Shown here one piece after another: positions 1 through 64,000 of a DNA stretch of 64,000 bases. Every line of letters begins with the position of its first letter. Positions within the stretch are counted from its first letter, which is position 1. The notes beneath the pieces were generated by a model, which did not search any database, was not told the origin of the DNA, and saw only the letters and a program-made list of their open reading frames with translations. The stretch is taken from IMG/VR virus record IMGVR_UViG_3300045988_170206, positions 1 to 64,000 of that record, one strand, 5' to 3'. The position numbers and the translations under genes were made by a program. This DNA comes from a virus.

Positions 1-1553
1 TCGACAGTCTGGGCGTGAACTCCTCCAACCTCGACTTCTTCATCGGCACTCACCCACACTCCGACCATATCGGCTGGGCTGACACCCTGATCCACAGGTA
101 CCATCCCAAGCACATCTACACTCCCGTCTACGACGACTCGTACTCGGTCGGTGACGACGTGAACCCGCTGTGGGACAACCAGAAGATCTACGACGATCTC
201 GTGGCTGCGGCCTCGTGGGCGCAGGGCGCGTATGGGGCGACGTTCGACCAGCACGTCAAGCCCGGACAGGGTGACCTCATCCAGATGGGTGACATGCTCG
301 TCCAGATCATCCCCCTGTCTCCCGGCGAGGAGTACGCGCACCCCGGTAAGCTCGCGAACACGAACCTCATCAGCTACACGGCGAAGATCACCGCCCACGG
401 GCGCAGCGCATATCTGTCTGCCGACCTCGAGAGCGGCGAAGGCAAAGAAGACTACGTAGCGGGAGTAGTCGGTCACGTGGACTGGCTGAAAGCCGGTCAC
501 CACGGTCTCCATACGTCGAACAGTGAAGACTTCCTCGATGCGCTCTCTCCGTCGCTCGTCATGAACACGGGCTACGAGTTCCAGACCCCCGACCGTCTTG
601 GTCTGCCTGCACTCAGGGGCCGTTACGAGTGGTTCGAGGCGTACTCGATGCGTAACGCGGGCATCCCTGCCCTCGTCGGTACCTTCACTCCCGGCGGGAT
701 CACTCGCCCGTATATGAACGTCGGCATGGGGCATACCTTCGGATCGACTACGCCGCACACGTACTGGTTCCATGATGGTAAGCCAGCGGTCACGCGCGGA
801 TGGTGGAAGGGCTTCTACGACGGCTGGCACTACTTCGACGGATCCGTGTCCGCCGTCGAGAACGGCTGGGTGCTCGACAAAGGCAACTGGTACTGGATGG
901 ACGGCCTCTCCCACATGGCCGTGAATACGTGGGTCCAGGACGGCGACAAGTGGTACTGGATGGACGGCTCCGGGCACATGCTCCGCGGCGGCTGGTATCG
1001 CATCGGTGGCACCTGGTACTACCTCACCGGCTCCGGCGCTATGGCGACCGGCTGGCTCAACGACCGTGGTTCCTGGTACTACCTGCTCTCCAGCGGCAAG
1101 ATGGGGCAAGCGTGGGTTCACGACGGCACCGGATGGTACTGGATGGATCCCTCGAGCGGACGCATGGACGCTGGCGGCTGGCGTAACATCTGGGGTTCCT
1201 GGTACTACCTGAGCGGCAGTGGTAAGGCTGTCGAAGGCTGGATGCTGGACCGGGGCTCCTGGTACTACATGCAGCCCGGCATCGCGCAGATGCGCACCGG
1301 ATGGATCAACGACGGCACGGGCTGGTTCCTCCTGTCGAACAGTGGCGCTATGCGCTCGGGCGGCTGGGTACAGGACAACGGCAACTGGTACTGGCTCGAC
1401 GGCAACGGGAAGATGCTCACCGGCTGGCTCCAAACGGGCGGCGCATGGTACTGGCTTAACCCCGACAACGGGCGTATGGCAGTCGGCACGGCCACCGTTG
1501 ACGGTCGCGCCTCCCAGTTCGCCCCATCGGGACGCTGGCTCGGATACGCCTAA
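1..1553 (+). CDS. Secreted metallo-beta-lactamase-fold hydrolase with C-terminal cell-wall-binding (choline-binding-type) repeats; 5' end cut by window edge
   Basis: ORF track 15..1553 begins at a GTG only 12 aa before the MBL motif THPHSDH (HxHxDH), and the frame stays open back to nt 3, so the N-terminus and signal peptide lie outside the window. A later AGHHG motif is present. The C-terminal ~240 aa are tandem GW...G.WYY/WYW...G.M repeats. Confidence 0.8.
   Translation, partial: DSLGVNSSNLDFFIGTHPHSDHIGWADTLIHRYHPKHIYTPVYDDSYSVGDDVNPLWDNQKIYDDLVAAASWAQGAYGATFDQHVKPGQGDLIQMGDMLVQIIPLSPGEEYAHPGKLANTNLISYTAKITAHGRSAYLSADLESGEGKEDYVAGVVGHVDWLKAGHHGLHTSNSEDFLDALSPSLVMNTGYEFQTPDRLGLPALRGRYEWFEAYSMRNAGIPALVGTFTPGGITRPYMNVGMGHTFGSTTPHTYWFHDGKPAVTRGWWKGFYDGWHYFDGSVSAVENGWVLDKGNWYWMDGLSHMAVNTWVQDGDKWYWMDGSGHMLRGGWYRIGGTWYYLTGSGAMATGWLNDRGSWYYLLSSGKMGQAWVHDGTGWYWMDPSSGRMDAGGWRNIWGSWYYLSGSGKAVEGWMLDRGSWYYMQPGIAQMRTGWINDGTGWFLLSNSGAMRSGGWVQDNGNWYWLDGNGKMLTGWLQTGGAWYWLNPDNGRMAVGTATVDGRASQFAPSGRWLGYA
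790..1500 (+). repeat. Coding tandem array of about 12 cell-wall-binding (CW_binding_1-like) repeats of ~60 nt
   Basis: Repeats of the form GW-x3-4-G-x-WY(Y/W)-x4-5-G-x-M recur from WWKGFYDGWHYFDG to GGAWYWLNPDNGRM. Boundaries are approximate. Confidence 0.7.
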
Positions 1554-1582
1554 CACCCCCTCCCCAGTGGGGGATACATGAA

Positions 1583-1621
1583 GAAGCGCCCACCTCGACT
1601 CCTTTGTGAGGTGGGCGCTTC
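1583..1621 (+). terminator. Hairpin terminator after the MBL/CW-repeat gene
   Basis: Perfect 14-bp inverted repeat GAAGCGCCCACCTC (1583-1596) / GAGGTGGGCGCTTC (1608-1621) with an 11-nt loop, 30 nt after the stop. No clear T-tract, which is common in high-GC actinobacteria. Confidence 0.55.
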
Positions 1622-1800
1622 GCTATGTGCCTCTTGATGGCAACCATGCGCCACACCCAGTTTAATGTGCCGAAGAGTGCATCGTGTGGATACAATAGGG
1701 CCGTGGGTAGCTGCAACTACCCATAACCGATGACAATCGTCCGCCCAGTTCACACCCTGGGTGCTCATCGGATCAGAGGATTGAGTTTAGATTCTCGAAG

Positions 1801-1838
1801 ATCGCCGTGGCCAGGCCTAACGCCGCCACGGCGATTTT
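1801..1838 (+). terminator. Intrinsic-terminator-like hairpin in the leader upstream of the LAKTG protein gene (attenuator or end of a small RNA)
   Basis: Perfect 11-bp stem ATCGCCGTGGC (1801-1811) / GCCACGGCGAT (1825-1835) with a 13-nt loop, followed by TTTTCATT. Lies 160 nt upstream of the ATG at 1998. Confidence 0.45.
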
Positions 1839-1997
1839 CATTGTCTGGCCGGGAGTGAATCGACGGCGATCTTGTGCGGAACATGATGGAAGCCGCCCAC
1901 CATGTTTGAAGCCATGACCCGCTGGCAGCGGCTCTCTATCTCCCGCCACCAACCCACTACACTAGGAACCGCAACGCCCATAACCAGAAGGGAACCC

Positions 1998-3263
1998 ATG
2001 CTTACAACAACTAGGAACCGCGTGTTCGCTGGTGGTAGTGCTGCGCTCATCATGCTGGCCGGACTCGCCGGCTACGCCACCTCACCCGCTTACGCAGACC
2101 CCGCACCAAGCGGACTGAACGCACACCACATGGACACACTGCCCGTCCCCCCGTCGAGCAACCAGGACACGACCGTCACCGTCCGCTTCCGTTACGACGA
2201 TGCTGCATCCGCGTCAGGGCGAGGCTTCGTCGCCACCATCGGCGAGGGCGCGTCCTTCGAGCCTCACTCGTGGTCGATGCGCGAGCCTGTGGACAACACG
2301 CCCATCGGTGAGTGCTCTACGCCGGACTCCAAGACGCTTGTCTGCTCCGAAGATGAGCGCGCCGACGGTAGGACCGCCTACGAGAACGGCGTAGTCACCT
2401 GGACAGTGAATCTCGACCGCGAGCTCATCAACCAGAAGAACCTCCGCTACACGCTCGTCACCCTCAACGGGGACACGTTCCCCCTCACGTTCCACCCCGC
2501 GACTCTGGGTGCTGGCACCACGATCCCCGCGAACTTCGACCCCAAGGGCCTGGACTCCGAAGGGGCTGCAACTGACGTGCGCCCCGATGGCCAGCCTACG
2601 CCGACACCCTCCCCGACGGCGGCGACTCCAGCGCAGCCCAACGCTCCGCAATCCGGCCCGCAGTCAGGGCCTCAGTCTGGCCCGCAGAGCGGCATCACGG
2701 CCCCCGAAAAGCCTGCCCTCGATGAGACTAACCATCCGGGCGAGGGTACTCCCGCGACGAGTGAGCTAGTGACTCCCAACGTGCCGCCCCTGGACCCCAA
2801 TGCCCTCGACGGTAACGGCACCGGCGTGAACCCCCTCGACCCGCCCAACACGGGCGACGGGGAGCCGCTAGAGCGCCCCGACAACCCCAACGAGGGCCTG
2901 AGTAACAACGACGGCACCGGCAACCCCGTTGACCCCACCAAGCCAGTGGAAACTGCGCCGGGTGGCGCTACTGCGGCTCCCACAGGGGACCAGGCGACCA
3001 CGCAGACGACCCCGGCTCTGCCCACGGACCCCGCAGCTCCCGCCGCTGCTGAGGCAACCGGCACGACCGTTGCTCCCGCAGGGGCAGACAAGTCCCCAAC
3101 CGGCACCGCCAATGCCACGGTGGCAGCAGCCAAGTCTCCGACGCTCGCGAAGACCGGCGCATCCTTCTGGCCACTGGCCGGTTTCGCCGTTGGTCTCGCT
3201 GGTATCGGCTGCACCCTGCTGGGTGGTCGAGTCATGCAGAAAGCGCGCCTGCGCGTGAAATAA
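1998..3263 (+). CDS. Pro-rich cell-wall-anchored surface protein (LAxTG sorting signal)
   Basis: ATG at 1998 preceded by AGAAGGGA. Signal peptide MLTTTRNRVFAGGSAALIMLAGLAGYATSPAYA. C-terminal LAKTG + hydrophobic stretch + KARLRVK tail. Contains a PQSG x4 tandem repeat and a long Pro/Thr/Ala-rich stalk. The upstream part of ORF 1902..3263 lacks an RBS. Confidence 0.8.
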   Translation: MLTTTRNRVFAGGSAALIMLAGLAGYATSPAYADPAPSGLNAHHMDTLPVPPSSNQDTTVTVRFRYDDAASASGRGFVATIGEGASFEPHSWSMREPVDNTPIGECSTPDSKTLVCSEDERADGRTAYENGVVTWTVNLDRELINQKNLRYTLVTLNGDTFPLTFHPATLGAGTTIPANFDPKGLDSEGAATDVRPDGQPTPTPSPTAATPAQPNAPQSGPQSGPQSGPQSGITAPEKPALDETNHPGEGTPATSELVTPNVPPLDPNALDGNGTGVNPLDPPNTGDGEPLERPDNPNEGLSNNDGTGNPVDPTKPVETAPGGATAAPTGDQATTQTTPALPTDPAAPAAAEATGTTVAPAGADKSPTGTANATVAAAKSPTLAKTGASFWPLAGFAVGLAGIGCTLLGGRVMQKARLRVK

Positions 3264-3287
3264 CAGGCCACTCTGTTACACACACAG

Positions 3288-3327
3288 CCCCGCCAATGGT
3301 CTCACTCAGGCCTTGGCGGGGTTTTGT
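3288..3327 (+). terminator. Rho-independent terminator
   Basis: Stem CCCCGCCAA (3288-3296) / TTGGCGGGG (3313-3321) followed by TTTTGTG, 25 nt after the stop at 3261-3263. Confidence 0.7.
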
Positions 3328-3463
3328 GTCCCCAGAAACGCTTGTAGTGGGCACATTACAAGCCTTTGCGAGATACAAGCCACGCCATGCTGTACGCGAA
3401 TTGGGCGACCTGCCGGTCAGTATGATGGTTTCGCCCATCCGGCCCCGTAACTACAAGGGAAAC

Positions 3464-5149
3464 ATGAACATCACCGCAACACGACATACGCGAAAGGCTC
3501 TCGGCGCGCTCGCAATTCTGACCCTCGTCGGAACCAGCGTCGTCACCACGCAGCCAGCCGCCCACGCAGCCGCCCCCACAGGATACGAACTCTCCTGGAG
3601 CGACGAGTTCGACGGCTCCAATCTCGACACCTCCAAATGGGGATACGCCTACGGCTGCTTCGACCCGAGACTGAAAACCCAAACCCACTACACCGACAGC
3701 TCCGAGAACGTGAGCGTGTCCGGCGGCTACCTCCACCTGACCGCACGCCACTTGCCCACGCGCGAGAAGTGGAACAAGGAAACCCGGAAGATGGAAACCA
3801 TCGACCGGACCTGCACGCGCACCGAGAACGGCCAGAAAGTCACCTACCCGGCCCCCTTCACCTCTGGCATGGTCCAGACCCGCGACGATAAGGGCAACGT
3901 CAAGTACGCCGCCTACGGCGACTTCTACGCCGAGGCCCGCATCCAACTCCCCGACGGCCCATCTTCGTGGGCATCGTTCTGGTTCACTGGTACACAAGGT
4001 GGCCCCTGGCCGGGGAACGGCGAGATCGACGCGGTAGAAGCAAAGGGGTACGACCCGAACTACCTCCAAGCGAACACGCACACGCCTCGAGCAAGCGACC
4101 CGTCGAAGTCTGAACAGCACCATGGGCAGCTCGGCGGTGACGGCACCAGCCAGACGCAGTTCCACGTCTACGGCGTGGAGAAGACCGGCGAGAAGATCAC
4201 GTTCTACCTCGACGGCGTTCCGCGGCACACGGTCAACTACTCGGACATCGGTGGCGCTAACCCGTTCGTCGTGGACGGTAACGGCATGGTCATTCGCCTG
4301 AACCACATGGTTGGAGGCACCTTCCTCACCACTGATTCCGGCGACACGACCTACGTGGACGCAACCGCCTACGCGGATAGGTACGCGGGCGCTGGATCGG
4401 ACATGCTCGTCGATTACGTGCGCGTCTACTCGAAGAAGCCTGCCGTCGAGGAACCCGAGGCTCCGGTTGTGCCTACGCCAGAGCCAACTACTCCGGTTGA
4501 GCCTGCGCTACCGACGGATCCCAAGCCCGCCGACCCGACACCGGCAGAGCCGACCCCCGCTGATCCTGCTCCGGCCACCCCCGCGCCAGCGGAGCCCACA
4601 CCCGCCGACCCGGCCCCGGTAGATCCAGCCCCCGTGGAGCCCGCGCCGATTCCCTCCGCTCCGGCAGTGCCAGAAACACCGGCCACGCCCCCAGCGGATG
4701 ACGTTGTGACACCATCACCGGCAACACCGTCTCCCGCGACCCCGGCACCGGCATCGACTCCCGAAGCGCCCGCACCCACTCCTGCTCCGACAGAGCAGCC
4801 CACCCCAGAAGCCCCCACCCCTGCCCCCACAGTCGAAACCCCTGCGCCAAGCGCACCCACTCCGACCGTGGAACAGGCACCCCCAGTAAACCCTACCGAT
4901 GGGGCTACTCCTGGTACCGACGGGGTACATGGGGCCGGTCCCTCTACGTCTACACCTGGGACCAATGGGGCGGTTACTGGTGGGGTACTCCCCGCTGGTA
5001 CAGCCCCTACCGTTACGGCTACTACTCGTGGTGGTGACGGCACACTAGCGAAGACCGGAGCAGATGCGAACCTGCTCGTGGGCGCACTGTCCACAGCGTT
5101 CGCCGGCATCGTCTTCGTCGCCATGCGTAAACGCCAGACACGCCAGTAA
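3464..5149 (+). CDS. Glycoside hydrolase family 16 (beta-glucanase/laminarinase-like), wall-anchored via LAxTG
   Basis: ATG at 3464 with AAGGGA RBS and signal peptide ...TTQPAAHAAAP. GH16 hallmarks YELSWSDEFDG and catalytic GEIDAVEAKG (E-I-D-x-x-E). A ~170-aa Pro/Thr/Ala linker is followed by LAKTGADANLLVGALSTAFAGIVFVAMRKRQTRQ. Confidence 0.9.
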   Translation: MNITATRHTRKALGALAILTLVGTSVVTTQPAAHAAAPTGYELSWSDEFDGSNLDTSKWGYAYGCFDPRLKTQTHYTDSSENVSVSGGYLHLTARHLPTREKWNKETRKMETIDRTCTRTENGQKVTYPAPFTSGMVQTRDDKGNVKYAAYGDFYAEARIQLPDGPSSWASFWFTGTQGGPWPGNGEIDAVEAKGYDPNYLQANTHTPRASDPSKSEQHHGQLGGDGTSQTQFHVYGVEKTGEKITFYLDGVPRHTVNYSDIGGANPFVVDGNGMVIRLNHMVGGTFLTTDSGDTTYVDATAYADRYAGAGSDMLVDYVRVYSKKPAVEEPEAPVVPTPEPTTPVEPALPTDPKPADPTPAEPTPADPAPATPAPAEPTPADPAPVDPAPVEPAPIPSAPAVPETPATPPADDVVTPSPATPSPATPAPASTPEAPAPTPAPTEQPTPEAPTPAPTVETPAPSAPTPTVEQAPPVNPTDGATPGTDGVHGAGPSTSTPGTNGAVTGGVLPAGTAPTVTATTRGGDGTLAKTGADANLLVGALSTAFAGIVFVAMRKRQTRQ

Positions 5150-5179
5150 CGCGCCACAGCGCCTCTAGCGCACACAGAA

Positions 5180-5222
5180 CGCCCCAAGGGGGAGCAGACA
5201 CGCACTGCATCTCCTTGGGGCG
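5180..5222 (+). terminator. Hairpin downstream of the GH16 gene (convergent-gene terminator)
   Basis: Stem CGCCCCAAGG (5180-5189) / CCTTGGGGCG (5213-5222) with a 23-nt loop and no T-tract. The stem sequence closely resembles the hairpin at 5388-5427. Confidence 0.45.
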
Positions 5223-5260
5223 CTCCCGCGTCTCCTGCGGGCCTCTACGGCTTACAGAGG

Positions 5261-5370
5261 GGACGCTATGACCCGCACATACCCTCCTATGACGGGAAAA
5301 CTCATAGAACAAGGCCTCTATGACATAGAGACCCCCTCCTATGACATAGGAACAGGCCTCTATGAACGAC
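5261..5370. repeat. Phased array of five direct CTATGA(C/A) motifs (iteron-/operator-like), two of them palindromic, plus one inverted copy
   Basis: CTATGA starts at 5266, 5287, 5318, 5339 and 5360 (spacing 21, 31, 21, 21 bp). Flanks alternate GGCCT/CCCTC. Copies at 5318 and 5338 form palindromes CTATGaCATAG and CCTATGaCATAGG. An inverted TCATAG lies at 5302. Confidence 0.6.
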
Positions 5371-5387
5371 TCACGACCATATACATG

Positions 5388-5427
5388 AGCGCCCCAGGGG
5401 GATTGATGATCCTTGTCCTGGGGCGCT
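5388..5427 (-). terminator. Hairpin terminator after the 865-aa minus-strand gene
   Basis: Perfect 11-bp stem AGCGCCCCAGG (5388-5398) / CCTGGGGCGCT (5417-5427), 15 nt beyond the TAG at 5442-5444. Confidence 0.5.
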
Positions 5428-5441
5428 CTGCTGGGGCGTGG

Positions 5442-8039
5442 CTACTTGGTGAGGTTGGTCCTCACGAGGAGGCCACGCTGGCCTGGCAGGGCCTTCTCCA
5501 CAACCATGGCAGGCATGGCCACCCCGCGCTGACGGGCAATTTCCAGCATGTCCGCCGGGGTCAGCGCTGTCGCCAGGAGCTCGTGTCCGTCCACGAGGGA
5601 GCGGCGGGTCTTGTTGTCGCTGCCAGCCACGAAGTAGCGCACTGGCTCCCTCGAGGCGCGCACGTCCACCGTGAACTGGTCGAACACTTGCTTCCTGTCG
5701 TCCTCAAGCCCATGCGGCCACCAGGTATCGCCATAGCGCTTGTACATGCTGAAGCTCAGCGTCACACAGTCGGGGCCTTCGTCAACCGTGACCCTCACGG
5801 CTTTATCCTCGCCTGTGTGCGTGAATACTGTGGCTCCTTCGGCCAGTTTGTCTTCCTGGAGGTTGAAGAAACCAGCCGCGCCCTCGGGGCGCTGGAGGTA
5901 CACGACCATGTTCTCGGTAATGTAGCCGGCTGCGTTGCCCTTGAAGATCACTGGATGGCCAGGCTTCACGTAGGCGCGCAGCCACGATAGCACCTCTTCA
6001 AAGGCATACTCAGAAGGCTTGGAGGACGTGAGGAGTGTGTTAATGTCCTCCACATCCAGAAGATCCGCTACATCTCCTCCGTCCCACCATGAAGGATGAA
6101 CCTTAGCCACCTTAGCGACAGTGGCCGCAACCTCACGACGAGGATCCACAGGCTCCCCAAGAAGCTCACGCTCCCAATCAGCCAAACCCTCGGAATCGCC
6201 CGCAGCTGGCGCGGGGCCGTCAATCTGGGTGTACGCAGGCCAGTAGCCTTCTGCTACAGCAACAAACTCAGTGACAGCATCACGCACTTTCCCTACTTGC
6301 TGCACGAGTTCGGGGATCTCACTGATCGCCAGCATGTACGAGCCTTCGAGACGCGGGTCGGTGCCAACCATCCTGTAGAACTCTCCCAACTCGTGAACAC
6401 ACGTTGCGCGCATCTCGTTGAGGTGAACTCGACGCGCGCCGGAGACGACAGGGAGCGCAACATCGCTTTGGCGAGCTGCTTCAACATCATCCACGCTGAT
6501 GCTGGAACGGTAGTTCACCTTATAGGGGAACTTCGTGGAATCGTCCCATGCTTGCAGGCAGTATTCGATAGCGCCAAAGAAAAAGGCGTGCGGCACATGG
6601 CGGTCGGCCAGCACCACGTAATTGATTTTGTCTTCGATGCCAGCAAAAACGCGCTCTGCGTGTCGCTGTACCTCTTTTGCGTCAGTAATTTTTCCTACTG
6701 CATCAGTCCAGAACTTTGGGATCACGCCTCGCGTCTCGCGCCTAAGATCGACGAAATACTGCTTCATGTCGTCCATGCGCGCTTTACTAAAGTCCTCTTC
6801 CAGAGCTTTGCGCACACTTCGGTACATTACGTTAGTGGGAACGTTGAGGAAGAGCGGTGCACCGTCTTTATCGTACAGGCCCGCGCCTTCCTTGCGAGCC
6901 TCATCAGAAGTGCGCCATTCTATCGCAAACGATGCGCTCACCGTCTCGGTCTCGACGATGCCTCCAATGTTGGTGTATAGCTTGCTAGTGAACGTCTTTC
7001 CACTTAGCAGTGCAACGTTCTCCGAAAGGGTGCGGCCCCCATGCTCAAGTTTGCGCAGCTGCTCATCCTTGGTAGCCTCCCAATCGAGAACGGCCTGCAA
7101 GGCTTCACGCAAGATGGGCGTATCAGCTGTTGGCTCAGTCGCACGCAAACTCGGGACTTCCCTGTCTTCCTGCCTTTTCTCCAGCAAGAACGAGACCCTC
7201 TCAGAGATGTGCTTCTCTGCGATAACATTCGTCGCAGTAAGGAGGGCGGAGTCCTTCGGCTCAATACGCATGAGCTTCTGAATATTTTTGACGACAATAT
7301 CGTCGATGCCGCCATGGTAATCCTTGACGGGGAACATGTGGCGCAGGTTATCGTACACCTGGGATAGGGGGTTCCAACGGTCGTATTCGTCGTCGAGTTC
7401 CTTCACGCGCGTCTCGTACTCCACATCGCTAAGAGGCGGCAATTCGCCTTCGCACCAGAATTGGATCACCCTGTTTACTTGTTCCAGTGTGGGAGCATAG
7501 CTCTTAATCTGCCCGTCACAAGTGAACTCAACTTCGGACCCTTTTATGTTGTTGTTCTGGAGCGCGTAGTCCACAATATCGCTATTCCATTCGAGCAGGT
7601 CTGTAGGAAGGCTGTCATCGTAATACTCGTAGTCTTCTACTGCTAGGACATGGCGGAACGCTTCTTCACTTAGCGGACGGCTGGAAACATGCTCGCCGTC
7701 GCTAACGGAAAGCCACGCCTGTTGAAAGTCGCCGTAGGCGCTACCCATGCCACTGTTTGCACCAGGGGAAAGCGCCGCCTGGCGCGTGATGCCGACCGTG
7801 ATCGCTCCGCAGTCGTATGGGTAGAAGTAGATGCGCGTAATCACGTCGGCATCGACGTAAGCGGTTTCTGGGTGAAGTCTTCCATGGCGAGGCTTGAACG
7901 TTGGAAGTGTGATGATCTCGCGGATCTGCTCGTCCGTGATCCTGTTTGCTGCGTCTGGGCCTTGGAGGGTGTCGAGTAGCGTCTTTTCTTCTGTCATGCC
8001 AGTTTGGATGGCCTGGAGAAGATTGTCGGGGTTGTACAT
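5442..8039 (-). CDS. Large hypothetical protein (865 aa), no recognisable motif, lower GC than surroundings
   Basis: Long uninterrupted ORF. ATG at 8039 is preceded by GAAAGGAA (the ORF-track start 8054 is a TTG lying inside the RBS). Acidic, soluble-looking, with no TM segment or P-loop seen. Several 60-nt lines in 6500-7700 are only ~42-52% GC. Confidence 0.75.
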   Translation of the reverse strand: MYNPDNLLQAIQTGMTEEKTLLDTLQGPDAANRITDEQIREIITLPTFKPRHGRLHPETAYVDADVITRIYFYPYDCGAITVGITRQAALSPGANSGMGSAYGDFQQAWLSVSDGEHVSSRPLSEEAFRHVLAVEDYEYYDDSLPTDLLEWNSDIVDYALQNNNIKGSEVEFTCDGQIKSYAPTLEQVNRVIQFWCEGELPPLSDVEYETRVKELDDEYDRWNPLSQVYDNLRHMFPVKDYHGGIDDIVVKNIQKLMRIEPKDSALLTATNVIAEKHISERVSFLLEKRQEDREVPSLRATEPTADTPILREALQAVLDWEATKDEQLRKLEHGGRTLSENVALLSGKTFTSKLYTNIGGIVETETVSASFAIEWRTSDEARKEGAGLYDKDGAPLFLNVPTNVMYRSVRKALEEDFSKARMDDMKQYFVDLRRETRGVIPKFWTDAVGKITDAKEVQRHAERVFAGIEDKINYVVLADRHVPHAFFFGAIEYCLQAWDDSTKFPYKVNYRSSISVDDVEAARQSDVALPVVSGARRVHLNEMRATCVHELGEFYRMVGTDPRLEGSYMLAISEIPELVQQVGKVRDAVTEFVAVAEGYWPAYTQIDGPAPAAGDSEGLADWERELLGEPVDPRREVAATVAKVAKVHPSWWDGGDVADLLDVEDINTLLTSSKPSEYAFEEVLSWLRAYVKPGHPVIFKGNAAGYITENMVVYLQRPEGAAGFFNLQEDKLAEGATVFTHTGEDKAVRVTVDEGPDCVTLSFSMYKRYGDTWWPHGLEDDRKQVFDQFTVDVRASREPVRYFVAGSDNKTRRSLVDGHELLATALTPADMLEIARQRGVAMPAMVVEKALPGQRGLLVRTNLTK

Positions 8040-8091
8040 GAGGGTTCCTTTCAAGGGTTGTGTGGCGGCTACTGACTGTCAGTGCTGGTCG

Positions 8092-8985
8092 CTACGGTTC
8101 GAGGGTGAAGCGTTGTCCGTGCAGCATGAGCGCGTACTGTGCGAGTGTTCGCGCGGGCGTGTCGGCGGGGAGTAGGAGTGGTGGTTTGGCGATGGCAGTT
8201 TCGATGGTGGTTTCGGGGATGCCGAGTAGTGGGGCGTTGGTTCGGACCCAGGTGTGCCAGTGTGCCCACATGCGTTCGCATGACTGTGGTGATGGGGTGG
8301 TTTTCCCTTCCTCCCATAGTTCTGCGTCGCTTGTGGAGCCTGCGCCGGTGAGGTCGGCCCACACGGCCATGGGTGTGGCTGACGCTTCGCGTAGGGCTTT
8401 GATGACGGGACCGGGGAGGAGGCGCGCTTCGCGGACGGCTTGGAGGCGCAGTTCGTGTTCCTCGTGCGCAGCCTGGTGGGTGCGGGCGAATCCGTCGAAG
8501 ATGACGCTGAGGGCCGCGAGCTTGTCGCCTTCCCGTTGAGCGGCTTCACGCACCCCGTACATGGCTCTGCGCCCGTCCACGGCCTCGATGTAGGCCAGGC
8601 ATGAGGTGGCCTCGTCCTGCCCGAAGACCCTGCACGCCTCCTGCACGGCTTCATCACTGTCGGCGACGGTGATGAGGTGGATGCTCTCACGAGACGGCTT
8701 GCAAGGGAGCATTAGGAGGACTGATGGGCGCACGAGGCGCTTCTGGACGGCCACCTCCAGGTACTTTTCGGCGGCAACGACTTCGGGAGTTCTCTCGAAG
8801 CGTGGGGACTGTGCCCACTCCTCAAGGGTGTCGATGCAGTGGCGCGCGTGATCGTCGCAGGGGATGAAGTCCTGGAACCAGTACTCCAGAATCTCCCTCA
8901 CGTCTCCTTCGCCGTTCACGTTGATGTGGTCGCCCGAGCTACGGTTCCACAGTTCGACGCAGAAGCTCCCGTTCGCCGCCTCCAT
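8092..8985 (-). CDS. Hypothetical protein (297 aa)
   Basis: ATG start 1 nt after the stop of the upstream gene. Codon bias is consistent with neighbours. No motif recognised. Confidence 0.65.
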   Translation of the reverse strand: MEAANGSFCVELWNRSSGDHINVNGEGDVREILEYWFQDFIPCDDHARHCIDTLEEWAQSPRFERTPEVVAAEKYLEVAVQKRLVRPSVLLMLPCKPSRESIHLITVADSDEAVQEACRVFGQDEATSCLAYIEAVDGRRAMYGVREAAQREGDKLAALSVIFDGFARTHQAAHEEHELRLQAVREARLLPGPVIKALREASATPMAVWADLTGAGSTSDAELWEEGKTTPSPQSCERMWAHWHTWVRTNAPLLGIPETTIETAIAKPPLLLPADTPARTLAQYALMLHGQRFTLEP

Positions 8986-8986
8986 G

Positions 8987-9445
8987 TCAGCCCTCCAGGC
9001 CGAGAGTCGGCGGGGTTAGGACGCTTACCTTGAGCGCGCGGTGACGCTTCTCGGTAGACGGGTGGATGGTGTGCGTGACGACGTGACTGACCGTGTAGGC
9101 CCCTGCCCCGTACACCTGCGTAATCGACACGTCCAACGTGCAGCCGGTAGACACGAGGATGCTTTGAGCGAGGCGCGCGAGAGGGCGCAGCATTTCCTTG
9201 CTCAGCGTATCGCTGGCGCTCACAGTCGCCCCCTTGGCGTTTCCGCTGGGGATGGTTGTTGTTCCAGCGACTCCCTTACTGCCGTTCATGATGATCTTCT
9301 TGAGGGCATTCACGAGGCAGATGTGCGCTTCATTCCGACACGGCGGCTCAGGCACGTTAATGGCATAGTCTGCGATCATCTTCCACGCAGCTTCCATCCC
9401 CGCTGCGGGGCCGGTGAGGCGCGCTTCGACGGCGATGTGGTACAC
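8987..9445 (-). CDS. Hypothetical protein (152 aa) ending in PTLGLEG
   Basis: GTG start with GGAAAGGA RBS. Appears to be a distant paralog of 9473..9922: similar length, N-terminal I-x-V-E-A and a shared C-terminal P(T/S)LGLE(G/D). Confidence 0.65.
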   Translation of the reverse strand: MYHIAVEARLTGPAAGMEAAWKMIADYAINVPEPPCRNEAHICLVNALKKIIMNGSKGVAGTTTIPSGNAKGATVSASDTLSKEMLRPLARLAQSILVSTGCTLDVSITQVYGAGAYTVSHVVTHTIHPSTEKRHRALKVSVLTPPTLGLEG

Positions 9446-9472
9446 GAGGGTTCCTTTCCTTGCGGCGGGCCG

Positions 9473-9922
9473 TCAGTCCTCGAGGCCAAGGCTGGGGATC
9501 TTGTGCGTTGTGGTGGTGACACCATGGCTGCGTGGTGTCCACTTGAAGGGGTCGATCTGGTAGGTGACAACCTCCGTGTAGACGTGGCGGTGCGTCTCGG
9601 GGGACTTGAAGACGGTCACGCACACCTTGACGATACGGGCGAGTTTCGCGTCCACGAAGTACTTCTTGAGGAGGTCGCCGATCACGTGCGCCTCTTCGAT
9701 GCCGAAGGTGCCGTCTCGATGCGAGTAGGTCTCGTTTGCGGTCACGCAGAACTGCTTGTCCATCGTGCCGTCGGAGGCGGTGTAGATGCGTTCGCCGACG
9801 AGGATGATAGGGTAGCCGGGTCGCGCTTTTCGCGACTGGATGGCGAGTTCGTAGCCTGCCTGCTTGGCGGCTTCCGGGTTGGTGATTGCTCCGACGTGGG
9901 CTTCGACCTGTAGGCGGATCAT
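9473..9922 (-). CDS. Hypothetical protein (149 aa) ending in PSLGLED
   Basis: ATG with GAAAGGAA RBS. See the paralog 8987..9445. Confidence 0.65.
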   Translation of the reverse strand: MIRLQVEAHVGAITNPEAAKQAGYELAIQSRKARPGYPIILVGERIYTASDGTMDKQFCVTANETYSHRDGTFGIEEAHVIGDLLKKYFVDAKLARIVKVCVTVFKSPETHRHVYTEVVTYQIDPFKWTPRSHGVTTTTHKIPSLGLED

Positions 9923-9987
9923 GAGCGTTTCCTTTCGTTGGTTGGTTCAGTGCTCACTAGATGAGTGTCGCGTGTGGGTTGTGGCGG

Positions 9988-10827
9988 TTACTTGTTGCGG
10001 TGCAGGACGAGGACTGTCTTCGTCGGCCACGGCAGGCGGTCGATGTCGTAGAGGCGCTGGAAGTGCTCGAGGTAGCCTTCGTCCCACTCGTCGTACTCTT
10101 GCTCTAGCACGTACTCGTCCCACCTGTTGATAACCACGTTGAGCATGGAGCGCGTCCCACTGTAGGACTCTGTGGACTCTCGAGGGAGACTGTTGAGTCC
10201 CCACACGGAATGGAAGGCGATCTCGTAGAGGTTGGTGGGGTTCGCTTCAATCTTGAGGCTGTCCCAGTTGACGGAGTAGTCGTTTCCGCCCCTGAAATGG
10301 ATGATCTTGTTGATCGTGAGTGCCCCAACCCAGGTGAGGACTTCGCGCATCGCGTCTACGGAAACGACATTGAGGGACTTCAAGTTGCTGAACTCCTCCA
10401 CCTGGAACCTCGCCCCTGACCAGTCGCGGATGACGAGCACACCGCTAGGTGCAACTAGCTGTCGGATCAATTCAAGCTCCTTCAAGCTGTCTCCGTTGCG
10501 CTCTCCCAGGATCTCGTGCACGACGCTGGACAGGAACACCACGTCGTAGGTGCCCACACGCTCTTTGAGCTCTTCCTTCGTGCGGAAGGCAGCTCCAGCG
10601 TCCCGCATGGCGGTCTCAACTGTGGTGCTGATGTCGTGGCACTCGTACACGCCGCCAGCGGCTTCGACGCGCTCGCGGATACCGCCCTCGACGGGCATAC
10701 TGCACCCGTAGTCGAGGACACGCGCCCCTGGCGTGACGTAAGGGGCTAAGGCCTCCCACTTCGCGTTGAGCGACGAGGCCATACGACGCACGTATTCAGG
10801 GCTCGTAGAGTCCACGTAGTTGTCCAT
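9988..10827 (-). CDS. Class I SAM-dependent methyltransferase-like protein
   Basis: ATG with AAGGAGGAA RBS. Motif I-like VLDYGCSMP, motif II-like YDVVFLSSVVHEI and post-II VAPSGVLVIRD. No DPPY/NPPY-type DNA-MTase motif seen, so the substrate is unknown. Confidence 0.6.
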   Translation of the reverse strand: MDNYVDSTSPEYVRRMASSLNAKWEALAPYVTPGARVLDYGCSMPVEGGIRERVEAAGGVYECHDISTTVETAMRDAGAAFRTKEELKERVGTYDVVFLSSVVHEILGERNGDSLKELELIRQLVAPSGVLVIRDWSGARFQVEEFSNLKSLNVVSVDAMREVLTWVGALTINKIIHFRGGNDYSVNWDSLKIEANPTNLYEIAFHSVWGLNSLPRESTESYSGTRSMLNVVINRWDEYVLEQEYDEWDEGYLEHFQRLYDIDRLPWPTKTVLVLHRNK

Positions 10828-10986
10828 AAGGGGTTCCTCCTTGTTAGTTCACAGGCCCTAGGTTTGTGTGCTGTGGCTGCGTTTATTTGCGTGTGGGTAA
10901 GCGTGCGTCCCGCCGATAATCGCGCAGCTAATGCTTGTTGATGGGTGGTACGTGTAGAGCGGTGCTGGCGATCATTCGTTGTGGCC

Positions 10987-11280
10987 CTAGTCGCGCGGCC
11001 ATCCGAGTGAACCGTGAAATATTTTCTCAACGGTGTGACCAGTCAGGTAAGATTCGAGGAACTCACGAACGCCGATCCTCTTTCGGTCTTTTCCCATCCA
11101 GAATCCCTCAAGGTCGTTGGGAAGATATATCTCGTCGTTGCCATAGGAGTAAGTGTTGTCTCCGATTCGGATGGCGGTGCCTGCAACGAGAAAGTGCCCG
11201 TAACGTTCAGTGCCTTTGCCCACTGAGATAGGGGCTTCCCTTACTGCGCGGCAATCGTTGCAATAACAGGGTCGTGACAT
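10987..11280 (-). CDS. Hypothetical small protein (97 aa), N-terminal CYCNDC
   Basis: ATG with AGGAGAGAA RBS. No family recognised. Confidence 0.55.
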   Translation of the reverse strand: MSRPCYCNDCRAVREAPISVGKGTERYGHFLVAGTAIRIGDNTYSYGNDEIYLPNDLEGFWMGKDRKRIGVREFLESYLTGHTVEKIFHGSLGWPRD

Positions 11281-11289
11281 TGTTCTCTC

Positions 11290-11739
11290 CTAGTGTCGTT
11301 CGTTGAGTAGTGCTTGGGCGTGGGCCATGATGCGCACGAGCGCGTCGATGCGAGCTTCTGGTGTGGCGGTGGGAGTGCGCCAGGTGTTCCAGTCGTCGGC
11401 GCTGCCGTTGTCGGCGTTGTAGGCGTTGAGTGCTCGCGTGAGCGCCTGGTAATGGCCCTCTCCTGCGAGTGCGGTGGTTTCAGCGCGTAGGACGGTTGCT
11501 GCGGCTCCCAGGAGGATGATGAGGTCTGCGGGGGAACGCAGGGGATCGCCGTCGAGTTCCGCGTCCGCGTACACACTGAGGAGCGTCCGTTCAGCGTCGA
11601 TGGCCGCGGGGGTGAGCGGGGCTCGGTCGTAGCGCCAGGCGATCTCCTGGTCGAGGAGCCCGGATCCGATGATGACGGTGTACGTCGGGGCTTCCTCGAC
11701 TGCGGGGGTGTCAGTTGTTGTCAGCATGGTGCGCGTCAT
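11290..11739 (-). CDS. Hypothetical protein (149 aa)
   Basis: ATG start overlapping the end of the upstream small membrane gene. No motif recognised. Confidence 0.55.
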   Translation of the reverse strand: MTRTMLTTTDTPAVEEAPTYTVIIGSGLLDQEIAWRYDRAPLTPAAIDAERTLLSVYADAELDGDPLRSPADLIILLGAAATVLRAETTALAGEGHYQALTRALNAYNADNGSADDWNTWRTPTATPEARIDALVRIMAHAQALLNERH

Positions 11740-11926
11740 CTTCCTTGATGTAGTCCTGGGCGACGAAGGTGCCGATCAGGGCGGCGGCGGTGATTGTGAA
11801 GGCGATGCCCAGGCCGGAGTCCCATGCGCTGCCGTCGCCGGTGGCGGTCGTCCAGATGAGGACGTAAATGGTGAGGGCGAGTCCGGTGAGCGCGCCCGTG
11901 ATAAAGGTGCAGGTCTGTGACTTCAT
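11711..11926 (-). CDS. Small membrane protein (71 aa, two predicted TM helices)
   Basis: ATG with GAAGGAA RBS. Hydrophobic segments TFITGALTGLALTIYVLIW and LGIAFTITAAALIGTFV. First gene after the terminator/gap at 11927-12195. Confidence 0.6.
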   Translation of the reverse strand: MKSQTCTFITGALTGLALTIYVLIWTTATGDGSAWDSGLGIAFTITAAALIGTFVAQDYIKEDDAHHADNN

Positions 11927-12050
11927 TGTTGCTGGTTCCTTCTTTCTTTCTGGGGTTGGTTGGTAGTTTAGTCGGTTTTATTGCGCGCGCAAGCGTATTC
12001 AACCCGCATATTGGTTAAGTGGATCACATGAGGGGGTGAAAGGGAGGGCG

Positions 12051-12098
12051 CAAAAACAGGACCGGCCCAAACCCACACGGAGAGGTTCAGGCCGGTCC
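12051..12098 (-). terminator. Rho-independent terminator (minus strand)
   Basis: Perfect 9-bp stem GGACCGGCC (12059-12067) / GGCCGGTCC (12090-12098). On the minus strand it is followed by TGTTTTTG (complement of 12051-12058). Lies 98 nt after the stop of 12196..12648. Confidence 0.55.
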
Positions 12099-12195
12099 AT
12101 AACCCAGAAAGCGGAAGGAACCCGAAGGCCACCGCCAGAACGATCATACAGGCAAAACGCCTACACAGTCCACTCAGGCCCCGCTTTCACTGAGG

Positions 12196-12648
12196 CTATC
12201 TGGCGTACACGCGCATACGCGCCCTGTCTTTCGCCACACAGGTGTCCATGAATGAAAGGACGCTCGCCTTCGAGCCGACGCGCATCCCCTCACATTGGCA
12301 GTACCACTCGTACTCGCGGCGTCCCGTGGTTTCACAGAAATAAGTGCTCAACCCAAGGACCGCACTACGCAAGTCGCCGTCCCCCAGGTCAATACTGTCC
12401 GTTCCTAGGGGCTGGTGTCGCCCGTCAAGAGAAAAAATGCCTCGTCCGTAGCAGTTTGTCGTGTACCTGACTTGTGTGGGGTCTGATTCAGTATGTGGCA
12501 GGTCTTCATTTTGAAAGTCCCAGCCCCAACACCAGTGCCCCGCTGGCATCTGGTGCGCATTCAGGCCTAGTGCCTGAGCGACAGTTTCACTGTCCACGAG
12601 ATTGAACCACGTGGCGATTGCTTCGAGCTCACTCTTGTTGAAGTACAT
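12196..12648 (-). CDS. Hypothetical Cys/Trp-rich protein (150 aa), lower GC
   Basis: ATG at 12648 preceded by AAAAAGGAAAAG. The longer ORF-track form (to 12720) runs through the stop region of the upstream paralog gene. No motif recognised. Confidence 0.6.
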   Translation of the reverse strand: MYFNKSELEAIATWFNLVDSETVAQALGLNAHQMPAGHWCWGWDFQNEDLPHTESDPTQVRYTTNCYGRGIFSLDGRHQPLGTDSIDLGDGDLRSAVLGLSTYFCETTGRREYEWYCQCEGMRVGSKASVLSFMDTCVAKDRARMRVYAR

Positions 12649-12682
12649 GGTCTTTTCCTTTTTGTTTCGAGGCCGGTTAGCC

Positions 12683-12961
12683 CTACAGGACTCCACCCTC
12701 GTAGAAGTAGGCCCTGTCATTGCCGAACCAGATGGAGTAGTCGATGTGGCTGGGGCGGCGCATCAGCTTCTCATCGCTCGCGTAGGCCCCTCGGATGGGG
12801 AGCGTGAACCAGGAGCCTCCGATGTCTCTTCGTGTTTCTGTTTGGAGTTCCTGGGCCCAGATCGTTTTGGTGGTCGCTCGGACGACTTCGTAGTACTTGT
12901 CGCCTGCTCGGAGAATGGTTCCGACGGGCATGACCTGGGCATCGGCGGCTGGGGTATTCAT
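12683..12961 (-). CDS. Small protein, tandem paralog family member 1 (92 aa)
   Basis: ATG at 12961 with GAAAGGAAAA RBS. Shares PVGTIL-x8-12-(V/W)-x-V-x-R-(A/T)-x2-(T)-(I/V/L)-W and PIRGAY with 12991..13281. Confidence 0.65.
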   Translation of the reverse strand: MNTPAADAQVMPVGTILRAGDKYYEVVRATTKTIWAQELQTETRRDIGGSWFTLPIRGAYASDEKLMRRPSHIDYSIWFGNDRAYFYEGGVL

Positions 12962-12990
12962 TGGAGTTTTCCTTTCTATTTCGAGGTCGG

Positions 12991-13281
12991 TTAGCTTTCC
13001 CAGACGAAACCCGTGTAGGGGTAGCATCTGTAAATGCCGATCTTGATGAAGCGGTCGGTGGCGGGGTTGTAGCGGTACCTCATCGGCTTATCGTGTACGT
13101 AGGCTCCTCGGATGGGAACAGTGGACCAAGAGCCGCTAGGGGTTCTTCCTGTTTTTTCTCGGAGTCCCTTGACCCAGACAGTCTGGGCTGTCGCTCGGAC
13201 AACCTCGAAGAACAGGTGGTCGCTCGCGCAGAGGATGGTGCCGACGGGCATTGCCTGGGCGGCGGGGGTTGCGGTAGTCAT
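12991..13281 (-). CDS. Small protein, tandem paralog family member 2 (96 aa)
   Basis: ATG start. MPVGTILCASDHLFFEVVRATAQTVW...VPIRGAYVHD aligns by eye with member 1 (MPVGTILRAGDKYYEVVRATTKTIW...LPIRGAYASD). Confidence 0.65.
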   Translation of the reverse strand: MTTATPAAQAMPVGTILCASDHLFFEVVRATAQTVWVKGLREKTGRTPSGSWSTVPIRGAYVHDKPMRYRYNPATDRFIKIGIYRCYPYTGFVWES

Positions 13282-13293
13282 TGGGGTTCCTTT

Positions 13294-13572
13294 CTATTCG
13301 GGCTTGTATGCGATGTCCCTGGTGGGGTGGAGACTCGTGTTCACGTCGGGGCGGATGTGTCCCGTATTGTCGATGCGGCGCATGATCGTGTCCCCGATGG
13401 TTGCACTCCTGCTGATTATCGGAGGCTTGGTTCCCGAGTGGGTGACTTTGAGTTCTTGGAGCCAGAGCGTCCTCTCGGTGCGATTCACGACCTTCCACGC
13501 GCGCTCTCGCGCTTGGGACCAGTAGATAGTTCCTACTGGCGGGAGAGTGAAACGGTCTCTCATGGACGACAC
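13294..13572 (-). CDS. Small protein, tandem paralog family member 3 (92 aa, divergent)
   Basis: GTG with GAAGGAAGG RBS 7 nt upstream. Retains PPVGTIYW...WKVVNRTERTLWLQEL. Confidence 0.6.
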   Translation of the reverse strand: MSSMRDRFTLPPVGTIYWSQARERAWKVVNRTERTLWLQELKVTHSGTKPPIISRSATIGDTIMRRIDNTGHIRPDVNTSLHPTRDIAYKPE

Positions 13573-13593
13573 TTTGTTACCTTCCTTCTTCGA

Positions 13594-13884
13594 CTAGCTT
13601 GCTGGCCTGTAGATGTCGCGGTACAGATCCACGTACACGCCCTTACGGACGCACAGGCACGCATCTTGGAGGACTCGGCACTGACGTAGGGGGATGTCCG
13701 TGCGGGTCATGCCGAGTATCGGCTTTCCTTCGGTATTGGTGACGAGCTGGCGTAGCCACACGGTTTTTTCGGTGCGGCGTTCAACCTGCCAATACTCGTT
13801 ATCACGGAGGGCGGCGCGCCAGCCGTGGTGGCGTAGTTGGTAGATGGTTCCGACTGGCGGTGCAACGAGCTCGCGTTTTGTCAT
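13594..13884 (-). CDS. Small protein, tandem paralog family member 4 (96 aa, divergent)
   Basis: ATG at 13884 with GAAAGGAACAGAACC upstream. Retains PPVGTIYQ...WQVERRTEKTVWLRQL. Confidence 0.6.
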   Translation of the reverse strand: MTKRELVAPPVGTIYQLRHHGWRAALRDNEYWQVERRTEKTVWLRQLVTNTEGKPILGMTRTDIPLRQCRVLQDACLCVRKGVYVDLYRDIYRPAS

Positions 13885-13976
13885 GGTTCTGTTCCTTTCT
13901 TCCGTGGGTAATCGGATGCTATCCGTGTTCTCTGCGTTTGGATGTAGGCGCGCCGACATGGCGGACGGTTACCGCT

Positions 13977-14261
13977 TCATGCAACGTTCGTTTGATGGTG
14001 GTATTCGATAGTTGCGACCGTTCGCGTGTGCTCGTCGTGCTCGATCACGATTCGCGTGGGGAGAGGTGTGTCGCGAAGGTGGCGGCGCTTTTCTCCTGGT
14101 AGCGGGTTTTTAACGAGATACCGCACCTGTGCAGGCTCGAGGATGCGTCGGGTCTTCTGATGTTGCCTGCGCGACCAGGAACCGGACTCGGTACGGTGTT
14201 CGATCCAGCTTGTGTACGTTGCGCCGATGACAGCGCTGAGGGCTTCGTCAATGCTCATCAT
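13977..14261 (-). CDS. Hypothetical basic protein (94 aa)
   Basis: ATGA overlap with the stop of 14258..14827. Confidence 0.55.
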   Translation of the reverse strand: MMSIDEALSAVIGATYTSWIEHRTESGSWSRRQHQKTRRILEPAQVRYLVKNPLPGEKRRHLRDTPLPTRIVIEHDEHTRTVATIEYHHQTNVA

Positions 14262-14827
14262 GTGCGGCTTTTTCCTTTCATGCGGCGTTCGATCTCCTGG
14301 AAGATCTTGGCTGTGCCCTTGGGGGCTCGCTCGTAGGTTTCGCTGATGTGGATGTTGGTGCCGTCGGCTCGTTTGCGTAGGCCGCTCTGCGTGTATATCC
14401 AGGGTCCGCGAACGAGCGCGTACTCGGTGACAGTCCTGTAGTGTCGCTTGTCGATCCAGTGCGTGTAGGTGACGCGGGCCTTGCGTGGGGCGGCGATTTT
14501 CGCTGCCTGGGCTTTCTGCTGGCGTTGCAGCCAGTGCAGGTAGAGGTCATGCACATCCTCGGGTGTGTCACTGTCTGAGCCGAGTCTTGGTCGGAAGAAC
14601 TCGGTCCTGTTGTAGAGCTTCGACGTGTGATGCCACTCCTCCGGGTAGAGGAAGTACTCGCGTAGGAACTCGAGCGGGTAGCCGTCGAGCTGTAGGTACG
14701 CTCGAGCGTTCGCGGGGAGCGCGTTCAGGATGTCGGCTTTGCTCCACTTGGACCTGGGGCGTAGGCCGCGGTCGTATGCGTCGATGGCATTGTTGCTCAT
14801 CGAGAAGTCGTCAGCGTAACCGGCCAT
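14258..14827 (-). CDS. Hypothetical protein (189 aa)
   Basis: ATG start 3 nt after the upstream stop. N-terminal MSNNAIDAYDRGLRPRSKWSKADIL. No function recognised. Confidence 0.6.
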   Translation of the reverse strand: MAGYADDFSMSNNAIDAYDRGLRPRSKWSKADILNALPANARAYLQLDGYPLEFLREYFLYPEEWHHTSKLYNRTEFFRPRLGSDSDTPEDVHDLYLHWLQRQQKAQAAKIAAPRKARVTYTHWIDKRHYRTVTEYALVRGPWIYTQSGLRKRADGTNIHISETYERAPKGTAKIFQEIERRMKGKSRT

Positions 14828-14830
14828 GAG

Positions 14831-15106
14831 TCACCACGCTCCCGCGCTGTAGCCCATGGAGGTGAACGACGCGGGCGGGACAGGGAGGCCGTCGATGCAG
14901 GCCTGGCACATGAGTTGCCCACCTCGTTCGAGGACGATCTTGTAGGCGTTCACGGCGGTCGTCCTGAACGTGTGGGCGTTGATGCACCACCAGGTGTAGG
15001 TCTTGGTGGGGTCGCACTCGAGGATGGGTTTGTCCTCGCGCCAGTATGGCAGGAGCGCGCTTGCGTCCACGTAGGGGATCTCGGTGTTGTCGGCGTTGTT
15101 GCTCAT
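14831..15106 (-). CDS. Hypothetical small Cys-containing protein (91 aa)
   Basis: ATGA overlap with the upstream gene stop. Confidence 0.55.
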   Translation of the reverse strand: MSNNADNTEIPYVDASALLPYWREDKPILECDPTKTYTWWCINAHTFRTTAVNAYKIVLERGGQLMCQACIDGLPVPPASFTSMGYSAGAW

Positions 15107-15945
15107 AGTGGGTACCTGTTTCCGTATTGGCCGTTGACGGCCAGGTCGAGGCCGTCCTTGAGGATGCGTTCTGCGTAGTACGTGGGGTGACCGCGCTCAC
15201 CTGTGTACGTGGGGCAGGCTCCGCTGCCTTTGGGGCCGACCGTGATGAGGGCGCTCGAGCGGGCCCTGCTGGGTAGGTAGAGGCCCCTGGGGGTGGCGCG
15301 GGGGCGGGGGCGTTTCCCGGAGTGGCTGAGCCAGGCTGAGGTGTCGTCGTAGCCTAGCTGGAGCTGGTGGTAGTCGCGGATCTGGGAGATGAGGAGAGCT
15401 GTGAGAGACACGTTCTCCGTGAGGAGTGTGCGCAGGCGCGAAGTGGAGAGCGCGTTGGGGGAGACGAGGGTTGCGTTGTTCGCCTGAGCGTCGATGCCGC
15501 CCGCCCATCTGAACGGTTCATACTCCGCCTGGTAGTTGGCGATTATGTTGACTGCCTTGATGATCTTGGGAGTGTCGGGGGCGTGGACGATGGAGCCGTC
15601 GAGGTCAACCATGAGCGCGTCAGGGCTTCCCTTTTCGATGAGGTAGACAGCATCCGGGTACAGGAAGTCCATGCGGTACTCGTACTGTTTGCCGGGTTTG
15701 ATGTAGTTGGCGAGGAGGGCAGTGAGGCCGAGCTCGCGTGGGGTGCCGATCTGGAAGATGTTTGTCCACGTCAGGATGAAGTTGCGGGATGTATCTAGGA
15801 TGCGGACGACGGTTTCAGGTTGCCCGTCGTGGCCAGCCCACCGGATGCCGGCACGCTGGGGGTGATGGCTGTAGCCTCGTTGCATGTTGCCGTTGAGGAG
15901 GTCTTCGAGGGGGCGGTGATTGTGGGGGATGTGATCGTGGTACAC
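15103..15945 (-). CDS. Hypothetical protein (280 aa)
   Basis: GTG start with GAAAGG 9 nt upstream. No motif recognised. Confidence 0.6.
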   Translation of the reverse strand: MYHDHIPHNHRPLEDLLNGNMQRGYSHHPQRAGIRWAGHDGQPETVVRILDTSRNFILTWTNIFQIGTPRELGLTALLANYIKPGKQYEYRMDFLYPDAVYLIEKGSPDALMVDLDGSIVHAPDTPKIIKAVNIIANYQAEYEPFRWAGGIDAQANNATLVSPNALSTSRLRTLLTENVSLTALLISQIRDYHQLQLGYDDTSAWLSHSGKRPRPRATPRGLYLPSRARSSALITVGPKGSGACPTYTGERGHPTYYAERILKDGLDLAVNGQYGNRYPL

Positions 15946-15956
15946 GGTGGGGCCTT

Positions 15957-16367
15957 TCAGGCGTAGTGGGAGATTCCGACGGATCCGATCTGAACGCCGT
16001 TACGGTCGCGGATGGGTTCGCCGGGGACTCGGATGTCCGGGCGGTGGTAGATCTTGAGGGCTTCGGCGGCGACGCGGGACACGATGATGAACATGCCGTG
16101 GATCGGATCGGGCAAGCCGATGCACTGGTCTGGGTGAGTGATGTTCAGTGTCTCGGGGATGCCGGGGAAAGTCTCGGGTAGTGGCTGGTATTCGTCGGGG
16201 ACTCGGACGACGGTACCTGATAGCGGGATGACACACAGGGGTGCCTGCTTGTCGTACCCGTACATGGTGAGCGCGTGCGGAGTGCCGTTGATGTAGACGA
16301 CACCGTTATCGGCGGCGATACCTACGAGGGGGCCGACGCTCGTGTTGATTGTGACGTTGCGCAGCAT
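15957..16367 (-). CDS. Hypothetical protein (136 aa)
   Basis: ATG with GAAAGGACA RBS. No motif recognised. Confidence 0.6.
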   Translation of the reverse strand: MLRNVTINTSVGPLVGIAADNGVVYINGTPHALTMYGYDKQAPLCVIPLSGTVVRVPDEYQPLPETFPGIPETLNITHPDQCIGLPDPIHGMFIIVSRVAAEALKIYHRPDIRVPGEPIRDRNGVQIGSVGISHYA

Positions 16368-16391
16368 GTGGATGTGTCCTTTCTGACTGGC

Positions 16392-17357
16392 TTACTTGTG
16401 GAGCGTCGTAAACCAGGTGGTTTGGCCATTTAGGAGCGGCTTCGCCTGTGTCGCGTCGAGAACAGCGACGGGTGGGGGCGTGCGGTTGGGGCCGGGGCTG
16501 CTGGCGGTTGCTGCTGCCCATGCTGCTTGGTAGTTGTCGTCAGGCTGGGCGGGGGTGCGGTAGCCGGCGACGTAGAGTGTCGGTGTGGCGTTGAGGGTGG
16601 CGAGGTCAAACATGGATGCGACGGGGGTGGTGGGGGTCTGGTTCCACGGGTAGACGAGCGCGGCGATGTCCCACCCGTCGGGGAGGTTGCGGACCTGGAG
16701 GTGGTTGTCTGCGTCGAGGCTGCGGAACATGGCCTCCCATGTGGCCATGGAGGCGTTGGCGGTGACCATGTTCGTCACGTTGTCTGCGTCTGGGGTTCCG
16801 GCGTTCATGTGGGCGACGTAGAGGACGGGTGTTGCGCCGTCGGAGAGGAACACGTACCCGTCGAGGCTGGTGGGGCAGTCGTTGGGGGTGTCGGTGAGTG
16901 TGGGGGCGTAGGCGACGGGGTAGATGCCTGTCTTGAGGTACTGGTAGCGGCTGGTGAGCGCGTCTTGGACCTGTGTGCGTTGGGAGAGGCATGTGTCGTG
17001 GTAGGTGACGTTGCTGGTGTTCCAGGCTGCGCCGTCGGGGAGTGACGGGAATAGCGTCCATGCGGTCTCGTCGCCGTTGGCTGGCTTGTCGGTGCGGGTC
17101 TTGTCGAGGCCTCGTTCTGACCTGCGGGTGATGTCTTCGACGTGGGATTGGGCTTCCTGGTATGCGTCGCGCTCAGGGTTGAATGCTCCGGCTAGGTGCA
17201 TCACGATAGCAACGATGACGATGACGAGGAGGATGAGAGCTGCGGGGATCGTGAACACGGCGGTTGTGCGGGCTTTCTCCTGTCCTTCTTCGCTCTCGTA
17301 GTCCCAGGAGTCGATGGCGGCTTCTGCGCGCTTGTAGGGGCTGCGGGGGAGTCTCAT
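16392..17357 (-). CDS. Bitopic membrane protein with ~250-aa extracytoplasmic domain (321 aa)
   Basis: ATG at 17357 forms an ATGA overlap with the stop of the DUF4326 gene. TM segment AVFTIPAALILLVIVIVAIVMHLAG. The Arg-rich 23-aa extension in the ORF track was rejected. Confidence 0.6.
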   Translation of the reverse strand: MRLPRSPYKRAEAAIDSWDYESEEGQEKARTTAVFTIPAALILLVIVIVAIVMHLAGAFNPERDAYQEAQSHVEDITRRSERGLDKTRTDKPANGDETAWTLFPSLPDGAAWNTSNVTYHDTCLSQRTQVQDALTSRYQYLKTGIYPVAYAPTLTDTPNDCPTSLDGYVFLSDGATPVLYVAHMNAGTPDADNVTNMVTANASMATWEAMFRSLDADNHLQVRNLPDGWDIAALVYPWNQTPTTPVASMFDLATLNATPTLYVAGYRTPAQPDDNYQAAWAAATASSPGPNRTPPPVAVLDATQAKPLLNGQTTWFTTLHK

Positions 17358-17956
17358 TGCGCGTCTCCTACCGTCTCGTACTGAGCGTTGTACTCGTCTG
17401 TGGTCATGACTTCCCAGTCGCCCCACCCGTGGGGGCCTTCGACGATCACGGTGCCGGGGCGTGCGACGAGGCCCGTGTTGTGTCCGAGGGATAGGTAGTA
17501 GCCATGCTGGTCGCGGTTCAGGGTGAACGACTGGTAGTACTTCTCTGCGAGTTCTTCGATGGATGCTTCGGTGACGAAGAAGGCCGTATAGTCGGCATCT
17601 TCACGTCGAACTGCGTTCACTACGTGGACCGCAGACTTGGCGGCTTGCGGGTTGGCGACGGTGAGGAGCACGTCGGCGTGGCATGGCTTGTTGCTTGGGC
17701 ACCAGCACATGAGGTCGTGTCCGGCGAGGTGCTTGCGGGCATGGCGTGCGACTGCCTGCCCGTCTGGGGTGGAGCGCAGCCATTTGGTGAACAGGGCGAC
17801 TGCCTCCTCGTGGGTGGCGACGATCCCCGGCTGTGGTGCTGCTGCGGGGTCTACCTTCCACGGGTTGCCGTAGATACTTCCCCTACCGACGTAGACGGCC
17901 CCGGCGGGGGCTTTCCATCCGCGAGTGCGTTGACGTTGAATGCGCTTAGGGCTCAT
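17354..17956 (-). CDS. DUF4326-domain protein with extra C-terminal domain
   Basis: N-terminal GAVYVGRGSIYGNPWKV ... LAGHDLMCWCPSNKPCHADVLLTVAN matches the DUF4326 signature (vyvGRps.wGNPf ... L.Gk.L.CwC....CHadvL). ATGA overlap with the upstream gene. Confidence 0.65.
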   Translation of the reverse strand: MSPKRIQRQRTRGWKAPAGAVYVGRGSIYGNPWKVDPAAAPQPGIVATHEEAVALFTKWLRSTPDGQAVARHARKHLAGHDLMCWCPSNKPCHADVLLTVANPQAAKSAVHVVNAVRREDADYTAFFVTEASIEELAEKYYQSFTLNRDQHGYYLSLGHNTGLVARPGTVIVEGPHGWGDWEVMTTDEYNAQYETVGDAQ

Positions 17957-18519
17957 AGTGTGTCTCTTTCTGTGGGAGCGTTGACGGCTCCCAGGTAGCG
18001 GGTGATGATTCCTCGATGTTGAGGATGCCTCGTGATGAACTTCCAGAGGTTGCTCGCTGCCGTTGGGTGGATGGAGGCGTTCTCGATCATGACGGTCAGG
18101 TTCACGCCTTCGCGTTCGTACCGCTCGGTGAGGGCCTGTATCTCTTGCCTGAGTTCCGCATCTTCGTCGTAGATGCCGAAGTGCTGATCGGGCTTGTATG
18201 CCTCGGGAGCGCGGTTGATGAGCTCGTGTTCCGTGAGCCCGTATGCGGTAACAGCGAGGGGACTACCGTCGCTGGCGTGATCGGCTAGGAGGGGGATGTC
18301 GCGCTGCCACATGCTGCGCTGCCTGTGTCCAGCGTTGACTGCGACGGTACGCGAGTAGGCTGCGGCGTTGAGCTTCACTGCCTTGTCGGGGTTGGCGAGG
18401 AAGCTGGTGATGATCTCGACGGTTGGAACGTCAACATGCTTGGCGATGGTGTCGATGTTGGCGAAGATGCCCCAGACCTGGTGATGGCTGGGGCGACGCA
18501 CGCGGGGGAAGTACTTCAC
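17953..18519 (-). CDS. Hypothetical protein (188 aa)
   Basis: GTG start overlapping (GTGA) the stop of a 32-codon micro-ORF. Confidence 0.55.
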   Translation of the reverse strand: MKYFPRVRRPSHHQVWGIFANIDTIAKHVDVPTVEIITSFLANPDKAVKLNAAAYSRTVAVNAGHRQRSMWQRDIPLLADHASDGSPLAVTAYGLTEHELINRAPEAYKPDQHFGIYDEDAELRQEIQALTERYEREGVNLTVMIENASIHPTAASNLWKFITRHPQHRGIITRYLGAVNAPTERDTL

Positions 18520-18614
18520 GCTGCCTTCTTTGCGACTTGCTTAAGGCGTTGTTCGCGCAGGAAGTCCTTGAGCTTGGCCAAGTCGTAGTACGTGGCGGTC
18601 TCTGTCTGCTTCAT
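18516..18614 (-). CDS. Candidate micro-ORF (32 aa, MKQTETATYYDLAKLKDFLREQRLKQVAKKAA)
   Basis: Not in the ORF track (<60 aa). It exactly fills the gap between two genes, with an ATGA overlap at its start (18611-18614) and a GTGA overlap at its stop (18516-18519). Predicted amphipathic helix. Confidence 0.4.
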   Translation of the reverse strand: MKQTETATYYDLAKLKDFLREQRLKQVAKKAA

Positions 18615-19099
18615 GAGCCCTCTCCCATCTTCTTCGTAGTGGCCTCTACCGCAACGACTGTGGGGCGCGCGCACGCAGCGAGGATGAATAGGTTCACGCC
18701 GGGAACAACCACTAGGAGCGATGGTGTCCAGTGGTAGCCCGCATCAACGAGCCTGCGGCTTGTGGCGGCGAGGAACGGGAACGTCTGGATGATGAGCCAG
18801 ACCGAGAACCCGAGAATGATGGGGATCGCTCGAGCGATGGCCTCGTGCCGGTTATGGAAGAAGTCGCCGCGGGTGGTAGCGACGTAGATGAGGCCGGTTG
18901 TCCACCACCACCACACGATCAGGGTTGTGGCGGCGTAGAAGCCTGCGGTGGGCCAGTAGTCGCGTCGGCTCATGGGCGTAGCAAAATCAAGAGCTTGCGT
19001 GTAGAAGTTCTTGACGATGGAGCCAGCGCGTTTGAGGGCTGGGGGAATGGGGATGTCGGTGATCTGAACGTCTGGGTCGAGGTCTGGGTGTTTTGTCAT
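18611..19099 (-). CDS. DUF805-family inner-membrane protein
   Basis: MSRRDYWPTAGFYAATTLIV (GRasRreFWwf-like) and LAATSRRLVDAGYHWTPSLLVVVPGVNLF (vRRLHDtGrsGWw-like) around several TM segments. ATGA overlap with the upstream gene. Confidence 0.55.
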   Translation of the reverse strand: MTKHPDLDPDVQITDIPIPPALKRAGSIVKNFYTQALDFATPMSRRDYWPTAGFYAATTLIVWWWWTTGLIYVATTRGDFFHNRHEAIARAIPIILGFSVWLIIQTFPFLAATSRRLVDAGYHWTPSLLVVVPGVNLFILAACARPTVVAVEATTKKMGEGS

Positions 19100-19560
19100 G
19101 GGTGTGGTCTTTCTGTGTTGTCTGGCTGGTCGGGCATGATGCTGACGTACTCTTCGGGTTCGCGTGGCGCGTTGAGAAGTGCCTTGGCTTTCGGGTTTGC
19201 TCTGATCGCCACTTCGACGACGGGCTGAGGGAGACGGTCAATGCCTTGCCACATGAGGGGCCGGATCAGGTTCCGGTACTTCTCAGGCTGATGACCTTCC
19301 CAGAGGATGCGCGCGATGATGGGTGAACGCACCTGGAAGATGACCGGGTACTGGACTTTCTTCGCGAGCGCCGGGAGCGCGAGATTAAGTTTCGCGAGGA
19401 GTTCCCCGGTGCGGCTGACGTTCTCCGCGTCGGACGGGCGGTATGTGCGCCACCAGACGGGTTCCTTAACGCCCTTGATGAACAGGGCGACGCACGTGTG
19501 CCCGGCGGCGTTCGTGTAGACGCTGATGAGGTTGCGGGGGGTCTTGCGGGGCGTGGTCAC
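19096..19560 (-). CDS. Hypothetical protein (154 aa)
   Basis: GTG start in a GTGA overlap with the upstream stop. Confidence 0.55.
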   Translation of the reverse strand: MTTPRKTPRNLISVYTNAAGHTCVALFIKGVKEPVWWRTYRPSDAENVSRTGELLAKLNLALPALAKKVQYPVIFQVRSPIIARILWEGHQPEKYRNLIRPLMWQGIDRLPQPVVEVAIRANPKAKALLNAPREPEEYVSIMPDQPDNTERPHP

Positions 19561-20165
19561 TTCTTCTCCAGTTGCTTCCAGGTTGTCGTGAGGTCTTCCT
19601 CGAACTCGAGGAGGGTTTCGTACACGCGGCCAGCGTGTAGGGATACCGTGTCGTTGGGGATCGCGAGGCGGGCCTGCACGTAGGGCACGCCGCCGTCCTT
19701 GATGGGCTTGTAGGCTCGCTCGAGTGGCGCATCGTCGGCGTATAGAGCGTCAGCTTCATCTTGGCCCACGTGGGGGAGATGCGGGAGGGCAACAAACTCA
19801 GCCGGTGTCAGGTCCGCGAGCGCGACTGCTTCGCTGATGTCGTCCGCGAGCGCAGGGTCCGCGCCTTCGTAGAGAGGTTCCCCTGGCTGCACTGTGAGGA
19901 TCGAGAGCGGGTTGCGAGTGCCTGTCTGTTCGACGTACTTGTGCACATCGTCAGGGCTGACGGTCGCCACTCCGATCCCCTGAATGGCGCGGTAGGCGTA
20001 GTCCTCGATCTTTGCGGGGCAGCGCGGGTTTACGCAGGTGATCGCTGCGAGGTCGATCCTGGATGCGAGGGGCCACTCGCATCGTGGACACTGCGCGGGG
20101 AGGGCTGATGCGAGCTTGGGGGCTACAGCGTGTAGGCGTTTGGCGACCTCGGTGATGAGGGGCAC
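19557..20165 (-). CDS. Stand-alone protein resembling the C4 zinc-finger + helix-hairpin-helix region of NAD-dependent DNA ligase LigA (no adenylation domain)
   Basis: CPRCEWPLASRIDLAAITCVNPRCPAKIEDYAYRAIQGIG parallels LigA CPvCgs.L....ge...rC.N..CPAq..e.l.Hf.sr.amdI.GlG. Downstream, LTPAEFVALPHLPHVGQDEADAL is HhH-like. Preferred start is GTG 20165, 7 nt after GGAAGGAG. An alternative ATG lies at 20204. Confidence 0.45.
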   Translation of the reverse strand: MPLITEVAKRLHAVAPKLASALPAQCPRCEWPLASRIDLAAITCVNPRCPAKIEDYAYRAIQGIGVATVSPDDVHKYVEQTGTRNPLSILTVQPGEPLYEGADPALADDISEAVALADLTPAEFVALPHLPHVGQDEADALYADDAPLERAYKPIKDGGVPYVQARLAIPNDTVSLHAGRVYETLLEFEEDLTTTWKQLEKK

Positions 20166-20270
20166 CGGCTCACTCCTTCCTGTGAGTCGTTTCGTTACCC
20201 TCATAGTTTATCGCATTTTGGGGCAAAACCACGGGAAATAGCCCATTGTGAGCATGTTTCGGGGCATGGG

Positions 20271-20309
20271 AAACCCCCTGCCGTTCCCAAAGCGAGATGC
20301 GGCAGGGGG
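20271..20309 (-). terminator. Terminator hairpin after the HD-domain gene (minus strand)
   Basis: Perfect 10-bp stem CCCCCTGCCG (20274-20283) / CGGCAGGGGG (20300-20309). On the minus strand it is followed by TTTCCC. Starts 9 nt after the stop at 20318. Confidence 0.55.
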
Positions 20310-20317
20310 TGGTGGGG

Positions 20318-20779
20318 TCAGAGCCAGGACGTTGGTAGGCCTCGCTTGGCGAGCTCGTACTTGATGCGGTCGGCGACTTCGCGCGCAAGGGCGAGGCGCG
20401 GGTTGTCGGCTCCGTAGCGTTCTTCGATGTCCTTGAGGCGGTCCTCCATGCGCATGGGCGCGCCGGTCGGTGAGGTTGTCATGTCGGCGGCGTTGATAAT
20501 CAGGAGCTCATCATCCATGTAGCCGACGGTGGGGTCTCCGTGATCGTAGACGGCATCTGCTGCGACTCCCAGGCCGATGAGGACCCTGCCGCCTGCGTGA
20601 GCGTGGTCGTCAGGGTCGAAGGCGTATCCAACGTCGTGTAGGAGCCCAAAGATGTAGATCTCGCGCGCCCGATCCTCGGTCTTCCCGAAGACGGTCTTGG
20701 CGATCTCGTAGGCGCGGTTCGCGGTGGCGTTCATGTGGGCGAGGCGGCTGGGAGTAAGGGGTGTGAGGGTGGTGGTCAT
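20318..20779 (-). CDS. HD-domain phosphohydrolase (153 aa)
   Basis: IFGLLHDVGY (H...HD) and DDHAHAGG. ATG at 20779 is in an ATGA overlap with the metallophosphoesterase stop. The Arg/Pro-rich 121-aa extension in the ORF track (to 21142) overlaps that gene out of frame and was rejected. Confidence 0.7.
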   Translation of the reverse strand: MTTTLTPLTPSRLAHMNATANRAYEIAKTVFGKTEDRAREIYIFGLLHDVGYAFDPDDHAHAGGRVLIGLGVAADAVYDHGDPTVGYMDDELLIINAADMTTSPTGAPMRMEDRLKDIEERYGADNPRLALAREVADRIKYELAKRGLPTSWL

Positions 20780-21417
20780 GCGCGGGTTCCTTTCGGGGTG
20801 ATGTGGGCGCGGATTTGGTCGAGGCTGACGGGCTGGTAGGCCCATGCGTCTACTCCGACGTTGATGTCGAAGGTGCCCCATTCGGGGCGGGTGGGTGTTT
20901 GGTCGTGGGTGTGTCCGTAGAGGAGGATGTGGGTCGCGTCGCGGGTGAGTGAGTTGCTGTAGAGGACTTTCGGGTCGAAGGCGTTGGATGAACACCCGGC
21001 GGGTACGCCTGTGTGGGCGACCATGTTGGCAACCTGCCTGGACGGGTAATGCGACAGGATGAGCATCGGCATGTCGGCGACCTGGAGGACCATCGAGTCG
21101 GTGATCGTCGAGAACACTTCCGCGAGGTGCAGTGTCGCCCACCTGGCCTTCGGATCATGGTTGCCGCGGACGAGGTGCATGTGCTTGTAACCGACACGCT
21201 TGGACACTGGGGCCAGGAGTGCGACGGCATGGTCGATGTCGCGTTTCCTACCGAGCGAGAGGTCACCGAGGATGTAGAGGTCATCCCCGGATTGGAGGCA
21301 GCGTAGGAGGTTGCTGACGATCAACTGGTCGTGCTGTTCGACGCTGCGCGCCCCACGATGCACAAGGGCGACGCTCTCGTGGCCAAGGTGTAGGTCGCTA
21401 GTGAACCAGTGCGTCAT
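20776..21417 (-). CDS. Calcineurin-like metallophosphoesterase
   Basis: Motifs SDLHLGH (DxH), ILGDLSLG (GD), VRGNHD (GNHD/E) and LLYGHTHD (GHxH). ATGA overlap with the SpoVG-like gene. Confidence 0.8.
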   Translation of the reverse strand: MTHWFTSDLHLGHESVALVHRGARSVEQHDQLIVSNLLRCLQSGDDLYILGDLSLGRKRDIDHAVALLAPVSKRVGYKHMHLVRGNHDPKARWATLHLAEVFSTITDSMVLQVADMPMLILSHYPSRQVANMVAHTGVPAGCSSNAFDPKVLYSNSLTRDATHILLYGHTHDQTPTRPEWGTFDINVGVDAWAYQPVSLDQIRAHITPKGTRA

Positions 21418-21698
21418 GGGCGAGCGCCTTTCATGCTTTCGTATGCGGCGACGATACTGTCACGTAGGGCGGCGTAGAAGTCTCGGTTGATGGGGTGGTA
21501 GACCTCGTAGCGTCGCCCTTTGGAGACGTTGTACTGCGAGGGCATTCGGAGACTGTAGGTCGAGTCTGGTTCTCTGATGAGGCGCATGTCTGTGATGACG
21601 AGGAAGTCGCCGATATAGGCGGCTGCTTCGCAGAGGAACCCGCGTGTTGTTTCGTCGGGGATGTGGGTGATCTTCACGCGCGTGATTTCCGGTGTCAT
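21414..21698 (-). CDS. spoVG: SpoVG-family nucleic-acid-binding protein
   Basis: ITRVKITHIPDETTRGFLCEAAAYIGDFLVITDMRLI...YSLRMPSQ...YEVYHPINRDFYAALRDSIVAAYE follows the SpoVG pattern (i.dVri..i...g.lkAfasv..dd.fvihdirvi.g..G.fvaMPS......d.aHPin...r..i...v..aY). Confidence 0.65.
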   Translation of the reverse strand: MTPEITRVKITHIPDETTRGFLCEAAAYIGDFLVITDMRLIREPDSTYSLRMPSQYNVSKGRRYEVYHPINRDFYAALRDSIVAAYESMKGARP

Positions 21699-22390
21699 AG
21701 GTAGAGCCGTCCTTGTCTGCTGACGATGTTGCCGACGCGGATCTGCTTTTCGACGGCGGCGCGTGGGAAGTATCGGATGGTGTCCTCGAAGGTTGCGCCG
21801 GGGTGGGCGCGTAGGAACTCGCTGATGGTGGCGGGCGCTTCGTACACGGAGTCCGTGACGGCCCCTGTAGGCGCGTGTGCGGCACGAACAGGCTTCGACA
21901 CTACCGCTGGGCCTTTGGCGCGCCCTGCGGGACTCTGTGAGGCTTGCTGAGTGCGACGGCGGCGCTCACCATCAGCATCACGACGAGAATCCTTGCTGCT
22001 CGTCGCCTTGGTCTGTGTGACACGGCTGCGGGTGGCCTTCCGGTCGGGAGCACTTGGCGCTGGCCGTTGATGGTTAGGATCAGCACTCATGGCCTCCAGT
22101 TCAGAGTCGGGGAAGCTACTGACCAGAGCCGTGAGAGCATCGCCAGTCAGGGGCGCTTCGCCTTGGATCCGTCGTAGCGGCTCGATGTACTCCGAGCGGG
22201 TGGCCGGAGTGATGGGGCGGGGGTGGGAGAGGAACGCAAAGCCTTGCTCTCGTTCTGTCTGCTCGAACTCGTCGAACATCTCCTGCATGAGGGCTTCGTA
22301 GTCGCCGGTGCCGATCACCCGGTTCTGGTGGTAGGTGGTTTGAGCGGCTTGGAGCTGCTGTGCGACTTCGGGGTCGATGTCCAGGATCAT
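21695..22390 (-). CDS. Hypothetical protein (231 aa) with basic disordered centre
   Basis: ATG with AGGAGA RBS, 12 nt after the T4CP stop. The centre is rich in R/S/T/K. The C-terminus (ISEFLRAHPGATFEDTIRYFPRAAVEKQIRVGNIV) could be wHTH-like, at low certainty. Confidence 0.6.
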   Translation of the reverse strand: MILDIDPEVAQQLQAAQTTYHQNRVIGTGDYEALMQEMFDEFEQTEREQGFAFLSHPRPITPATRSEYIEPLRRIQGEAPLTGDALTALVSSFPDSELEAMSADPNHQRPAPSAPDRKATRSRVTQTKATSSKDSRRDADGERRRRTQQASQSPAGRAKGPAVVSKPVRAAHAPTGAVTDSVYEAPATISEFLRAHPGATFEDTIRYFPRAAVEKQIRVGNIVSRQGRLYL

Positions 22391-22402
22391 GATTCGTGTC
22401 TC

Positions 22403-24898
22403 CTAGAAGGTGTCCCAGAAGGACTCGCGGTCGAGGTTGGCGCTTTCCTCACTGCTCAGTGCTGGCGGTTCCGGCTCGTCGCCCGTGTCGTCACCCTGGA
22501 ATGCCGACTGGAATGGATCGTCACCCGCCGGAGTCTCCTCGCGTGCGGGAACCATGTCGGTGTCGTCCTGGTCGCCGAAGGGGAAGAAAGCGTCGGTCTC
22601 TGCCGGGGCGGGCGTTGAGGGCGAGCTGTCTGCGTGCGCAGCGCCGATCCGGTCGAACATGGCCTTAGTGCTACTGCGCTTCCTACCAGAAGGACGCGGG
22701 GCTGCTGGAGCTGGCCTCGGCTCGGGAGCCGGGGGTTCGGCCTCCTCGTTAACGGGGTCGAGCTTGTCCCAGTAGTGGCCGATGTAGGACTCGAGGCGTT
22801 CCATGCCCTTCGTGTCGGGGGCGAGGACCGCTGCTCGCAGGTACGTGGGCGCGCCGTCGTTGATGTCGGCGATGCGCACTGCCACATCACCAGCGTTGGA
22901 GAGCTTGTACGGGAACTCGCTGGCTGAGTTCAGGCCGAGGTTTTCGGCGGCGCTCGCGTCGCTGGCTGACTTCGCAGTGATGCGCACGGAGATCAGCTCG
23001 GACACGCTCTTGGGGATCACGTCGTTCTTCACTCGGTGGGGGATGAAGATGGCGCGCATACCCAGGGCCGGGAACTCGGACACGAACCGCTCGATGAGCT
23101 CACGATATTCGCGAGCGTCTTCCTTGCCCATGGCGTTGGCGAGGGACATCATCTCATCGAGGACGACATACAGGAACGGGAAGGTAACTTCGGGGTGGTC
23201 ACGTCGGAACTCGAGGACGTTGACGTACCCGTACTGCTGCATGATGTTCTTGCGGCGTGGGGCTTCGGTGTTGACGAGATAGCGGAGCATGTCGATCACC
23301 GAGTCCACGGTGTACTCCTTACGACGCACGTGCGGCAGGTCGTAATTGGCGTACTCGCTGATCTGGTTCTTCGGGTCGCCGATGTAGAGGTGCAGGTCGT
23401 TGGGGCTCATGTACGCGCACATCTGGTTGAGGATGAGCTTGACGATCCAGGACTTGCCGCTTCGGGGCTCGCCGGAGACGACGATGGCGGGGGCTTTGAG
23501 GAGGTCCACGGCCTTGACACTGCCGTCGCCGGTTGTTCCGATAACGACGGGCATCTCGGTCTTGGGGTTGCGCACGAACTTCTGCGTGTCGGGGGATGCA
23601 GCATACATGTCGGCGAGGGAGATCATGTCGATCTTGGCTCCCTTGTAGATGCTGATGAACGCGCGAGAGCCGGACTCGGCGCTTGTGGCGTATGCGTTGG
23701 GGTATTCGAGGTTGCCGTTGTCGTCGTACTTGTAGATGTTGACGACTTCATCGGCGATTGCCTGGGTCTTCATGCGTGGGGTGCGGCTGATCGTCAGCTT
23801 GAACATGAAGGGGTTCTCGGAGGCATCCTTGAGGTCGGGGAGGAGATCTTCGCGCGTGCCTACCTGCTTGGCTGCGTCGCGGATCAGTTCAGCCCAGATC
23901 GCCCATTCCTTGCTGCCTTTACGGAGGTTGCGCATGTCTGCGAACTTGGGGCTGATGGACGGTAGGCCCTTCGTCAGGGTCTCGTAGATGAACTGGCGAG
24001 TCTGGGTGCCCTTCTGCATGTTCAGGTTCTCGAGGTCGGACTCGAGGGAGTCGTAGTCCACGTCCTCGGCGGGTTCCTCGTCGGGGATGAGGTCGTTCCA
24101 GTCCCAGCTGTCCGATTCCTGTTCAGGCTCAGGCTCGGGGGTGGGGGCGCTCGCGGGTTCCGGCTCGTCGAACACGGGGAGGGGCTGCGGCTCGATGACG
24201 GGGGCGGGTTCCGGCTCGGGGGCGGGGCGGCGCAGTTGCTCGCGCACGTCGTCTTTCTGGTCGATGATGTAGCCGCCGGCGAAGGTTGCGATGCCGATGA
24301 GGGCGGAGACGGCTGCGCCGACGAAGATGTAGTAGCCGACTGCGAGCGCTGGGAGGAAGTTCGATAGTAGCCACATGCCCGCGCCCACTACTGAGATAAC
24401 GCCGCTGGTCTTCATGGTGGCTGCACCCATGCCGCTCACGGATGCTGCTGTGTGGGTCTTCGCTGCGACCACAGCGGCTTTTGTAAACTCGTAGGAGTTG
24501 CGCCCGGCTTTCGACGCTGCCTGATGTGCGGCCTGGCTGATCGCCTCGGATGCTGTCTGCGGCTGCTGCCCTGACTGGCCGAAGGCTGCGGGCGGCGGGC
24601 CCTGCTGTCCGAAGGATGGAGAGAACGGGTCAGCGGACGGGCCGCCAAACGGCGACGGAGAGGGCGCGCCGAAACCGGATCGGGAGGAACCGAAGGGGTC
24701 ATTGCCGCCGCCACCGAAGGGGCTGTCGAACGAGGATGAGCGCGACGGGCCACCGAAGGGATCGTCGAAGGAACTGCTGGACGGGCCGGAGTCCATGCCC
24801 CAGATAGACTCGTCACCCATGCCGGGCGCGAACTCGGGTTCCTGGTTGCGGGCGTTGAAACGTGCGAGCGCGTCGTCGCCGTTGGTGGGGAGGGCCAT
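22403..24898 (-). CDS. FtsK/SpoIIIE-family ATPase, type IV coupling protein (TcpA/Orf21-like)
   Basis: Walker A VVSGEPRSGKSW and Walker B LYVVLDEMMSLA. Disordered FG-rich N-terminal tail, then TM segments (VISVVGAGMWLLSNFLPALAVGYYIFVGAAVSALIGIATFAGGYII), and an acidic C-terminal tail. GAAAGG RBS. Confidence 0.85.
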   Translation of the reverse strand: MALPTNGDDALARFNARNQEPEFAPGMGDESIWGMDSGPSSSSFDDPFGGPSRSSSFDSPFGGGGNDPFGSSRSGFGAPSPSPFGGPSADPFSPSFGQQGPPPAAFGQSGQQPQTASEAISQAAHQAASKAGRNSYEFTKAAVVAAKTHTAASVSGMGAATMKTSGVISVVGAGMWLLSNFLPALAVGYYIFVGAAVSALIGIATFAGGYIIDQKDDVREQLRRPAPEPEPAPVIEPQPLPVFDEPEPASAPTPEPEPEQESDSWDWNDLIPDEEPAEDVDYDSLESDLENLNMQKGTQTRQFIYETLTKGLPSISPKFADMRNLRKGSKEWAIWAELIRDAAKQVGTREDLLPDLKDASENPFMFKLTISRTPRMKTQAIADEVVNIYKYDDNGNLEYPNAYATSAESGSRAFISIYKGAKIDMISLADMYAASPDTQKFVRNPKTEMPVVIGTTGDGSVKAVDLLKAPAIVVSGEPRSGKSWIVKLILNQMCAYMSPNDLHLYIGDPKNQISEYANYDLPHVRRKEYTVDSVIDMLRYLVNTEAPRRKNIMQQYGYVNVLEFRRDHPEVTFPFLYVVLDEMMSLANAMGKEDAREYRELIERFVSEFPALGMRAIFIPHRVKNDVIPKSVSELISVRITAKSASDASAAENLGLNSASEFPYKLSNAGDVAVRIADINDGAPTYLRAAVLAPDTKGMERLESYIGHYWDKLDPVNEEAEPPAPEPRPAPAAPRPSGRKRSSTKAMFDRIGAAHADSSPSTPAPAETDAFFPFGDQDDTDMVPAREETPAGDDPFQSAFQGDDTGDEPEPPALSSEESANLDRESFWDTF

Positions 24899-24922
24899 AA
24901 CCGTTTAGGCCTTTCTGTGAGG

Positions 24923-25078
24923 TTACCGGACAGTGATGAGAGCAATGACGAGGGCGACGGCTGCGACGATGCAGGAGATCGCATGGAAGCCATTACGGTA
25001 CTTCTCGTCGAGGTCTTTGAGGGAGTGGACTCCGACGTTAGTGAGGATCAACAACATGGTGAGGATTGACCAGATCAT
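24923..25078 (-). CDS. Candidate small membrane protein (51 aa, MIWSILTMLLILTNVGVHSLKDLDEKYRNGFHAISCIVAAVALVIALITVR)
   Basis: Below the ORF-track cutoff. The ATG at 25078 is in an ATGA overlap with the stop of 25075..26142. Two hydrophobic helices. TAA at 24923-24925, 24 nt before the T4CP start. Confidence 0.5.
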   Translation of the reverse strand: MIWSILTMLLILTNVGVHSLKDLDEKYRNGFHAISCIVAAVALVIALITVR

Positions 25079-26142
25079 CGGTTCGCGTCCTTGTACTGCT
25101 CGCGGATGTAGGTTGCCACGTCAACGCCGTCAGTGTTGCGCAGGAGGTTGTCCAGATCCTTGTCGATGGACACGAGCCACCCACTGTTCTGCGCGGGGTA
25201 GCGCTGGACGGTGAGGTCGAACGTCACGTCACGCATGGGAGCGTCACCTTCTTGCGGGCCAGTGGTTTGGAGGTGATCGACGGCCTGCTGGTAGGCGTTC
25301 GTGATGTACGTGTAGACATACTGGTCGCCCTTGCTCGTGTCGGCCTCACCCTTGTTGTAGTCGCGGAGATTCTGGAAGATCGTGTCGCGGTCCTTGTTCC
25401 AGAAGGTCTTGTTGGTGAAGTCGAGCATCTTGGCGCGCACCGTGTAGACCTGCTTGTCGGTGGAGAAGTTCGCGCCGCGGGTGACGGATTGGACCTGTAG
25501 GGACAGGAGACCGAGGCGGTAGCGGTCGCGCTGGTACTGGTCCTTGTAGTCGGTGCTCGAGGCGGTGTCGGTGTCGAAGAAGTCCGCGTAGGTCGTCGTG
25601 ACGGAGGATCGACGCGAGTTCGCTTCGGCGGTGGTGAAGTCCAGGGTATTCAGGGCACGCAGGTAGGCGTAGGTCACCTCATCGGGCGGGGTGTCGGGAT
25701 TGCCGAGGGAGAGGAGGGTGCCGTCCACATCCCAGATAAACCCGGACTTCGGGGTGCCGTACTTCTCGCGCAGGGTGGGCTGCTGGTTCATGAGGAGCTG
25801 GTCAACACCGTCAGGGCCCGCAGACTCGGACGCGGATGGTGTCGAGCCAGACTGAGCGAGGGCGCGGACTCTCTCTTCATTCGCGCGCGCTGAGGACGCT
25901 GAGTGCGAGAACCAGTAGACCACGCCGATGACGACGACGAGGACCACGGGGAGAATGATCTTCCACTTGGTGCGCACGAACTTGATGACGCGCTCGGAAG
26001 CGGTGAGGTCTTCCTCCTCGTCACGCATGTTGTCGGCCACTGCGGGCTGCTGCGGGCGTGGCGCGGGACGGGGGGCTGGCGTAGGGGCCTGCTGGCGCTG
26101 TGGGGGGCGCTGCTGACCGGAGGGGGAGGCCGTAACCTTCAT
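25075..26142 (-). CDS. Bitopic membrane protein, possible VirB8/TcpC-like T4SS component
   Basis: Pro/Gln-rich cytoplasmic N-tail, one TM (WKIILPVVLVVVIGVVYWF), then a ~260-aa extracytoplasmic domain. Size, topology and position between VirB4 and the T4CP match TcpC/Orf13-type proteins. No sequence motif was verified. Confidence 0.4.
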   Translation of the reverse strand: MKVTASPSGQQRPPQRQQAPTPAPRPAPRPQQPAVADNMRDEEEDLTASERVIKFVRTKWKIILPVVLVVVIGVVYWFSHSASSARANEERVRALAQSGSTPSASESAGPDGVDQLLMNQQPTLREKYGTPKSGFIWDVDGTLLSLGNPDTPPDEVTYAYLRALNTLDFTTAEANSRRSSVTTTYADFFDTDTASSTDYKDQYQRDRYRLGLLSLQVQSVTRGANFSTDKQVYTVRAKMLDFTNKTFWNKDRDTIFQNLRDYNKGEADTSKGDQYVYTYITNAYQQAVDHLQTTGPQEGDAPMRDVTFDLTVQRYPAQNSGWLVSIDKDLDNLLRNTDGVDVATYIREQYKDANR

Positions 26143-26168
26143 TTTGACTCCCTAGTGTGTCTAGCTGG

Positions 26169-28481
26169 TTAGTTGAGGGCTGAAAAGTCCCAGCCGTCCG
26201 AAGCGGGTGCCGCTTCTGTCGGCGGCTCGACGGCGGCCTCCTGTGCGCGTCGTGAGCGTCGGCGTAGCGGTGGCCCCGCTTGGAGGAGACTGTCGATCTC
26301 GCGTTGGAGGTCGTCGGGATCCTGGAACGCTGTTGCGCCACTCGAGGCCTCCTCAATGGCGGTGTCCTCGACCGCTTCGACAGAGCCGGTCTTAAACAGC
26401 TCGGACTGTGCAATACCGTCGGGGAGTACCACCTTCCCCAGGGTAACCTCTCCAGTGGACAGCTTGATAACAAACGCGCGTTTATAGGGCGATTCTGCGC
26501 CATCTTCGGATGTTTTACTGGTCGCTGTGGCGAGCATGGTGAGTTCATCCTTGAGGTAGCCGATGCTGAGCTTGTCGGCGATTTCGTTGCGGACGTTCGC
26601 GTCACGGATCGCGCCGATAGCGACCGACTGGACGTTCTCGAAGATCTTGAGCTTCGACCCTGCATCCATGAACATCGAGGGCTGGTTGCTGATGATGAGG
26701 TTGATGTCGCCCATCTTGCGGCCACCCGTGATAGCGGTACCGAGGATACCGGCAGCGCTGGGGAACTCGGCCCAACGCTGGAGCTCTTCCCACACGGTGA
26801 CGTTGAACTTACCCTCGCGCTTGCAGGTCAGGGAACGCACGTGGTGGATCGACGCTGCGGACAGCTGAGAGAGCTGGAGCTGCACCTCGTCCACCATGAC
26901 GGTGGCCTTCGACTTCATGCCGAAGGAGCACAGGACGACGCGGGCGTTGGCTACGTCTTCGGTGGAGACTCGGTTGGAGAAGACGCTGGCGCGGGAGCCG
27001 TCGGGCTCGAAGTACTCGGCGAGCTGGGCGCGCACGAACGTAAGGGACTTGATGTAGTCCTCGTCGCTGGCGCGGTAGTCTCCCATGGCGGCTCCGGTGC
27101 GGAGTGCTTCATGGCCATCTTTGATGACCTGGTAGACGTGGTAGAGGGTGAGGCCCTTGCTGTTCTTCCAGGTGCGCGCGTCGTCGCCGAGCACGCCCGC
27201 GTCGCGGTAGACGACACTAATTGCGTTCTTGAGGATGCTTTCGGCCCACTGGTAGGTGTGGAGGTGGGAGCCCATGAGGGCGCTGAGGTAGGAGAGCGTG
27301 TAGTTCACGCCCAGGCCGTAGGTGCCGTTCTCAGCGTCGATTGCGAGGTCGCCGGAGGTCATGATCTCAACGGGGTCGAAGTAGCTGCCCTGGCCTTCGG
27401 CCATGTTGAGGATGAGGCAGGAGTCGTGGTTGGCGTAGAAGCTGACGAGCGGCGTGTACTCGTCGCCTTCCACGTCGTTGATGGTGAGTCGGACGCGGGA
27501 GTACTTCATGAGTTCGTTGAGGAGGTTCTTCACGAAGAAGGACTTGCCGCCACCTGTTTCGGCGATGACGACGAAGTTTTCCGCGTCCACGTCGTTCGCT
27601 CGGAACTTGTAGAGGATTGGGTAGCCGGAGTTCACGTCGCGGGCGATGTAGGAGCCGTGTGTGCCGATGCGGCCCTGGTCGTAGCCGGTGAAGCGGGCGA
27701 TGATCTCGTCTGAGAGCACGTTCTTTCCGACGCGACCGAAGGACTTGCGGCTGTGGTCCATGCTGAACGGGGAGAACGCAGCGGTGAAGTCAGCGAGGTG
27801 CTGGACGACACGGTTGACGGTGATGCCTCTGTCGGTGCAGAACTGCTCGATCTTCTCGAGTGATTCGTCGAAGTCTTCACCACGGATGCCCATGACGATT
27901 GCGTGGCATCGGTACTCGAAGAACTCAAGCTGTCGCTCGGTGCTGGTTGCGTTGGAGAGGTAAACAACGCTTTCTTCGCGCCACTGGTCGCGTGCGAGGT
28001 CGGTGCGGTTCTTCTGGTACTCGAAGGCGTTGTCACCGATGCTCTTGTTTTCCTCAGCGGTGTTCTGGTAATTGCGTAGGAGTGCCTTGAGTTTGGGGTC
28101 TTCCCAGTTGATCCTAGTGGGGATGCTGTAGTCCGTGAAGAACATGCGCATCGTGGGGTGGAGGCGCTTGCGCATCTCGGCGCGGAACCGCATGGGGAAC
28201 GTGGTGCTGTAGCCGTCGAAGGACAGGAATACGACGAGGTTGTCCTTGCCGGAGAAAGAGGCTCGGTTGTTCGTGTAGAGGTTGTAGTCGCGCTCGGGGA
28301 ATGTGCGAGAGTCCCGCATCTGGGTGTTCGTCGTGAACACGTCGGCCCACACGTGGTACCAGGCGATGCGGTTCATCAGATCCCAGCGTCCCACTTTCTT
28401 GGGTCGTCCGGGTTCGTGGATGCGACCTCCGAAAAGGAGACGCACGAGCGGGTTGGTCTTCTTCGTTTTCGTTGCTGCCAT
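26169..28481 (-). CDS. VirB4-family conjugative T4SS ATPase (TcpF/PrgJ/Orf16-like)
   Basis: 770 aa. Walker A VVIAETGGGKSFFVKNLL and Walker B-like FNVTVWEELQRW. Size and context are typical of VirB4. Confidence 0.8.
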   Translation of the reverse strand: MAATKTKKTNPLVRLLFGGRIHEPGRPKKVGRWDLMNRIAWYHVWADVFTTNTQMRDSRTFPERDYNLYTNNRASFSGKDNLVVFLSFDGYSTTFPMRFRAEMRKRLHPTMRMFFTDYSIPTRINWEDPKLKALLRNYQNTAEENKSIGDNAFEYQKNRTDLARDQWREESVVYLSNATSTERQLEFFEYRCHAIVMGIRGEDFDESLEKIEQFCTDRGITVNRVVQHLADFTAAFSPFSMDHSRKSFGRVGKNVLSDEIIARFTGYDQGRIGTHGSYIARDVNSGYPILYKFRANDVDAENFVVIAETGGGKSFFVKNLLNELMKYSRVRLTINDVEGDEYTPLVSFYANHDSCLILNMAEGQGSYFDPVEIMTSGDLAIDAENGTYGLGVNYTLSYLSALMGSHLHTYQWAESILKNAISVVYRDAGVLGDDARTWKNSKGLTLYHVYQVIKDGHEALRTGAAMGDYRASDEDYIKSLTFVRAQLAEYFEPDGSRASVFSNRVSTEDVANARVVLCSFGMKSKATVMVDEVQLQLSQLSAASIHHVRSLTCKREGKFNVTVWEELQRWAEFPSAAGILGTAITGGRKMGDINLIISNQPSMFMDAGSKLKIFENVQSVAIGAIRDANVRNEIADKLSIGYLKDELTMLATATSKTSEDGAESPYKRAFVIKLSTGEVTLGKVVLPDGIAQSELFKTGSVEAVEDTAIEEASSGATAFQDPDDLQREIDSLLQAGPPLRRRSRRAQEAAVEPPTEAAPASDGWDFSALN

Positions 28482-28491
28482 GGTTGTGTCC

Positions 28492-29736
28492 TTATGAGCG
28501 GGCGGCTAGGCTACCGAAGCCCTTCATGAGGTCTTCGTACTGGCTGGTCAGCTGAGCGTAGGAGCTGACGCGACGGTTGGCGTTTTCTGGGTACTGGGTG
28601 AACATGGGCACGTAGGTGAGGGTATCCGCGTAGAGGGTGTGCGAGGTGATGAGTCGTCCCCGTGGGAAGTTGGTGTAGCCCGCGACGGAGCTGAGGCCGT
28701 TCGCTGCGTACACCGTCCGCGACGCGGAGCCGGTCACCATGTGCGAGTGACTGTGGACTGTGCGGTCCACGCAGATGACGGCGTTGTAGTTGTTGTCCTG
28801 GATGAGCTTGTCGTGCAGAAGCGCTGCGGTGGGTCTGCTCGTGAAGACCACGGGGGCGTGCAGCGCAGGGTCGTCGCTGGACATGGAGTCGTCAACCCAG
28901 GGGAACTCTCGATAGTGAATGCGGGTCACTGCGGAGGGGGACTCGATGAAGATGAGGCGGGGCCGCATGTTGAGGCGGTCTTGGAGGTAGTCGCGGAACC
29001 CGAGCATGAAGCTGGTCAGGTACTTCATGTGACCGAGGTCTTTGACCCTGTAGATGGGCTTGTTGCCCTGATAATCCACCGGCGGAAAGTTCGTGATGCG
29101 CGGGCCACCGTTTCCGCTCGTGTGAGCGCTCTGGAGCTGAGCGCGAGCGGCCTTGAGCGTTGCCTCGGACCTGCGCGCGTGCTCTTTCAGGGTGGCGAGA
29201 CTGTCGTTCATGTCGCTGAGGATCCCGACGGACACCTCTGCTTGCTCACGGCGCTCTTCCTCGGAGCGCTCGTATGCGGCAATGACGTTGGATGATGACT
29301 CCGCAATGAGCGCAAGGGCTGCGCTCGGCAGAGTCTTCCCCTCGCGGACTGATTCGCGGAAGGCGCGCAGGATGTCCTTGTCGCCGGATACGTCGTCGGC
29401 GAGTACGAGGTCGGTTCCCGCTGCCAGGATCCCCTCAAGGAGGTCTGGACTTTCGAGGAGGTAGGAGTCCGTGTAGATCGCGCCGTTCAGGCCGGTGATG
29501 GCCATGGCGAGTGCCGTGTCTGGCTCGTCATTGACGTAGATGAGCTGAGCGTCTTGCAGTCGCGGGTCTTTGAGGGCAGCGATTGCTTCGGGCGCTTCTT
29601 CTTCCGTGTCGTGGATGACGACAGCTTCGACGGTCAGCGCGCTCGGCGCTGTCGCGAGGAAGTCTCTGACGGATGCGGCGATGAGCCAGTCAGGGAACCT
29701 GTCTGGCTGGATCGTCGTGGAGATGAGGGCTTTCAT
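28492..29736 (-). CDS. Hypothetical protein (414 aa): receiver-like N-domain, coiled coil, degenerate ParA/MinD-like C-domain (TadZ/CpaE-like architecture, tentative)
   Basis: ATG at 29736 in an ATGA overlap with the upstream stop (the Arg/Pro-rich extension was rejected). Coiled coil EEERREQAEVSVG...ATLKAARAQLQ. The C-terminal alpha/beta region lacks a P-loop. Confidence 0.6.
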   Translation of the reverse strand: MKALISTTIQPDRFPDWLIAASVRDFLATAPSALTVEAVVIHDTEEEAPEAIAALKDPRLQDAQLIYVNDEPDTALAMAITGLNGAIYTDSYLLESPDLLEGILAAGTDLVLADDVSGDKDILRAFRESVREGKTLPSAALALIAESSSNVIAAYERSEEERREQAEVSVGILSDMNDSLATLKEHARRSEATLKAARAQLQSAHTSGNGGPRITNFPPVDYQGNKPIYRVKDLGHMKYLTSFMLGFRDYLQDRLNMRPRLIFIESPSAVTRIHYREFPWVDDSMSSDDPALHAPVVFTSRPTAALLHDKLIQDNNYNAVICVDRTVHSHSHMVTGSASRTVYAANGLSSVAGYTNFPRGRLITSHTLYADTLTYVPMFTQYPENANRRVSSYAQLTSQYEDLMKGFGSLAARS

Positions 29737-31091
29737 CGCTGCGGTCCTGTGAGGGCTTCGATCTGTCGGATGAACGGGTCGCGGTCCCACACGATGCGGG
29801 GGGCGACGCTGGCGAGGAAGTTGAGGGTGCTCGGGTTCGCGCCGCCGGGGTGCAGCCATGCTGTCTCGGAGAGTAGGCGGCAGAGCTTGTTGCTGATCTG
29901 GTCGGAGTCGTAGATCGTGTTCAGGAGGGTTGCGAACCCTTCAGGTGACCCTTGGGGGGCAAGGAAGTGCGTCTGGGTGGGGTGCGCGTCGTTGAGGGCA
30001 GTCAGGAATGCTTCCGTCTTGCCAGTTGCCTCCAGGGGTACGTCAACGACCGTGTAGTCGAAGTAGGGGATGAATGGCAGGACGGCCTCGAGGTCGTCGA
30101 GGTTCGTGCTTTTGTCCTCCCTGCCGTCTTCGTCCACTCTCGCCCCGTTGGACATGAAGTAGATGCCGCCGTCGAGGAACGGTGAGCTCTCCTTCATGGA
30201 CGGGCGGGTGGCTGCAAATCCGTCGGCGTTCTCCAGGAACGCGAGGATTGGGTGTTCGTCTGACTGGAGGTCGATGTAGAGGACGGTGTGCCCACTCTTG
30301 GCGTAGGCATCCGCGAGCGCGGCACTGTAGATGGCTGTCTGCTGGCTGTCTGCGGATAGGACGGCGTTGACGCGGGCTCCTGTGCGGAAGATCGGCATGT
30401 CCGGGTTCGCCGATGGGGTGAGTTGCGGGGTGTGTGCACTGAGTGGCTGGAAGTCGCGTAGCTGTGGTGGTGGGCAGGCTGCGAGGCGGTCTTCGACGGT
30501 GAGGTTTTCGTCGTCGAAGAAGCCGGTGTCTGCGTGGCTTGAGCCTGCTGCGCCAAGGCTGAGGAGTTCATTGGGGATTGCGCTGGCGGCGCTGTAGGTA
30601 CGGTCGTCGCTGATGGGCTGCGAGGTCAGGGTGGGAGAGGTGATGCGCGTGTCGGTGTAGGTGTCGGCGATGTCCTTGAGCGACAGCGTGAGGAGGTCAG
30701 CGAGGAAGGAAGCCTCAAGTCTATCTGACAGTGGAATGACGAGGCTGTGCGGGTGGTTAACGTTTGCTCGATACTGGTTGATGCGGTCCTCACGCGCCTT
30801 CTTCACGAGGGCGATGCTCTCGATCTTCTCGGCTTTGCCGAGGAACATGTTGAGGATCTGTAGGTTGGTATCCAGGAGGTTGCCGGTACCAAGCGTAGTA
30901 TCGCTGTCAAAGATGATGAGGCGGTCGATGCCGATGGCGCTCGCGTCAGTGCTGGAGTAGCGTCCATTCAGCTCTACAACAGAGTTGAACACCTCGTATG
31001 CGTTGGAGTCAACCTGGTTGCGCGCGCTGCGCAGGAGCGCGTCTGCGGAGGCCTTCTCAACGATGAGCGCGATGCTCATAGCCTTTTTCAT
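29733..31091 (-). CDS. Hypothetical protein (452 aa): receiver-like N-domain plus degenerate ParA/MinD-like domain (TadZ/CpaE-like, tentative)
   Basis: N-terminus SIALIVEKASADALLRSAR...DRLIIFDSD looks beta-alpha-beta. VNAVLSADSQQTAIYSAALADAYAKSGHTVLYIDLQSD occupies the place of the ParA deviant Walker A + Switch region but lacks KGGxGK(T/S). GAAAGG RBS. Confidence 0.6.
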   Translation of the reverse strand: MKKAMSIALIVEKASADALLRSARNQVDSNAYEVFNSVVELNGRYSSTDASAIGIDRLIIFDSDTTLGTGNLLDTNLQILNMFLGKAEKIESIALVKKAREDRINQYRANVNHPHSLVIPLSDRLEASFLADLLTLSLKDIADTYTDTRITSPTLTSQPISDDRTYSAASAIPNELLSLGAAGSSHADTGFFDDENLTVEDRLAACPPPQLRDFQPLSAHTPQLTPSANPDMPIFRTGARVNAVLSADSQQTAIYSAALADAYAKSGHTVLYIDLQSDEHPILAFLENADGFAATRPSMKESSPFLDGGIYFMSNGARVDEDGREDKSTNLDDLEAVLPFIPYFDYTVVDVPLEATGKTEAFLTALNDAHPTQTHFLAPQGSPEGFATLLNTIYDSDQISNKLCRLLSETAWLHPGGANPSTLNFLASVAPRIVWDRDPFIRQIEALTGPQR

Positions 31092-31115
31092 GTTCTATAA
31101 CCTTTCGAGCGTCTG

Positions 31116-32075
31116 TTACTGGATGGGGGTGGTGGTGCCGTCAGCGTGGATGATGCGTGTGGGGCGCAGGAAGCGCTTGTAGTTGACCTGGCCTGTGGAT
31201 TGGCGGATCGCGTCGGATGCGGAGAACGTCAGGAGTGCGAAGTACTTCTTCGCGAGGGCACCGATCTCGTGCGGGGGCATGTAGGAGGCCGATGCCCAGT
31301 TGGCCTCTTCGCACAGTGCAGTCTTAAAGGCGATTGCCGCCTCGTGCAGATCCTCGTAGCTGCCGGTGCCTTTGGTGGTGGCCAGAAGGTACACGTCGCC
31401 AGGGGTGGTGGCGTGTTCTTGGAGGGCTGCGAGGTTTTCGTAGGTGGGCCGTAGCACGTCGTTGCGCAGTGAGGGGTTCTCCGTGTTGGCGAGATCTTCG
31501 TTGAGCCCTTCGATGCGCTCGTCTTTGCCGATGCTACCCATGTAGTCAATGTGACCGACCATGATGCCGCGCCTGCCGGCTTCGCGCATCGCGTATGCGT
31601 AACCCTCGTAGTGGTCGAAGACCGCCTGAGCGGTGTCGTTTCCGACGCGGGAGCCTTTGTTGGCGTGAATGAAGATTCCCATGCGTCCGCCGGTCTTGAA
31701 GTAGCAGACGTAGGGCGGCGTGTTCTCGATTCGGTAGATGGCCCAGATGTTACTGGTGGCCATCCGGTAGTCGTTGGCGAGCTGTTCCATGAGGTCAGCT
31801 CGGAACTCGCGTTCCTCGAGGATAAGGTGCCGGATGATGAGCGACGCGACCGATGGGATGAGGACGATGCAGACGATCAGCTTGGCTCCGAGGCCCGCGC
31901 CTGAGCCGATCAGGTAGGCGAGATCCAGGAAGAATGCGATTGCGCCTGCGCCTGCTGCCATGTAGAGGCGGTTACGCCACCGCTCTTTGCCGTTCACTTG
32001 CGGCTTGTCGAGTGTCAGGGGGATGGAGATGGACTCGTCTCCCACCTGTGGCCGCATGTCGTTTCTGGTGCTCAT
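31116..32075 (-). CDS. T4SS-associated membrane protein (two N-terminal TM helices + cytoplasmic domain)
   Basis: TM helices LYMAAGAGAIAFFLDLAYLIGSG and LIVCIVLIPSVASLIIRHLIL followed by a ~230-aa soluble domain. The position next to the wall hydrolase suggests a VirB3-like or assembly role. No motif recognised. Confidence 0.5.
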   Translation of the reverse strand: MSTRNDMRPQVGDESISIPLTLDKPQVNGKERWRNRLYMAAGAGAIAFFLDLAYLIGSGAGLGAKLIVCIVLIPSVASLIIRHLILEEREFRADLMEQLANDYRMATSNIWAIYRIENTPPYVCYFKTGGRMGIFIHANKGSRVGNDTAQAVFDHYEGYAYAMREAGRRGIMVGHIDYMGSIGKDERIEGLNEDLANTENPSLRNDVLRPTYENLAALQEHATTPGDVYLLATTKGTGSYEDLHEAAIAFKTALCEEANWASASYMPPHEIGALAKKYFALLTFSASDAIRQSTGQVNYKRFLRPTRIIHADGTTTPIQ

Positions 32076-32128
32076 GCCCCTATTTTACTGTGTTTTTGAC
32101 GGTAAAGGCTGGTATGTGGGGTGCGTGT

Positions 32129-33088
32129 TTACCCGAAATGGACGTATCCGGTAACCCACTGGTTGAGGTAGCCCTTCTGGAAGCCAACATCGTGAGTTGC
32201 TGCGGAGGACTCGTCGGGGGAAACATTGAGGCCGGTTGCGCCGTAGTCGGAGGCGTGGACGATCCATCCGTCCCCGACGTAGATGCCGACGTGGCCGGGG
32301 CCCGTGATGATGTCGCCGGGAGTGAGGACTGACTCGTCACCGTTGTAGGGGGTAGCGTGGGCAGCGAAGAAGGCGCTGTTGGCCGATAGGAGGCTGGTGA
32401 CCTGCGCGGAGGATGACTGTCCGACGACAATGCGGTCCTGGTCAGCTCCGAGCTGTACGGGGTTGCCAGAGTCGTCCATGGTCCACCCGGCCATAAGGAT
32501 GAGGGCGCTCACCCAGCCGGAGCAGTCGTAGCCGGTGGGGCCGCGGCCTCCCCAGTCGTAGGAGTAGTAGCCCTGTGCAGGGAGGTTCGCCATGGCGTAT
32601 TTGGCGTTCGCGAGCATGGCGGGGCCGATTTGGCCGGGGGAGGCTGCGACGGTCGGAACACCGTTACCGCCGTCGTATGCGTTGACAGCGGATGCGGCAC
32701 TGACGGTTCCGTTGTTGCCAATGCCCATAACCTCGGGGGAGACCTTATCCGACAGGTTGGTGAGCCAGAACCACCCGCCGCCCGCGAGGACGAGCGCGAC
32801 GATAGCGAAGATCGCGAGGACGGTCACCCAGCCCATCATGACGAGGCTGAGGAGCGCATCGACGGCGCGGGCGGCGAACTTGATTGCCCCGAGGGTTGCC
32901 TGTCGGGCGATGCGAATGATCTTGGTGGTGTCGCTGTTTTCGCTGCCCGTTGCCTTCGCTGTCCCCTCGAGGGCGGCTTTGGAGGCAACGTCTGCTGTGG
33001 CGACGGCGGCGTTGAGGCCGACGCGAGCGGTGAGGGCGACGATCTTGAGGGAGATCGACAGGCATAGGAGGAGGAAGGAGAGAATCAC
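32129..33088 (-). CDS. Membrane-anchored NlpC/P60 (C40) peptidoglycan hydrolase of the T4SS
   Basis: Catalytic Cys in GYDCSGWVS, His in GPGHVGIYVGDG, and a third residue in WIVHAS. N-terminal TM segments. GTG start in a GTGA overlap with the VirB6-like gene. Confidence 0.85.
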   Translation of the reverse strand: MILSFLLLCLSISLKIVALTARVGLNAAVATADVASKAALEGTAKATGSENSDTTKIIRIARQATLGAIKFAARAVDALLSLVMMGWVTVLAIFAIVALVLAGGGWFWLTNLSDKVSPEVMGIGNNGTVSAASAVNAYDGGNGVPTVAASPGQIGPAMLANAKYAMANLPAQGYYSYDWGGRGPTGYDCSGWVSALILMAGWTMDDSGNPVQLGADQDRIVVGQSSSAQVTSLLSANSAFFAAHATPYNGDESVLTPGDIITGPGHVGIYVGDGWIVHASDYGATGLNVSPDESSAATHDVGFQKGYLNQWVTGYVHFG

Positions 33089-36000
33089 TTCGCCTCTCCC
33101 TTCTTCGCACCTCCTGAGCTCTTGCCGCCCACGAGTTTCTTAGCGCCTGCCTTGATCTTGGAGTTGATGCTGGAGGCAGTGCTTTGAGTCTGCTTCTTGG
33201 ACGACTGGACGGTATCGGTGAGAGCGTCGCGTCGGATCTTGTCGGCGAGGTCGGAGCGTCCGAGCTTTTCTTGCATCTCGGCTTCGGCCTGTGCTGTCTG
33301 GATCTTCGTCTGGCGCGTACTGGTTGCAGTGGCTTCGTCCTGCGCAGCCTGCGTCTTCTTGTCCTGTCGGCGCTGCATGACCTGCTGGCCTGCGTTGACG
33401 GTCCCGCCGACAGCGTTGGAGAAGCCCTGTTTCATTGCTGCACCGATGCCGCCCACTGCTGCGATCTTCGAAAGGGCGCTGCCGAACACGCCGGAGACGC
33501 TGTTGTACGCAGCGGTGGCGTAGTGACGCATGTCCTTGAACACTCCCCGCAGGGTGCGGAAGTACAGGAGGGCCACGATGACGTTGAGCGCGCAGATCGC
33601 GAGGAGCACGAACACTGGGTCACCGAGGCGCACGGATGAGCTGAGCTGTCCGGTCACTCCATCGACGGGATCGCCCATGAGGAGGCTGATAATCCACGTC
33701 ATGCCGAGCGTGATGAGGAGGAACTTGCCCAGTGGTGCGAGGATCGCTCTGGATGCCTTGGAGGCCAGTTTCCCGTCGGTCGCTTGGAAGACTGCGGCGA
33801 GGAGGAAAACGAGGGCGCACACGGCGATTGCGAGGAGTGTCCCGTACTTGAGGAGCGGGACCACGTAGATGCTCAGGAAGTCCGTGAGGATGAGCATGAC
33901 GGAGGTCGTCATGGACGATTCCTGCGTGACCTGCTTGTAGAAGTTGTAGTCGCCGGCCTCGAGAGCGTCCTTCTGGAGGCTGTTCGACAGGATGAGACGC
34001 AGGTAGGAGTCGTAGGAGAAGTTCTTGAGCTCGTAGGACTGTGGGTAGAGCTGCACGCCCTGCTTGATGCCGAAGAACTCCGTATCGGAGAACGCCCGGT
34101 TGAACTCGAACGTGGTGAGCATCGAGGTCGCACTGTTGAGCACGCTGTCCTGGAAGCTGTAGTAGTTCAGCATCTCGTTGAACGGCTTGCGGCTGTTCTC
34201 GAGGACGCTCATGATGCGCGCTTCGACGCTCGTCAGGTCGGCCTTGGTGAGGCCGTAGGCGTTCATCTCGGAGGGGGAGAACACCATGGGGCGCTCTTCG
34301 GGGTAGGAGGCCGGGTCGAGGGGGTCGGTGATCGTGTAGGTCTTGCCGTTATGGCGGATCGTCTGTTGCTTGGCGTAGGAAGCGTCGTAGAGCTGGTCCA
34401 CCCATGCGGAGTGCATGTTGGCGAGCTGGGCAACATTGACGTTCTGCCAATATTTCTGGCGGTTCTCGGGGTCGTCGCGGAACTCTGCGTCGTGACCTGG
34501 CTCGAACGGGAGGTTCGGGTAGGTCTTAAGGCTGTAGCGCTTGTCGTATTCGACGACGACGTTGTTAGCTGCCTTGAGGTAGGGGATGGTGTAGGTGAAG
34601 AGTTCCTTCATGCCCAGGTAGTCCTTGAGCTCGCCGTCGTTGTCGGCGGTCTCGTCCTCGTTCTCCCCGGAGGCGTTGTTGTAGAAGAACCCCTGGTTGG
34701 GCTTGTTCAGGAGCATATCCTTGTAGCCGCCGGACGCGCTGTTCTTCGCGGAGAGGCCGTGGTCGTAGGTGTACCAGGAGAAGTGGTAGTAGGGGGATTC
34801 GGATGCGAGCGCGAAGGCTCCCAGGCCGTTGTAGTCGGCATCCGTGTACGTCTCGTCGTCGGGGTTGTATCCGGCGGGGTTGGCGCTCTTGATCTGCTCA
34901 CGCGCGGACTTGCCCTGCGTGTAGGTGCCGAGGCTGAACTGGAATGCGCCGCCGGGGATGCCTACGTGGTCGTTGTACGACAGGTTGTCGAGCTTGTTCA
35001 CGTCGGCGAAGTGGTCGGCGACGATCTTGCTGGACAGGACGGGCGTGATGTAGGACAGGGTGGCGGGGTTGGAGTCGCCGGTTGGGCGGTTCGCAAAGCC
35101 GGACCCCATGTAGGTGTCGAGGTCCGCCTTGTAGTTCCCGTAGCTGTCCTTAAGGCCCTGCGGCCAGGTGTCGGTAGCGGGGTCGGTGTTGACGGTGGCC
35201 TTACCGTCGCCGCGGGCCGCTACGCCGAGGTAGGTGTAGCGGGAGGAGTTGGAGATGTCCACGTAGGAGCGGTACAGGTATGTGGAATTGGGGTCGTCGA
35301 GGTAGGTTTCGCCGCCGTAGGCCTGCTGAGTGGCGCTGTTGAGGAGCTTGGAGAGGCTGGGGCTGTTCTGTGTGGCGTTGGCGAGGTCTTTGCCGTATTC
35401 GACAGCGGTGCGCTTCTTCGGGGACTGCCACTTCAGGAGGATGTTTTCGCCGCCTCGGTTGCTGATCGAGTTGGCCTTGCCGTCGGTGCCGTCGGACACG
35501 AAGGAGCCCATGTCGGCACTGTTGTTGAACACGGTTTGCAGGTAGTTCGAGTAGTCGTCACCTGCTGCGGCCTTGTCGATCTCCGTGGAGTACGTCTGGT
35601 GGGTGATAACGGCCCAGTACGTGAACTTTTGGCTGTAGACGGCGTTGCTGAACCTGTTCGTCGTGTCCACGACTCCGTTGATGACGGGGAAGATAGACAG
35701 GGCGATGACGACGAAGATTGTGAAGGAGCCGAGGGCTTGCTTCCAGCTCATCATGCTCATGACGGTGTAGACGCACAGGACGATGAGGATGACGAGGAGC
35801 AGGTAGACAACGTAGTCGTTGTAGACCTTGATGAGGGTGTCGGTCCAAGACAGATCGTGCAGGTTGGGTGTGGACACGTATCCAGCGAAGCCGGTGTAAC
35901 GGGTGGTGCCTTGGACGATACTGATGGCCTGGGTGCCGGTCATGTCGTCGTGCCAGCGGATGAGAAGGCCGGAGATTTTGCTCGTGATGAGCTGCGCCGC

Positions 36001-37926
36001 GTAATTCGTGTGCTCCCAGTTCGGGGACAGGAAGAAGTACAGGTAGTTGGTGATCGCGTCGGCCTTCTCGTTTTTCACCTGCGCGGGGTCGGCCTCGAGC
36101 TTCACGTCGGACTTAACGGCAGGGAGGGATGCGTTGTACTTCCATCCCATCTTCTGATTCACCTTGTCGTCGCCGAATGCGGCCATGACGTAGCTGGCGT
36201 AGAGGCTGACGGCGGTGGGCTTGGGCATTGACGCTGCGGTCTGGGCGAGGTTCGACGCGGGGTCGAGGGCTTTCTGCCAGGCGTTTGAGGTCGTGTTCTT
36301 GTCGAGGTTGCCTGCCTTGGCGAAGACCTCACCGGAGGGAGCGGTGATCGCATCCTGGTACATGCCGTCTTCGGGCACGTCGCCCTTGAATGCCTGGATG
36401 TCGTCGAGGACGACCATCTTGTTGGTCGTGTAGACGGTCGTGGAGGCCTGTCCTTCGTGTGCGCCGACCCATTCCTTGTAGATGAACGGGGAGCGGGACT
36501 GGTTGGTTTGCGTCGCGGAGCGCATGACGGCGAAGGCGTTCTGGTTGTTGCCGCCGAACATGTTGTGCACGTAGTCGTCTGAGGCTACGCCTGCTGTCTT
36601 GTACTTCTCTTTGAGCTGTTCTTCGAGCTTTTCTTTGGTGGTGGTCCAGGAGTCAGTGAAGAACCCGTCGTTGGCGGTGGTGTTACTCGCGGAGCCGGGC
36701 TGCGTCTTACCGAAGAAGCTGGAGATCGGCATGAAGCCAGAGCCGTTCGCGTCATCGAGGGTTCCGCTGATCTTGGTGGTCGCGTAGTTTGTGTTGTAGC
36801 CGCTCGAGGTCTCCCAGGGAGTCGTGAGCTGCTGCTCGATGTTCGACAGGACAAGGTTCTGGAAGTTCACGGTGTTGTAGGCGCTCGCGGGCCCGTACTT
36901 GGTGCCGGAGGAGTCTACCTTGGTCCAGGTGCCAGGGTTCATGGATGCGGGGATCGCGACCCACGTGTGGTTGGGGCCGCGGTACACGATGTCGCCGAAG
37001 GGGCTGATCGCCATTTTGCCGGAGAAGCTGGACTGGTCGAGGGCAGTATCGGCGAGGGCTTTAGCTGCTGCGGTTGCGTCCACGCCGTCGGTGAATGCGT
37101 CGGCCTCACCCTTGGAGAGGTCCGCATCGGCGGTGGAGAGGTCGAACAGGCTGGAGCCGTATCCGTTGCCGAGGTCGGCCATGGCGAGCGCCTGGTAGAG
37201 GGCGACAGTGGAGGGAGTGAGGTTCACGCCGGTGGGATCCCAGACGAAAGCGGGAACTGTCTTACCGTCCACCTGGTAGACGAGAGCGTTCCACTTAGCT
37301 TTCATCGCCGGGTCGTCTTCCTTGAGGAAGGTGTAGTTCGGGTTGGTGAGGCTACCGCCGGACACCATACGCAGGAAGGAACGCCAGTCGGTCGGGTAGG
37401 AGTCCTTGACTGTCCAGGAGGTGTTCTGGTCCCAGTAGTCGCCGTCGGAGTATGCGAAGGATAGGTCGGTGCCGCCCTGCCAGACGTTGCCGATGATGTA
37501 GGCGGCAACCGAGTCGGCGGAGTCGGCGCTCATGCCGACGGTGGACTGTAGGGCGCTGGACACGGACTTCTGTGTCGCGTCGCGAGCGTCGCTGTCCTTC
37601 TTCATGATCGAGCCGTTGTAGTTGAACTGGCTCTGGAAGGGCACGTAGAAGTTCGATGCGAAGGTGCCGAGGATCCGCAGTTCTTCCGGCTTGAGGCTAC
37701 TGGCATTGGTGTCTGCGAGCTTCTGGTTCTTCGCCAGGTTGATGATCGCAGCGGTACGGCTCGTCGCGTTGCCGCCCGTGGGGGTTTTCTCGTCGGCGGC
37801 GAACGCTGCGGGGGCGACGATAACGCCGCTCGTGACGACGAGGGCCATGAGGAACATGACGACGCGGGGCGCTGCCTTCTTGATGCGGCGCACAGTCGAG
37901 CGCATAATGCTGCGGATCTTCTTCAT
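33085..37926 (-). CDS. Giant polytopic membrane protein (1613 aa), VirB6/TcpH/Orf15-like T4SS channel candidate
   Basis: ATG at 37926 with GAAAGG RBS and signal/anchor VVMFLMALVVTSGVIVAPAAFA. A ~650-aa exported domain, then TM pair (VVYLLLVILIVLCVYTVMSMM; FTIFVVIALSIFPVINGVV), then a second ~560-aa exported domain, then a C-terminal TM cluster (4-5 helices) and a Lys/Gln-rich coiled tail. Confidence 0.7.
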   Translation of the reverse strand: MKKIRSIMRSTVRRIKKAAPRVVMFLMALVVTSGVIVAPAAFAADEKTPTGGNATSRTAAIINLAKNQKLADTNASSLKPEELRILGTFASNFYVPFQSQFNYNGSIMKKDSDARDATQKSVSSALQSTVGMSADSADSVAAYIIGNVWQGGTDLSFAYSDGDYWDQNTSWTVKDSYPTDWRSFLRMVSGGSLTNPNYTFLKEDDPAMKAKWNALVYQVDGKTVPAFVWDPTGVNLTPSTVALYQALAMADLGNGYGSSLFDLSTADADLSKGEADAFTDGVDATAAAKALADTALDQSSFSGKMAISPFGDIVYRGPNHTWVAIPASMNPGTWTKVDSSGTKYGPASAYNTVNFQNLVLSNIEQQLTTPWETSSGYNTNYATTKISGTLDDANGSGFMPISSFFGKTQPGSASNTTANDGFFTDSWTTTKEKLEEQLKEKYKTAGVASDDYVHNMFGGNNQNAFAVMRSATQTNQSRSPFIYKEWVGAHEGQASTTVYTTNKMVVLDDIQAFKGDVPEDGMYQDAITAPSGEVFAKAGNLDKNTTSNAWQKALDPASNLAQTAASMPKPTAVSLYASYVMAAFGDDKVNQKMGWKYNASLPAVKSDVKLEADPAQVKNEKADAITNYLYFFLSPNWEHTNYAAQLITSKISGLLIRWHDDMTGTQAISIVQGTTRYTGFAGYVSTPNLHDLSWTDTLIKVYNDYVVYLLLVILIVLCVYTVMSMMSWKQALGSFTIFVVIALSIFPVINGVVDTTNRFSNAVYSQKFTYWAVITHQTYSTEIDKAAAGDDYSNYLQTVFNNSADMGSFVSDGTDGKANSISNRGGENILLKWQSPKKRTAVEYGKDLANATQNSPSLSKLLNSATQQAYGGETYLDDPNSTYLYRSYVDISNSSRYTYLGVAARGDGKATVNTDPATDTWPQGLKDSYGNYKADLDTYMGSGFANRPTGDSNPATLSYITPVLSSKIVADHFADVNKLDNLSYNDHVGIPGGAFQFSLGTYTQGKSAREQIKSANPAGYNPDDETYTDADYNGLGAFALASESPYYHFSWYTYDHGLSAKNSASGGYKDMLLNKPNQGFFYNNASGENEDETADNDGELKDYLGMKELFTYTIPYLKAANNVVVEYDKRYSLKTYPNLPFEPGHDAEFRDDPENRQKYWQNVNVAQLANMHSAWVDQLYDASYAKQQTIRHNGKTYTITDPLDPASYPEERPMVFSPSEMNAYGLTKADLTSVEARIMSVLENSRKPFNEMLNYYSFQDSVLNSATSMLTTFEFNRAFSDTEFFGIKQGVQLYPQSYELKNFSYDSYLRLILSNSLQKDALEAGDYNFYKQVTQESSMTTSVMLILTDFLSIYVVPLLKYGTLLAIAVCALVFLLAAVFQATDGKLASKASRAILAPLGKFLLITLGMTWIISLLMGDPVDGVTGQLSSSVRLGDPVFVLLAICALNVIVALLYFRTLRGVFKDMRHYATAAYNSVSGVFGSALSKIAAVGGIGAAMKQGFSNAVGGTVNAGQQVMQRRQDKKTQAAQDEATATSTRQTKIQTAQAEAEMQEKLGRSDLADKIRRDALTDTVQSSKKQTQSTASSINSKIKAGAKKLVGGKSSGGAKKGEAK

Positions 37927-37940
37927 TTGCTTAACCTTTC

Positions 37941-38723
37941 TTAGTTCACTCCGGCGACCTGGAGGAACCACCCCATGATCTCATAGATACTGCCGCTCAC
38001 GAGGTAGACCAGCACGATGGCGAGTCCAGCCATGACGAAGACTCTCCGCTTGAACCAGATCCACACGGCGCTCTTATTGCTGTCCATTTCTTCGCGCACC
38101 GCTCGTCGGGCTGCTGACGAGACGAACCTGCGGGTGATGCCCTTGTCCGCGTCGCCGACTTGGAACACGGGGATCGCGATGAAGGCCAGGTCGATGAGGA
38201 GGCTCGTCGTCACGAAAACGATAATGAGGATCGCGACGAGCCCCAAGAATGTGCTGAATGGGCCAGTGAAGGGCTTGAGGAGCGCCATGGCGCTGTAGAA
38301 GTTTGCGGATGCGTCAGTCGTTAGGTTACTGACCGCTGCTGAGACCTTGCCGTCTTGCTGACTGATGAAGGAATAGAGCTTGGACTTACGCTGCCCACCG
38401 AGGCCGCTCTTGCTGGTAGCCGACAGCGCAGCCTGCATGAAGGTCTGCTTGTCCTTGCTGTCGAGCTTGTTGTACGTCGTGAAGTCAAAGCTGACGGATC
38501 CTTCTTTGGCATCGTAGGCCATGATCTCGGGCGAGTTTTTGAGGCTCCGGTTCGCCTCGGTAACGATGGCGGAGATGTTGACATCGTTCTTGGCGATGTA
38601 GGTGGTGGCGCGCACGTTGTCGTCCGCGAAGGCTGGCCCGACAGAGATGATGAGCGCGACGAGGGTAGCGAGGAGCGTCAGGAGCGCCTTGCGGGGGCCT
38701 GCGAGTGTCTGCGTGGGGGTCAT
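37941..38723 (-). CDS. Exported protein with C-terminal TM hairpin, paralog of 38815..39780
   Basis: Signal peptide ...ISVGPAFADD. The C-terminal block FTGPFSTFLGLVAILIIVFVTTSLLIDLAFIAIPVFQV ... SSAARRAVREEMDSNKSAVWIWFKRRVFVMAGLAIVLVYLVSG aligns with the neighbour. Confidence 0.7.
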   Translation of the reverse strand: MTPTQTLAGPRKALLTLLATLVALIISVGPAFADDNVRATTYIAKNDVNISAIVTEANRSLKNSPEIMAYDAKEGSVSFDFTTYNKLDSKDKQTFMQAALSATSKSGLGGQRKSKLYSFISQQDGKVSAAVSNLTTDASANFYSAMALLKPFTGPFSTFLGLVAILIIVFVTTSLLIDLAFIAIPVFQVGDADKGITRRFVSSAARRAVREEMDSNKSAVWIWFKRRVFVMAGLAIVLVYLVSGSIYEIMGWFLQVAGVN

Positions 38724-38770
38724 TGGGTCATTTGCCTTTGCGTGAGCGTGTGCGTGTTGTGGATGTCGAT

Positions 38771-38807
38771 GAGGGCAGGGGAGCTGGCATGTTGCTCCCC
38801 TGCCCTC
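38771..38807 (-). terminator. Intra-operon hairpin (attenuating terminator or mRNA stabiliser)
   Basis: Perfect 14-bp stem GAGGGCAGGGGAGC (38771-38784) / GCTCCCCTGCCCTC (38794-38807) with a 9-nt loop, 8 nt after the stop of 38815..39780. No T-tract. Confidence 0.45.
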
Positions 38808-38814
38808 GAGCGGA

Positions 38815-39780
38815 TCAGAAGAGGCTTCCGGTCACAAGGTCCATGGCCGTACCGACAAGGCTCCAGAGGAGGTTGTAGGCGAGGAAGCACAGAGCAAGGC
38901 CAACCATTAGGTACTTCATAAAGGCCTTCTTGAAGTACACCCAGACGGCGTTCTGGCCATTCTCTTCAGCTTCGACGGCCTTTCGGGCTGCTGTGGACAC
39001 GAGCTTGGTGCTCGCCTGACGTAGGCCACCGCCGCCGCCACTACCGTTACCACCACCGTTGGCGACGGCATCGGAAAGCACCTGGAACGCGGGGATGCTG
39101 ATGTACGCCAGGTCGATGACCGCTGAAATTGTTGTCCCCGCGAGGATCAGGATAGCCAGGAAGCCCAGGGCGGTGGACAGTGGGCCGCTGAACGGCGCGA
39201 ACCAGCGCGCGCCGCCGTCAAGGTCGGCATACACGCCGCGAGCGAGCGTCGAGGTCAGGAGCTTCGAACCGAGGCCCGAGTTGGAGCGCAGTTCCTTGAA
39301 CCAGTTCTGCTTCGTCTCTGAGCTCACGCCAGCGGACTTAGCAAGGGACGGAGTGTAGTCCTGAGCAGTCGGCTCCGTGTAGCTGTCGGTCTTGGCCATC
39401 AGGTCGTTGGCGAACTGGCTCTGTGCCGAAGATGTGAGCTGTTCGTAGATGGCCTGGTTAATCGTGCCCTCGGGCTTGATAATGTCCGAACCGTTGACGG
39501 TGCCGCCGCCGCTGAGCTGGTAGGTGTTCCCAGCCAGATCCTTAGCGACGGTGGTACGTAGAGCCTTGTCGGCCTCCTGTGTGGCGTTACCAGCGCCGTT
39601 GCCGTCGGCTGCGGGCAGCACGCCAACTGTTGTGGGTGCAGTGACGCTGATCGACGCGCTCGCGGGCGCAGTGACGGGAGCCGCTGTCGCAGCGGTTGTG
39701 GTGGCAACGATTGGGGCGACGGCCAGGAACAGCGTTGCGAGTGCCGCTCGGCCCATGCCCATGCGTGGGGAGAGTTTCAT
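38815..39780 (-). CDS. Exported protein with C-terminal TM hairpin and Gly-rich loop, paralog of 37941..38723
   Basis: Signal peptide ...TTAATAAPVTAPASA. C-terminal FAPFSGPLSTALGFLAILILAGTTISAVIDLAYISIPAFQV, then an NGGGNGSGGGGG loop, then VSTAARKAVEAEENGQNAVWVYFKKAFMKYLMVGLALCFLAYNLLWS. Confidence 0.7.
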   Translation of the reverse strand: MKLSPRMGMGRAALATLFLAVAPIVATTTAATAAPVTAPASASISVTAPTTVGVLPAADGNGAGNATQEADKALRTTVAKDLAGNTYQLSGGGTVNGSDIIKPEGTINQAIYEQLTSSAQSQFANDLMAKTDSYTEPTAQDYTPSLAKSAGVSSETKQNWFKELRSNSGLGSKLLTSTLARGVYADLDGGARWFAPFSGPLSTALGFLAILILAGTTISAVIDLAYISIPAFQVLSDAVANGGGNGSGGGGGLRQASTKLVSTAARKAVEAEENGQNAVWVYFKKAFMKYLMVGLALCFLAYNLLWSLVGTAMDLVTGSLF

Positions 39781-39804
39781 TCTTCGGTGTCTTTCTGTGT
39801 CGAT

Positions 39805-40569
39805 TCAGATGATCTGGAACGATGTGTACGGGGCGATTCCGAGCCTGTAGATCAGCCAGCCCAGGAGTCCTAGGTTGACTGCGTGCAGGATGTTGAACAC
39901 GATCTTCTTCTCCCAAGTGCCACCAGTGGAGAAGAAGCCGGGCTCGCCCTTTCGTCGGGGTTTGACGTGAGGGATTATTTTGATCCGTTCGGGCAGGATC
40001 TTCTTCCTGAGTATCACTCGGTTGATGAAGAGTCCCGTTGCGAACGGTAGTCCCTCGGGGGTGAGGAGGTCGAGGGTGAGGTGGGCGATGAGGCCCATGA
40101 TGATGCCGGTGAGTACAAGCTGGGTTAGAGCCTCCCCTAGGTTGGTCGTGAGTGGATTAAGTTGCGTGAGTGCTCCGAAGAGGAGCAGGAATGGCAACTC
40201 GCTGTGGGTCTGCCAAGACCTGTGCTTACAGTCAAGGATACTGAGTATCTGCGCCGTTCGTGACTTACGGGGCGCAATGTCACGCAGTGGTCGCGTGAGG
40301 TGCAGGATATGGCTGATTGTCCTGGATACGGGATCCTGGGAGGGGATCGTGTGGCCTGAGCGTTCGCCGGCGAGCTTCACTTCATCCCACACGCTGCCGG
40401 GGTGGTGGTCAAGGTCGCTTGCTGTGGATCCCCACAGGGCGAAGGGGTAGAGGACGACCAGTGAGGCGAGCGGGGCTGCTTCAATGAGTGGCGCGTGGTG
40501 TGCTGCGAGGGCCGTGTAACCGATCATGCACGCTGCTGCGCCTCCGGCGCGGTGGGTTGCTCCCTGCAT
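39805..40569 (-). CDS. YdjM/DUF457-family membrane-bound metal-dependent hydrolase
   Basis: MQGATHRAGG start, STASDLDHH, CKHRSWQTHSELPF (HRg.tHS) and GLIAHLTLDLLTPEGLPF (aHl.lD..T..Gv..l.P). Visibly lower GC than its neighbours. Confidence 0.65.
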   Translation of the reverse strand: MQGATHRAGGAAACMIGYTALAAHHAPLIEAAPLASLVVLYPFALWGSTASDLDHHPGSVWDEVKLAGERSGHTIPSQDPVSRTISHILHLTRPLRDIAPRKSRTAQILSILDCKHRSWQTHSELPFLLLFGALTQLNPLTTNLGEALTQLVLTGIIMGLIAHLTLDLLTPEGLPFATGLFINRVILRKKILPERIKIIPHVKPRRKGEPGFFSTGGTWEKKIVFNILHAVNLGLLGWLIYRLGIAPYTSFQII

Positions 40570-41057
40570 TAGGCTGTGGCCTCCTGTAGGTCGTTGAAGC
40601 GCTGACGGAAGGCAGGGTTAACGCATGTGCGGAACGTGGTGTCGGTGCCGTCCCATTTGGCGACGGCGGTTGCCCGGTTGAATCGGACTTTCCCGGTGTC
40701 GCTGACGTGGAGTGCGCCGATACCGCGGAGGACTGCGCGCCCCGACGTGGCGAGCTCTCGGATGATGGCGTTCGCGTATGCGGCGAGCACCATGCGGGCG
40801 AGTTCAATGTCGTAGCCGTAGTCGGCTGCGAAGGCTGCGTACTGGGCCTCGAGGGGCTGTCGCTCGTTCAGCCCGTAGCTGGGGGTGCCGTTGGAGAACT
40901 CGATGATGCCGAGGTAGCTGACGGTGGTTGGCTGGGTAGCGCTGGTTGCCTGGCTGGCCGTCCATTCACCGTATCGGGTGATGATCTCGTGTGCGAGGGC
41001 GTGGCTGACCTGGCATGTTTCCGCTGTCTGTCGGATGCGGGGGGTTCTGACGGTCAT
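40569..41057 (-). CDS. Hypothetical protein (162 aa), possibly HU/IHF-like DNA-binding fold
   Basis: ATGA overlap with the upstream gene. DIELARMVLAAYANAIIRELATSGRAVLRGIGALHVSDTGKVRFN loosely resembles the HU helix-arm region (..a....i...L..G..V.l.GfG.F.v). Weak evidence. Confidence 0.5.
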   Translation of the reverse strand: MTVRTPRIRQTAETCQVSHALAHEIITRYGEWTASQATSATQPTTVSYLGIIEFSNGTPSYGLNERQPLEAQYAAFAADYGYDIELARMVLAAYANAIIRELATSGRAVLRGIGALHVSDTGKVRFNRATAVAKWDGTDTTFRTCVNPAFRQRFNDLQEATA

Positions 41058-41347
41058 GCGAACTCCAGGGTCTTGATGGAGGCGTAGTACTTGGTGCGTA
41101 CCTCCGTGTCCTGCCAGATGTTGTATGTGGCCATGATCTTGGGGTCGGACATGGCCTGAATGACGGCGGCTTCCTCTGCTGTCCGGGTGATGTCGAACTC
41201 GAGCACGTCTCCGTTAGTGGGGACGTGCTCCTTGAGCATGGTGAGGAGTGCGTCTGCTGTGGATGCGGAGACGCGCGCGCTTTCGGTGGCCTGGCGGCGG
41301 CTGTTAGGCATGAAGCGCTGCTTGAACACTTCCTTGAAGGTGCTCAT
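41054..41347 (-). CDS. Hypothetical protein (97 aa)
   Basis: ATG with GAAAGGAAG RBS just after the hairpin at 41371-41414. Confidence 0.55.
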   Translation of the reverse strand: MSTFKEVFKQRFMPNSRRQATESARVSASTADALLTMLKEHVPTNGDVLEFDITRTAEEAAVIQAMSDPKIMATYNIWQDTEVRTKYYASIKTLEFA

Positions 41348-41370
41348 GGGCTTCCTTTCTGGCGGGTGCG

Positions 41371-41414
41371 GGGGCGACGCTCCCCACTGTTGTTTGGCGG
41401 ATGAGCGTCGCCCC
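41371..41414 (-). terminator. Intra-operon hairpin after the exported Gly/Met-rich membrane protein gene
   Basis: Perfect 12-bp stem GGGGCGACGCTC (41371-41382) / GAGCGTCGCCCC (41403-41414) with a 20-nt loop, 9 nt after the stop at 41423. Confidence 0.45.
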
Positions 41415-41422
41415 GGTGGGGG

Positions 41423-42370
41423 TTAGAAGATCTGGGACAGGATCCAGTAGAGAACCTGGCTGAGGCCGTTGCCGAAGGCGATACCGGTATCAACAAGGAC
41501 GCTGGACAGGACCAGGAGAATGATCGCTACGCCGAGGGCTACGAGCTCGAGTGCCTGCTTCTGGAGGTAGTAGCGGATCGGCGTGATGGGCTTCGCGCTG
41601 CCTCCAACCTGCTGCGGGGCCCCGCCGAAGCTGCCGGGCATCATTGCGCCCATCTGGTTACCAGAGGGGCCTCCGCGTTCGCCAGACTCGGCCATCTCGA
41701 CTGCCTGAATAGCTGCGGCGGGGATAACTCGGATGCCTTTGAGCCAACCGCCCTGCGCCTTTGCACCACCGTTGGGGTTACCGCTCATGCCCATGCCCAT
41801 TCCCATGGAGTTCGCGCCGGACTGGCTTCCGGTGCCGTTGCCGTACATGCCACCCGAGAGGATGGTGCGGATGAAGCCGATACTGACGGCGACGTAGAAC
41901 AGGCCAAGCATGTTGCTAACTGTGACGAGCGCGATCATGATGCTGAGAAGCCAGCCGATAGCAAAAGAGAGGAAGCCCAGGAGTGGGCGGGCGCTCTCTG
42001 CGCCCTGCTTGACGCTCTCATCGTCGGTCCAACCGCCCGACAGCCAGCCGCCCTTGTCCTTCGAGTGGTCGGTTTTGACCAGCGGATCATTGCCGGGGTT
42101 GGTCACGTCGATCTGGGGCTTGGATGGGCCGCTGCTACCCTGCGTGGGCTGCGGCTGGTTGGGGGTCTGCTGCGTGCCCTGCTGAGTAGTGCCGGGCGCT
42201 TGCGTGGGCTGTGGGGTGGGCGTGTTGGTGTTCGCGTCACTGTCGTAGGCGGCGACGACTCCCTGCGTGGGGGCGGCGAGGGCTGCGCTAACGGCTGTTC
42301 CGGTGGCTGCTGGGGCCACGATGAGGGCGCATGTCAGAGCAGCGCGTGTGATCGCGGGGGCGAGTTTCAC
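41423..42370 (-). CDS. Exported Pro/Gln-rich protein with TM segments and Gly/Met-rich loop (candidate T4SS surface/channel subunit)
   Basis: GTG with GAAAGGAA RBS. Signal peptide ...GTAVSAALAAP, a PTQ-rich spacer, TM helices (LLGFLSFAIGWLLSIMIALVTV; GLFYVAVSIGFIRTIL), the loop GNGTGSQSGANSMGMGMGMSGNPNGG, and a C-terminal TM (LVALGVAIILLVLSSVLV). Confidence 0.7.
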   Translation of the reverse strand: MKLAPAITRAALTCALIVAPAATGTAVSAALAAPTQGVVAAYDSDANTNTPTPQPTQAPGTTQQGTQQTPNQPQPTQGSSGPSKPQIDVTNPGNDPLVKTDHSKDKGGWLSGGWTDDESVKQGAESARPLLGFLSFAIGWLLSIMIALVTVSNMLGLFYVAVSIGFIRTILSGGMYGNGTGSQSGANSMGMGMGMSGNPNGGAKAQGGWLKGIRVIPAAAIQAVEMAESGERGGPSGNQMGAMMPGSFGGAPQQVGGSAKPITPIRYYLQKQALELVALGVAIILLVLSSVLVDTGIAFGNGLSQVLYWILSQIF

Positions 42371-42447
42371 GGCAGGCGTTCCTTTCTTGCGGTTGATGGG
42401 TGTGGGGTAAGAGCGTTGACGACCGTGCGGGGATACGTCTTGCTCTG

Positions 42448-43239
42448 TCAGTCGCCGCTGTCGGGGTAGAGGTCGGAGAACAGCTTCGACATCTTCGCTG
42501 ATTCCTCAGCCACCTTCTGTTCTCGGCTCTTCTTGGGGGCAGGTGGGTTGTCGGCGGCGTTGTAGCCGAGTGGTGCGAACTTGGTCCCCTCGAACTCGGG
42601 GCGTAGAGCTCTATAGCCCTTGGCCTTGAAATACTGAACCCCTTCGCTTTCCTCGTATCCTTCCGTCTGGACGTAGTTGAGGACGGGGATCTCGGGATAC
42701 AGGCCGATGAGCGTCTTGGCTCCCATGGCGCGAGTGTCGGGGCGCAGGAGGACTGCGCTGGGGCGACTGTCAGGGCCGGAGCCGCGGCCCCATCGCGCCT
42801 CGATCATGAGAGCCTGCTCCTGGTCGATGTCCGGGTTCTGGCCGGTAATGCGTGTGCCGACCTTTCCTGCGAATGCGGCGAGTTCCCCTCGCGTGAGGTC
42901 GAAGTCTGTGTCCGCTTCGATGTTCTTGTAGCGTGTGGGGTCTTCGACTGCGTAAGCGTCGCGCCGGAACTTGTCTCCTGTTCCGAAGTCGGGGATGCGC
43001 AGCGGGACGTTGGTGTGGAACCTGTATCCGACGACCGTGCCCCGCTGTGGCGTACCGTCGGGGTTCTTCTTACCGGGGATCACCTTGGATGGGTCGGTGA
43101 TGAGGCCAACGAGGTAGATCTCGTCCGCGAGTGCCTTGAGGTTCTGGGCGGCAGGAGCGTCTTCGACGCGCTTGAGCACGTCTCGTTTCGTCATGCCCTT
43201 CGAGCGGGCAATGTGTGGAGGTGTGATTGGTGTCGGCAT
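42448..43239 (-). CDS. Hypothetical soluble protein (263 aa)
   Basis: ATG with GAAAGG RBS. No TM segment or motif recognised. Confidence 0.6.
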   Translation of the reverse strand: MPTPITPPHIARSKGMTKRDVLKRVEDAPAAQNLKALADEIYLVGLITDPSKVIPGKKNPDGTPQRGTVVGYRFHTNVPLRIPDFGTGDKFRRDAYAVEDPTRYKNIEADTDFDLTRGELAAFAGKVGTRITGQNPDIDQEQALMIEARWGRGSGPDSRPSAVLLRPDTRAMGAKTLIGLYPEIPVLNYVQTEGYEESEGVQYFKAKGYRALRPEFEGTKFAPLGYNAADNPPAPKKSREQKVAEESAKMSKLFSDLYPDSGD

Positions 43240-43326
43240 GAATATGGCCTTTCGTGCGGAGGTAGTTTCTGCGTGTTTATCTCCATTATCCCCTATGGGA
43301 TCGTGTTGCGGTGTGTACGGCGCTCG

Positions 43327-43959
43327 TTAGCGGACGATAGCGATGCGACCGTCCTGATCGACTCGGTACTGCACGTCAATGAGGGAGCCTGATTCGTAGG
43401 AGTCGTACTGGCTCTTGGTAACGACATAGTCGACGGTACCGCCCTGCGCAGCTTGGGGGATGTTGGGGATGTTGATGCGCAGGGTGAAGACCAGCTGACC
43501 GTTGACTGCGGTGATGTCTTTCCCGATGACGACGGCACGCGCCTGCTGTGCCGGTGCGAACGTCAGACTGTTGGGGTCGATGGTCGCGTTTGGTGTCGGC
43601 TGCGCGGGGGTGGCTGGTGCTGTGGTTGCAGGGTCTTGCGTGGGTGTCTGCTGGGAGGGTGCCGGCTGCGGGGCTGCTGTCGTGTCGGGTGCGGGGATTG
43701 TGGGTGCGATGGTTGCTTGCGGCGTGGAGGCTTCTGCCCCTGCGTTGGCGGGGGTGCTGTGCCAGTTTTTGAGGCCGATAGCGACCACGAGGGCCACGAG
43801 GATCACGAGGGCGAGCGTGATGCTGCCGAGGATCACGGTGCGCGCGTTGCGCTTCTTCTCCACTTCGGGAGCTGGCTCGTCTGCGGTGGGGAGTGTCGTT
43901 GTCTCGTAGGTGTCTTCGTCGGCGACTGGGAGATCCCAGAAGTCATCGTTGTTGTCCAT
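43327..43959 (-). CDS. Bitopic membrane protein with acidic N-tail and Pro/Thr/Ala-rich exported region (210 aa)
   Basis: ATG with GAAAGGACA RBS. TM segment TVILGSITLALVILVALVVAIGL. Confidence 0.6.
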   Translation of the reverse strand: MDNNDDFWDLPVADEDTYETTTLPTADEPAPEVEKKRNARTVILGSITLALVILVALVVAIGLKNWHSTPANAGAEASTPQATIAPTIPAPDTTAAPQPAPSQQTPTQDPATTAPATPAQPTPNATIDPNSLTFAPAQQARAVVIGKDITAVNGQLVFTLRINIPNIPQAAQGGTVDYVVTKSQYDSYESGSLIDVQYRVDQDGRIAIVR

Positions 43960-44197
43960 TGGGGGTGTCCTTTCTGAGTGTTCCGTATCGGCGTGTGGTC
44001 CTGCACGCCTGTTCGTATTTGCGCCATGCGATTTGGCGCAGGACGGCTTTCGGATTGATTGCGGGGTCGGGGGTGAGGATGTCGCGGGCTTCTGCGAGCT
44101 CGGCGAGGGCGTGGGGGCCTTCTTGTTCGGCGGCGCGCGCGGGGAGGCCTACGTCGTTGATGGGGGCGACCCATAGGCTCGTGTAGTCGTCGATCAT
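43943..44197 (-). CDS. Hypothetical small protein (84 aa)
   Basis: ATG at 44197 in an ATGA overlap with the stop of 44194..44958. The longer 188-aa ORF-track form is Arg/Pro-rich and overlaps the upstream gene out of frame. Confidence 0.5.
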   Translation of the reverse strand: MIDDYTSLWVAPINDVGLPARAAEQEGPHALAELAEARDILTPDPAINPKAVLRQIAWRKYEQACRTTRRYGTLRKDTPNGQQR

Positions 44198-44958
44198 AGT
44201 TCGCTCACTCTCACTTGCGCTTGGAGGTGGAGGATCACCTGCTGGGGTGTGGTGAAGTCGGGGTGCGCGTTGAGGATCGCGACGATGAGGGGCAGGGGGA
44301 TGTGGGCGCTGCCGGAGGCCATGTTCTCGGCCCATTCTGCGAAGGAGTAGCCCTGGCGCTTGTAGGCTGACAGGTTGAGGTTCACGGTGCCTGTTGCGTG
44401 GGTTTCGCGTACTGCTCCGACGCGGAGTCCAGCGTCCATGAGGGCACGTAGTCGGCGCATGTGGGCGGTGAGTGCCTGCTGTTTGCCCTGGGGTGGGAGC
44501 TTGGCCCATTGGAGGAGGTCAGCGTCGATAGCGAGTGCTGGTTCCATGAGATCCACCCATGAGAACAGGTCCGTGTAGGTGGAGCTGTAGGGAGCGTTGT
44601 GGAGGATGTTGAGGGCGGGCGCGTACCAGGTGGCGGGGTTGCGTGTTGGTAGGAGAGTGTCGGGGGCCGTGTGCTTCAAGGGGCTGGGCGCGTGGTCTTG
44701 GAAGGCGACGTAGTAGAACTCTGAGCGCAGGGCTGCGTTGTTGTGCCCGTAGGGGCGGTTGCGGGGATCCTTAGCGGCTTCTGGCGTTGGGGAGATCGGC
44801 GCGCTGCCTGGACCGGCTGGCCCCATTGCTGGGGGCTGCGGGATGGGTGCTGTAGGGACAATCGGGCCGGAGAGGACGCTCTGGGGGCCGCGGAGTGTGA
44901 AGGTTTTGTTGTGGCGCACGAAGATTCGTAGCGCACTTTTGATGCTAGTAGAGGTCAT
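44194..44958 (-). CDS. Hypothetical protein (254 aa)
   Basis: ATG start overlapping the end of the upstream gene by 14 nt. No motif recognised. Confidence 0.6.
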   Translation of the reverse strand: MTSTSIKSALRIFVRHNKTFTLRGPQSVLSGPIVPTAPIPQPPAMGPAGPGSAPISPTPEAAKDPRNRPYGHNNAALRSEFYYVAFQDHAPSPLKHTAPDTLLPTRNPATWYAPALNILHNAPYSSTYTDLFSWVDLMEPALAIDADLLQWAKLPPQGKQQALTAHMRRLRALMDAGLRVGAVRETHATGTVNLNLSAYKRQGYSFAEWAENMASGSAHIPLPLIVAILNAHPDFTTPQQVILHLQAQVRVSEL

Positions 44959-46027
44959 TGTTGTACTCCTCGAGGGTGGCGTTTGGTGTCATCGTGTAAG
45001 TGACGACATGGCCGGGTGCGGCGTGCGTAATTCCTGGTTCGGCGGCGTGCTCGACGGTGATTTGGTCCAGTGGTGGGAGAGGGACGGATGAGGGGAGTCC
45101 TGCGAGGTCGGGGTCGTCGATGCTGATGGTATCGCCGTTGAGGTGGAGAGTGAGACTGTCTCCATAGGTGAGTGGGCCTGCGAGCCCGAGGTCGATGAAT
45201 GGGGGGCGGGCGAACAGGTCGGTGGGTTCGAGGCTGGAGTACTCGTCAGGGAAGGCGACCATCTGTCGCCCGAGGGTGAAGTCGATGGTCCACCATCCGC
45301 CTCGTGAGCGCCATTCGTTCTCGTCAAGGCGCGCCGGTAGTGGGGCATCGTCGGTGGCGAAGTGTTCCCAGGCCCATTTCTGCCAGGGTTGCCCGTCGTG
45401 TGTGCGCATCCAGTTGAGTGATGCGTCTGTGAGGGGCGTGTGTTGGCCGGTGGAGAATTGGCCGTCGAGGGCTACCCACATGTCGAAGCCTGCGGGGAGC
45501 GCGTCGAGGGCTTCGATCATGGGCGTGGTGGTGCCGATGGTGTTGTGGAAGAGTTCTTGCACGTCGGGGTGTTCCCACCATGTATGGAAGGTGGGCATTC
45601 CTTGTCCGAAGGTGCGTGCCTCGAGGATCCATCGGCAGTTGGGGGTGTTGGTTTTGCGGCGTTCGAGGCGGGTGTCTGCGTCGAGTGTTTCTTGGTTGGT
45701 GTGCAGGTCGAGGAGGTGTGTGCGCCAGCGGAGGGCCTGCCATGCGTCGTAGATGATCTGCTTATCGTCGTCGGTGATGAAAGGGTCGTCTTTGATGGTG
45801 GAGTAGGCGAGTCGGTAGTGGGCTGCTGTGGTGATGGCTGTGCCGTCGAGCTTCCAGCTGAGGGTGGGGATGATGGAGCGCGCAACGTCGTGCAGCTCCG
45901 TCTTGTTGAGGATCCACGGTTGGGTTTGCGCGTAGGCGAGGTAGAGGTTCGCGAGGTGCAGCTTGTAGAGCCCGAAGTAGGACAGGGCGCTCACGGTGCG
46001 TTTTTCGAGGGTTTCGATGCTGCTCAT
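44945..46027 (-). CDS. Hypothetical Trp-rich protein (360 aa) translationally coupled to the sortase gene
   Basis: ATG at 46027 in an ATGA overlap with the sortase stop. The His/Arg-rich 34-aa extension in the ORF track was rejected. Confidence 0.6.
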   Translation of the reverse strand: MSSIETLEKRTVSALSYFGLYKLHLANLYLAYAQTQPWILNKTELHDVARSIIPTLSWKLDGTAITTAAHYRLAYSTIKDDPFITDDDKQIIYDAWQALRWRTHLLDLHTNQETLDADTRLERRKTNTPNCRWILEARTFGQGMPTFHTWWEHPDVQELFHNTIGTTTPMIEALDALPAGFDMWVALDGQFSTGQHTPLTDASLNWMRTHDGQPWQKWAWEHFATDDAPLPARLDENEWRSRGGWWTIDFTLGRQMVAFPDEYSSLEPTDLFARPPFIDLGLAGPLTYGDSLTLHLNGDTISIDDPDLAGLPSSVPLPPLDQITVEHAAEPGITHAAPGHVVTYTMTPNATLEEYNNDLY

Positions 46028-46911
46028 GCGTCCCCCTGTGGTCGTGGGCGTTTCTTCTTGGGTATCGCCATGACGATGCCCGTGGTGAGAGCGCCGAGGG
46101 ATGCGGCTCCCATGAGACGCATGTACCAAGGTAGGGGTGTGATTGTGTTGAGGATGAACTCGACGGGGCCGGGAGTCGTTGTTGTTGCAGCGGGGTCTGT
46201 TTCGGGGTTGTAGGGGATGCGTTCGCCGGTGACGAGGAGGCGGTGGGAGTTGACTGCGTAGGGGGTGCAGGTCATGAGGGTCACGAGGTCTTTGCCGGGG
46301 ACGGGGGCGAGGGCTTCGATTTGGTCGGGTGTGATGACATCAATGCTGGTGACTTCGTAGGCGAGGGTTTCGCCGTACACGTCCACGTAGAACATGTCGC
46401 CGACCTTTACGTCGCTGAGGCGGTCGAAGAGTGTGGCGCTGCGTAGGCCTGTGTGGGTGGAGAGGACGGGGCGGGTACCCGTGTCGCCGACGGGGAGTGC
46501 TGTGCCGTAGAGGTGGCCTGCGCCGGTACGCATGGCTTCGTCACTGGTGCCATGGTGGACGGGTAGGTCGATGCTGACGTTGGGGACTCTGATGCGAGCC
46601 ATTACGTCGGTGTCGGCGAGTTGGTGCAGGTAGTTGTCGTAGGCGGCTGCGTCGTGTTCACTCGGGGCAGTGTAGGGGTCGGCGAGGGGAACGCCTGCGA
46701 GGGACTGGTTGTAGGCGTGAGCGTCGCGGAGTGCTTGTTCGACTTTCTCGGGCTGCTGTCGCTTGAGGGTTTCGGCCTGCTGGGCTTGCTGGGCTGCTGC
46801 TTCGCGCGCCTGCTGATTCTCCCAGATGGTGCCTACAGTGGGGTAGGCGAGCATGAGGGCGACGGCGAGCATGAGTGCTGCTGCGAAGCGTCGCATGGTT
46901 GCTGCCTTCAT
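46024..46911 (-). CDS. srtC: Class C (pilus-assembly) sortase
   Basis: N-terminal anchor FAAALMLAVALMLAYP, catalytic His in VLSTHTGL, Cys in LVTLMTCTPY (TLxTC) and Arg in HRLLVTGER. C-terminal TM + KKKRPRP typical of class C. AGGAAGGGAAG RBS. Confidence 0.9.
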   Translation of the reverse strand: MKAATMRRFAAALMLAVALMLAYPTVGTIWENQQAREAAAQQAQQAETLKRQQPEKVEQALRDAHAYNQSLAGVPLADPYTAPSEHDAAAYDNYLHQLADTDVMARIRVPNVSIDLPVHHGTSDEAMRTGAGHLYGTALPVGDTGTRPVLSTHTGLRSATLFDRLSDVKVGDMFYVDVYGETLAYEVTSIDVITPDQIEALAPVPGKDLVTLMTCTPYAVNSHRLLVTGERIPYNPETDPAATTTTPGPVEFILNTITPLPWYMRLMGAASLGALTTGIVMAIPKKKRPRPQGDA

Positions 46912-47023
46912 GACTTCCCTTCCTGCATTGACGTTACCGTATAAAGAATATCATCTGTCTAGGGTTTTCCAGATGAATTGCTGCTGTTTGTCCCGTGTTA
47001 TGTAGTCGATTTTGAGGCATGGG

Positions 47024-47068
47024 GAAGCCCCGCGCTTCGCAGCATGTGGCCGGTCAGCGCGGGGCTTC
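47024..47068 (-). terminator. Hairpin terminator after the major pilin gene
   Basis: Perfect 12-bp stem GAAGCCCCGCGC (47024-47035) / GCGCGGGGCTTC (47057-47068), 13 nt after the stop at 47081. Followed on the minus strand by an AT-richer ~110-nt gap before the sortase gene. Confidence 0.55.
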
Positions 47069-47080
47069 AAGAGGCAGGGG

Positions 47081-48727
47081 TCAGGCGGTCTCGCCCTGCT
47101 TGCTGTTGCGGCGCGAACGGAAGGCGAAGAACCCAGCTGCGCCCGCCATGATGGTAGCGGCAGAGCCGATCAGGCCGATGCCTGCGCCACCCGTGAACGG
47201 GAGGAGCTGCTTCTTTGTGTCCACGATGGTGCGGGAACCACCCGCGTTGTCCGTGGTGTCTGCGTCGCGCTGTGCGTCGGCGAACGCTGCGGCCATGTCA
47301 GTGACCTCACCGGCGACAGTCAGGTCGAACTTGACGGGGCTCGGTAGGAGGTTGTAGCCCTCGGGGGCCTTGGACTCGACGAGGCAGTAGGAGTGCAGGT
47401 CGGTCTGCTCTGCGCCGTTGTACCAGTTGGAGAGCTGGAGGCCGGAGACCTTTGTGAGGCCCTGAGCGTCGGTGGGTGCAGACGTGGCGATGGGCTCGCC
47501 GGAGACGGCGGCAGCGTCACAGACGGTACCACCTGTGGCGCGGTAGACCTTGAACTCCGCGCCCGCGAGCACAGTGCCGTCAGTCCCCGTCTTCTTGAGC
47601 ACGATGTCACCGTACTTGGAGACGACCTCGGGCGACTTTGGCGGCTTGTTGGGGGTCTCAGGCGGGGTGTTGCCGGGGGTGCCCGGCTTGTTGCCGTTAT
47701 TGATGAGCCAGTTGTTTGACGGGATGAACCAGGCCTGGTTCTTCAGCTCACCCGTGACGTTGTTCGCCGTCACGCGGGTGACGATCTCGACGGTGAACTT
47801 CTTGCCGGTGTTGGCGGCGAGCTTGTTCAGGCCGTCCGATGTCACGGACCAGCCGAGCTGGTTGCCGGTCTGGGAGAGCACGTAGTCCGCGCCTTCGGTG
47901 AGCGCAGTGTCGCCGACGGAGACCTTGCTGGACACGTACTCGGTGCCCTCGGGGAGGGTGTCCTGCACGTAGTAGTAGCCCAGGTCTGCGCCGTTGACCT
48001 GGCCGTCGCCGTTGCTGTCACCTGCGAGGACGGTGGAGGCGAGTGTGTAGGTCAGGTTCTCGCCGACCTTGTAGCCGTCCTGGTTCTGGGTGCCGGTGTT
48101 GCCGTCCTTGACGGTCTTCTCGATGCTGTTCTCCGTGTTCTTCGGGTAGATGTCGATGTCGTACATCCAATCCGAGTGATTACGAGGGTTCGTCTGAGGC
48201 ATGATCGCCAGGAACGGCGCTGCTGGCGTGATCGCCGATGCGTCACCTGGGTAGTTCGCCAGGTTCTCGTTGACGATGTACACACCGAGCTCGACGGTCG
48301 CTGATGCGTCGCCGGTGGCGTTGGTGGTGACGCTCGTCGCCTTCGTGAAGGTGTAATCCTTGCCGTCGATGGACAGCTTGCCGGAGGCGACGATCTCCGG
48401 GGTGAGCGTGAGGTCCGCGGCCTTCTCTGCGATGGCCATGCCTGCGGTGGAGTGCAGGTCGATGCCGTCGATCTTGTAGAGATCGAACGTCACGTCGGCG
48501 AGGGGTTCGCCGAGTGCCTGGCGGGCCTGGTCGGAGAGCGGCGTGCCGTCAGCGCGGGTACCGCTCTCCACACCCTTGATCTTGTGGATCTTGATGGTGC
48601 CCTGGGTGGGGCCACCGTCGAGAATGGGGCTGGGGGCTGCGTTGGCGATACCTGCGCCCATGAGGCTCACGAGCGCGAGGGCGGCGGTCGCGGATGCGAC
48701 GGTGTATCGGTGGGTCGTCTTCTTCAT
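47081..48727 (-). CDS. Major (shaft) pilin, SpaA/FimA-type LPxTG protein
   Basis: Signal peptide ...GAGIANAAP, pilin motif DIDIYPKN, E-box YCLVESKAPEGYNLL, and sorting signal LPFTGGAGIGLIGSAATIMAGAAGFFAFRSRR. GAAAGGAAC RBS. Confidence 0.85.
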   Translation of the reverse strand: MKKTTHRYTVASATAALALVSLMGAGIANAAPSPILDGGPTQGTIKIHKIKGVESGTRADGTPLSDQARQALGEPLADVTFDLYKIDGIDLHSTAGMAIAEKAADLTLTPEIVASGKLSIDGKDYTFTKATSVTTNATGDASATVELGVYIVNENLANYPGDASAITPAAPFLAIMPQTNPRNHSDWMYDIDIYPKNTENSIEKTVKDGNTGTQNQDGYKVGENLTYTLASTVLAGDSNGDGQVNGADLGYYYVQDTLPEGTEYVSSKVSVGDTALTEGADYVLSQTGNQLGWSVTSDGLNKLAANTGKKFTVEIVTRVTANNVTGELKNQAWFIPSNNWLINNGNKPGTPGNTPPETPNKPPKSPEVVSKYGDIVLKKTGTDGTVLAGAEFKVYRATGGTVCDAAAVSGEPIATSAPTDAQGLTKVSGLQLSNWYNGAEQTDLHSYCLVESKAPEGYNLLPSPVKFDLTVAGEVTDMAAAFADAQRDADTTDNAGGSRTIVDTKKQLLPFTGGAGIGLIGSAATIMAGAAGFFAFRSRRNSKQGETA

Positions 48728-48752
48728 GGAGAAGGTTCCTTTCTTTTGGGGG

Positions 48753-50999
48753 TCAGTTCTCGTCGCTCGAGGCAGAGCGGCGCTTGTATGTGAGGGTCAT
48801 TCCTGCGACTCCGAGGAGCGCGATGGTGGCGATGCCTGCGATGAGGATGATGCCGGTGCCGCCGGTCATGGGCAGACGCGGGCTGACCGTGACAGGAGTC
48901 AGTTTACCCACAGTTTTGGCTGTAGATTGCGCCGACTCGACATTGCGGTTGCGCCCGTCGGAGATGCCGGTTGCGTGCGCAGTGTTTGTCACATCGCCCT
49001 GTCGGATGTCGTCGTCGTTCGTGTCGGATGTGGCCGTGCAGGTCATGGATGCGCCTGCGTCGAGCGTCGTGCCGGGGCATGTGACCGTTGACAGGGGCTT
49101 GTGGCCGTTGTAGGAATCCTCGACGACGGTCACGTCGTGCAGGCTGATGTCGCCGGTGTTACGCACGGTGAAGGTCCAGGTGAGTTTGTCGCCGGAGTGG
49201 AACTCTGGCTTATCTACGGTCTTCTCGATTTCGAGCGCCGGCTTGGCGGGGACGTAGGTGGATGAGTCGGAGGACGGGTCGGACGTGACAGGGATGCCTG
49301 CGGGGCTCATGCCGGTGGCCTTCGCCGTGTTCGTGATGGTCTTGCCTGCGTCAGGGAAGTCAGCGTCCACGAGGGGGCTGGTGATGTTCTTCCAGGTGCA
49401 GGTGTTGCCGGGCTGGACGGTTGCGCAGGCTTCGGTGACGGTGTTGACGGTGTTCGGGTCGGTGCCTGTGTAGCCGCCGTCGTAGGTGTCGTCGATGATG
49501 TGGACGTTCGTCAGGGGGACGTTGCCGGTGTTGGTGGCCGTGTAGGTCCAGTGGAGTTCCGTGGCCGTGTCGCCGTAGGTCTTTTCGGTGACGGTCTTAG
49601 TCAGGGCGATGGAAGGGGTTTCGGGGGTGAAGGTGCCGTGCCATTCGCGTGCTTCGCCGGAGCGCGCCCAGGTGTCGATGATTCGACCGTCGCCGTGCGT
49701 TCCTCGTTCTGACAGCGCACATTCGGGGTGGAGCTTCGGGTTCGCGTTGTTCACGTTCCAGCCGTGCACACCGGAGGGGGTGTCGGAGTTTACGCCTGCG
49801 AGAGCTTCCCATGGGGTGCGGGTGTTCTCTACGTAGCGGCAGGACGTGAGGTTACGGTCGTCCCAGTAAACGGTTGCGTCACCTGCGGAGGGGCCGTTGA
49901 GGGCCTTGATGGTGAGGCCTCCAAGCATTTCTACGTCACTGAACATCAGGTGCATCTCGTTACTCGATGCGGCCTTGAGGGTCCAGTCCACGGCCTTGTC
50001 TGCGTCGATGTTGATGGTGACGCTGGTCTTGCCCTGGACGGTAGTTTCCTTGCCTGCGGCGGTGAATGTGTAGGCGGCGAACTTGTCGAGGCCTGTGATG
50101 ACTGCCTGGGCTTTGTGGTTGCCGAGGTCTTTCAGTTCGACGGTGGGGGTGCCCAGCGTCTTGGGGGTGGGGAGGATACTCTCGGGGAGGTCGGCTGCGG
50201 GGGTGGTGAAGAACAGCTTGTAGCGTTCGCCGCACTTGTAGTTGGTGCGGTAGTGGTTGACCCAAGAGCCGGCGAGTTGCCCGTTAGGTGCGTATGCGTC
50301 GTAGCCGGAGCCGTCACGGATAGCCCAGTCGTCGTATGACTGGTAGGTCGGCTCACAGTAATCCTGCCCGTCCTTCGTGACGATCTTGTTGATGCCGGAC
50401 GAGGTGGCGGCAATGACTGACTGGATGCCACCGTACTCACGGGCCACGAATTGATACCTGTAGCCAGTCGGTGAGACAGCGATGAGGCTGACCTCGCCGA
50501 TAGAGCCCGGCTGCGGGGTTGAGGGGTTGTCCCAGTCGAAGGAGGCTCGCTGGCCGACGAACACCTTGTCGGCCCATACGCGACCTGGGATCGTCTTGTC
50601 ATCATGACTAACGGCCTGGATGTTCCAGAAGAACTGGTTGTCCGAGTACTGGTTGTTCGCGTCGATGTGGGGCACGTAGTACACCTGAAAGATGCCGTCG
50701 TGCTTTGCGTAGTGGGAGGCCATGCCGCCCTGCCACGCCGTCATGTTGGCGATGTTGCCGTCCTCGTCGAGGACGTACTCGGGTTGCTTTCCAAGGAAGG
50801 TGTACCACAGGTATTCACCCTTCTTCACGTAGACGTAGAAAACGTCGGGCGCGAAGGTGGGCGTGTTGTAGGCGGGCACCGTTTCCGCGTGTGCTGCCTG
50901 TTGGACGGTGGGGGTAGCAACAAGTCCCACTGCTGCGATGGCGGCAACTGCGAGCGCAGTAATTGCTCGCCGCAGTCGGGACGGCTTTCTGGATACCAT
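48753..50999 (-). CDS. LPxTG surface adhesin / candidate tip or ancillary pilin with DUF11-like repeats
   Basis: ATG at 50999 with GAAGGAG RBS. Signal peptide ...ATPTVQQAAHAE. Two repeats of the type TATNTGNVPLTNVHIID / TVRNTGDISLHDVTVVED. C-terminal LPMTGGTGIILIAGIATIALLGVAGMTLTYKRR. Confidence 0.8.
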   Translation of the reverse strand: MVSRKPSRLRRAITALAVAAIAAVGLVATPTVQQAAHAETVPAYNTPTFAPDVFYVYVKKGEYLWYTFLGKQPEYVLDEDGNIANMTAWQGGMASHYAKHDGIFQVYYVPHIDANNQYSDNQFFWNIQAVSHDDKTIPGRVWADKVFVGQRASFDWDNPSTPQPGSIGEVSLIAVSPTGYRYQFVAREYGGIQSVIAATSSGINKIVTKDGQDYCEPTYQSYDDWAIRDGSGYDAYAPNGQLAGSWVNHYRTNYKCGERYKLFFTTPAADLPESILPTPKTLGTPTVELKDLGNHKAQAVITGLDKFAAYTFTAAGKETTVQGKTSVTINIDADKAVDWTLKAASSNEMHLMFSDVEMLGGLTIKALNGPSAGDATVYWDDRNLTSCRYVENTRTPWEALAGVNSDTPSGVHGWNVNNANPKLHPECALSERGTHGDGRIIDTWARSGEAREWHGTFTPETPSIALTKTVTEKTYGDTATELHWTYTATNTGNVPLTNVHIIDDTYDGGYTGTDPNTVNTVTEACATVQPGNTCTWKNITSPLVDADFPDAGKTITNTAKATGMSPAGIPVTSDPSSDSSTYVPAKPALEIEKTVDKPEFHSGDKLTWTFTVRNTGDISLHDVTVVEDSYNGHKPLSTVTCPGTTLDAGASMTCTATSDTNDDDIRQGDVTNTAHATGISDGRNRNVESAQSTAKTVGKLTPVTVSPRLPMTGGTGIILIAGIATIALLGVAGMTLTYKRRSASSDEN

Positions 51000-51081
51000 A
51001 TCTGCTCCTTCTGGCTGATGTTTCCTGAACAATCCTAGCATTTTCCAGGTGCCCCTCTTCTACTTGTATCGGGGCATGTCG

Positions 51082-51128
51082 AAGGGGGAGGGGATTCCAA
51101 CATGGTGCTGGTCCCCCTCCCCCCCCTT
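51082..51128 (-). terminator. Imperfect G/C hairpin between the giant surface-protein gene and the adhesin gene
   Basis: AAGGGGGAGGGGA (51082-51094) pairs with TCCCCCTCCCCCCCCTT (51112-51128) with a one-base bulge. Lies 16 nt after the stop at 51144. Confidence 0.35.
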
Positions 51129-51143
51129 ATCGGTGAGCGCGGG

Positions 51144-54100
51144 TCAGTTGTCCGCGTTCTTGCGTCGGCGTGCCAACACGATCAGCGCTGCGGCTGCTGC
51201 GAGGATGCCGCCTGCGGCGCTGGTTGCGAGCACGTGGTGGCGGATCCAGTTGATGACCTGCCCGAAGGTGGAGGCGTTGACATACACGTCGCTGATAGTC
51301 GTCTCGGTGACGTTGCCTGCCATGTCGGTGGCCTTGAGGACAACCGTGTGCGCGCTCGTGGACTGCGGCAGAGTGCCCGTGTAGATCCCATTCTCGTCGG
51401 AGAGGAGCTGCATAGGCTTTCCGTCCACCTGGGCCTCGAGAGTCACGGTGGTCATGTCTCGGGGGGTGACGGTGAAGTCGCGGCTTTCGGAACGGTAGGC
51501 CGCGTCGGTTCGGATGCCGGACACCTGGAGCTCAGGGTTCGTGGAGTCCACGACGAAGGAGTAGCTGAGGCGGCTCACCTGGTCGAGGCCTCCCTCAGTC
51601 TGGGAGACAACCTGGATGAGGTAGGTGCCTTCCTTCTGGAATGCTGCCTTGTCGATGTGGTAGGCGTACACGTAGTCCCCGGCGTCTCCGCCCGTGCGGG
51701 TGGTGGACTGGAGCGCGGGGGCGACGGGGTAGGGTGCGCCGTCGAGGGTGACCTTGATGTCGGTCTTGTCCTCGTTGAGGGCTTCGACGGTGGTCTCCTC
51801 GAGGTCAACGTCCACGGGGGCTTGGAGGTAGCGGCCCTGGTAGTTGGTGCCGGTCACGTCCACGTTGGAGCCGTAGCGGTTGAGGATGAACTCGACGCTG
51901 GCGGTCTGGTCGTTGCCTGCGAGGTCGGTGCCCTTGATGGTGAGGGTGTAGAGGTCGTCGTACTTGGCTTCATCGGGGATCTCGGAGAGGTCGAGGTAGC
52001 CGCCGCTGACTGCGGGCTTGAAGACGTTGCCCTTGCGGCCTACGAGGACGGCGGTGACGCTGCTCGTGTCCGCGTTGGTGTCACTGTAGGTCACGCCGAC
52101 GGTGGGGAGCTGGTAGTAGGCGGTGCCCTTCGTGAGGCCACTGATGCTGATTTCCGGCTTCGTGGTATCGACGATGAACTCGCCTTCGGTGACCTCGTTG
52201 CTGGGGTTGCCTGCCTGGTCGGTGGTGCGGAACCCGAAGGTGTGGACTCCCTCGGGGAATGTCACGGTCGCCGTGTGCGTGGATCCGACGCTGCTCCAAC
52301 CACTGATGCTGCCGGTGCCGGTGAGCTGGTTGAGGGCGGGGTCGAAGTGCTCTTCGACGACGGTGATAGTGGCAGTACGTACTTGGTTGTAGTACTTGCC
52401 GTTGCGCACGTCGGTGGTGTTCCAGGCGACGGAGACGACGGGGGCTACCTTGTCTACGGTGAAGCGGCCCGATGTGAAGGTGTTGGACTGGTGGCCCACC
52501 ATGTCCGCTGCGGACAGGGTGAAGTCGTAGTCCGTGTTGTCGGAGAACGTGATGGTGTTCGTCCAGGTGTCGCCGGAGTGGACCCATGTGCCCCACGTGC
52601 CGACGAGGCCGGTGGTGGTGAGGCTACCGGGGTCGAAGTTGTTGTCGCGGACGGTAACCGTGGCGTGGCGGTCGGTGTTGTAGAAGCCGGACTGGTTGGT
52701 CTGGTCGAACGTGACCGTGAGCTCGGGGGCGGTTGCGTCCACGCTGATGGTGCGGCGCGTTTCGGCCTCGTAGCCAGCATTGTCGGCGACGTGGATCCAC
52801 ACATCCTGAGCGGGGTATTCACCGGCGAGCGTCAGGGGGACGGATACGCCGGTGACGAGGTTCTTGTCGGTGGCGGTCACCTGGACTGCGGGGTTATCGA
52901 CCTGGCCGTCGGGGGAGACGGTTGCAGTACCCAGGGTTGTGTCACCGTATCCCCAGGTGAGGGTACGGATGCCAGAGTGTGTGGCGACGGCGGTGAGAGT
53001 GCCGGATGCGGAGTCCTTGTAGAGGGGCACGCCAGCGCTGTTGGTCGCTGCTGGGGCTCCGAGTTCGACGCTCAGGTCGGTGCTGGTGATCGTCGTGTTC
53101 GAGTCCTCGGACACGAGGCCGTCGGGGCGCTGGCTGTCGCTGATGTTGCCCACCTTGTCGGTGGCGGTAGCGGACACGAAGCCCTTGAAGCCGCTGGGGA
53201 TGTCGAACTCGGCCACGCCGGAGTTGATGGGGGCCGACTCGGTGCGGATGACGGTGCCGGACGGCGTGTAGAACGTCATGAGAGCGTTACCCATGCCCGA
53301 AGATGGGGCGGGGTCGGAGACCTGAGCCTTGATGCGTGTGGCTCCCTGAACGAACAGGCCGTAGCGGTCGGAACCGTTGATGGTCTTGCCCGGCGCGTAG
53401 GACGGGTTCACGACGACGAAGTTCGTGATCGTCGGTGCCTGGTCGTCCACGTAGAACGTGTAGTTGCGGGCACTGACGTTACCTGCGAGGTCAGTCATGG
53501 TGATGGTGACCTGGTAGGAACCATCCTCCGCGCGTGCGGCTTTCGCGTAGTCCACGTCGAGGGTTCCAGTAGTAGCGGCTTCACCGGCCTTGTCGCTGGG
53601 GTTGACGGTGGCGACTTGGGTGCCGTTGACGGTGGCTGTCATGGTGGCGATGCCATTGTCGTCGTGGGCGGTGAAGCTGTTGATCGCCCCGCTGGTTGAT
53701 GAGAACCATGTCCCATCCGTGGCAGTGATGTCGGTGGTCATCGTGGGGGCCTGAGTGTCCACGGCTGCGTGCTTGGATGGCCAGCCGAGTGCGGTTGCGA
53801 CGTGGAGTGTCTGGGAGCGGCCCAGCGGGTCGGTGACGGTGACGGTGGGGTCGTTGACGCTGCCGGTGATGGTGGCAACGCCGTCGGGGGAGACGGTCAT
53901 GCCACTGCTGGGGTCGTTGTAGGTCTGCGCGAGGCCACCGCCGCCCTGTGGGGTGAGCTGCACCTGGATGGGGGTGCGGGAGAACACGCCGTAGGGGGTG
54001 ACGTTCATGTCGCCGGGGTTGCGGACAGTGGCGTTGATGGTGGCCTGGCTGGTGGATGTGGAGATCGTGCCGGTCCAGGAGGTGCGGTGGAGGCCGCGGT

Positions 54101-55535
54101 CTGCGCCGTAGAAGTCGATCTGGTGGCGCGTGCCGTCGGTGAACTCGGACGCGGGGATCGTGAAGGTGTACTTGTTGTCGGCTTCGCGGGTGGGGGCGAT
54201 GGGGCGACCGTCGAAGATGAGGCTCATGCCGCGCGGGGAGAGGGCCTGGTCGTCGCTGAATGTGAACGTCAGGTCTTCTGTGGGGGCGGAGGTGAGCCAG
54301 TACTGGCCGTCGCCGAGGGTCTTGGCGTTGGTGATCGCGTCGGGGACGGTGAGGGTGGGGATGGTGGAGTCCACGGCTACCACGTCGGTGTCGCCGCCGG
54401 TGAAGGCGCTGAGACCGACCTCGTTGGTGAGGCCTGCTTCGTCCATGGTCTGTACCTTGTAGGTGCCTGCTTCGGTGATCGTGAATGTGAAGTTGCCGCC
54501 CTGGCGCTTGAGGGTGGTGACAACTTCGCCGTCCTTGACGAGCTCCACGGAGTACACGCCCGATGGGCTGTCGGTGGCGGTGCCGCTGATGGTGACGTTG
54601 CCGGAGGTGGCGTAGTCGCCGTATGCGTTGACCTGGCCTCCGGTTGCGCGGAGGTTGGAGAACTGCGGGCCTTCGTCGTCGTAGGGGACGTTGATGGACT
54701 GGCTGGCGGTGCGGCCAAACTCGTCGGTGATGCGCAGTGTGGCCTTGCTGGGCTTGCCAGTCAGGTTGATGGTGGCGGTGGTGCCGCTGACGCTCACCGA
54801 GTAGCCCTCATCGGTCGTTGCGGACACGATCTGCGTGTCGGAGCTGATCGTTGCCGTGAGGGCGGGGATGGTTGTGTAGAAGCCCCATGCGGGGCCGGTG
54901 GCCGGGTCGAGCATCATGGCTGTGATCGACGGTTCGCCGACGGTGGTGTGTGCGCCGAGCGTGAAGGTCGTGTTGTCCCACGTGACGGTGGGGGTACCGG
55001 ACGCGGGGACGCGACTGGTGCCGACAGTGTAGGAGCCGTCCGCGAGCGCGAGCGCGCCGGAGTCCGTGGGGATGACTCCGGTCATGGTGATGGGTGTTGC
55101 TCCGGTGTTGGTGGCGAGGATGCCCGCAGCGTACACGCCCTTGTCGGTGTGGACGATGTAGACGATGCGTGTGGGGGCTGTGATGTCGGTGGGGAGCTGG
55201 TTCACGCCCGCTGTCCCCTGGCCTGCTGCGGTGAGCGCGCCGGAAGCGTCGTAGCGGCGCATTTCGACGCTGGTGATCGTTGCGCCGGATTGTGGGGCGA
55301 TGGTGGCGGTGCCCCGCCACTTGCGAACCTGCGAGTAGTTGCCGAGGTCGAAGTCAACGGACGCTGTAGGGGCGGGCGCTGCGGTGACGGCTGCGGGTGC
55401 GACGGTGGCGGCGGGCTGGGTGGTGCCGAAAGCGTTGGTGGCGAGCGCTGCGGGTGCGACGGTGGTGGTGGCTGTGGCGAATGCCAGGAGGGCAGCGATG
55501 CGCACTGTCGTCTTGGTCGTCTTCCGGGGAGTCAT
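51144..55535 (-). CDS. Giant surface protein (1463 aa) of tandem bacterial Ig-like domains with C-terminal TM anchor
   Basis: GAAAGG RBS and signal peptide ...APAALATNAFG. At least seven domain-boundary motifs V-D-x-x-x-P-x-(L/I/V)-(T/S/Q) (VDSTIPTLTV, VDTQAPTMTT, VDDQAPTITN, VDATAPELTV, VDKVAPVVSV, VDTTKPEISI, VDSTNPELQV). The C-terminus LATSAAGGILAAAAALIVLARRRKNADN has no canonical LPxTG. Confidence 0.8.
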   Translation of the reverse strand: MTPRKTTKTTVRIAALLAFATATTTVAPAALATNAFGTTQPAATVAPAAVTAAPAPTASVDFDLGNYSQVRKWRGTATIAPQSGATITSVEMRRYDASGALTAAGQGTAGVNQLPTDITAPTRIVYIVHTDKGVYAAGILATNTGATPITMTGVIPTDSGALALADGSYTVGTSRVPASGTPTVTWDNTTFTLGAHTTVGEPSITAMMLDPATGPAWGFYTTIPALTATISSDTQIVSATTDEGYSVSVSGTTATINLTGKPSKATLRITDEFGRTASQSINVPYDDEGPQFSNLRATGGQVNAYGDYATSGNVTISGTATDSPSGVYSVELVKDGEVVTTLKRQGGNFTFTITEAGTYKVQTMDEAGLTNEVGLSAFTGGDTDVVAVDSTIPTLTVPDAITNAKTLGDGQYWLTSAPTEDLTFTFSDDQALSPRGMSLIFDGRPIAPTREADNKYTFTIPASEFTDGTRHQIDFYGADRGLHRTSWTGTISTSTSQATINATVRNPGDMNVTPYGVFSRTPIQVQLTPQGGGGLAQTYNDPSSGMTVSPDGVATITGSVNDPTVTVTDPLGRSQTLHVATALGWPSKHAAVDTQAPTMTTDITATDGTWFSSTSGAINSFTAHDDNGIATMTATVNGTQVATVNPSDKAGEAATTGTLDVDYAKAARAEDGSYQVTITMTDLAGNVSARNYTFYVDDQAPTITNFVVVNPSYAPGKTINGSDRYGLFVQGATRIKAQVSDPAPSSGMGNALMTFYTPSGTVIRTESAPINSGVAEFDIPSGFKGFVSATATDKVGNISDSQRPDGLVSEDSNTTITSTDLSVELGAPAATNSAGVPLYKDSASGTLTAVATHSGIRTLTWGYGDTTLGTATVSPDGQVDNPAVQVTATDKNLVTGVSVPLTLAGEYPAQDVWIHVADNAGYEAETRRTISVDATAPELTVTFDQTNQSGFYNTDRHATVTVRDNNFDPGSLTTTGLVGTWGTWVHSGDTWTNTITFSDNTDYDFTLSAADMVGHQSNTFTSGRFTVDKVAPVVSVAWNTTDVRNGKYYNQVRTATITVVEEHFDPALNQLTGTGSISGWSSVGSTHTATVTFPEGVHTFGFRTTDQAGNPSNEVTEGEFIVDTTKPEISISGLTKGTAYYQLPTVGVTYSDTNADTSSVTAVLVGRKGNVFKPAVSGGYLDLSEIPDEAKYDDLYTLTIKGTDLAGNDQTASVEFILNRYGSNVDVTGTNYQGRYLQAPVDVDLEETTVEALNEDKTDIKVTLDGAPYPVAPALQSTTRTGGDAGDYVYAYHIDKAAFQKEGTYLIQVVSQTEGGLDQVSRLSYSFVVDSTNPELQVSGIRTDAAYRSESRDFTVTPRDMTTVTLEAQVDGKPMQLLSDENGIYTGTLPQSTSAHTVVLKATDMAGNVTETTISDVYVNASTFGQVINWIRHHVLATSAAGGILAAAAALIVLARRRKNADN

Positions 55536-55560
55536 TCTTGAACCTTTCCGATGATGGGGT

Positions 55561-56211
55561 TTATTGCCAACTATGGGCTTCTGCTACCAAGGTTACGCGA
55601 CTGAGCGGGTCGGTTGGCTGCGCGGATGGTTGTGGCGCAAGGTTTGCGGCAGGAATCTCGGTGTCCTCGAAGAAGGCAGTGTCTGCTTCTTCGGTGGTTT
55701 CCGTGCTTGCGTCTGAGAAGAACGTGGTGTCGTCGTCTTCTCCGACGTTAGCGGAGCGCTCGAGCGGTGCCGGTGCGGGTGGCTGTGTGGTTCGCGTGGG
55801 GGTGTCTGCGACCTGTAGGGGTGCAGGCTGAGCTGGCGCAGGCTTGGGGGCGGCAATGGGCGCAGGGGCGACTGTGGTGGGCTGTGGTGGGGTTGGGGTG
55901 AGGTCGCCGGAGAGCACGCCGCTTGTGTCGTCGGCGAGTGTACCGCTATCGAACGAGTCACTGTTCGTCGCGTCGTTCAGGGGCGAGTGTTCACCGAGAG
56001 ATAGGGCGGACATCTTGCGGTACGCTTCGACGGCTCCGTCGCTACTCAGTGTCGAGGTGAGGGTTTCAACGGTGTCGGTGAACGCCTGTCCCTTGAGTTC
56101 CCTGCGTGCTGCTGGGATGTCCCATTGGAAGAACAGGATGAGAGCGGTGAAGAACAGGATGAGGGCTGCGACTGCGAGGCCGATTGCCGTTGCGGTGAAT
56201 ACGGTCATCAC
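55561..56211 (-). CDS. Bitopic membrane protein with Pro-rich and acidic C-terminal region (216 aa)
   Basis: The start (GTG 56211 or ATG 56208) overlaps the kinase stop (GTGATGA). TM segment FTATAIGLAVAALILFFTALILFF. Confidence 0.6.
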   Translation of the reverse strand: MMTVFTATAIGLAVAALILFFTALILFFQWDIPAARRELKGQAFTDTVETLTSTLSSDGAVEAYRKMSALSLGEHSPLNDATNSDSFDSGTLADDTSGVLSGDLTPTPPQPTTVAPAPIAAPKPAPAQPAPLQVADTPTRTTQPPAPAPLERSANVGEDDDTTFFSDASTETTEEADTAFFEDTEIPAANLAPQPSAQPTDPLSRVTLVAEAHSWQ

Positions 56212-57920
56212 TTGGTGGCTCCTTCGGCTGCGTACACAGCATCGACGAGGGTGCGGGACTGGTCGAGCTTCGTGGAGAGCTGGGCTGACAGTTCAGCCGG
56301 TCTTCCTGGTGTCGGGTTGGGGTGCTGCGTGAGGTAGTCTTTCGCGCGCTCGAGCTGCGCGTCAACGTCGGCTTTGGGCACGCCGTCGGTTCGGAGCCTG
56401 TATGTGTAGTTGTTGATGCAGTCCACGATGTAGTTGAGGAGCTGCAACTGTACGACCTCGCCGGAGTTGTCGGTGTTGAGGCTGGTGAGGTTGTTCCAGT
56501 AGGCCCGGTACATGCCGGTGTCGCTGCTGGTTTGGATCGCGGATGCGATGTCGCGGTTGAACGAGCCCATGTTGTAGAGGGCGCTCGCCTGTTCGACGTT
56601 GTAGTTGCCGCTGATCGCGTCCTTGAACCATGGGGCGGATAGGGCGAGGCCGTCGGCGTTTGCGTCGCTGGTGTAGAAAAACCAGTAGAGTTCACCGATC
56701 TGGTAAGCGAGCTCAGGGTAGCGCGGGTTGTCCTGAATGTCCTTAATGTGTTCGCGGACGAGGGGGATGAAGGCAGCTTCCTCAGCGGAGGTGAACCTGC
56801 CGTCTCCCTGCTTGATGGCGGTAATCGTGTCGAAGTATGAGTCGATGTTGGAGGGGCGCGCGTTGATGACTGGCTCCCACGCTTCGACGGTGCCGGCTTT
56901 TTGGGCAGCGCTGGTTAGTGCTGCGTAGGAGTTCGCGTCGGCGTTGGCCCCGTAGGTGTAAGTGCCCGCTGACGCTATTGACATGACGAGGGCTGCTGCT
57001 GCGAGCGCGCCGACGGTGCGGATGCGCCTGCGGTGCTTGGCTCGGTGACGACTATCGGCGGTCTTGTAGGTGTTGAGCGCAGCGATAACTTCGACCATGG
57101 ACGAGTAGCGGTCATCTGGGCGCAGGGCGACACATTTGGCGATCACGTCGGAGAGGGCGCGGCTAACTTCGGGGTTGGCTGCGTGCGCGTCCACGGGGCC
57201 TGTGGGGATGCCCCTGCGGTCGGACGCGGGAAGGTCGCCGACGAGGAGCTGGTACATCGTCATACCGAGGCTGTAGATGTCGCTTCGGATGTCGAGCGGC
57301 GCGCCCTTGGTGATCTGCTCGGGGGGCGCATATCCCTTGGTGCCGAGGGCGTGGGTGTTGATCTGATTGTCAGGGGTGATGACTTCGGCCAGGCCGTAGT
57401 CCATGAGCACCATGGAACCGTTCTGGTACATGATGTTCTTCGGCTTGATGTCGCGGTGGACGACAGGGCCGGGGTGAATATGTGGCGGGAGGGTGTGGAG
57501 GTACTGGAGGATGGTGGCGACCTGCACCATCTTGGAGACAACGAACTGCTCACTGAACCGGCCTTTGTCGGTGCGCTTGGCCGCATCAGCGAGGTCGTAG
57601 CCGCCGATGTAGTCCATGAGGACGGAGTACTTGCCACCCGGCTTGTCGGTACGATCTCGCACGTCGAGGATGCGAGGAATACCGGGGTGGGTGAGGGGCT
57701 GCATGAGGCGCGTTTCGCGCTTGAGGCTATCAACGGCGATTTTGCCGCGGCCTTTAGGGTCGGGGACGGGAGCTGCAACCTCTTTGAGGACGACGAGCTT
57801 ACCGTTCTTAGCGTCGGAAACTCCGTACACCTGGCTAAAAGTGCCGTTGTGGAGTACGGAGCTGATGACGTAGCGGTCCCCCTTGCCGAAGGTTGAGCCC
57901 TTTTTGCGCAGGTTCGTCAT
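56208..57920 (-). CDS. Hanks-type Ser/Thr protein kinase, transmembrane, with non-PASTA extracellular domain
   Basis: ATG at 57920 in an ATGA overlap with the PP2C stop. G-loop region NGTFSQVYG, Lys in LVVLKEV, catalytic loop VVHRDIKPKN, DYG (DFG variant) and GTKGYAPPE. TM segment TVGALAAAALVMSIASAG, then ~190 aa of helical-looking exported sequence. Confidence 0.85.
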   Translation of the reverse strand: MTNLRKKGSTFGKGDRYVISSVLHNGTFSQVYGVSDAKNGKLVVLKEVAAPVPDPKGRGKIAVDSLKRETRLMQPLTHPGIPRILDVRDRTDKPGGKYSVLMDYIGGYDLADAAKRTDKGRFSEQFVVSKMVQVATILQYLHTLPPHIHPGPVVHRDIKPKNIMYQNGSMVLMDYGLAEVITPDNQINTHALGTKGYAPPEQITKGAPLDIRSDIYSLGMTMYQLLVGDLPASDRRGIPTGPVDAHAANPEVSRALSDVIAKCVALRPDDRYSSMVEVIAALNTYKTADSRHRAKHRRRIRTVGALAAAALVMSIASAGTYTYGANADANSYAALTSAAQKAGTVEAWEPVINARPSNIDSYFDTITAIKQGDGRFTSAEEAAFIPLVREHIKDIQDNPRYPELAYQIGELYWFFYTSDANADGLALSAPWFKDAISGNYNVEQASALYNMGSFNRDIASAIQTSSDTGMYRAYWNNLTSLNTDNSGEVVQLQLLNYIVDCINNYTYRLRTDGVPKADVDAQLERAKDYLTQHPNPTPGRPAELSAQLSTKLDQSRTLVDAVYAAEGATK

Positions 57921-58618
57921 GCTAGTCCTTCCGTTGAGGCGAGTAAAGCGGTGATGTTGTCCTGTTCTCCCGCTGTTTGTGCGCGCGTAGCGAGGTCGTT
58001 GAGGCCTGCTTCTGTGAGAGCGTCGAGCTTGTTGCCGACGGCCTCGTAAGCGTGCCAAAACCCGTCTGAGCATAGGAGGAATGTGTCGCCACTCTGGTAG
58101 GTGCCGGTGTAGATGTCAGGGGTGTGACCGTCGGCTTTGGGCTTTCCGAGTGCGCGGGTGATGCGGCTGGCGTAGGTGCGGGCGATGTCGGGGGTGATGG
58201 TGACTCCGCGGCGCTTGAAGGCGTTGAGGGCTGAGTGGTCCTCGGTGAGCTGTGTGCCCTCGAGGGTGCCTGCTGGGATCTTGTAGGCGCGGGAGTCGCC
58301 GATTTGGAGGATCCAGTACTGGCCGTCGTAGAGGCGTAGGAGGGTGAGAGTTGTACCTCCTCCCGTGTCGGTGACCTTCTGGTGGGCGGTGGTGACGGCT
58401 TCGATGAGGGTGTCGTCAGTGATGTCTCCGGCCTTGATTGCGTCCATGTAGGTGCGGGCGGCGCTTTGGGAGGCTTGTGCGCCGTTGGCGACTCCGCCCA
58501 TGCCGTCGGCGATGAGTGCGAGGATGCCGGTCTTGCCGTCGGCGGTGAAGGTGGCCCAGGCGTAGGTGTCCTGGTTTTCTTTTCGTTGGTTGCGGTGGGT
58601 GATCGTGTGGACGCTCAT
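57917..58618 (-). CDS. PP2C-family Ser/Thr phosphatase
   Basis: RKENQDTY, LIADGMGG, LQIGDSRAY and LLCSDGFWH. ATGA overlap with the FHA gene stop. Confidence 0.85.
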   Translation of the reverse strand: MSVHTITHRNQRKENQDTYAWATFTADGKTGILALIADGMGGVANGAQASQSAARTYMDAIKAGDITDDTLIEAVTTAHQKVTDTGGGTTLTLLRLYDGQYWILQIGDSRAYKIPAGTLEGTQLTEDHSALNAFKRRGVTITPDIARTYASRITRALGKPKADGHTPDIYTGTYQSGDTFLLCSDGFWHAYEAVGNKLDALTEAGLNDLATRAQTAGEQDNITALLASTEGLA

Positions 58619-59733
58619 GCCTGCTCCTTGACGACGTTGAAGGCGACGTGGCCGAGGCGTAGGAGTGCGCCGTCGGGGACGATGGTGGGGGTGTGTGGTT
58701 GGAGGCGGTGTGCGCCGATGTGGGTACCGTTCTTGGAGCCCAGGTCGGTGACGATGACTTGGCCGTCCTGCTCGTAGATCTGGGCGTGGCTGCGGCTGAG
58801 GCTGCTGTCGCGGCTGACGCTGATCTCGCTGCGTGTGGAGGAGCGCCCGATGATGACGGGGCGGGTGAGGATCGGCCAGCTTTCCTCTGTGGTGAGGCTG
58901 TGGAGGCTGTAGGTCGTGGCCGTGGGTTCGTCGTCGTCGAAGAAGCCGGTCATGTCGTCTTCGTTGGTTGCGGCGGATGCTACCGGCTTGGGTACGACAG
59001 GCGCAGGGGCGACGGGCGCGGGGGCAGGTGCGGGGCGCACCGGGGTTTCGACAACTGGAGTTGGCGCGGGAGCCGGTGCTAGAGGTGGCGTAACCGGCGC
59101 GGGGGACTGAACGATGGGGGCCGGTGGGGCTGGAGGTTCAGGGAGCGTCGGCGCAGGGAGAGCTGCTTGTGGCTGTGGCGGCTCTGGGGCTACTACCGGC
59201 GGGGCTGGCGGCTGCGGGGTGGACGCACGGTCGAACAGGGACTTGCGTGCGGGTTGTGGGGTCATCATGGCCTCGAGCTCGGCCACCGCTGACTGTTCGA
59301 CGGCTGGGATGCTCTTGTCCTTGACTGATGAGCGTAGGGCTGCTGCGAGAGCGTCGGGAGTGCCGATGGTCGCGAGAGGACCGTTGGCGGGGGCAACGAT
59401 CTGGCTGAGCGTTACGGGCGACAGGTTGGTGGATACGAGGCGAGGTCCGCCGTTTGCGAGCGCCGCCCAGTGTGGTGCGACCTTGGGCATGATGAAGGTC
59501 CACAGGTTGAAGGTGGGGTTGTCCTGCGGCGGTGCGACGGCGACCCAGAAGTCGCCTTGGCCGTTGGTGACGATGCCGGTTGCTGTGCGGTAGTCGCCTC
59601 CTTCACGGATGAAAGCTCGCCACACGTTGATGATGCCGTCGAGGGAGGCTTTCCCGTTGAGGGTTTCGACGGGGGCGAGTCCGAGCTGCTGTGCGTGGGC
59701 TGCGGGGACGGCTGTCATTGGGGTGATGGTCAT
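58615..59733 (-). CDS. FHA-domain protein (N-terminal unknown domain, Pro-rich linker, C-terminal FHA)
   Basis: C-terminus VIIGRSSTRSEISVSRDSSLSRSHAQIYEQDGQVIVTDLGSKNGTHI (G-R ... S-x-x-H ... N-G). ATG at 59733, 8 nt after the upstream stop. The Pro/Ser-rich 73-aa extension in the ORF track was rejected. Confidence 0.8.
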   Translation of the reverse strand: MTITPMTAVPAAHAQQLGLAPVETLNGKASLDGIINVWRAFIREGGDYRTATGIVTNGQGDFWVAVAPPQDNPTFNLWTFIMPKVAPHWAALANGGPRLVSTNLSPVTLSQIVAPANGPLATIGTPDALAAALRSSVKDKSIPAVEQSAVAELEAMMTPQPARKSLFDRASTPQPPAPPVVAPEPPQPQAALPAPTLPEPPAPPAPIVQSPAPVTPPLAPAPAPTPVVETPVRPAPAPAPVAPAPVVPKPVASAATNEDDMTGFFDDDEPTATTYSLHSLTTEESWPILTRPVIIGRSSTRSEISVSRDSSLSRSHAQIYEQDGQVIVTDLGSKNGTHIGAHRLQPHTPTIVPDGALLRLGHVAFNVVKEQA

Positions 59734-59740
59734 TGTCTGC

Positions 59741-61222
59741 TCACTTTCCGCTGGAGGGGTTTCCGGCGAGGACGCGGAACCAGATCGGATTGGTGGATCG
59801 GTCGTAGGAGGCTCCCCAGATGAGGTAGAGCTCGGAGAGTCGCGTAGAGGAGGTCCAGGACTCGAGAGTCCCAGATTCACCTGGCGCGAGGGTAACGCTG
59901 TTCGTGAGGCCGTACACGGTGCCGGTCCTGGTGTAGGGGTTGCGTGTGGCATCGACGAGGGTGTCGTCGGGGGTGAGTGTGATGGTCTCGGTGCCGAGGT
60001 TGCGGACCTTGAACGTGTAGAAGGCGTACTGCACTTCGCTCGCTTCGACGAAGCCTCGGTTTTGTGCAGACTTTTGGCTCATGGCGCGGAATGCGTCGGG
60101 GCCGGTGAGGAACGCACTGAGGGTAACTTCGATGGGGGTGTCGGTACCGTCGGTGGTTTTGACGACGACGGGCGTGTTCAGACCTGCGGGAGCGTTGAAG
60201 GTGCCATCTCCAACTCGGGGGAGCGCGCTCGTATCAGGCAGGGATCCGTCTTGTCCTGCACTGGTGAGGGCGTGTGCGCCGATCCAGTTGGGCTCGGTGT
60301 AGTAGTTATCCGCGTATTTGCGGCTGGTTTTGGCTTCTTCGGTGTCTTCGTCGCGCGTGGTGGCGGTAGTATGCTCGGGATCGAGAGCGTCTACGGCGAG
60401 TTCGCTGAATGTGTCTTGGAGCTTGTGGAAGCTGTCGGACGCGAACAGGGTGTCATCCATATACACGTCCTCAGCGCTGGAGAGTCGGCAGGAGGAGCCG
60501 AGGCCGGTGCCGGTGCAGTCCATGACGGGAGGGCGGCTGACGGTGGTCGTGGGGAGGTTGGCGGCGTTGGCTGCAATGTAGCTGGCGAACGCATCCGTGA
60601 CTTTACGGCTGAACTCCACGTCGCTGATCGACGTGAGCTTCGCTTTGGCGAGCGCGTCCTTCACGCCGGTCTTGTCGAGGGTGACTGCCCCGTAGTCTAC
60701 GAGCTGGAAGTCCACGTTCTCACCGTTGTTGAGCGTCGAGGGGGCGGTGGTGGGTTTCCAGGTGAAGGGGTTGCGGTGGGGCTGGCCTGTCCAAGTGAGC
60801 TGCCCAGTTTCAGGAAGCTGGTAGGTGACGGTGGCGAGGATGGCTCGCACGGCGTTGGTGCGTGCTTCGTTACCGTTGAGGTAGTCGTACTCCCGCGCCA
60901 CCCAGGACTGCTCGATGACCGAGTTGAGTCCGTCGGTGTCGAAGTCGTGGAGGGCCGTCATGTAGGGCACGAACGTGGAGGTGCCTTTAGCGGCCTCGGG
61001 GAGGCTCTTCGCCGGCGGGACAATGACCCCGAAGTAGGTGCCGATCAGTGCGACGGGCACTAGGGCGATGAGGGAGCGCTTGAGGAGCTTCTTCTTTCCG
61101 CGCTTCTTCTTGGCTGACGTTGCAGGTGTAGCGGGTGACCCCCACGAGTCCCAGGCCTCGCCTTGCGCGGGCACGTTGTTCTGCATGGGGGTGGTGGGGA
61201 TGTTGGTGTCCCAAGAAGCCAT
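59741..61222 (-). CDS. Bitopic membrane protein with ~410-aa exported domain (493 aa)
   Basis: Cytoplasmic Lys-rich tail KKKRGKKKLLKR and TM segment SLIALVPVALIGTYFGVIV. No motif recognised. Confidence 0.65.
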   Translation of the reverse strand: MASWDTNIPTTPMQNNVPAQGEAWDSWGSPATPATSAKKKRGKKKLLKRSLIALVPVALIGTYFGVIVPPAKSLPEAAKGTSTFVPYMTALHDFDTDGLNSVIEQSWVAREYDYLNGNEARTNAVRAILATVTYQLPETGQLTWTGQPHRNPFTWKPTTAPSTLNNGENVDFQLVDYGAVTLDKTGVKDALAKAKLTSISDVEFSRKVTDAFASYIAANAANLPTTTVSRPPVMDCTGTGLGSSCRLSSAEDVYMDDTLFASDSFHKLQDTFSELAVDALDPEHTTATTRDEDTEEAKTSRKYADNYYTEPNWIGAHALTSAGQDGSLPDTSALPRVGDGTFNAPAGLNTPVVVKTTDGTDTPIEVTLSAFLTGPDAFRAMSQKSAQNRGFVEASEVQYAFYTFKVRNLGTETITLTPDDTLVDATRNPYTRTGTVYGLTNSVTLAPGESGTLESWTSSTRLSELYLIWGASYDRSTNPIWFRVLAGNPSSGK

Positions 61223-61231
61223 GTCTTTTCC

Positions 61232-61858
61232 TTACCCGAATATGTTGCTGAAGAAGGTATCTGCGTTCGCCGTGTCTTCCGGCTCTGGTTCCGGCTCTGG
61301 CTCGTCTGCCCTGTGGGGCGATGGAGTGTCGTCGATGCGGGGGGCGAAGTCGTCCTCGTTGTCACCCGTGGGGAACACCCAAGGGCTCACAGCGTTAGAA
61401 CCAGTTGTTTCCACCTGAACCTGTTGGGGTTCTTGGGGTTTTTGCTGGGTTCTGAGCAGTTCTCGGACGAGGGATTCAAGCTCGTCCATACGGTCGTCCT
61501 TCTTGGGCTGTGCCTGTGGGGCCTGAACGACGACCTGCGGTTGTACGGGCGCAACCTGCTCGAAGTAGCTTATCCCCTGCTGTGTGCGCATGGTGAGTGA
61601 GTCAAGCATGAACTGGAGGCGGTCGTTCTCCCGCTGCGCTTCATCCAGGGCTGTTTGGAGCTGAGCGCGCTCGAAGTCTTCCTCGTAGCCGAGCATGACG
61701 TTGACGATGCGTCGCACTTCCTCATTGTCGCGGTAAGCGGTCAGTAGGGTGATGACGAGGGGGGATGCCTGCCGTTGCTGAGCGAACGGGCGGATCACGT
61801 CGTCGTAGATGTCCTGCGGGAGGCCCTTGACGACCAGTGTGTGTTTACTCGATGACAT
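61232..61858 (-). CDS. Possible ribbon-helix-helix DNA-binding protein with coiled coil (ParR/ParG-like adaptor candidate)
   Basis: N-terminus KHTLVVKGLPQDIYDDVIRPF looks like an RHH beta-strand + helix. Central coiled coil (FERAQLQTALDEAQRENDRLQFMLDSL) and an acidic tail. The ATG overlaps the upstream gene by 14 nt. Confidence 0.45.
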   Translation of the reverse strand: MSSSKHTLVVKGLPQDIYDDVIRPFAQQRQASPLVITLLTAYRDNEEVRRIVNVMLGYEEDFERAQLQTALDEAQRENDRLQFMLDSLTMRTQQGISYFEQVAPVQPQVVVQAPQAQPKKDDRMDELESLVRELLRTQQKPQEPQQVQVETTGSNAVSPWVFPTGDNEDDFAPRIDDTPSPHRADEPEPEPEPEDTANADTFFSNIFG

Positions 61859-63206
61859 CGGTCAGCCTATCTCCCTCGCGGACAACGTTCGTAGCAACTG
61901 ATCTGGCGATGAACTGGATCAACTGCTGCGCCTGCCCAGCTGTTGAGGGTTTGTAGATGAGGGCTCGAGGCTGAGGGTTCAGGCCTCCGAGGTTGATGAG
62001 GGTCGCTCGTAGCGACTGGATGATTCCGTCGATGATGACGGTGGGGAGCTTGTGGGCTGCGAACGCCATGTAGAGGACGCGCGCGACCATGCTGTTGGCG
62101 GGTGGGCCGACGAGGATGATCTGCTTGCCGTCGTGGGCGACCTGTGCGAGGCGAGCTGCCCAGTCCACGAGCAGATAGGAGAGGTCGTTCATGTAGGAGC
62201 GCGCTCCCATGGTGATGAAGCTGACCTGGTTGACACTGGTGTCCGTGTAGGGGACCGGGCCGGTGCCTTTGGTGAGCCATGTGCGCCCATCGGTCACATC
62301 GTTGGTGCCGAAGCGGTAGTCGATGAGGCTGTCCACGTTCAGGTCGATGATGCAGACGGGACCGTTGTAGGCGAGTTCTGCGGCGTACTTCTGGATGAGC
62401 TTGTACGTCGTTTGGACGGCTCCCCCGGTGCCGGGGAAGAGCACGTGTAGGCTCTTGACGACCGTCGGTGAGAGTGTGGCGACCGTCGGCAGGCTCAGCG
62501 TCAGGATGGAGTCTGCGTTGGAGAATGCGTCAAGGCGCGCGAACGGGGATCGCTCAAAAGCTGCGAGCCGTTTGCGGAGTTCCACGTCACTGCCGCCGTG
62601 CATGACCTGCTTTTCGAGTTCGGCCTTTTCTCGGGCGAGGCGCGTCGCGTCGGCTTCGAGCGCGGCAATGCGGTCACTCTCTGACGCTCGAGTGTTCAGG
62701 AGAGCTTCCTGTTCCGCGAGCTTCTGGTTCGCTGCGTCGAGGTCGGCTTGCAGTCGCGCCACGTCGGCATTGGGGGACGTGACGGCAGGCGCGACAGTTG
62801 AGGTGGCCAGTTGGGGAGTCACCGTGTTAGCTCCTTGAGCGGCGGCAAACGTGGCGAGCACCTGCATGAAGGCTGTGGGATCTAGCGGCTGTTCTCCCGT
62901 GGGAGCGTCGAGCTTCGCTCCTCGAGCATTCAGAGCTTCAGCGAGGCGCGCGTCAGTTGAGTAGGGGATGTACTTGTCGGTGCTCACGATGCTGGGTGCG
63001 ATGCGACCACTATCCGCGTACCCGTCAGGGACGATGAAGGCCACCACGTCATTGCGCGTGGCGCTCCTGTGCGACTGGAGCTTGAGGCTGGTGGCTGACA
63101 CTTCCGACAGTTCGACAACATCCTCAGCCCCGTAAATCTGCGCGAAGCCCTCGCGTGCGAGTTTCACCGCGGAGGCGGGGAGGCCGTAGTAGTAGGCCTT
63201 GAACAT
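61845..63206 (-). CDS. Hypothetical protein (453 aa): receiver-like N-domain, coiled coil, degenerate ParA/MinD-like C-domain (TadZ/CpaE-like, tentative)
   Basis: AGGAAGGAG RBS. Coiled coil ADVARLQADLDAANQKLAEQEALL...RLAREKAELEKQ. LHVLFPGTGGAVQTTYKLIQKYAAELAYNGPVCIIDLN sits where ParA has KGGxGKT...vlviDlD, but the P-loop Lys/Thr are absent. Confidence 0.6.
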   Translation of the reverse strand: MFKAYYYGLPASAVKLAREGFAQIYGAEDVVELSEVSATSLKLQSHRSATRNDVVAFIVPDGYADSGRIAPSIVSTDKYIPYSTDARLAEALNARGAKLDAPTGEQPLDPTAFMQVLATFAAAQGANTVTPQLATSTVAPAVTSPNADVARLQADLDAANQKLAEQEALLNTRASESDRIAALEADATRLAREKAELEKQVMHGGSDVELRKRLAAFERSPFARLDAFSNADSILTLSLPTVATLSPTVVKSLHVLFPGTGGAVQTTYKLIQKYAAELAYNGPVCIIDLNVDSLIDYRFGTNDVTDGRTWLTKGTGPVPYTDTSVNQVSFITMGARSYMNDLSYLLVDWAARLAQVAHDGKQIILVGPPANSMVARVLYMAFAAHKLPTVIIDGIIQSLRATLINLGGLNPQPRALIYKPSTAGQAQQLIQFIARSVATNVVREGDRLTDVIE

Positions 63207-63232
63207 GCTGGGCTCCTTCCTATGTGGTGGGG

Positions 63233-63296
63233 CCTCCGCGCCCCTACCTGTTCGACTGGGTGAGCAGGGGGCCAGTGAACCGTGGGGGCGCGGAGG
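63233..63296 (-). terminator. Long-loop hairpin between the actin-like gene and the next gene
   Basis: 12-bp stem CCTCCGCGCCCC (63233-63244) / GGGGCGCGGAGG (63285-63296) with a 40-nt loop. Function uncertain (attenuator or protein-binding site). Confidence 0.3.
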
Positions 63297-63307
63297 GGCT
63301 TGTGGGA

Positions 63308-64000
63308 TTACTTCTTCGCGTTCTTGTCGGCGAATCGCGCGAAGTTGATGGCACCTTCAATGTTGAGGGTGCGCAGGTTGACGCCCTCCTTGATGGGGAG
63401 GAGTTCGATGTCGGGGGCGAAGGAGCGGACCTGACGTACAACCGACTCAGCGATGGGTTCCATCTCTTCTGCCCTGTCGAGAGAGGGGTCTGTCTGTTCC
63501 GTCTTGATCGCGCCGCCGCCTATGACGAGGAGGTAGGCGAACTCATCGGGCGCGAAGCGGTTGGCTTCGAAGGTGTTTCGCAGGTTGGCCGTGATAGTGC
63601 CTGCAACCTCGTTGCGGGCGGCGTTGACCTGGCGGGACACGTCCTTGCGCTTCACGCCTGAACGGATGGTGCCGGTGAGGACCGCTTCTGTGGCGGCTTC
63701 ACGGGAGAGTGCGCGACCGTGTTCCTGGTGCACGTACTTGGCGACCAGGGAGGCAATGGTGTTGCCGCCAACGGGGTAGGAAGCGGACGCGGACGTAATG
63801 GGGTTGAGGTTCTTGATGAACGTCACGTCGGCAGTGCCGGCCCCGAGGTCGAGGACAATGATCGGCTCGTTTACACAGTCTGCATAGTCGGCGACTGTGC
63901 CCATCGCAGGAGTGAAGACGGTGGCACTGAAGCCTGCCAGACCCTCCGCGAGGACGGACACGTCGCCCACCTTGATCGGGATGCTGACACGCTCAGGAGC
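63308..64000 (-). CDS. Actin-like ATPase (ParM/StbA/Alp-type), N-terminus beyond window edge
   Basis: Phosphate-2 motif IIVLDLGAGTADVTFI and adenosine motif YLLVIGGGA. The frame stays open upstream of the ORF-track GTG (..APERVSIPIKVGDVSV) to nt 64000. Confidence 0.7.
   Translation of the reverse strand, partial: APERVSIPIKVGDVSVLAEGLAGFSATVFTPAMGTVADYADCVNEPIIVLDLGAGTADVTFIKNLNPITSASASYPVGGNTIASLVAKYVHQEHGRALSREAATEAVLTGTIRSGVKRKDVSRQVNAARNEVAGTITANLRNTFEANRFAPDEFAYLLVIGGGAIKTEQTDPSLDRAEEMEPIAESVVRQVRSFAPDIELLPIKEGVNLRTLNIEGAINFARFADKNAKK

Follow-up and report, generated by a model that had tools for sequence, protein, structure and literature searches.

Distinct proteins with putative degenerate MinD/ParA-type domains accompany a pXO16-like transfer locus and an actin-like gene in a large human gut element

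The window analysed here, a stretch of 64,000 nucleotides from IMG/VR virus record IMGVR_UViG_3300045988_170206, appears to encode three distinct, non-paralogous proteins (A, B and C) in which an N-terminal alpha/beta domain is joined, through a coiled coil or a linker, to a catalytically dead domain of the MinD/ParA type, and which would act as nucleotide-independent scaffolds, a reading that we hold with modest confidence. The three proteins are probably scaffolds and not enzymes; we infer a nucleotide-independent scaffolding or positioning role because the catalytic residues are lost, and from gene context and analogy. All three are real open reading frames of the minus strand (A at 28492..29736, B at 29733..31091 and C at 61845..63206), and each is kept in many metagenomic contigs. 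Searches of Pfam, NCBIfam and PHROGs with A, B and C of the window gave nothing, or coiled-coil noise only.

The source, a large mobile element, measures 135-150 kb, has a G+C content of 62%, as does the window, and is recurrent in human gut metagenomes. None of the plasmid, phage or reference-genome collections that were searched contained it: PLSDB and INPHARED gave no match to the locus by megablast, and a scan of GTDB representative genomes with an alignment of the VirB4-like protein confirmed no relative. Identity with the pMP7017-type bifidobacterial megaplasmids was considered and dropped because tblastn of PLSDB with the VirB4-like protein matched Bacillus and Paenibacillus plasmids only.

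A MinD/ParA (SIMIBI) fold was established at the level of a predicted structure for protein C (453 aa), whose AlphaFold (AF2) model has a pLDDT of 88.7 and exceeds 90 over residues 245-453. The model comprises an N-terminal alpha/beta domain (residues 1-100; 62907..63206, minus strand, as are all features below; pLDDT ~96), a coiled-coil helix (residues 148-202; 62601..62765; pLDDT mostly 82-94) and the C-terminal MinD/ParA-fold domain (residues 245-453; 61845..62474). In Foldseek searches of the PDB, C obtained 129 matches at E<=1e-3, the best being FleN (5.3e-6), with target TM-scores of 0.5-0.58, and the top 50 were all MinD/ParA-type or close SIMIBI proteins (FleN, MinD, FlhG, BcsQ, Wzc, ParA, CooC and HypB), the kind of match for which the sequence-only reading had looked to AlphaFold and Foldseek. 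Matches in BFVD were to 'ParA' and to a protein with a 'CpaE_like' domain. At the P-loop position C reads LHVLFPGTGGAVQT (62409..62450), the segments FPGTGGAVQTT...VCIIDLN sit at the P-loop and strand 2 positions, and GKQIILVGPPANS (62091..62129) carries Gly in place of the Walker B Asp. A ParA/MinD-like C-terminal domain that has lost its Walker A motif is thus well supported for C by the model. Its family contains at least 176 clusters (176 representative homologues at E<=1e-3) of coiled-coil pseudo-MinD proteins, with relatives of 600-1250 aa in which the coiled coil has grown to several hundred residues and gives coiled-coil Pfam matches.

The best structural matches of the C-terminal domain of C, namely FlhG/FleN, MinD and BcsQ (E 5e-6 to 5e-5, target TM 0.5-0.58), place flagella, the divisome and cellulose synthase at set sites. 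They carry a deviant Walker A motif, are active as ATPases and dimerise in an ATP-dependent manner, whereas C is devoid of the catalytic residues and has an added N-terminal part and coiled coil. MinD and FlhG also have a helix that targets the membrane. When searched against PDB sequences, C alone found only coiled-coil/chaperonin noise, and the profile of its family matched only the BY-kinases BceF, Wzc and Etk. The BY-kinases (Wzc, Etk, BceF and CapB), which are also strong Foldseek matches of C, resemble it in having MinD-like domains joined to coiled-coil/periplasmic export parts. Unlike C, they retain the Walker A, A' and B motifs and have a cluster of tyrosines at the C-terminus.

Homology of protein B (452 aa) to ParA/MinD proteins was established through its sequence relatives, which support a ParA/MinD-like C-terminal domain in B. 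Alignments delimit an N-terminal alpha/beta domain (residues 1-150; 30642..31091), followed by an acidic linker and by the degenerate ParA/MinD-like domain (29733..30386), defined by family profiles. B has full-length homology to a 498-aa protein of locus L001 (BLASTP E=4e-9), which in turn matches the B homologue of L021 (BLASTP E=4e-13), a 667-aa protein that window B itself matches at E=0.002 over the whole domain and at 1.8e-11 by HMM. The L021 homologue passes the Pfam family CbiA (CbiA/MinD/ParA) at 26.0 bits for a cut-off of 25.4, and that of L001 scores 26.1 bits with AAA_31, under the cut-off of 27, and also has MipZ, BcsQ and PHROG ParA matches; window B itself has no Pfam match. Matches of the B-family profiles in the PDB (4pfs at E=0.004-0.007, then Mrp/NBP35, Soj, MinD, CapB, McdA and Etk) were nearly all of ParA/MinD type. 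The degenerate P-loop reads ARVNAVLSADSQQ (30339..30377), the segments LSADSQQTAIYS...VLYIDLQ sit at the P-loop and strand 2 positions, and a Walker-B-like segment, FDYTVVDVPLE, lies at 30030..30062. In the linker, which has no counterpart in PDB or Pfam searches, the short motif LSLGAAGSSHADTGFFDDE (30507..30563) is a candidate docking or phospho-site. It is kept as LSLGxxGxSHxDTGFxD, with L177, G180, G183, S185-H186 and D188-T189-G190-F191 invariant when the window and L001 types are compared, and the L021 relative carries 'NTGFTDE' at this motif.

For protein A (414 aa), whose start at 29736 is backed by homologue lengths of 405-414 aa, a MinD/ParA fold is proposed only tentatively from a model of mediocre quality (AF2, overall pLDDT 57.8). 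The N-terminal domain (residues 1-115; 29392..29736) is modelled with strands at 2-6, 17-20, 38-42 and 64-68 and helices at 23-29 and 48-55, with pLDDT 61-77 to residue 66, and the family keeps the motifs FIYV and ITGLNG in it. A long central helix and putative coiled coil (residues 138-206; 29119..29325; pLDDT <50) leads to the C-terminal alpha/beta domain (residues 215-414; 28492..29094), modelled at pLDDT 70-85 over residues 215-408 and tentatively SIMIBI-like. Its P-loop position reads IYRVKDLGHMKYLTS (29011..29055), and a Walker-B-like strand, YNAVICVDR, lies at 28762..28788. A may instead be a lineage-specific alpha/beta component of a tip-type channel, its likeness to ParA reflecting generic Rossmann-like topology only, and this alternative retains considerable weight, though we lean against it. 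Foldseek matches of A in the PDB start at E=0.012, none reaches E<=1e-3, TM-scores are ~0.2, and GT-B glycosyltransferases make up 11 of the top 50; moreover, profile searches of Pfam were empty, the A-family profile found only coiled-coil/chaperonin noise among PDB sequences, and hhalign of this family with those of B and C gave probabilities below 3%. Against this, the enrichment of SIMIBI NTPases is large, at ~34 of the top 50 matches, including ParA delta, ParF, FlhF and the TadZ structure 3fkq, and the strand-loop-helix-strand order and the hhhhD strand of A fit the ParA layout. The earlier proposal of a ParA/MinD-like domain with its Walker A replaced was therefore borne out for C by Foldseek and for B through homologues, and stays tentative for A.

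The genes around A and B place them in conserved loci related to the tip locus of pXO16, which has been described as a novel ssDNA transfer system with a distant relationship to type IV secretion systems (T4SS) (PMC9673590, PMC6199540). Directly downstream of A lies a gene for a VirB4/HerA-like ATPase (26169..28481; Pfam DUF87), 35.5% identical to the pXO16 protein, and an FtsK/SpoIIIE-type coupling ATPase is encoded at 22403..24898 (Pfam FtsK_SpoIIIE, E=4.6e-11). Upstream of B, a 319-aa protein of no assigned family and an NlpC/P60 hydrolase occupy 31116..33088, in a gene order that is the same in L001, L005 (pXO16), L018 and L021. A and B do lie inside a T4SS-like core, as the sequence-only reading had stated. 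Synteny is conserved for A, B and C alike. Members of the A family occur in L001, L005, L018 and L021, between hydrolase/membrane genes and the VirB4-like ATPase, and rescanning IMG/VR with an alignment of the A family recovered window-type contigs only. The order B-A-VirB4 is kept in L001, L018, L021 and pXO16, with B homologues at the B position in L001, L020 and L021; in L018 the gene found there did not match by HMM (E=7.4), though a degenerate P-loop-like motif can be discerned in it by eye.

The tip locus of pXO16 itself (Bacillus thuringiensis sv. israelensis) has the same gene order, with a 412-aa A homologue (WP_001108657.1), and shares with the window the VirB4-like ATPase, the FtsK-like ATPase and the NlpC/P60 hydrolase. 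Both A and B belong to the conserved content of pXO16 tip-type conjugation loci; the tags BTF1_RS29415 and RS29420 denote pXO16 homologues of A or B. The host phylum and G+C content of the window differ from those of pXO16. Unlike the window, pXO16 has no detectable C homologue and carries the B family as an N-terminal domain only, a 306-aa protein (L005:10547-11467; hmmsearch E=7e-7), so at least one system with proven conjugation does without the ParA-like domain. Searches of PLSDB by tblastn found no homologue with window B and no match with C. The components of pXO16-type conjugation are almost all unannotated, and plasmid typing tools class plasmids with such systems as non-mobilisable.

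A and B would not be the only ParA/MinD-type proteins encoded with a conjugative type IV system: VirC1 of Agrobacterium and the ParA of the gonococcal T4SS are others, and they bring the DNA substrate or relaxosome to the channel (PMC11407121, PMC8716806). These two are canonical ParA ATPases of Gram-negative systems and work with a ParB/VirC2 partner, whereas A and B appear catalytically dead and lie between core channel genes of a Gram-positive pXO16-type system without an identified relaxase. We propose that, in the 'tip'-type conjugation machine of pXO16, A and B work in the cytoplasm as scaffolds or assembly factors and would link the membrane channel with the VirB4-like and FtsK-like ATPases. 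In this scheme the dead MinD-like domains would serve as nucleotide-independent dimerisation and docking modules, and the conserved TGFxDE motif of the B linker may be a docking site.

Protein C is encoded ~31 kb from A and B, in a different setting. The 3' part of an actin-like ATPase gene (63308..63970; Pfam MreB-like_C E=7e-14), which runs past the window end and whose product has 397 aa in L019, lies directly upstream of C, as the sequence-only reading had noted, and the same adjacency was found in every informative locus (5/5 loci having upstream sequence), at identities as low as 25-30% and amid differing surroundings. Downstream of C, 59741..61858 encodes proteins of 208 and 493 aa, for which phmmer found counterparts at the same position in L019, L022-L024 and L026 (208 aa) and in L019, L024 and L025 (493 aa). 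Diverged loci keep this order, from the actin-like gene through C and the 208-aa protein to the 493-aa protein. Genes for FHA, PP2C and kinase proteins come next. A T2SSE ATPase is encoded nearby in one distant C-family locus only (L025). The N-terminus of the 493-aa protein has a basic-then-hydrophobic stretch, read from sequence as a putative membrane anchor. A ribbon-helix-helix identity for the 208-aa protein obtained no support from a PDB search.

This arrangement raises the possibility, sizeable although we lean against it as well, that C has no part in conjugation and instead assists, as accessory factor or adaptor, an actin-like (ParM/Alp-type) system for segregation of the 135-150 kb element. 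Both the conserved adjacency to the actin-like gene, which persists while the surroundings change, and the distance from A and B are consistent with it. Known ParM/Alp adaptors, however, are small DNA-binding proteins and not pseudo-MinD coiled-coil proteins; C, although it follows the actin-like gene, is 453 aa long (up to 1250 aa in its family) and lacks a DNA-binding signal, unlike the small centromere-binding ParR adaptors. Furthermore, a 493-aa protein with a possible membrane anchor within the module, and FHA, PP2C and kinase genes following it, are unusual in a partition cassette. In the scaffold reading that we prefer, a coiled-coil dimer of C would tether the filaments of the neighbouring actin-like system to a partner, for which the conserved proteins of 208 and 493 aa are candidates, so that the element or its transfer apparatus would be positioned or segregated by the module.

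A passive role depends on the state of the nucleotide sites. Neither a Walker A motif (GxxxxGK[ST]) nor KGG was found at the strand-1/helix-1 loop of A, B or C, which upholds the earlier observation that the deviant Walker A is replaced. Alignments establish the loss of the Walker A lysines in B, C and their families, with neither the signature nor the catalytic P-loop lysine kept in any aligned member; a canonical P-loop is lacking in all aligned A relatives. B has a Walker B strand of the form hhhhDxP (FDYTVVDVP), as A may (AVICVD); C and its family have Gly instead of the Asp (QIILVGPP in C), and the family consensus FVFSGSxES / hLIVDL / VIxxxGxLS contains neither the lysines nor the Walker B Asp. 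The C-terminal domains might nevertheless be alive, as switches whose non-canonical pocket binds ATP, some other nucleotide or a different ligand, for B relatives keep a glycine-rich loop, GxxGxG[VI]T[ST] (GERGTGVTT and GDRGSGITS), together with the Walker-B-like hhhhDxP, and C keeps GTGGAVQTT, with D288 invariant and S263 and D296 nearly invariant near the pocket of its family. We consider this improbable: both lysines are missing in every aligned family member, window B has no glycine-rich loop at all (its SADSQQTAI aligns with GERGTGVTT of L001), and the C family has Gly where the Walker B Asp is expected.

TadZ/CpaE, the identity first suggested for these proteins, belongs with BcsQ, VirC1 (PMC11407121) and the gonococcal T4SS ParA (PMC8716806) among the MinD/ParA relatives that position envelope machines and conjugative DNA, and has been proposed to be a hub rather than a motor, encoded within the locus of an envelope-spanning machine (PMC11407121). 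Its layout is the one proposed for A, B and C: an N-terminal alpha/beta domain, then a MinD-like domain whose nucleotide site is atypical. In TadZ the KGG signature lysine is retained and ATP is bound, with no hydrolysis detected, whereas both lysines are gone in A, B and C, which also differ in the coiled coil inserted in A and C, the long acidic linker of B and the lack of a TadZ_N or receiver signal. TadZ is encoded in tad loci with the CpaF ATPase; the neighbours of A and B encode the VirB4-like, FtsK-like and NlpC/P60 proteins, those of C the actin-like, FHA, PP2C and kinase proteins, and there is no tad/cpa pilus locus. With the signature lysine and the tad locus missing and an atypical receiver domain not demonstrable, the TadZ/CpaE identity was abandoned. 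As to the receiver- or flavodoxin-like N-terminal domain, its alpha/beta character held in the models of A and C, with high confidence in C, and the specific assignment stays putative: the N-terminal domains of A, B and C had no match in Pfam, including TadZ_N and Response_reg, PDB searches with the B and C N-domain profiles gave no receiver or flavodoxin match, and the domain of C, kept across its family, has four strands, in the order b1-a1-b2-a2-b3-b4-a4, where a CheY-like receiver has five. A coiled coil in two of the three proteins was recovered, in A and C, since the AF2 models show a long central helix in each (of low confidence in A).

The description of C as a third copy is misleading because no sequence likeness was detected among the three proteins, pairwise BLASTP giving E >=1.9 and hhalign probabilities below 3% for whole proteins, C-terminal domains and N-terminal domains; the hhalign result for the family profiles led us to drop the paralogue idea. 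That A, B and C are ancient paralogues of one TadZ-like ancestor, diverged past sequence recognition, is suggested by their similar three-part layout, a probably common C-terminal fold and their presence on one element, and is nonetheless quite unlikely given the lack of likeness in any domain, their distinct distributions (A in pXO16, C absent from PLSDB, only the B N-terminal domain in pXO16) and the want of a coiled coil in B.

A bolder extension of the scaffold reading, which we regard as rather unlikely, would combine a new cytoskeletal module (actin-like protein, C, 208-aa and 493-aa proteins) with A and B as dead MinD/ParA recruits and a phospho-read motif in B. The coiled coil of the C family, 50 to >700 residues long, would with its dead MinD end form a length-setting tether from actin-like filaments to the envelope, positioning a conjugation/pilus apparatus or segregating very large extrachromosomal elements. 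Gram-positive tip-type systems would independently have recruited A and B, with their dead MinD/ParA folds, as core assembly factors, and the FHA/kinase/phosphatase set encoded by the element itself would read the invariant Thr-Gly-Phe acidic motif of B.

ParA/MinD proteins are the main positioning ATPases of bacteria, and their mechanism is thought to rest on ATP-driven dimerisation. If the scaffold reading is true, whole families have kept the fold without either lysine while being conserved by a DNA-transfer machine or an actin-like ATPase, so that the fold would have been reused as a passive scaffold. For pXO16-type conjugation, two conserved genes of no assigned function gain their first leads on structure and function.

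The three open reading frames of the sequence-only reading were confirmed on the minus strand of the window, encoding protein A (28492..29736, 414 aa), protein B (29733..31091, 452 aa) and protein C (61845..63206, 453 aa). They are kept at 83–99% identity across many metagenomic contigs of up to 135–150 kb, and none of the three window proteins had a match in Pfam, NCBIfam or PHROGs. In its longest possible frame, A would begin at 29859, with a 126-nt overlap with B; homologues measure 405–414 aa, which favours the ATG at 29736 as its start. This start codon and the stop codon of B overlap as ATGA, which suggests translational coupling. The three proteins had been described as copies of one another, a claim not borne out by pairwise BLASTP, which revealed no similarity among them (E ≥ 1.9), or by profile-profile comparison of their families, with probabilities below 3% whether entire proteins or only their C- or N-terminal domains were compared, enriched families included. 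Judged from their sequences, A, B and C each belong to a family of their own, and the families differ in where they occur. Homologues of A occur in pXO16-type Bacillus plasmids, and neither B nor C had a match in PLSDB.

The element family carrying these genes (the window and L006–L017) has 62% G+C, recurs in human gut metagenomes as contigs of 135–150 kb, carries almost every gene on the same strand from ~8 kb on and is classed as viral in IMG/VR. Megablast gave no match to it in PLSDB or INPHARED, and a scan of GTDB representative genomes for its VirB4-like protein yielded no confirmed relative. At the left end of the window (15..5149) lie genes for a choline-binding-repeat protein whose N-terminus is metallo-beta-lactamase-like and, on the opposite strand, for a GH16 glycoside hydrolase; these genes are cargo, with no relation to the transfer genes.

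An exhaustive HMMER search detected 176 representative homologues of C at E ≤ 1e-3, mostly of 600–1250 aa, the added length being coiled coil and coiled-coil entries their sole Pfam matches. Common to the family are a conserved N-terminal domain and a C-terminal domain of ~210 residues with the consensus FVFSGSxES...LIVDLxxES...VLSxGL...VDW..RL.EL..SGYxVIxxxGxLS..VGR...SLR. The AlphaFold model built from the family alignment was confident (pLDDT 88.7), with a four-stranded alpha/beta N-domain (residues 1–100), a disordered segment (127–144), a long helix (148–202) and an alpha/beta C-domain (245–453). Foldseek against the PDB returned 129 matches at E ≤ 1e-3, the best 50 of which are FleN, MinD, FlhG, BcsQ, Wzc, CooC, HypB and members of the ParA family. 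For these 50, E values ran from 5e-6 to 8e-5 with probability 1.00, and target TM was 0.5–0.58 over ~210 columns. In a viral structure library, C aligned over its whole length with a 456-aa "ParA" (E = 1.8e-4) and also matched a "CpaE_like" domain protein. With the sequence profile of the C-domain alone, the only sensible PDB matches were the BY-kinases BceF, Wzc and Etk (E 0.017–1.4). Taken together, the model, the structural matches and the BY-kinase profile matches show a MinD/ParA fold for the modelled C-terminal domain. Its P-loop position reads LHVLFPGTGGAVQT, glycine replaces the Walker B aspartate (QIILVGPP) and both lysines are absent throughout the family, so that the proposal of a ParA/MinD-like domain with a lost Walker A was borne out for C.

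For B, the same proposal held through its homologues. B aligns over its full length (BLASTP E = 4e-9) with a 498-aa protein encoded at the corresponding position in L001, a 256-kb low-G+C contig, SADSQQTAI standing opposite GERGTGVTT. A third lineage is represented by a 667-aa protein of locus L021 (GDRGSGITS / VVVVDCPVD), which matches the L001 protein (4e-13), window B directly over the whole domain (0.002) and the B-family HMM (1.8e-11). This protein exceeds the Pfam gathering threshold for CbiA (26.0 versus 25.4 bits), the CobQ/CobB/MinD/ParA nucleotide-binding domain, and the L001 protein falls marginally below that of AAA_31 (26.1 versus 27) and also touches MipZ, BcsQ, SRP54 and the PHROG "ParA-like partition protein". 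Against the PDB, B-family profiles matched 4pfs, a mycobacterial ParA-like protein (E 0.004–0.007), with co-linear Walker A and Walker B regions, followed by Mrp/NBP35, Soj, MinD, CapB, McdA and Etk. These comparisons place B, by sequence homology, with ParA/MinD. B retains a Walker-B-like FDYTVVDVPLE. Since even the best-preserved relatives carry Glu/Asp and Val/Ile at the two expected lysine positions, the family is a pseudo-ParA, and no form of it is more degenerate than window B. In place of a coiled coil, B has an acidic linker with the conserved motif LSLGxxGxSHxDTGFxD ("NTGFTDE" in L021).

A ParA-like domain in A received tentative support. No member of its family has a canonical P-loop, the loop reading K[DE]xGxxxYLTS. 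By our count ~34 of the best 50 Foldseek matches are SIMIBI NTPases (among them cDPG synthetase, SRP54/FtsY, GPN, MeaB, dethiobiotin synthetase, NifH/BchL, MobB, ParA delta, ParF, FlhF, HypB and TadZ 3fkq), but another 11 are GT-B enzymes, the best E value is 0.012, with none at E ≤ 1e-3 from a mediocre model (pLDDT 57.8 overall, 70–85 in the C-domain), and the family profile had no match in the PDB. A SIMIBI-like fold is plausible for the modelled A. As for the N-terminal domains proposed to be receiver-like, the alpha/beta order of secondary structure stood for all three proteins, but no result connected them with receiver domains: there was no match to Response_reg, TadZ_N or, by profile, the PDB, and C has four strands rather than five.

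The placement of A and B inside a T4SS-like core was confirmed. They are flanked on one side by a 319-aa protein (31116..32075), an NlpC/P60 hydrolase and a 1628-aa protein, and on the other by VirB4/HerA-like (26169..28481) and FtsK/SpoIIIE (22403..24898) ATPases, an order that recurs in L001, L018, L021 and pXO16/pBTHD789-1, a B. thuringiensis plasmid of 350 kb. Experiments have defined the "tip" locus of pXO16 as an ssDNA transfer system that is distantly related to T4SSs and hardly any of whose parts are annotated (PMC9673590, PMC6199540). The A family was found in every recovered tip-type locus (L001, pXO16, L018 and L021), its member in pXO16 being BTF1_RS29415. In PLSDB, the VirB4-like protein matched pXO16-type plasmids (35.5%) and otherwise only Bacillus/Paenibacillus plasmids of 136–216 kb (~24%), all typed "non-mobilizable". 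In pXO16, the one experimentally conjugative relative, the ParA-like half of B is absent, a 306-aa protein (L005:10547-11467, BTF1_RS29420) corresponding to the B-family N-terminal domain only (E = 7e-7). After the FtsK-like ATPase, SpoVG and an SNF2/DEAD-box helicase are encoded in L001 (18751-20678; a Hadza contig) and in pXO16 (L005:20756-22742), and a 231-aa protein and an HD-domain protein take this position in the window. Between the T4SS-like genes and the actin module, 47081..55535 encodes a SpaA-type sortase-dependent pilin, a DUF7507/DUF11 surface protein and a 1463-aa Ig-like surface protein; in view of the aggregation seen with pXO16, these could be adhesins for mating aggregation.

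C does lie beside an actin-like ATPase, as had been noticed: a gene of Pfam MreB-like_C type directly precedes it in all five loci with upstream sequence, a pairing that persists to 25–30% identity. Homologues of a 208-aa protein follow C in 5/6 loci, and next, in three loci, those of a 493-aa protein whose N-terminus reads as a basic-then-hydrophobic stretch. This four-gene module (window 59741..63970, the actin-like gene continuing past 64000; comparison loci L019 and L022–L026) persists to ~25% identity and in differing surroundings. The N-terminus of the 208-aa protein (61232..61858) has a strand and two helices (K.TNV.I.VD..LY.DVV.P...LIVTLL.GY); a ribbon-helix-helix, seen by eye and suited to a ParR-like adaptor, found no support in a PDB profile search. 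Directly past the module, in the window and in L024, come an FHA-domain protein (58615..59952 in the window), a PP2C phosphatase and a Ser/Thr kinase, the three spanning 56208..59952 in the window, as well as giant Ig-like surface proteins; the phospho-set could regulate the actin module or the Thr-containing linker motif of B. One distant locus of the C family, L025 (1-2771), encodes two 326-aa proteins and a T2SSE ATPase of CpaF/VirB11 type upstream of the actin-like/C pair, a few genes away, which may point to a connection with a Tad-like or another filament system.

The sequence-only reading had a good eye for layout and was right in its ParA-like call for C and B; "three copies" and "TadZ/CpaE-like" were overstated. 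As they lack the signature lysine, a tad locus and any demonstrable receiver domain, A, B and C fall outside TadZ/CpaE. At the sequence level the catalytic lysines have been lost from C and B and throughout both families, and synteny is conserved for A, B and C. The dead MinD-like domains may be modules for dimerisation and docking that work independently of nucleotide. In that case, A and B would act in the cytoplasm to assemble or position the tip-type transfer machine, by analogy with TadZ/CpaE, BcsQ, FlhG and VirC1 (PMC11407121) and with ParA of the gonococcal T4SS (PMC8716806), and C would be a coiled-coil tether, partner of the actin-like ATPase.

Follow-up and report, generated by a model that had tools for sequence, protein, structure and literature searches.

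The surface-protein genes upstream of the transfer genes in the 64,000-nucleotide stretch of DNA analysed here (the window) are, judged by comparison with related loci, two evolutionary units: a pilus cassette (adhesin, pilin and sortase) and a giant Ig-like protein. On balance, we favour the reading that the first is an accessory adhesion cassette and the second belongs to a separate, conserved module. In the initial annotation the two were grouped together, but the giant protein has a gene of its own, conserved across the family and present in a sister clade that lacks the pilus trio.

The element and its transfer module

The window belongs to an apparently circular element of approximately 136–146 kb, found in many human oral metagenomes and listed as viral in IMG/VR. 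The element is extrachromosomal, one of a family of approximately 120–146 kb in human oral Actinobacteria, and the novelty lies more in this family than in its pilus. Its transfer module (22403–40569, minus strand) is homologous to the pXO16 tip locus by tblastn synteny to NC_018516, Pfam and transmembrane (TM) prediction, with nine genes syntenic from a YdjM-like hydrolase to an FtsK-like ATPase. The order is YdjM-like hydrolase, p321, p260, a 1628-aa polytopic protein, NlpC/P60, p319, two proteins of ~450 aa, a VirB4-like ATPase (35.5% identity to its pXO16 tip counterpart), p355 and an FtsK/SpoIIIE ATPase. Upstream of the cassette and the giant Ig gene are an FHA-PP2C-Ser/Thr kinase trio and a ParM/actin-like fragment. 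Homology gave no confirmation of the ‘VirB6’ first reported, for which the candidate is the 1628-aa protein with ~7 predicted transmembrane segments.

The sortase, pilin, adhesin and giant Ig genes do lie co-directionally on the minus strand at the positions originally assigned, but this is not specific to them, since every credible gene across 5442–64000 (a 58-kb array) has that orientation; gene orientation is reported to be uniform in pXO16 as well (PMC6199540). The cassette is placed within this co-oriented backbone array and not in the opposite-strand cargo block; 5.5 kb separate it from the tip-homologous module, which lies downstream in the same orientation. The first backbone gene downstream, p360 (44945–46027, minus strand), has a sister-clade orthologue directly after the giant Ig gene; here its start codon (ATG) overlaps the sortase stop codon (TGA) as ATGA. 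Position in the co-oriented array and translational coupling of sortase to backbone fit co-expression with element functions, leaving a mating role open. Further surface cargo is located at 15–5149, where a choline-binding-repeat protein is encoded together with two proteins bearing LAKTG, a class E sortase signal; one of these two is a GH16 protein.

The pilus cassette

The gene at 46024–46911 (minus strand) encodes a class C (pilus-polymerising) sortase of 295 aa, with matches to Pfam Sortase PF04203 (90.7 bits) and NCBIfam class_C_sortase NF033745 (245.7 bits, cut-off 160). The DPY lid, HTG and TLMTC motifs are all found, the N-terminus is a signal/TM segment and the C-terminus a TM segment; the score above cut-off and the motifs uphold the class first assigned.

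Likewise confirmed is the major (shaft) pilin of 548 aa (47081–48727, minus strand), a member of the SpaH/EbpB/FimP family with a score of 302.6 bits to NCBIfam SpaH/EbpB major pilin NF033902 (cut-off 95) and with GramPos_pilinD1 and SpaA domains (PF16555, PF17802). It carries the YPKN pilin motif at residues 194–197, in which the pilin-motif lysine is Lys196, the E-box YCLVESKAPEGY at residue 447 and an LPFTG sorting signal at residue 509. The top PDB match is Actinomyces oris FimP (3uxf, E 3.6e-33), in an alignment that pairs up both the pilin motif and the E-box. The nearest named pilins, from Trueperella, are just 39–42% identical, and the closest relatives overall (47–55% identity) have gene-dense surroundings, mostly without annotation, some on IMG/VR contigs of 209–420 kb.

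The putative tip adhesin (48753–50999, minus strand; 748 aa) is defined by Pfam, LPMTG and metagenome gene calls; an alternative start at 51041 gives 762 aa, and the start is probably 50999, matching the gene calls and correcting the initial annotation. A signal peptide leads into an N-terminal domain of ~430 aa, followed by two DUF7507/CLIPPER Ig-like domains and LPMTG; the N-terminal domain is of a rare type, a search of 1.84 billion proteins giving only six representatives at E<=1e-30. Pfam matches are PF24346 (124.8 bits) and PF01345 and, as DUF7507/CLIPPER is DUF11-type, the original description of an LPMTG adhesin with DUF11-like repeats stands. No match was found among PDB sequences, and between subclades the adhesin diverges most in its N-terminal 200 aa.

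Spacing and hairpins between the genes are as first described. The adhesin–pilin gap is 25 nt. The pilin–sortase gap is 169 nt and includes a conserved GC-rich hairpin 3' of the pilin stop (47024–47068, minus strand; MFE -39.1 kcal/mol, z -4.0), a candidate terminator or attenuator whose 13-bp stem is retained in six variants and includes one compensatory AU<->GC exchange. Between the giant Ig and adhesin genes the gap is 102–144 nt; folding places a G/C-rich hairpin directly 3' of the giant Ig stop (51084–51123, minus strand), the 105-nt spacer having an MFE of -49.1 kcal/mol (z -3.2).

The giant Ig-like protein and its module

The Ig-like repeat surface protein of 1463 aa was correctly recognised at 51144–55535 (minus strand; Pfam Big_13, Big_3_3). 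Behind the signal peptide come a head of ~260 aa that varies and a Big_13/Big_3 stalk that is conserved, and the C-terminus is a TM helix with an RRRK tail; no LPXTG is found in the protein, and it is predicted to be membrane-anchored, not sortase-anchored, and would form a surface stalk with a variable head. Residues 260–1463 share 46% identity with the sister-clade orthologue, the head being divergent, and a 2402-aa Ig-like repeat protein of pXO16 is 27% identical over ~1100–1200 aa.

Next to it is p216 (55561–56211, minus strand), a small acidic protein with an N-terminal membrane anchor, whose homologue adjoins the giant gene in the sister clade too (26–30% identity) and whose 283-aa pXO16 counterpart has the N-terminal TM segment and a WDI motif in common. 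A Ser/Thr protein kinase follows at 56208–57920 (minus strand; 570 aa in metagenome calls, although the ORF reaches 58073), with a TM segment, a C-terminal extracellular domain and a PF00069 score of 126.4 bits; it is 29.8% identical over 561 aa to the kinase that precedes the pXO16 Ig-like giant. The pXO16 order is also kinase, small protein and giant, the giant having a C-terminal TM anchor. By homology, kinase–p216–giant Ig is a core module of the whole pXO16-like family, conserved out to pXO16 itself. The two elements differ in that pXO16 (Bacillus thuringiensis sv. israelensis; tip T4SS and agr aggregation region) is a 350 kb Bacillus plasmid, with ~150 kb between its Ig-like giant and tip compared to ~11 kb here, and with no sortase or pilin seen in the three pXO16 regions inspected.

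Distribution and evolution of the cassette

Relatives were viewed within +/-10 kb of the anchor, and IMG/VR was scanned for the sortase using the exact peptide LMTCTPY as query. Sortase and pilin are present in all 30 close relatives (non-duplicate loci with enough upstream DNA), and the adhesin, pilin and sortase ORFs are intact in every one, the window copy having every motif intact. The trio occurs in none of 17 sister-clade loci, which have the same backbone, T4SS and giant Ig gene; in all 17 the giant gene abuts p360 across a ~190-nt spacer without pilus genes, although sister-clade elements may carry a pilus locus further away. None of the 49 distant relatives shows a homologue, or an LPXTG protein of any kind, in the +/-10 kb on view, nor did the trio turn up beside those pXO16 homologues that were inspected. 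Independent insertion and absence from close relatives had been named in the initial annotation as counting against a mating pilus built by the element, and in part this is what was found, the trio being a presence/absence cassette missing in the sister clade. Absence from a clade with the same T4SS and from distant relatives argues that the pilus is not integral or ancestral to the conjugation system.

Cassette genes have dS of 0.4–0.7 and dN/dS of 0.13–0.19 (the sortase 0.13–0.19 against the 86% subclade), the values of flanking backbone genes; the cassette is under purifying selection and has diverged as much as the backbone. No direct repeats were found flanking it, which suggests that its insertion was not recent, while the trio may instead have been lost in the sister clade rather than gained in the pilus-bearing clade. 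TnpB-type insertions at the adhesin/pilin (L041) and pilin/sortase (L042) junctions of two variants might indicate that the cassette is a passenger in decay that no longer serves a function, but both are intergenic and, given the intact ORFs and motifs, this least probable of the readings considered is largely refuted by the selection data.

Accessory adhesion or mating contact

The genes at 46024–50999 are a three-gene cassette for a predicted Actinomyces-type heterodimeric covalent pilus. From knowledge of the family, the sortase would cut the pilin at LPFTG and link it to the YPKN lysine (Lys196) of the following subunit, the adhesin with its LPMTG would be attached first and so take the tip position, and the host housekeeping sortase would pass the finished fibre to the cell wall. 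Gene identities, motifs, synteny, the presence/absence pattern and selection are observations; pilus assembly, the adhesive role and its beneficiary we infer. A. oris type 1 and type 2 fimbriae (fimQ-fimP-srtC1; fimB-fimA-srtC2) share the order tip fimbrillin, shaft fimbrillin and class C sortase, the shaft pilin here being a FimP homologue; both belong to oral Actinobacteria and have a two-component design with no separate basal pilin. The A. oris fimbriae are chromosomal, however, whereas this cassette is on a ~140 kb extrachromosomal element and its tip adhesin has the rare N-terminal domain and DUF7507/CLIPPER domains. That sortase pili are usually chromosomal proved too strong a statement, since a tblastn survey of PLSDB places class C sortases on 585 plasmids, of which 373 are predicted to be conjugative; a pilus on a plasmid is therefore not a novel combination. 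Class C sortase and LPXTG pilins are shared with plasmid-borne pili (Lactococcus lactis pSH74 spaCB-spaA-srtC1-srtC2, Enterococcus faecium megaplasmid clusters, and plasmids of Clostridium perfringens and Arthrobacter), many of whose carriers are predicted conjugative; here the host phylum differs, the transfer system is pXO16-type, and the cassette is embedded in a co-oriented backbone and translationally coupled to one of its genes. Inocles of oral Streptococcus, also large oral extrachromosomal elements taken for viruses or unrecognised, carry sortase and LPXTG-type surface proteins (PMC12340149), but are of 245–350 kb and 24–32% GC, with sortase A and single LPXTG-like proteins and no class C pilus operon.

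The initial annotation proposed an element-encoded covalent mating pilus or adhesin, and pilus and giant surface protein genes do lie just upstream of the transfer module. A dedicated mating pilus would catch recipients and stabilise mating pairs for the pXO16-type T4SS, supplementing the shorter giant Ig adhesin and co-regulated with transfer genes. Its proximity to the tip-homologous module and to the family's conserved surface protein, the sortase/p360 overlap, and its retention under purifying selection in close relatives are in keeping with this, as are the strong requirement of liquid pXO16 transfer for plasmid-encoded surface proteins (PMC9673590, PMC8835621), which greatly aid liquid mating by this T4SS type (PMC9673590), and the aggregation and 16–22 fold rise in conjugation on over-expression of pSH74 pili (PMC5152845). 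We nevertheless consider a dedicated mating pilus unlikely: the trio is absent from the sister clade, all distant relatives examined and the pXO16 regions inspected, co-orientation is common to the whole array, strong, conserved hairpins split giant gene from adhesin and pilin from sortase, TnpB insertions fall within the operon in some variants, and Gram-positive T4SSs are currently held not to encode conjugative pili (PMC12857230). PrgB/aggregation substance, CluA and the pLS20 thioester adhesin are likewise element-encoded, sortase-dependent and able to hold donor and recipient, but each is a lone LPXTG protein whose domains are of the polymer-adhesin or thioester kind, none of which Pfam found in the proteins here, where a fibre polymerised by a dedicated class C sortase is predicted. 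The suggested analogy with the Gram-negative conjugative pilus is one of adhesion at most, nothing pointing to a DNA conduit or retraction: F, T and P pili lack homology to this covalent, non-retractile, transpeptidase-built pilus, whose presence does not follow that of the T4SS through the family, and a likeness in first cell contact is at most possible.

Far less probable is that the element is a virus, its pilus and Ig genes being lysogenic-conversion or virion-associated adhesins and not plasmid functions. Group members are held in IMG/VR as UViGs of 97–144 kb, contig breakpoints are permuted, and all genes are co-oriented with many paralogues, like features having drawn a ‘phage-like’ comment on pXO16 (PMC6199540). 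Against this, PHROG gave no match for ten large unknown proteins, and none of 50,697 phage records matched the VirB4-like protein. The element also has a ParM-like gene, experiments define the homologous module of pXO16 as a conjugation locus (PMC9673590), and capsid, portal and terminase were not seen within the 64 kb window of this ~136–146 kb element.

The absence of the pilus trio from the sister-clade loci and the distant relatives thus favours an accessory adhesion cassette over a core mating organelle. The cassette would have entered between the giant Ig gene and p360 in one clade and been kept since under purifying selection, and the pilus would most likely be an accessory adhesion or aggregation organelle that alters what the carrier cell sticks to, with oral surfaces or partner bacteria as candidate targets. 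A putative role in mating contact is possible, and any such gain would be a secondary, dispensable benefit outside the transfer machine. Since its module is conserved family-wide, the giant Ig protein is the better candidate for a cell-contact function across the family.

A sortase-assembled pilus locus

All credible genes between 5442 and 64000 are encoded on the minus strand of the window, which has a G+C content of approximately 62%. In order of transcription, the focal stretch begins with genes for an FHA protein, a PP2C phosphatase and a Ser/Thr kinase (56208–59952, −), followed by a 216-aa membrane protein (p216; 55561–56211, −), a giant protein of 1463 aa with Big_13/Big_3 Ig-like domains (51144–55535, −), an adhesin of 748/762 aa with two DUF7507/CLIPPER domains and an LPMTG signal (48753–51041, −), a pilin of 548 aa (47081–48727, −) and, lastly, a sortase of 295 aa (46024–46911, −). 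The sortase belongs to class C (NCBIfam NF033745, 245.7 bits against a cut-off of 160) and possesses a DPY78 lid, H153 (in HTG) and C215 (in TLMTC). The pilin falls within the SpaH/EbpB major-pilin family (NCBIfam NF033902, 302.6 bits against a cut-off of 95), having a YPKN motif at residues 194–197, the E-box YCLVESKAPEGY at 447, and a sorting signal in which LPFTG precedes a hydrophobic segment and an RSRR tail; its top match among solved structures is Actinomyces oris FimP (3uxf), with which the pilin motif and E-box align. A gap of 25 nt separates the adhesin gene from the pilin gene downstream, and the adhesin ends in an LPMTG signal, a hydrophobic segment and a KRR tail; gene order is the sole basis on which we infer that the adhesin occupies the pilus tip. 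Stable hairpins fold 3′ of the giant Ig gene and 3′ of the pilin gene, the latter being conserved and including one compensatory pair. The set of pilin, adhesin, sortase and giant Ig protein with intervening hairpins, as described in the initial annotation, is thus borne out by family scores, motifs, the FimP match and folding of the hairpins, and the class C sortase, major pilin and LPXTG ancillary pilin together constitute a sortase-assembled pilus locus of the SpaH/EbpB/FimP type.

The stop codon of the sortase gene overlaps the start codon of p360, the first backbone gene downstream. No site on the minus strand emerged from a simple terminator scan, the hairpins having no T-runs, and scans of the window for Rfam families, tRNAs and sigma-70 promoters gave no match. 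A block of ~25 nt, TAGACAGATGATATTCTTTATACGG (46930–46960), located after the pilin hairpin and before the ribosome-binding site of the sortase gene, is near-invariant across subclades, while the flanking spacer is variable; this block may be an internal promoter or a regulatory site.

The assembly scheme of FimP/SpaA systems is well established. By analogy, the class C sortase would polymerise the LPFTG pilin via Lys196, the LPMTG adhesin would take the tip position, and a housekeeping sortase of the host would anchor the fibre to the wall. No housekeeping sortase for such anchoring is encoded within the window; substrates with an LAKTG sorting signal, encoded at 1902–5149, imply that the host possesses a class E sortase.

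The adhesin has an N-terminal domain of a rare type, for which 1.84 billion proteins include just six representatives at E≤1e-30, and residues 1–200 are the most divergent part of the protein between subclades; both features fit a putative binding head. PDB sequence searches with the adhesin and the giant Ig protein produced no match, and a single-sequence AlphaFold model of the adhesin N-domain (pLDDT 36) was of no use. At E≤0.01, neither a PrgB-type polymer adhesin (GbpC/AgI/II) domain nor a thioester domain was detected by Pfam in the adhesin, the pilin or the giant Ig protein, and the adhesin N-domain had none even at E≤1; in the absence of these domains, neither the cassette nor the giant Ig protein was retained as a conjugation adhesin of the PrgB/aggregation-substance type.

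A transfer module related to tip of pXO16

The VirB4-like ATPase encoded at 26169–28481 (Pfam DUF87, 26 bits against a cut-off of 23.2) shares 35.5% identity over 638 aa (E 2e-110) with a protein of pBTHD789-1 from Bacillus thuringiensis, which is pXO16. A second ATPase of the FtsK/SpoIIIE type (22403–24898; PF01580, 43 bits against a cut-off of 24) ends the locus in the same position as the pXO16 FtsK/SpoIIIE protein, their direct similarity being weak (27% over 217 aa). From the YdjM-like hydrolase (39805–40569) to this second ATPase, nine window proteins match a single stretch of pXO16 (NC_018516) in the same order, and the order is also kept in ~130 related loci. The pXO16 stretch fits the published description of tip, the T4SS locus of that plasmid, which comprises 16 CDSs over ~25 kb, including two ATPases and a hydrolase, has been shown experimentally to confer conjugation and has no known relaxase (PMC9673590). 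With a VirB4-like ATPase, a second ATPase and the gene order in common, the window encodes a T4SS of the pXO16 tip type; among such elements, conjugative transfer has been demonstrated for pXO16 itself only (PMC9673590). An NlpC/P60 protein is encoded at 32129–33088, and tblastn found no match to it in the pXO16 stretch.

The best-conserved hallmark of the family is a 1628-aa protein (p1628; 33085–37971), 31% identical to its pXO16 homologue, which has approximately seven predicted transmembrane segments, matches no entry of Pfam, NCBIfam or PHROG and may be the channel component. Two three-TM proteins (37941–38723 and 38815–39780) are mutual paralogues (32–40% identity), and distant relatives possess two to four such copies between the YdjM-like gene and that for the 1628-aa protein.

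Conservation of the cassette with the T4SS

To compare loci, the YdjM-like protein, encoded 5.5 kb downstream of the sortase gene, was used as an anchor (alignment A1) and ±10 kb around it was taken from 68 metagenome and 69 IMG/VR loci, to which loci found via the 1628-aa protein were added. Window proteins were mapped on all loci by tblastn, sorting signals were identified by pattern and identical loci were removed; counts refer to loci with enough upstream DNA. Among close relatives (anchor identity at least 89%, G+C ~62%), sortase and pilin are present in 30/30 loci, in the order adhesin-pilin-sortase-p360. A sister clade with the same backbone (anchor identity 67–68%, p1628 57%, G+C ~57%) has sortase and pilin in none of 17 loci; here p216 and the giant Ig gene are followed directly by p360 after a spacer of ~190 nt. 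Both pilus genes are likewise absent from a single locus of 52% G+C (0/1; anchor identity 68%), in which the giant Ig gene and p360 were not detected upstream, and from all 49 distant relatives (anchor identity 24–39%, G+C 28–52%), where no pilus homologue or LPXTG protein occurs within ±10 kb. No pilus genes were found in the pXO16 regions inspected. Pairing of pilin and srtC with the T4SS, for which the initial annotation had proposed a survey, is therefore kept throughout this clade and is absent from the sister clade and distant relatives.

Two subclades carry the cassette, and between them dS of the pilus genes (0.4–0.7) equals that of the flanking backbone, with dN/dS of 0.13–0.19; no direct repeats flanking the cassette were found. 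Judged by presence and absence, dS, dN/dS, the lack of repeats and the overlap of start and stop codons, the cassette (46024–50999, −) is best regarded as an old, functional and well-integrated, yet clade-specific, three-gene unit.

Two variants have TnpB-like genes (IS605-family type, zinc-ribbon) inserted in the pilus operon: one separates adhesin from pilin (L041, 378–1679), the other pilin from sortase (L042, 2431–3555). On a 420 kb IMG/VR contig, the pilus locus has a related Cas12f1-like TNB protein next to it (L182, 289–1821). The nearest pilin relatives outside the family (47–55% identity; loci L159, L174 and L180–L183) show an arrangement of radical SAM, pilin, very large adhesin and class C sortase within gene-dense regions of 48–57% G+C, one of which encodes an ADP-ribosyltransferase toxin-like protein (L159, from 20763).

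The giant Ig protein and its kinase

The giant Ig protein terminates in a transmembrane helix and a basic tail, with no LPXTG signal. Its ‘LATSA’ was considered as a degenerate LAxTG signal and dropped, because sister-clade orthologues have no such motif. Apart from an N-terminal head that does not align, the giant Ig protein shares 46% identity with its sister-clade orthologue (residue 260 to the C-terminal anchor); a homologue search with this protein missed this orthologue and recovered a 96% cluster and weak matches only, probably because repeat-rich candidates saturated the list. On pXO16, the orthologue has 2402 aa, 27% identity over ~1100–1200 aa and the same C-terminal TM anchor. It is preceded by a Ser/Thr kinase orthologue (30% over 561 aa), with a small protein between the two that shares the N-terminal TM and WDI motif of p216, so that the module of kinase, small TM protein and giant Ig protein (55561–58073 and 51144–55535) has its counterpart in BTF1_RS28375/28370/28365 (L162, 8796–18726). 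The orthologues in the same order on pXO16, together with the sister-clade orthologue of the giant Ig protein, argue that this module is a core feature of the pXO16-like family. The agr region of pXO16 encodes large surface proteins that bind recipients and strongly aid mating in liquid (PMC9673590, PMC8835621), and the module might be the counterpart of this aggregation factor.

The element and its host

Near-identical contigs of 135–146 kb with differing breakpoints recur in many human oral metagenomes, and the length of one contig that encodes a near-identical adhesin, 292,735 bp, is roughly double that of the unit; by its gene offsets, the window spans positions 1401–65400 of a JGI contig of 137,823 bp. 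Together, the recurrence, breakpoints and lengths of the contigs point to a circular or circularly permuted extrachromosomal replicon of ~136–146 kb. We rejected an ICE: the window has no tRNAs, the 135–146 kb contigs have differing breakpoints, and not one of them was observed within a larger contig of chromosomal origin. The contigs are classed as viral by IMG/VR; ten large proteins without annotation had no PHROG match, and the VirB4-like protein matched nothing among 50,697 phage records. A megablast search of PLSDB with the 9.5 kb region also gave no match.

Family clades occur at about 62, 57, 52, 48 and 45% G+C, in addition to low-GC contigs of 160–290 kb. Scanning GTDB species representatives with the YdjM anchor recovered distant Bacillota relatives only (a Mogibacterium MAG, C. 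difficile CD160, Lachnospiraceae and Desulfocucumaceae) and thus supplied no host genome. LAKTG is a class E sortase signal typical of Actinobacteria, and two proteins encoded at 1902–5149 carry it; NCBI MAG records that contain a pilin of 87% identity bear the labels Schaalia sp. and Rothia mucilaginosa. From these signals and labels we take the host to be an oral actinobacterium.

The LAKTG proteins belong to a block of surface cargo on the opposite strand (15–1553, 1902–3263 and 3296–5149, +), encoding a protein with choline-binding repeats and a metallo-beta-lactamase fold and the two LAKTG proteins, one of which is a GH16 glycoside hydrolase. Near 5.2–7 kb, both gene orientation and GC skew switch sign, a change that an origin or terminus of replication could explain. 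In one related contig (ERZ772956 NODE-111), YdjM, p321 and p162 are ~100% identical to the window and the pilus genes and p1628 are those of the 86–88% subclade; this recombinant shows homologous exchange between subclades. The 52% G+C locus (L055, 2059–10001) contains about a dozen tandem ~160-aa HU-CCDC81-like paralogues upstream of the YdjM-like gene, and the window encodes one such protein at 40569–41057.

Role of the pilus

With moderate confidence, we favour a role for the pilus as accessory adhesion or aggregation cargo, because the cassette is dispensable for the T4SS of the family, because the same element has other wall-anchored cargo, and because class C sortases are common on plasmids (585 in PLSDB, 373 of them predicted conjugative) and the closest pilin relatives have a comparable setting, in gene-dense regions of mostly unannotated genes, some on IMG/VR contigs of 209–420 kb. 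The initial annotation had instead suggested that the element builds its own covalent mating pilus or adhesin. Its observation of a pilus beside the T4SS stands, and the cassette does lie within the backbone array, beside the gene for a conserved surface protein, and is coupled to a gene of the backbone; furthermore, over-expressed plasmid pili of lactococci increase conjugation (PMC5152845). However, pilus genes kept in 30/30 loci of one clade, in 0/17 and 0/49 of its relatives and in none of the pXO16 regions inspected argue for an add-on rather than a core part of the T4SS, and we consider a dedicated mating pilus unlikely. That the pilus contributes to mating contact is plausible. A self-encoded contact system of two tiers, in which the long pilus, with its rare tip domain, would capture recipients in saliva before the kinase-linked giant Ig protein makes close contact, seems to us slightly less likely again than a dedicated mating pilus.

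Reviews state that Gram-positive conjugation systems encode adhesins, not pili (PMC12857230); this picture would change if the pilus were truly dedicated to mating, and were the two-tier system real, Gram-positive conjugation would have its first case of a covalent pilus turned into a dedicated mating organelle. The pilus is of a well-known kind, and the combination of a pilus with a plasmid is already known; its context is the more valuable result. An oral actinobacterial family of pXO16-like elements with a conserved kinase-giant Ig module seems to have no description in the literature searched. A 224-kb ‘plasmid-like element’ from saliva has remote T4SS homologues (PMC7782811); this and the Inocle elements (PMC12340149) may be related to the family.

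The supposedly unique conjugation system of pXO16 is a member of a wide family of elements of 120–290 kb that spans Bacillota and human oral Actinobacteria, many of them filed as viruses in IMG/VR, and the module of kinase and giant Ig-like surface protein is a concrete candidate for the contact function of this family. By remodelling the surface of oral bacteria that are abundant (Rothia mucilaginosa or Schaalia, according to binning labels), such elements may influence co-aggregation, colonisation and gene flow in the mouth.
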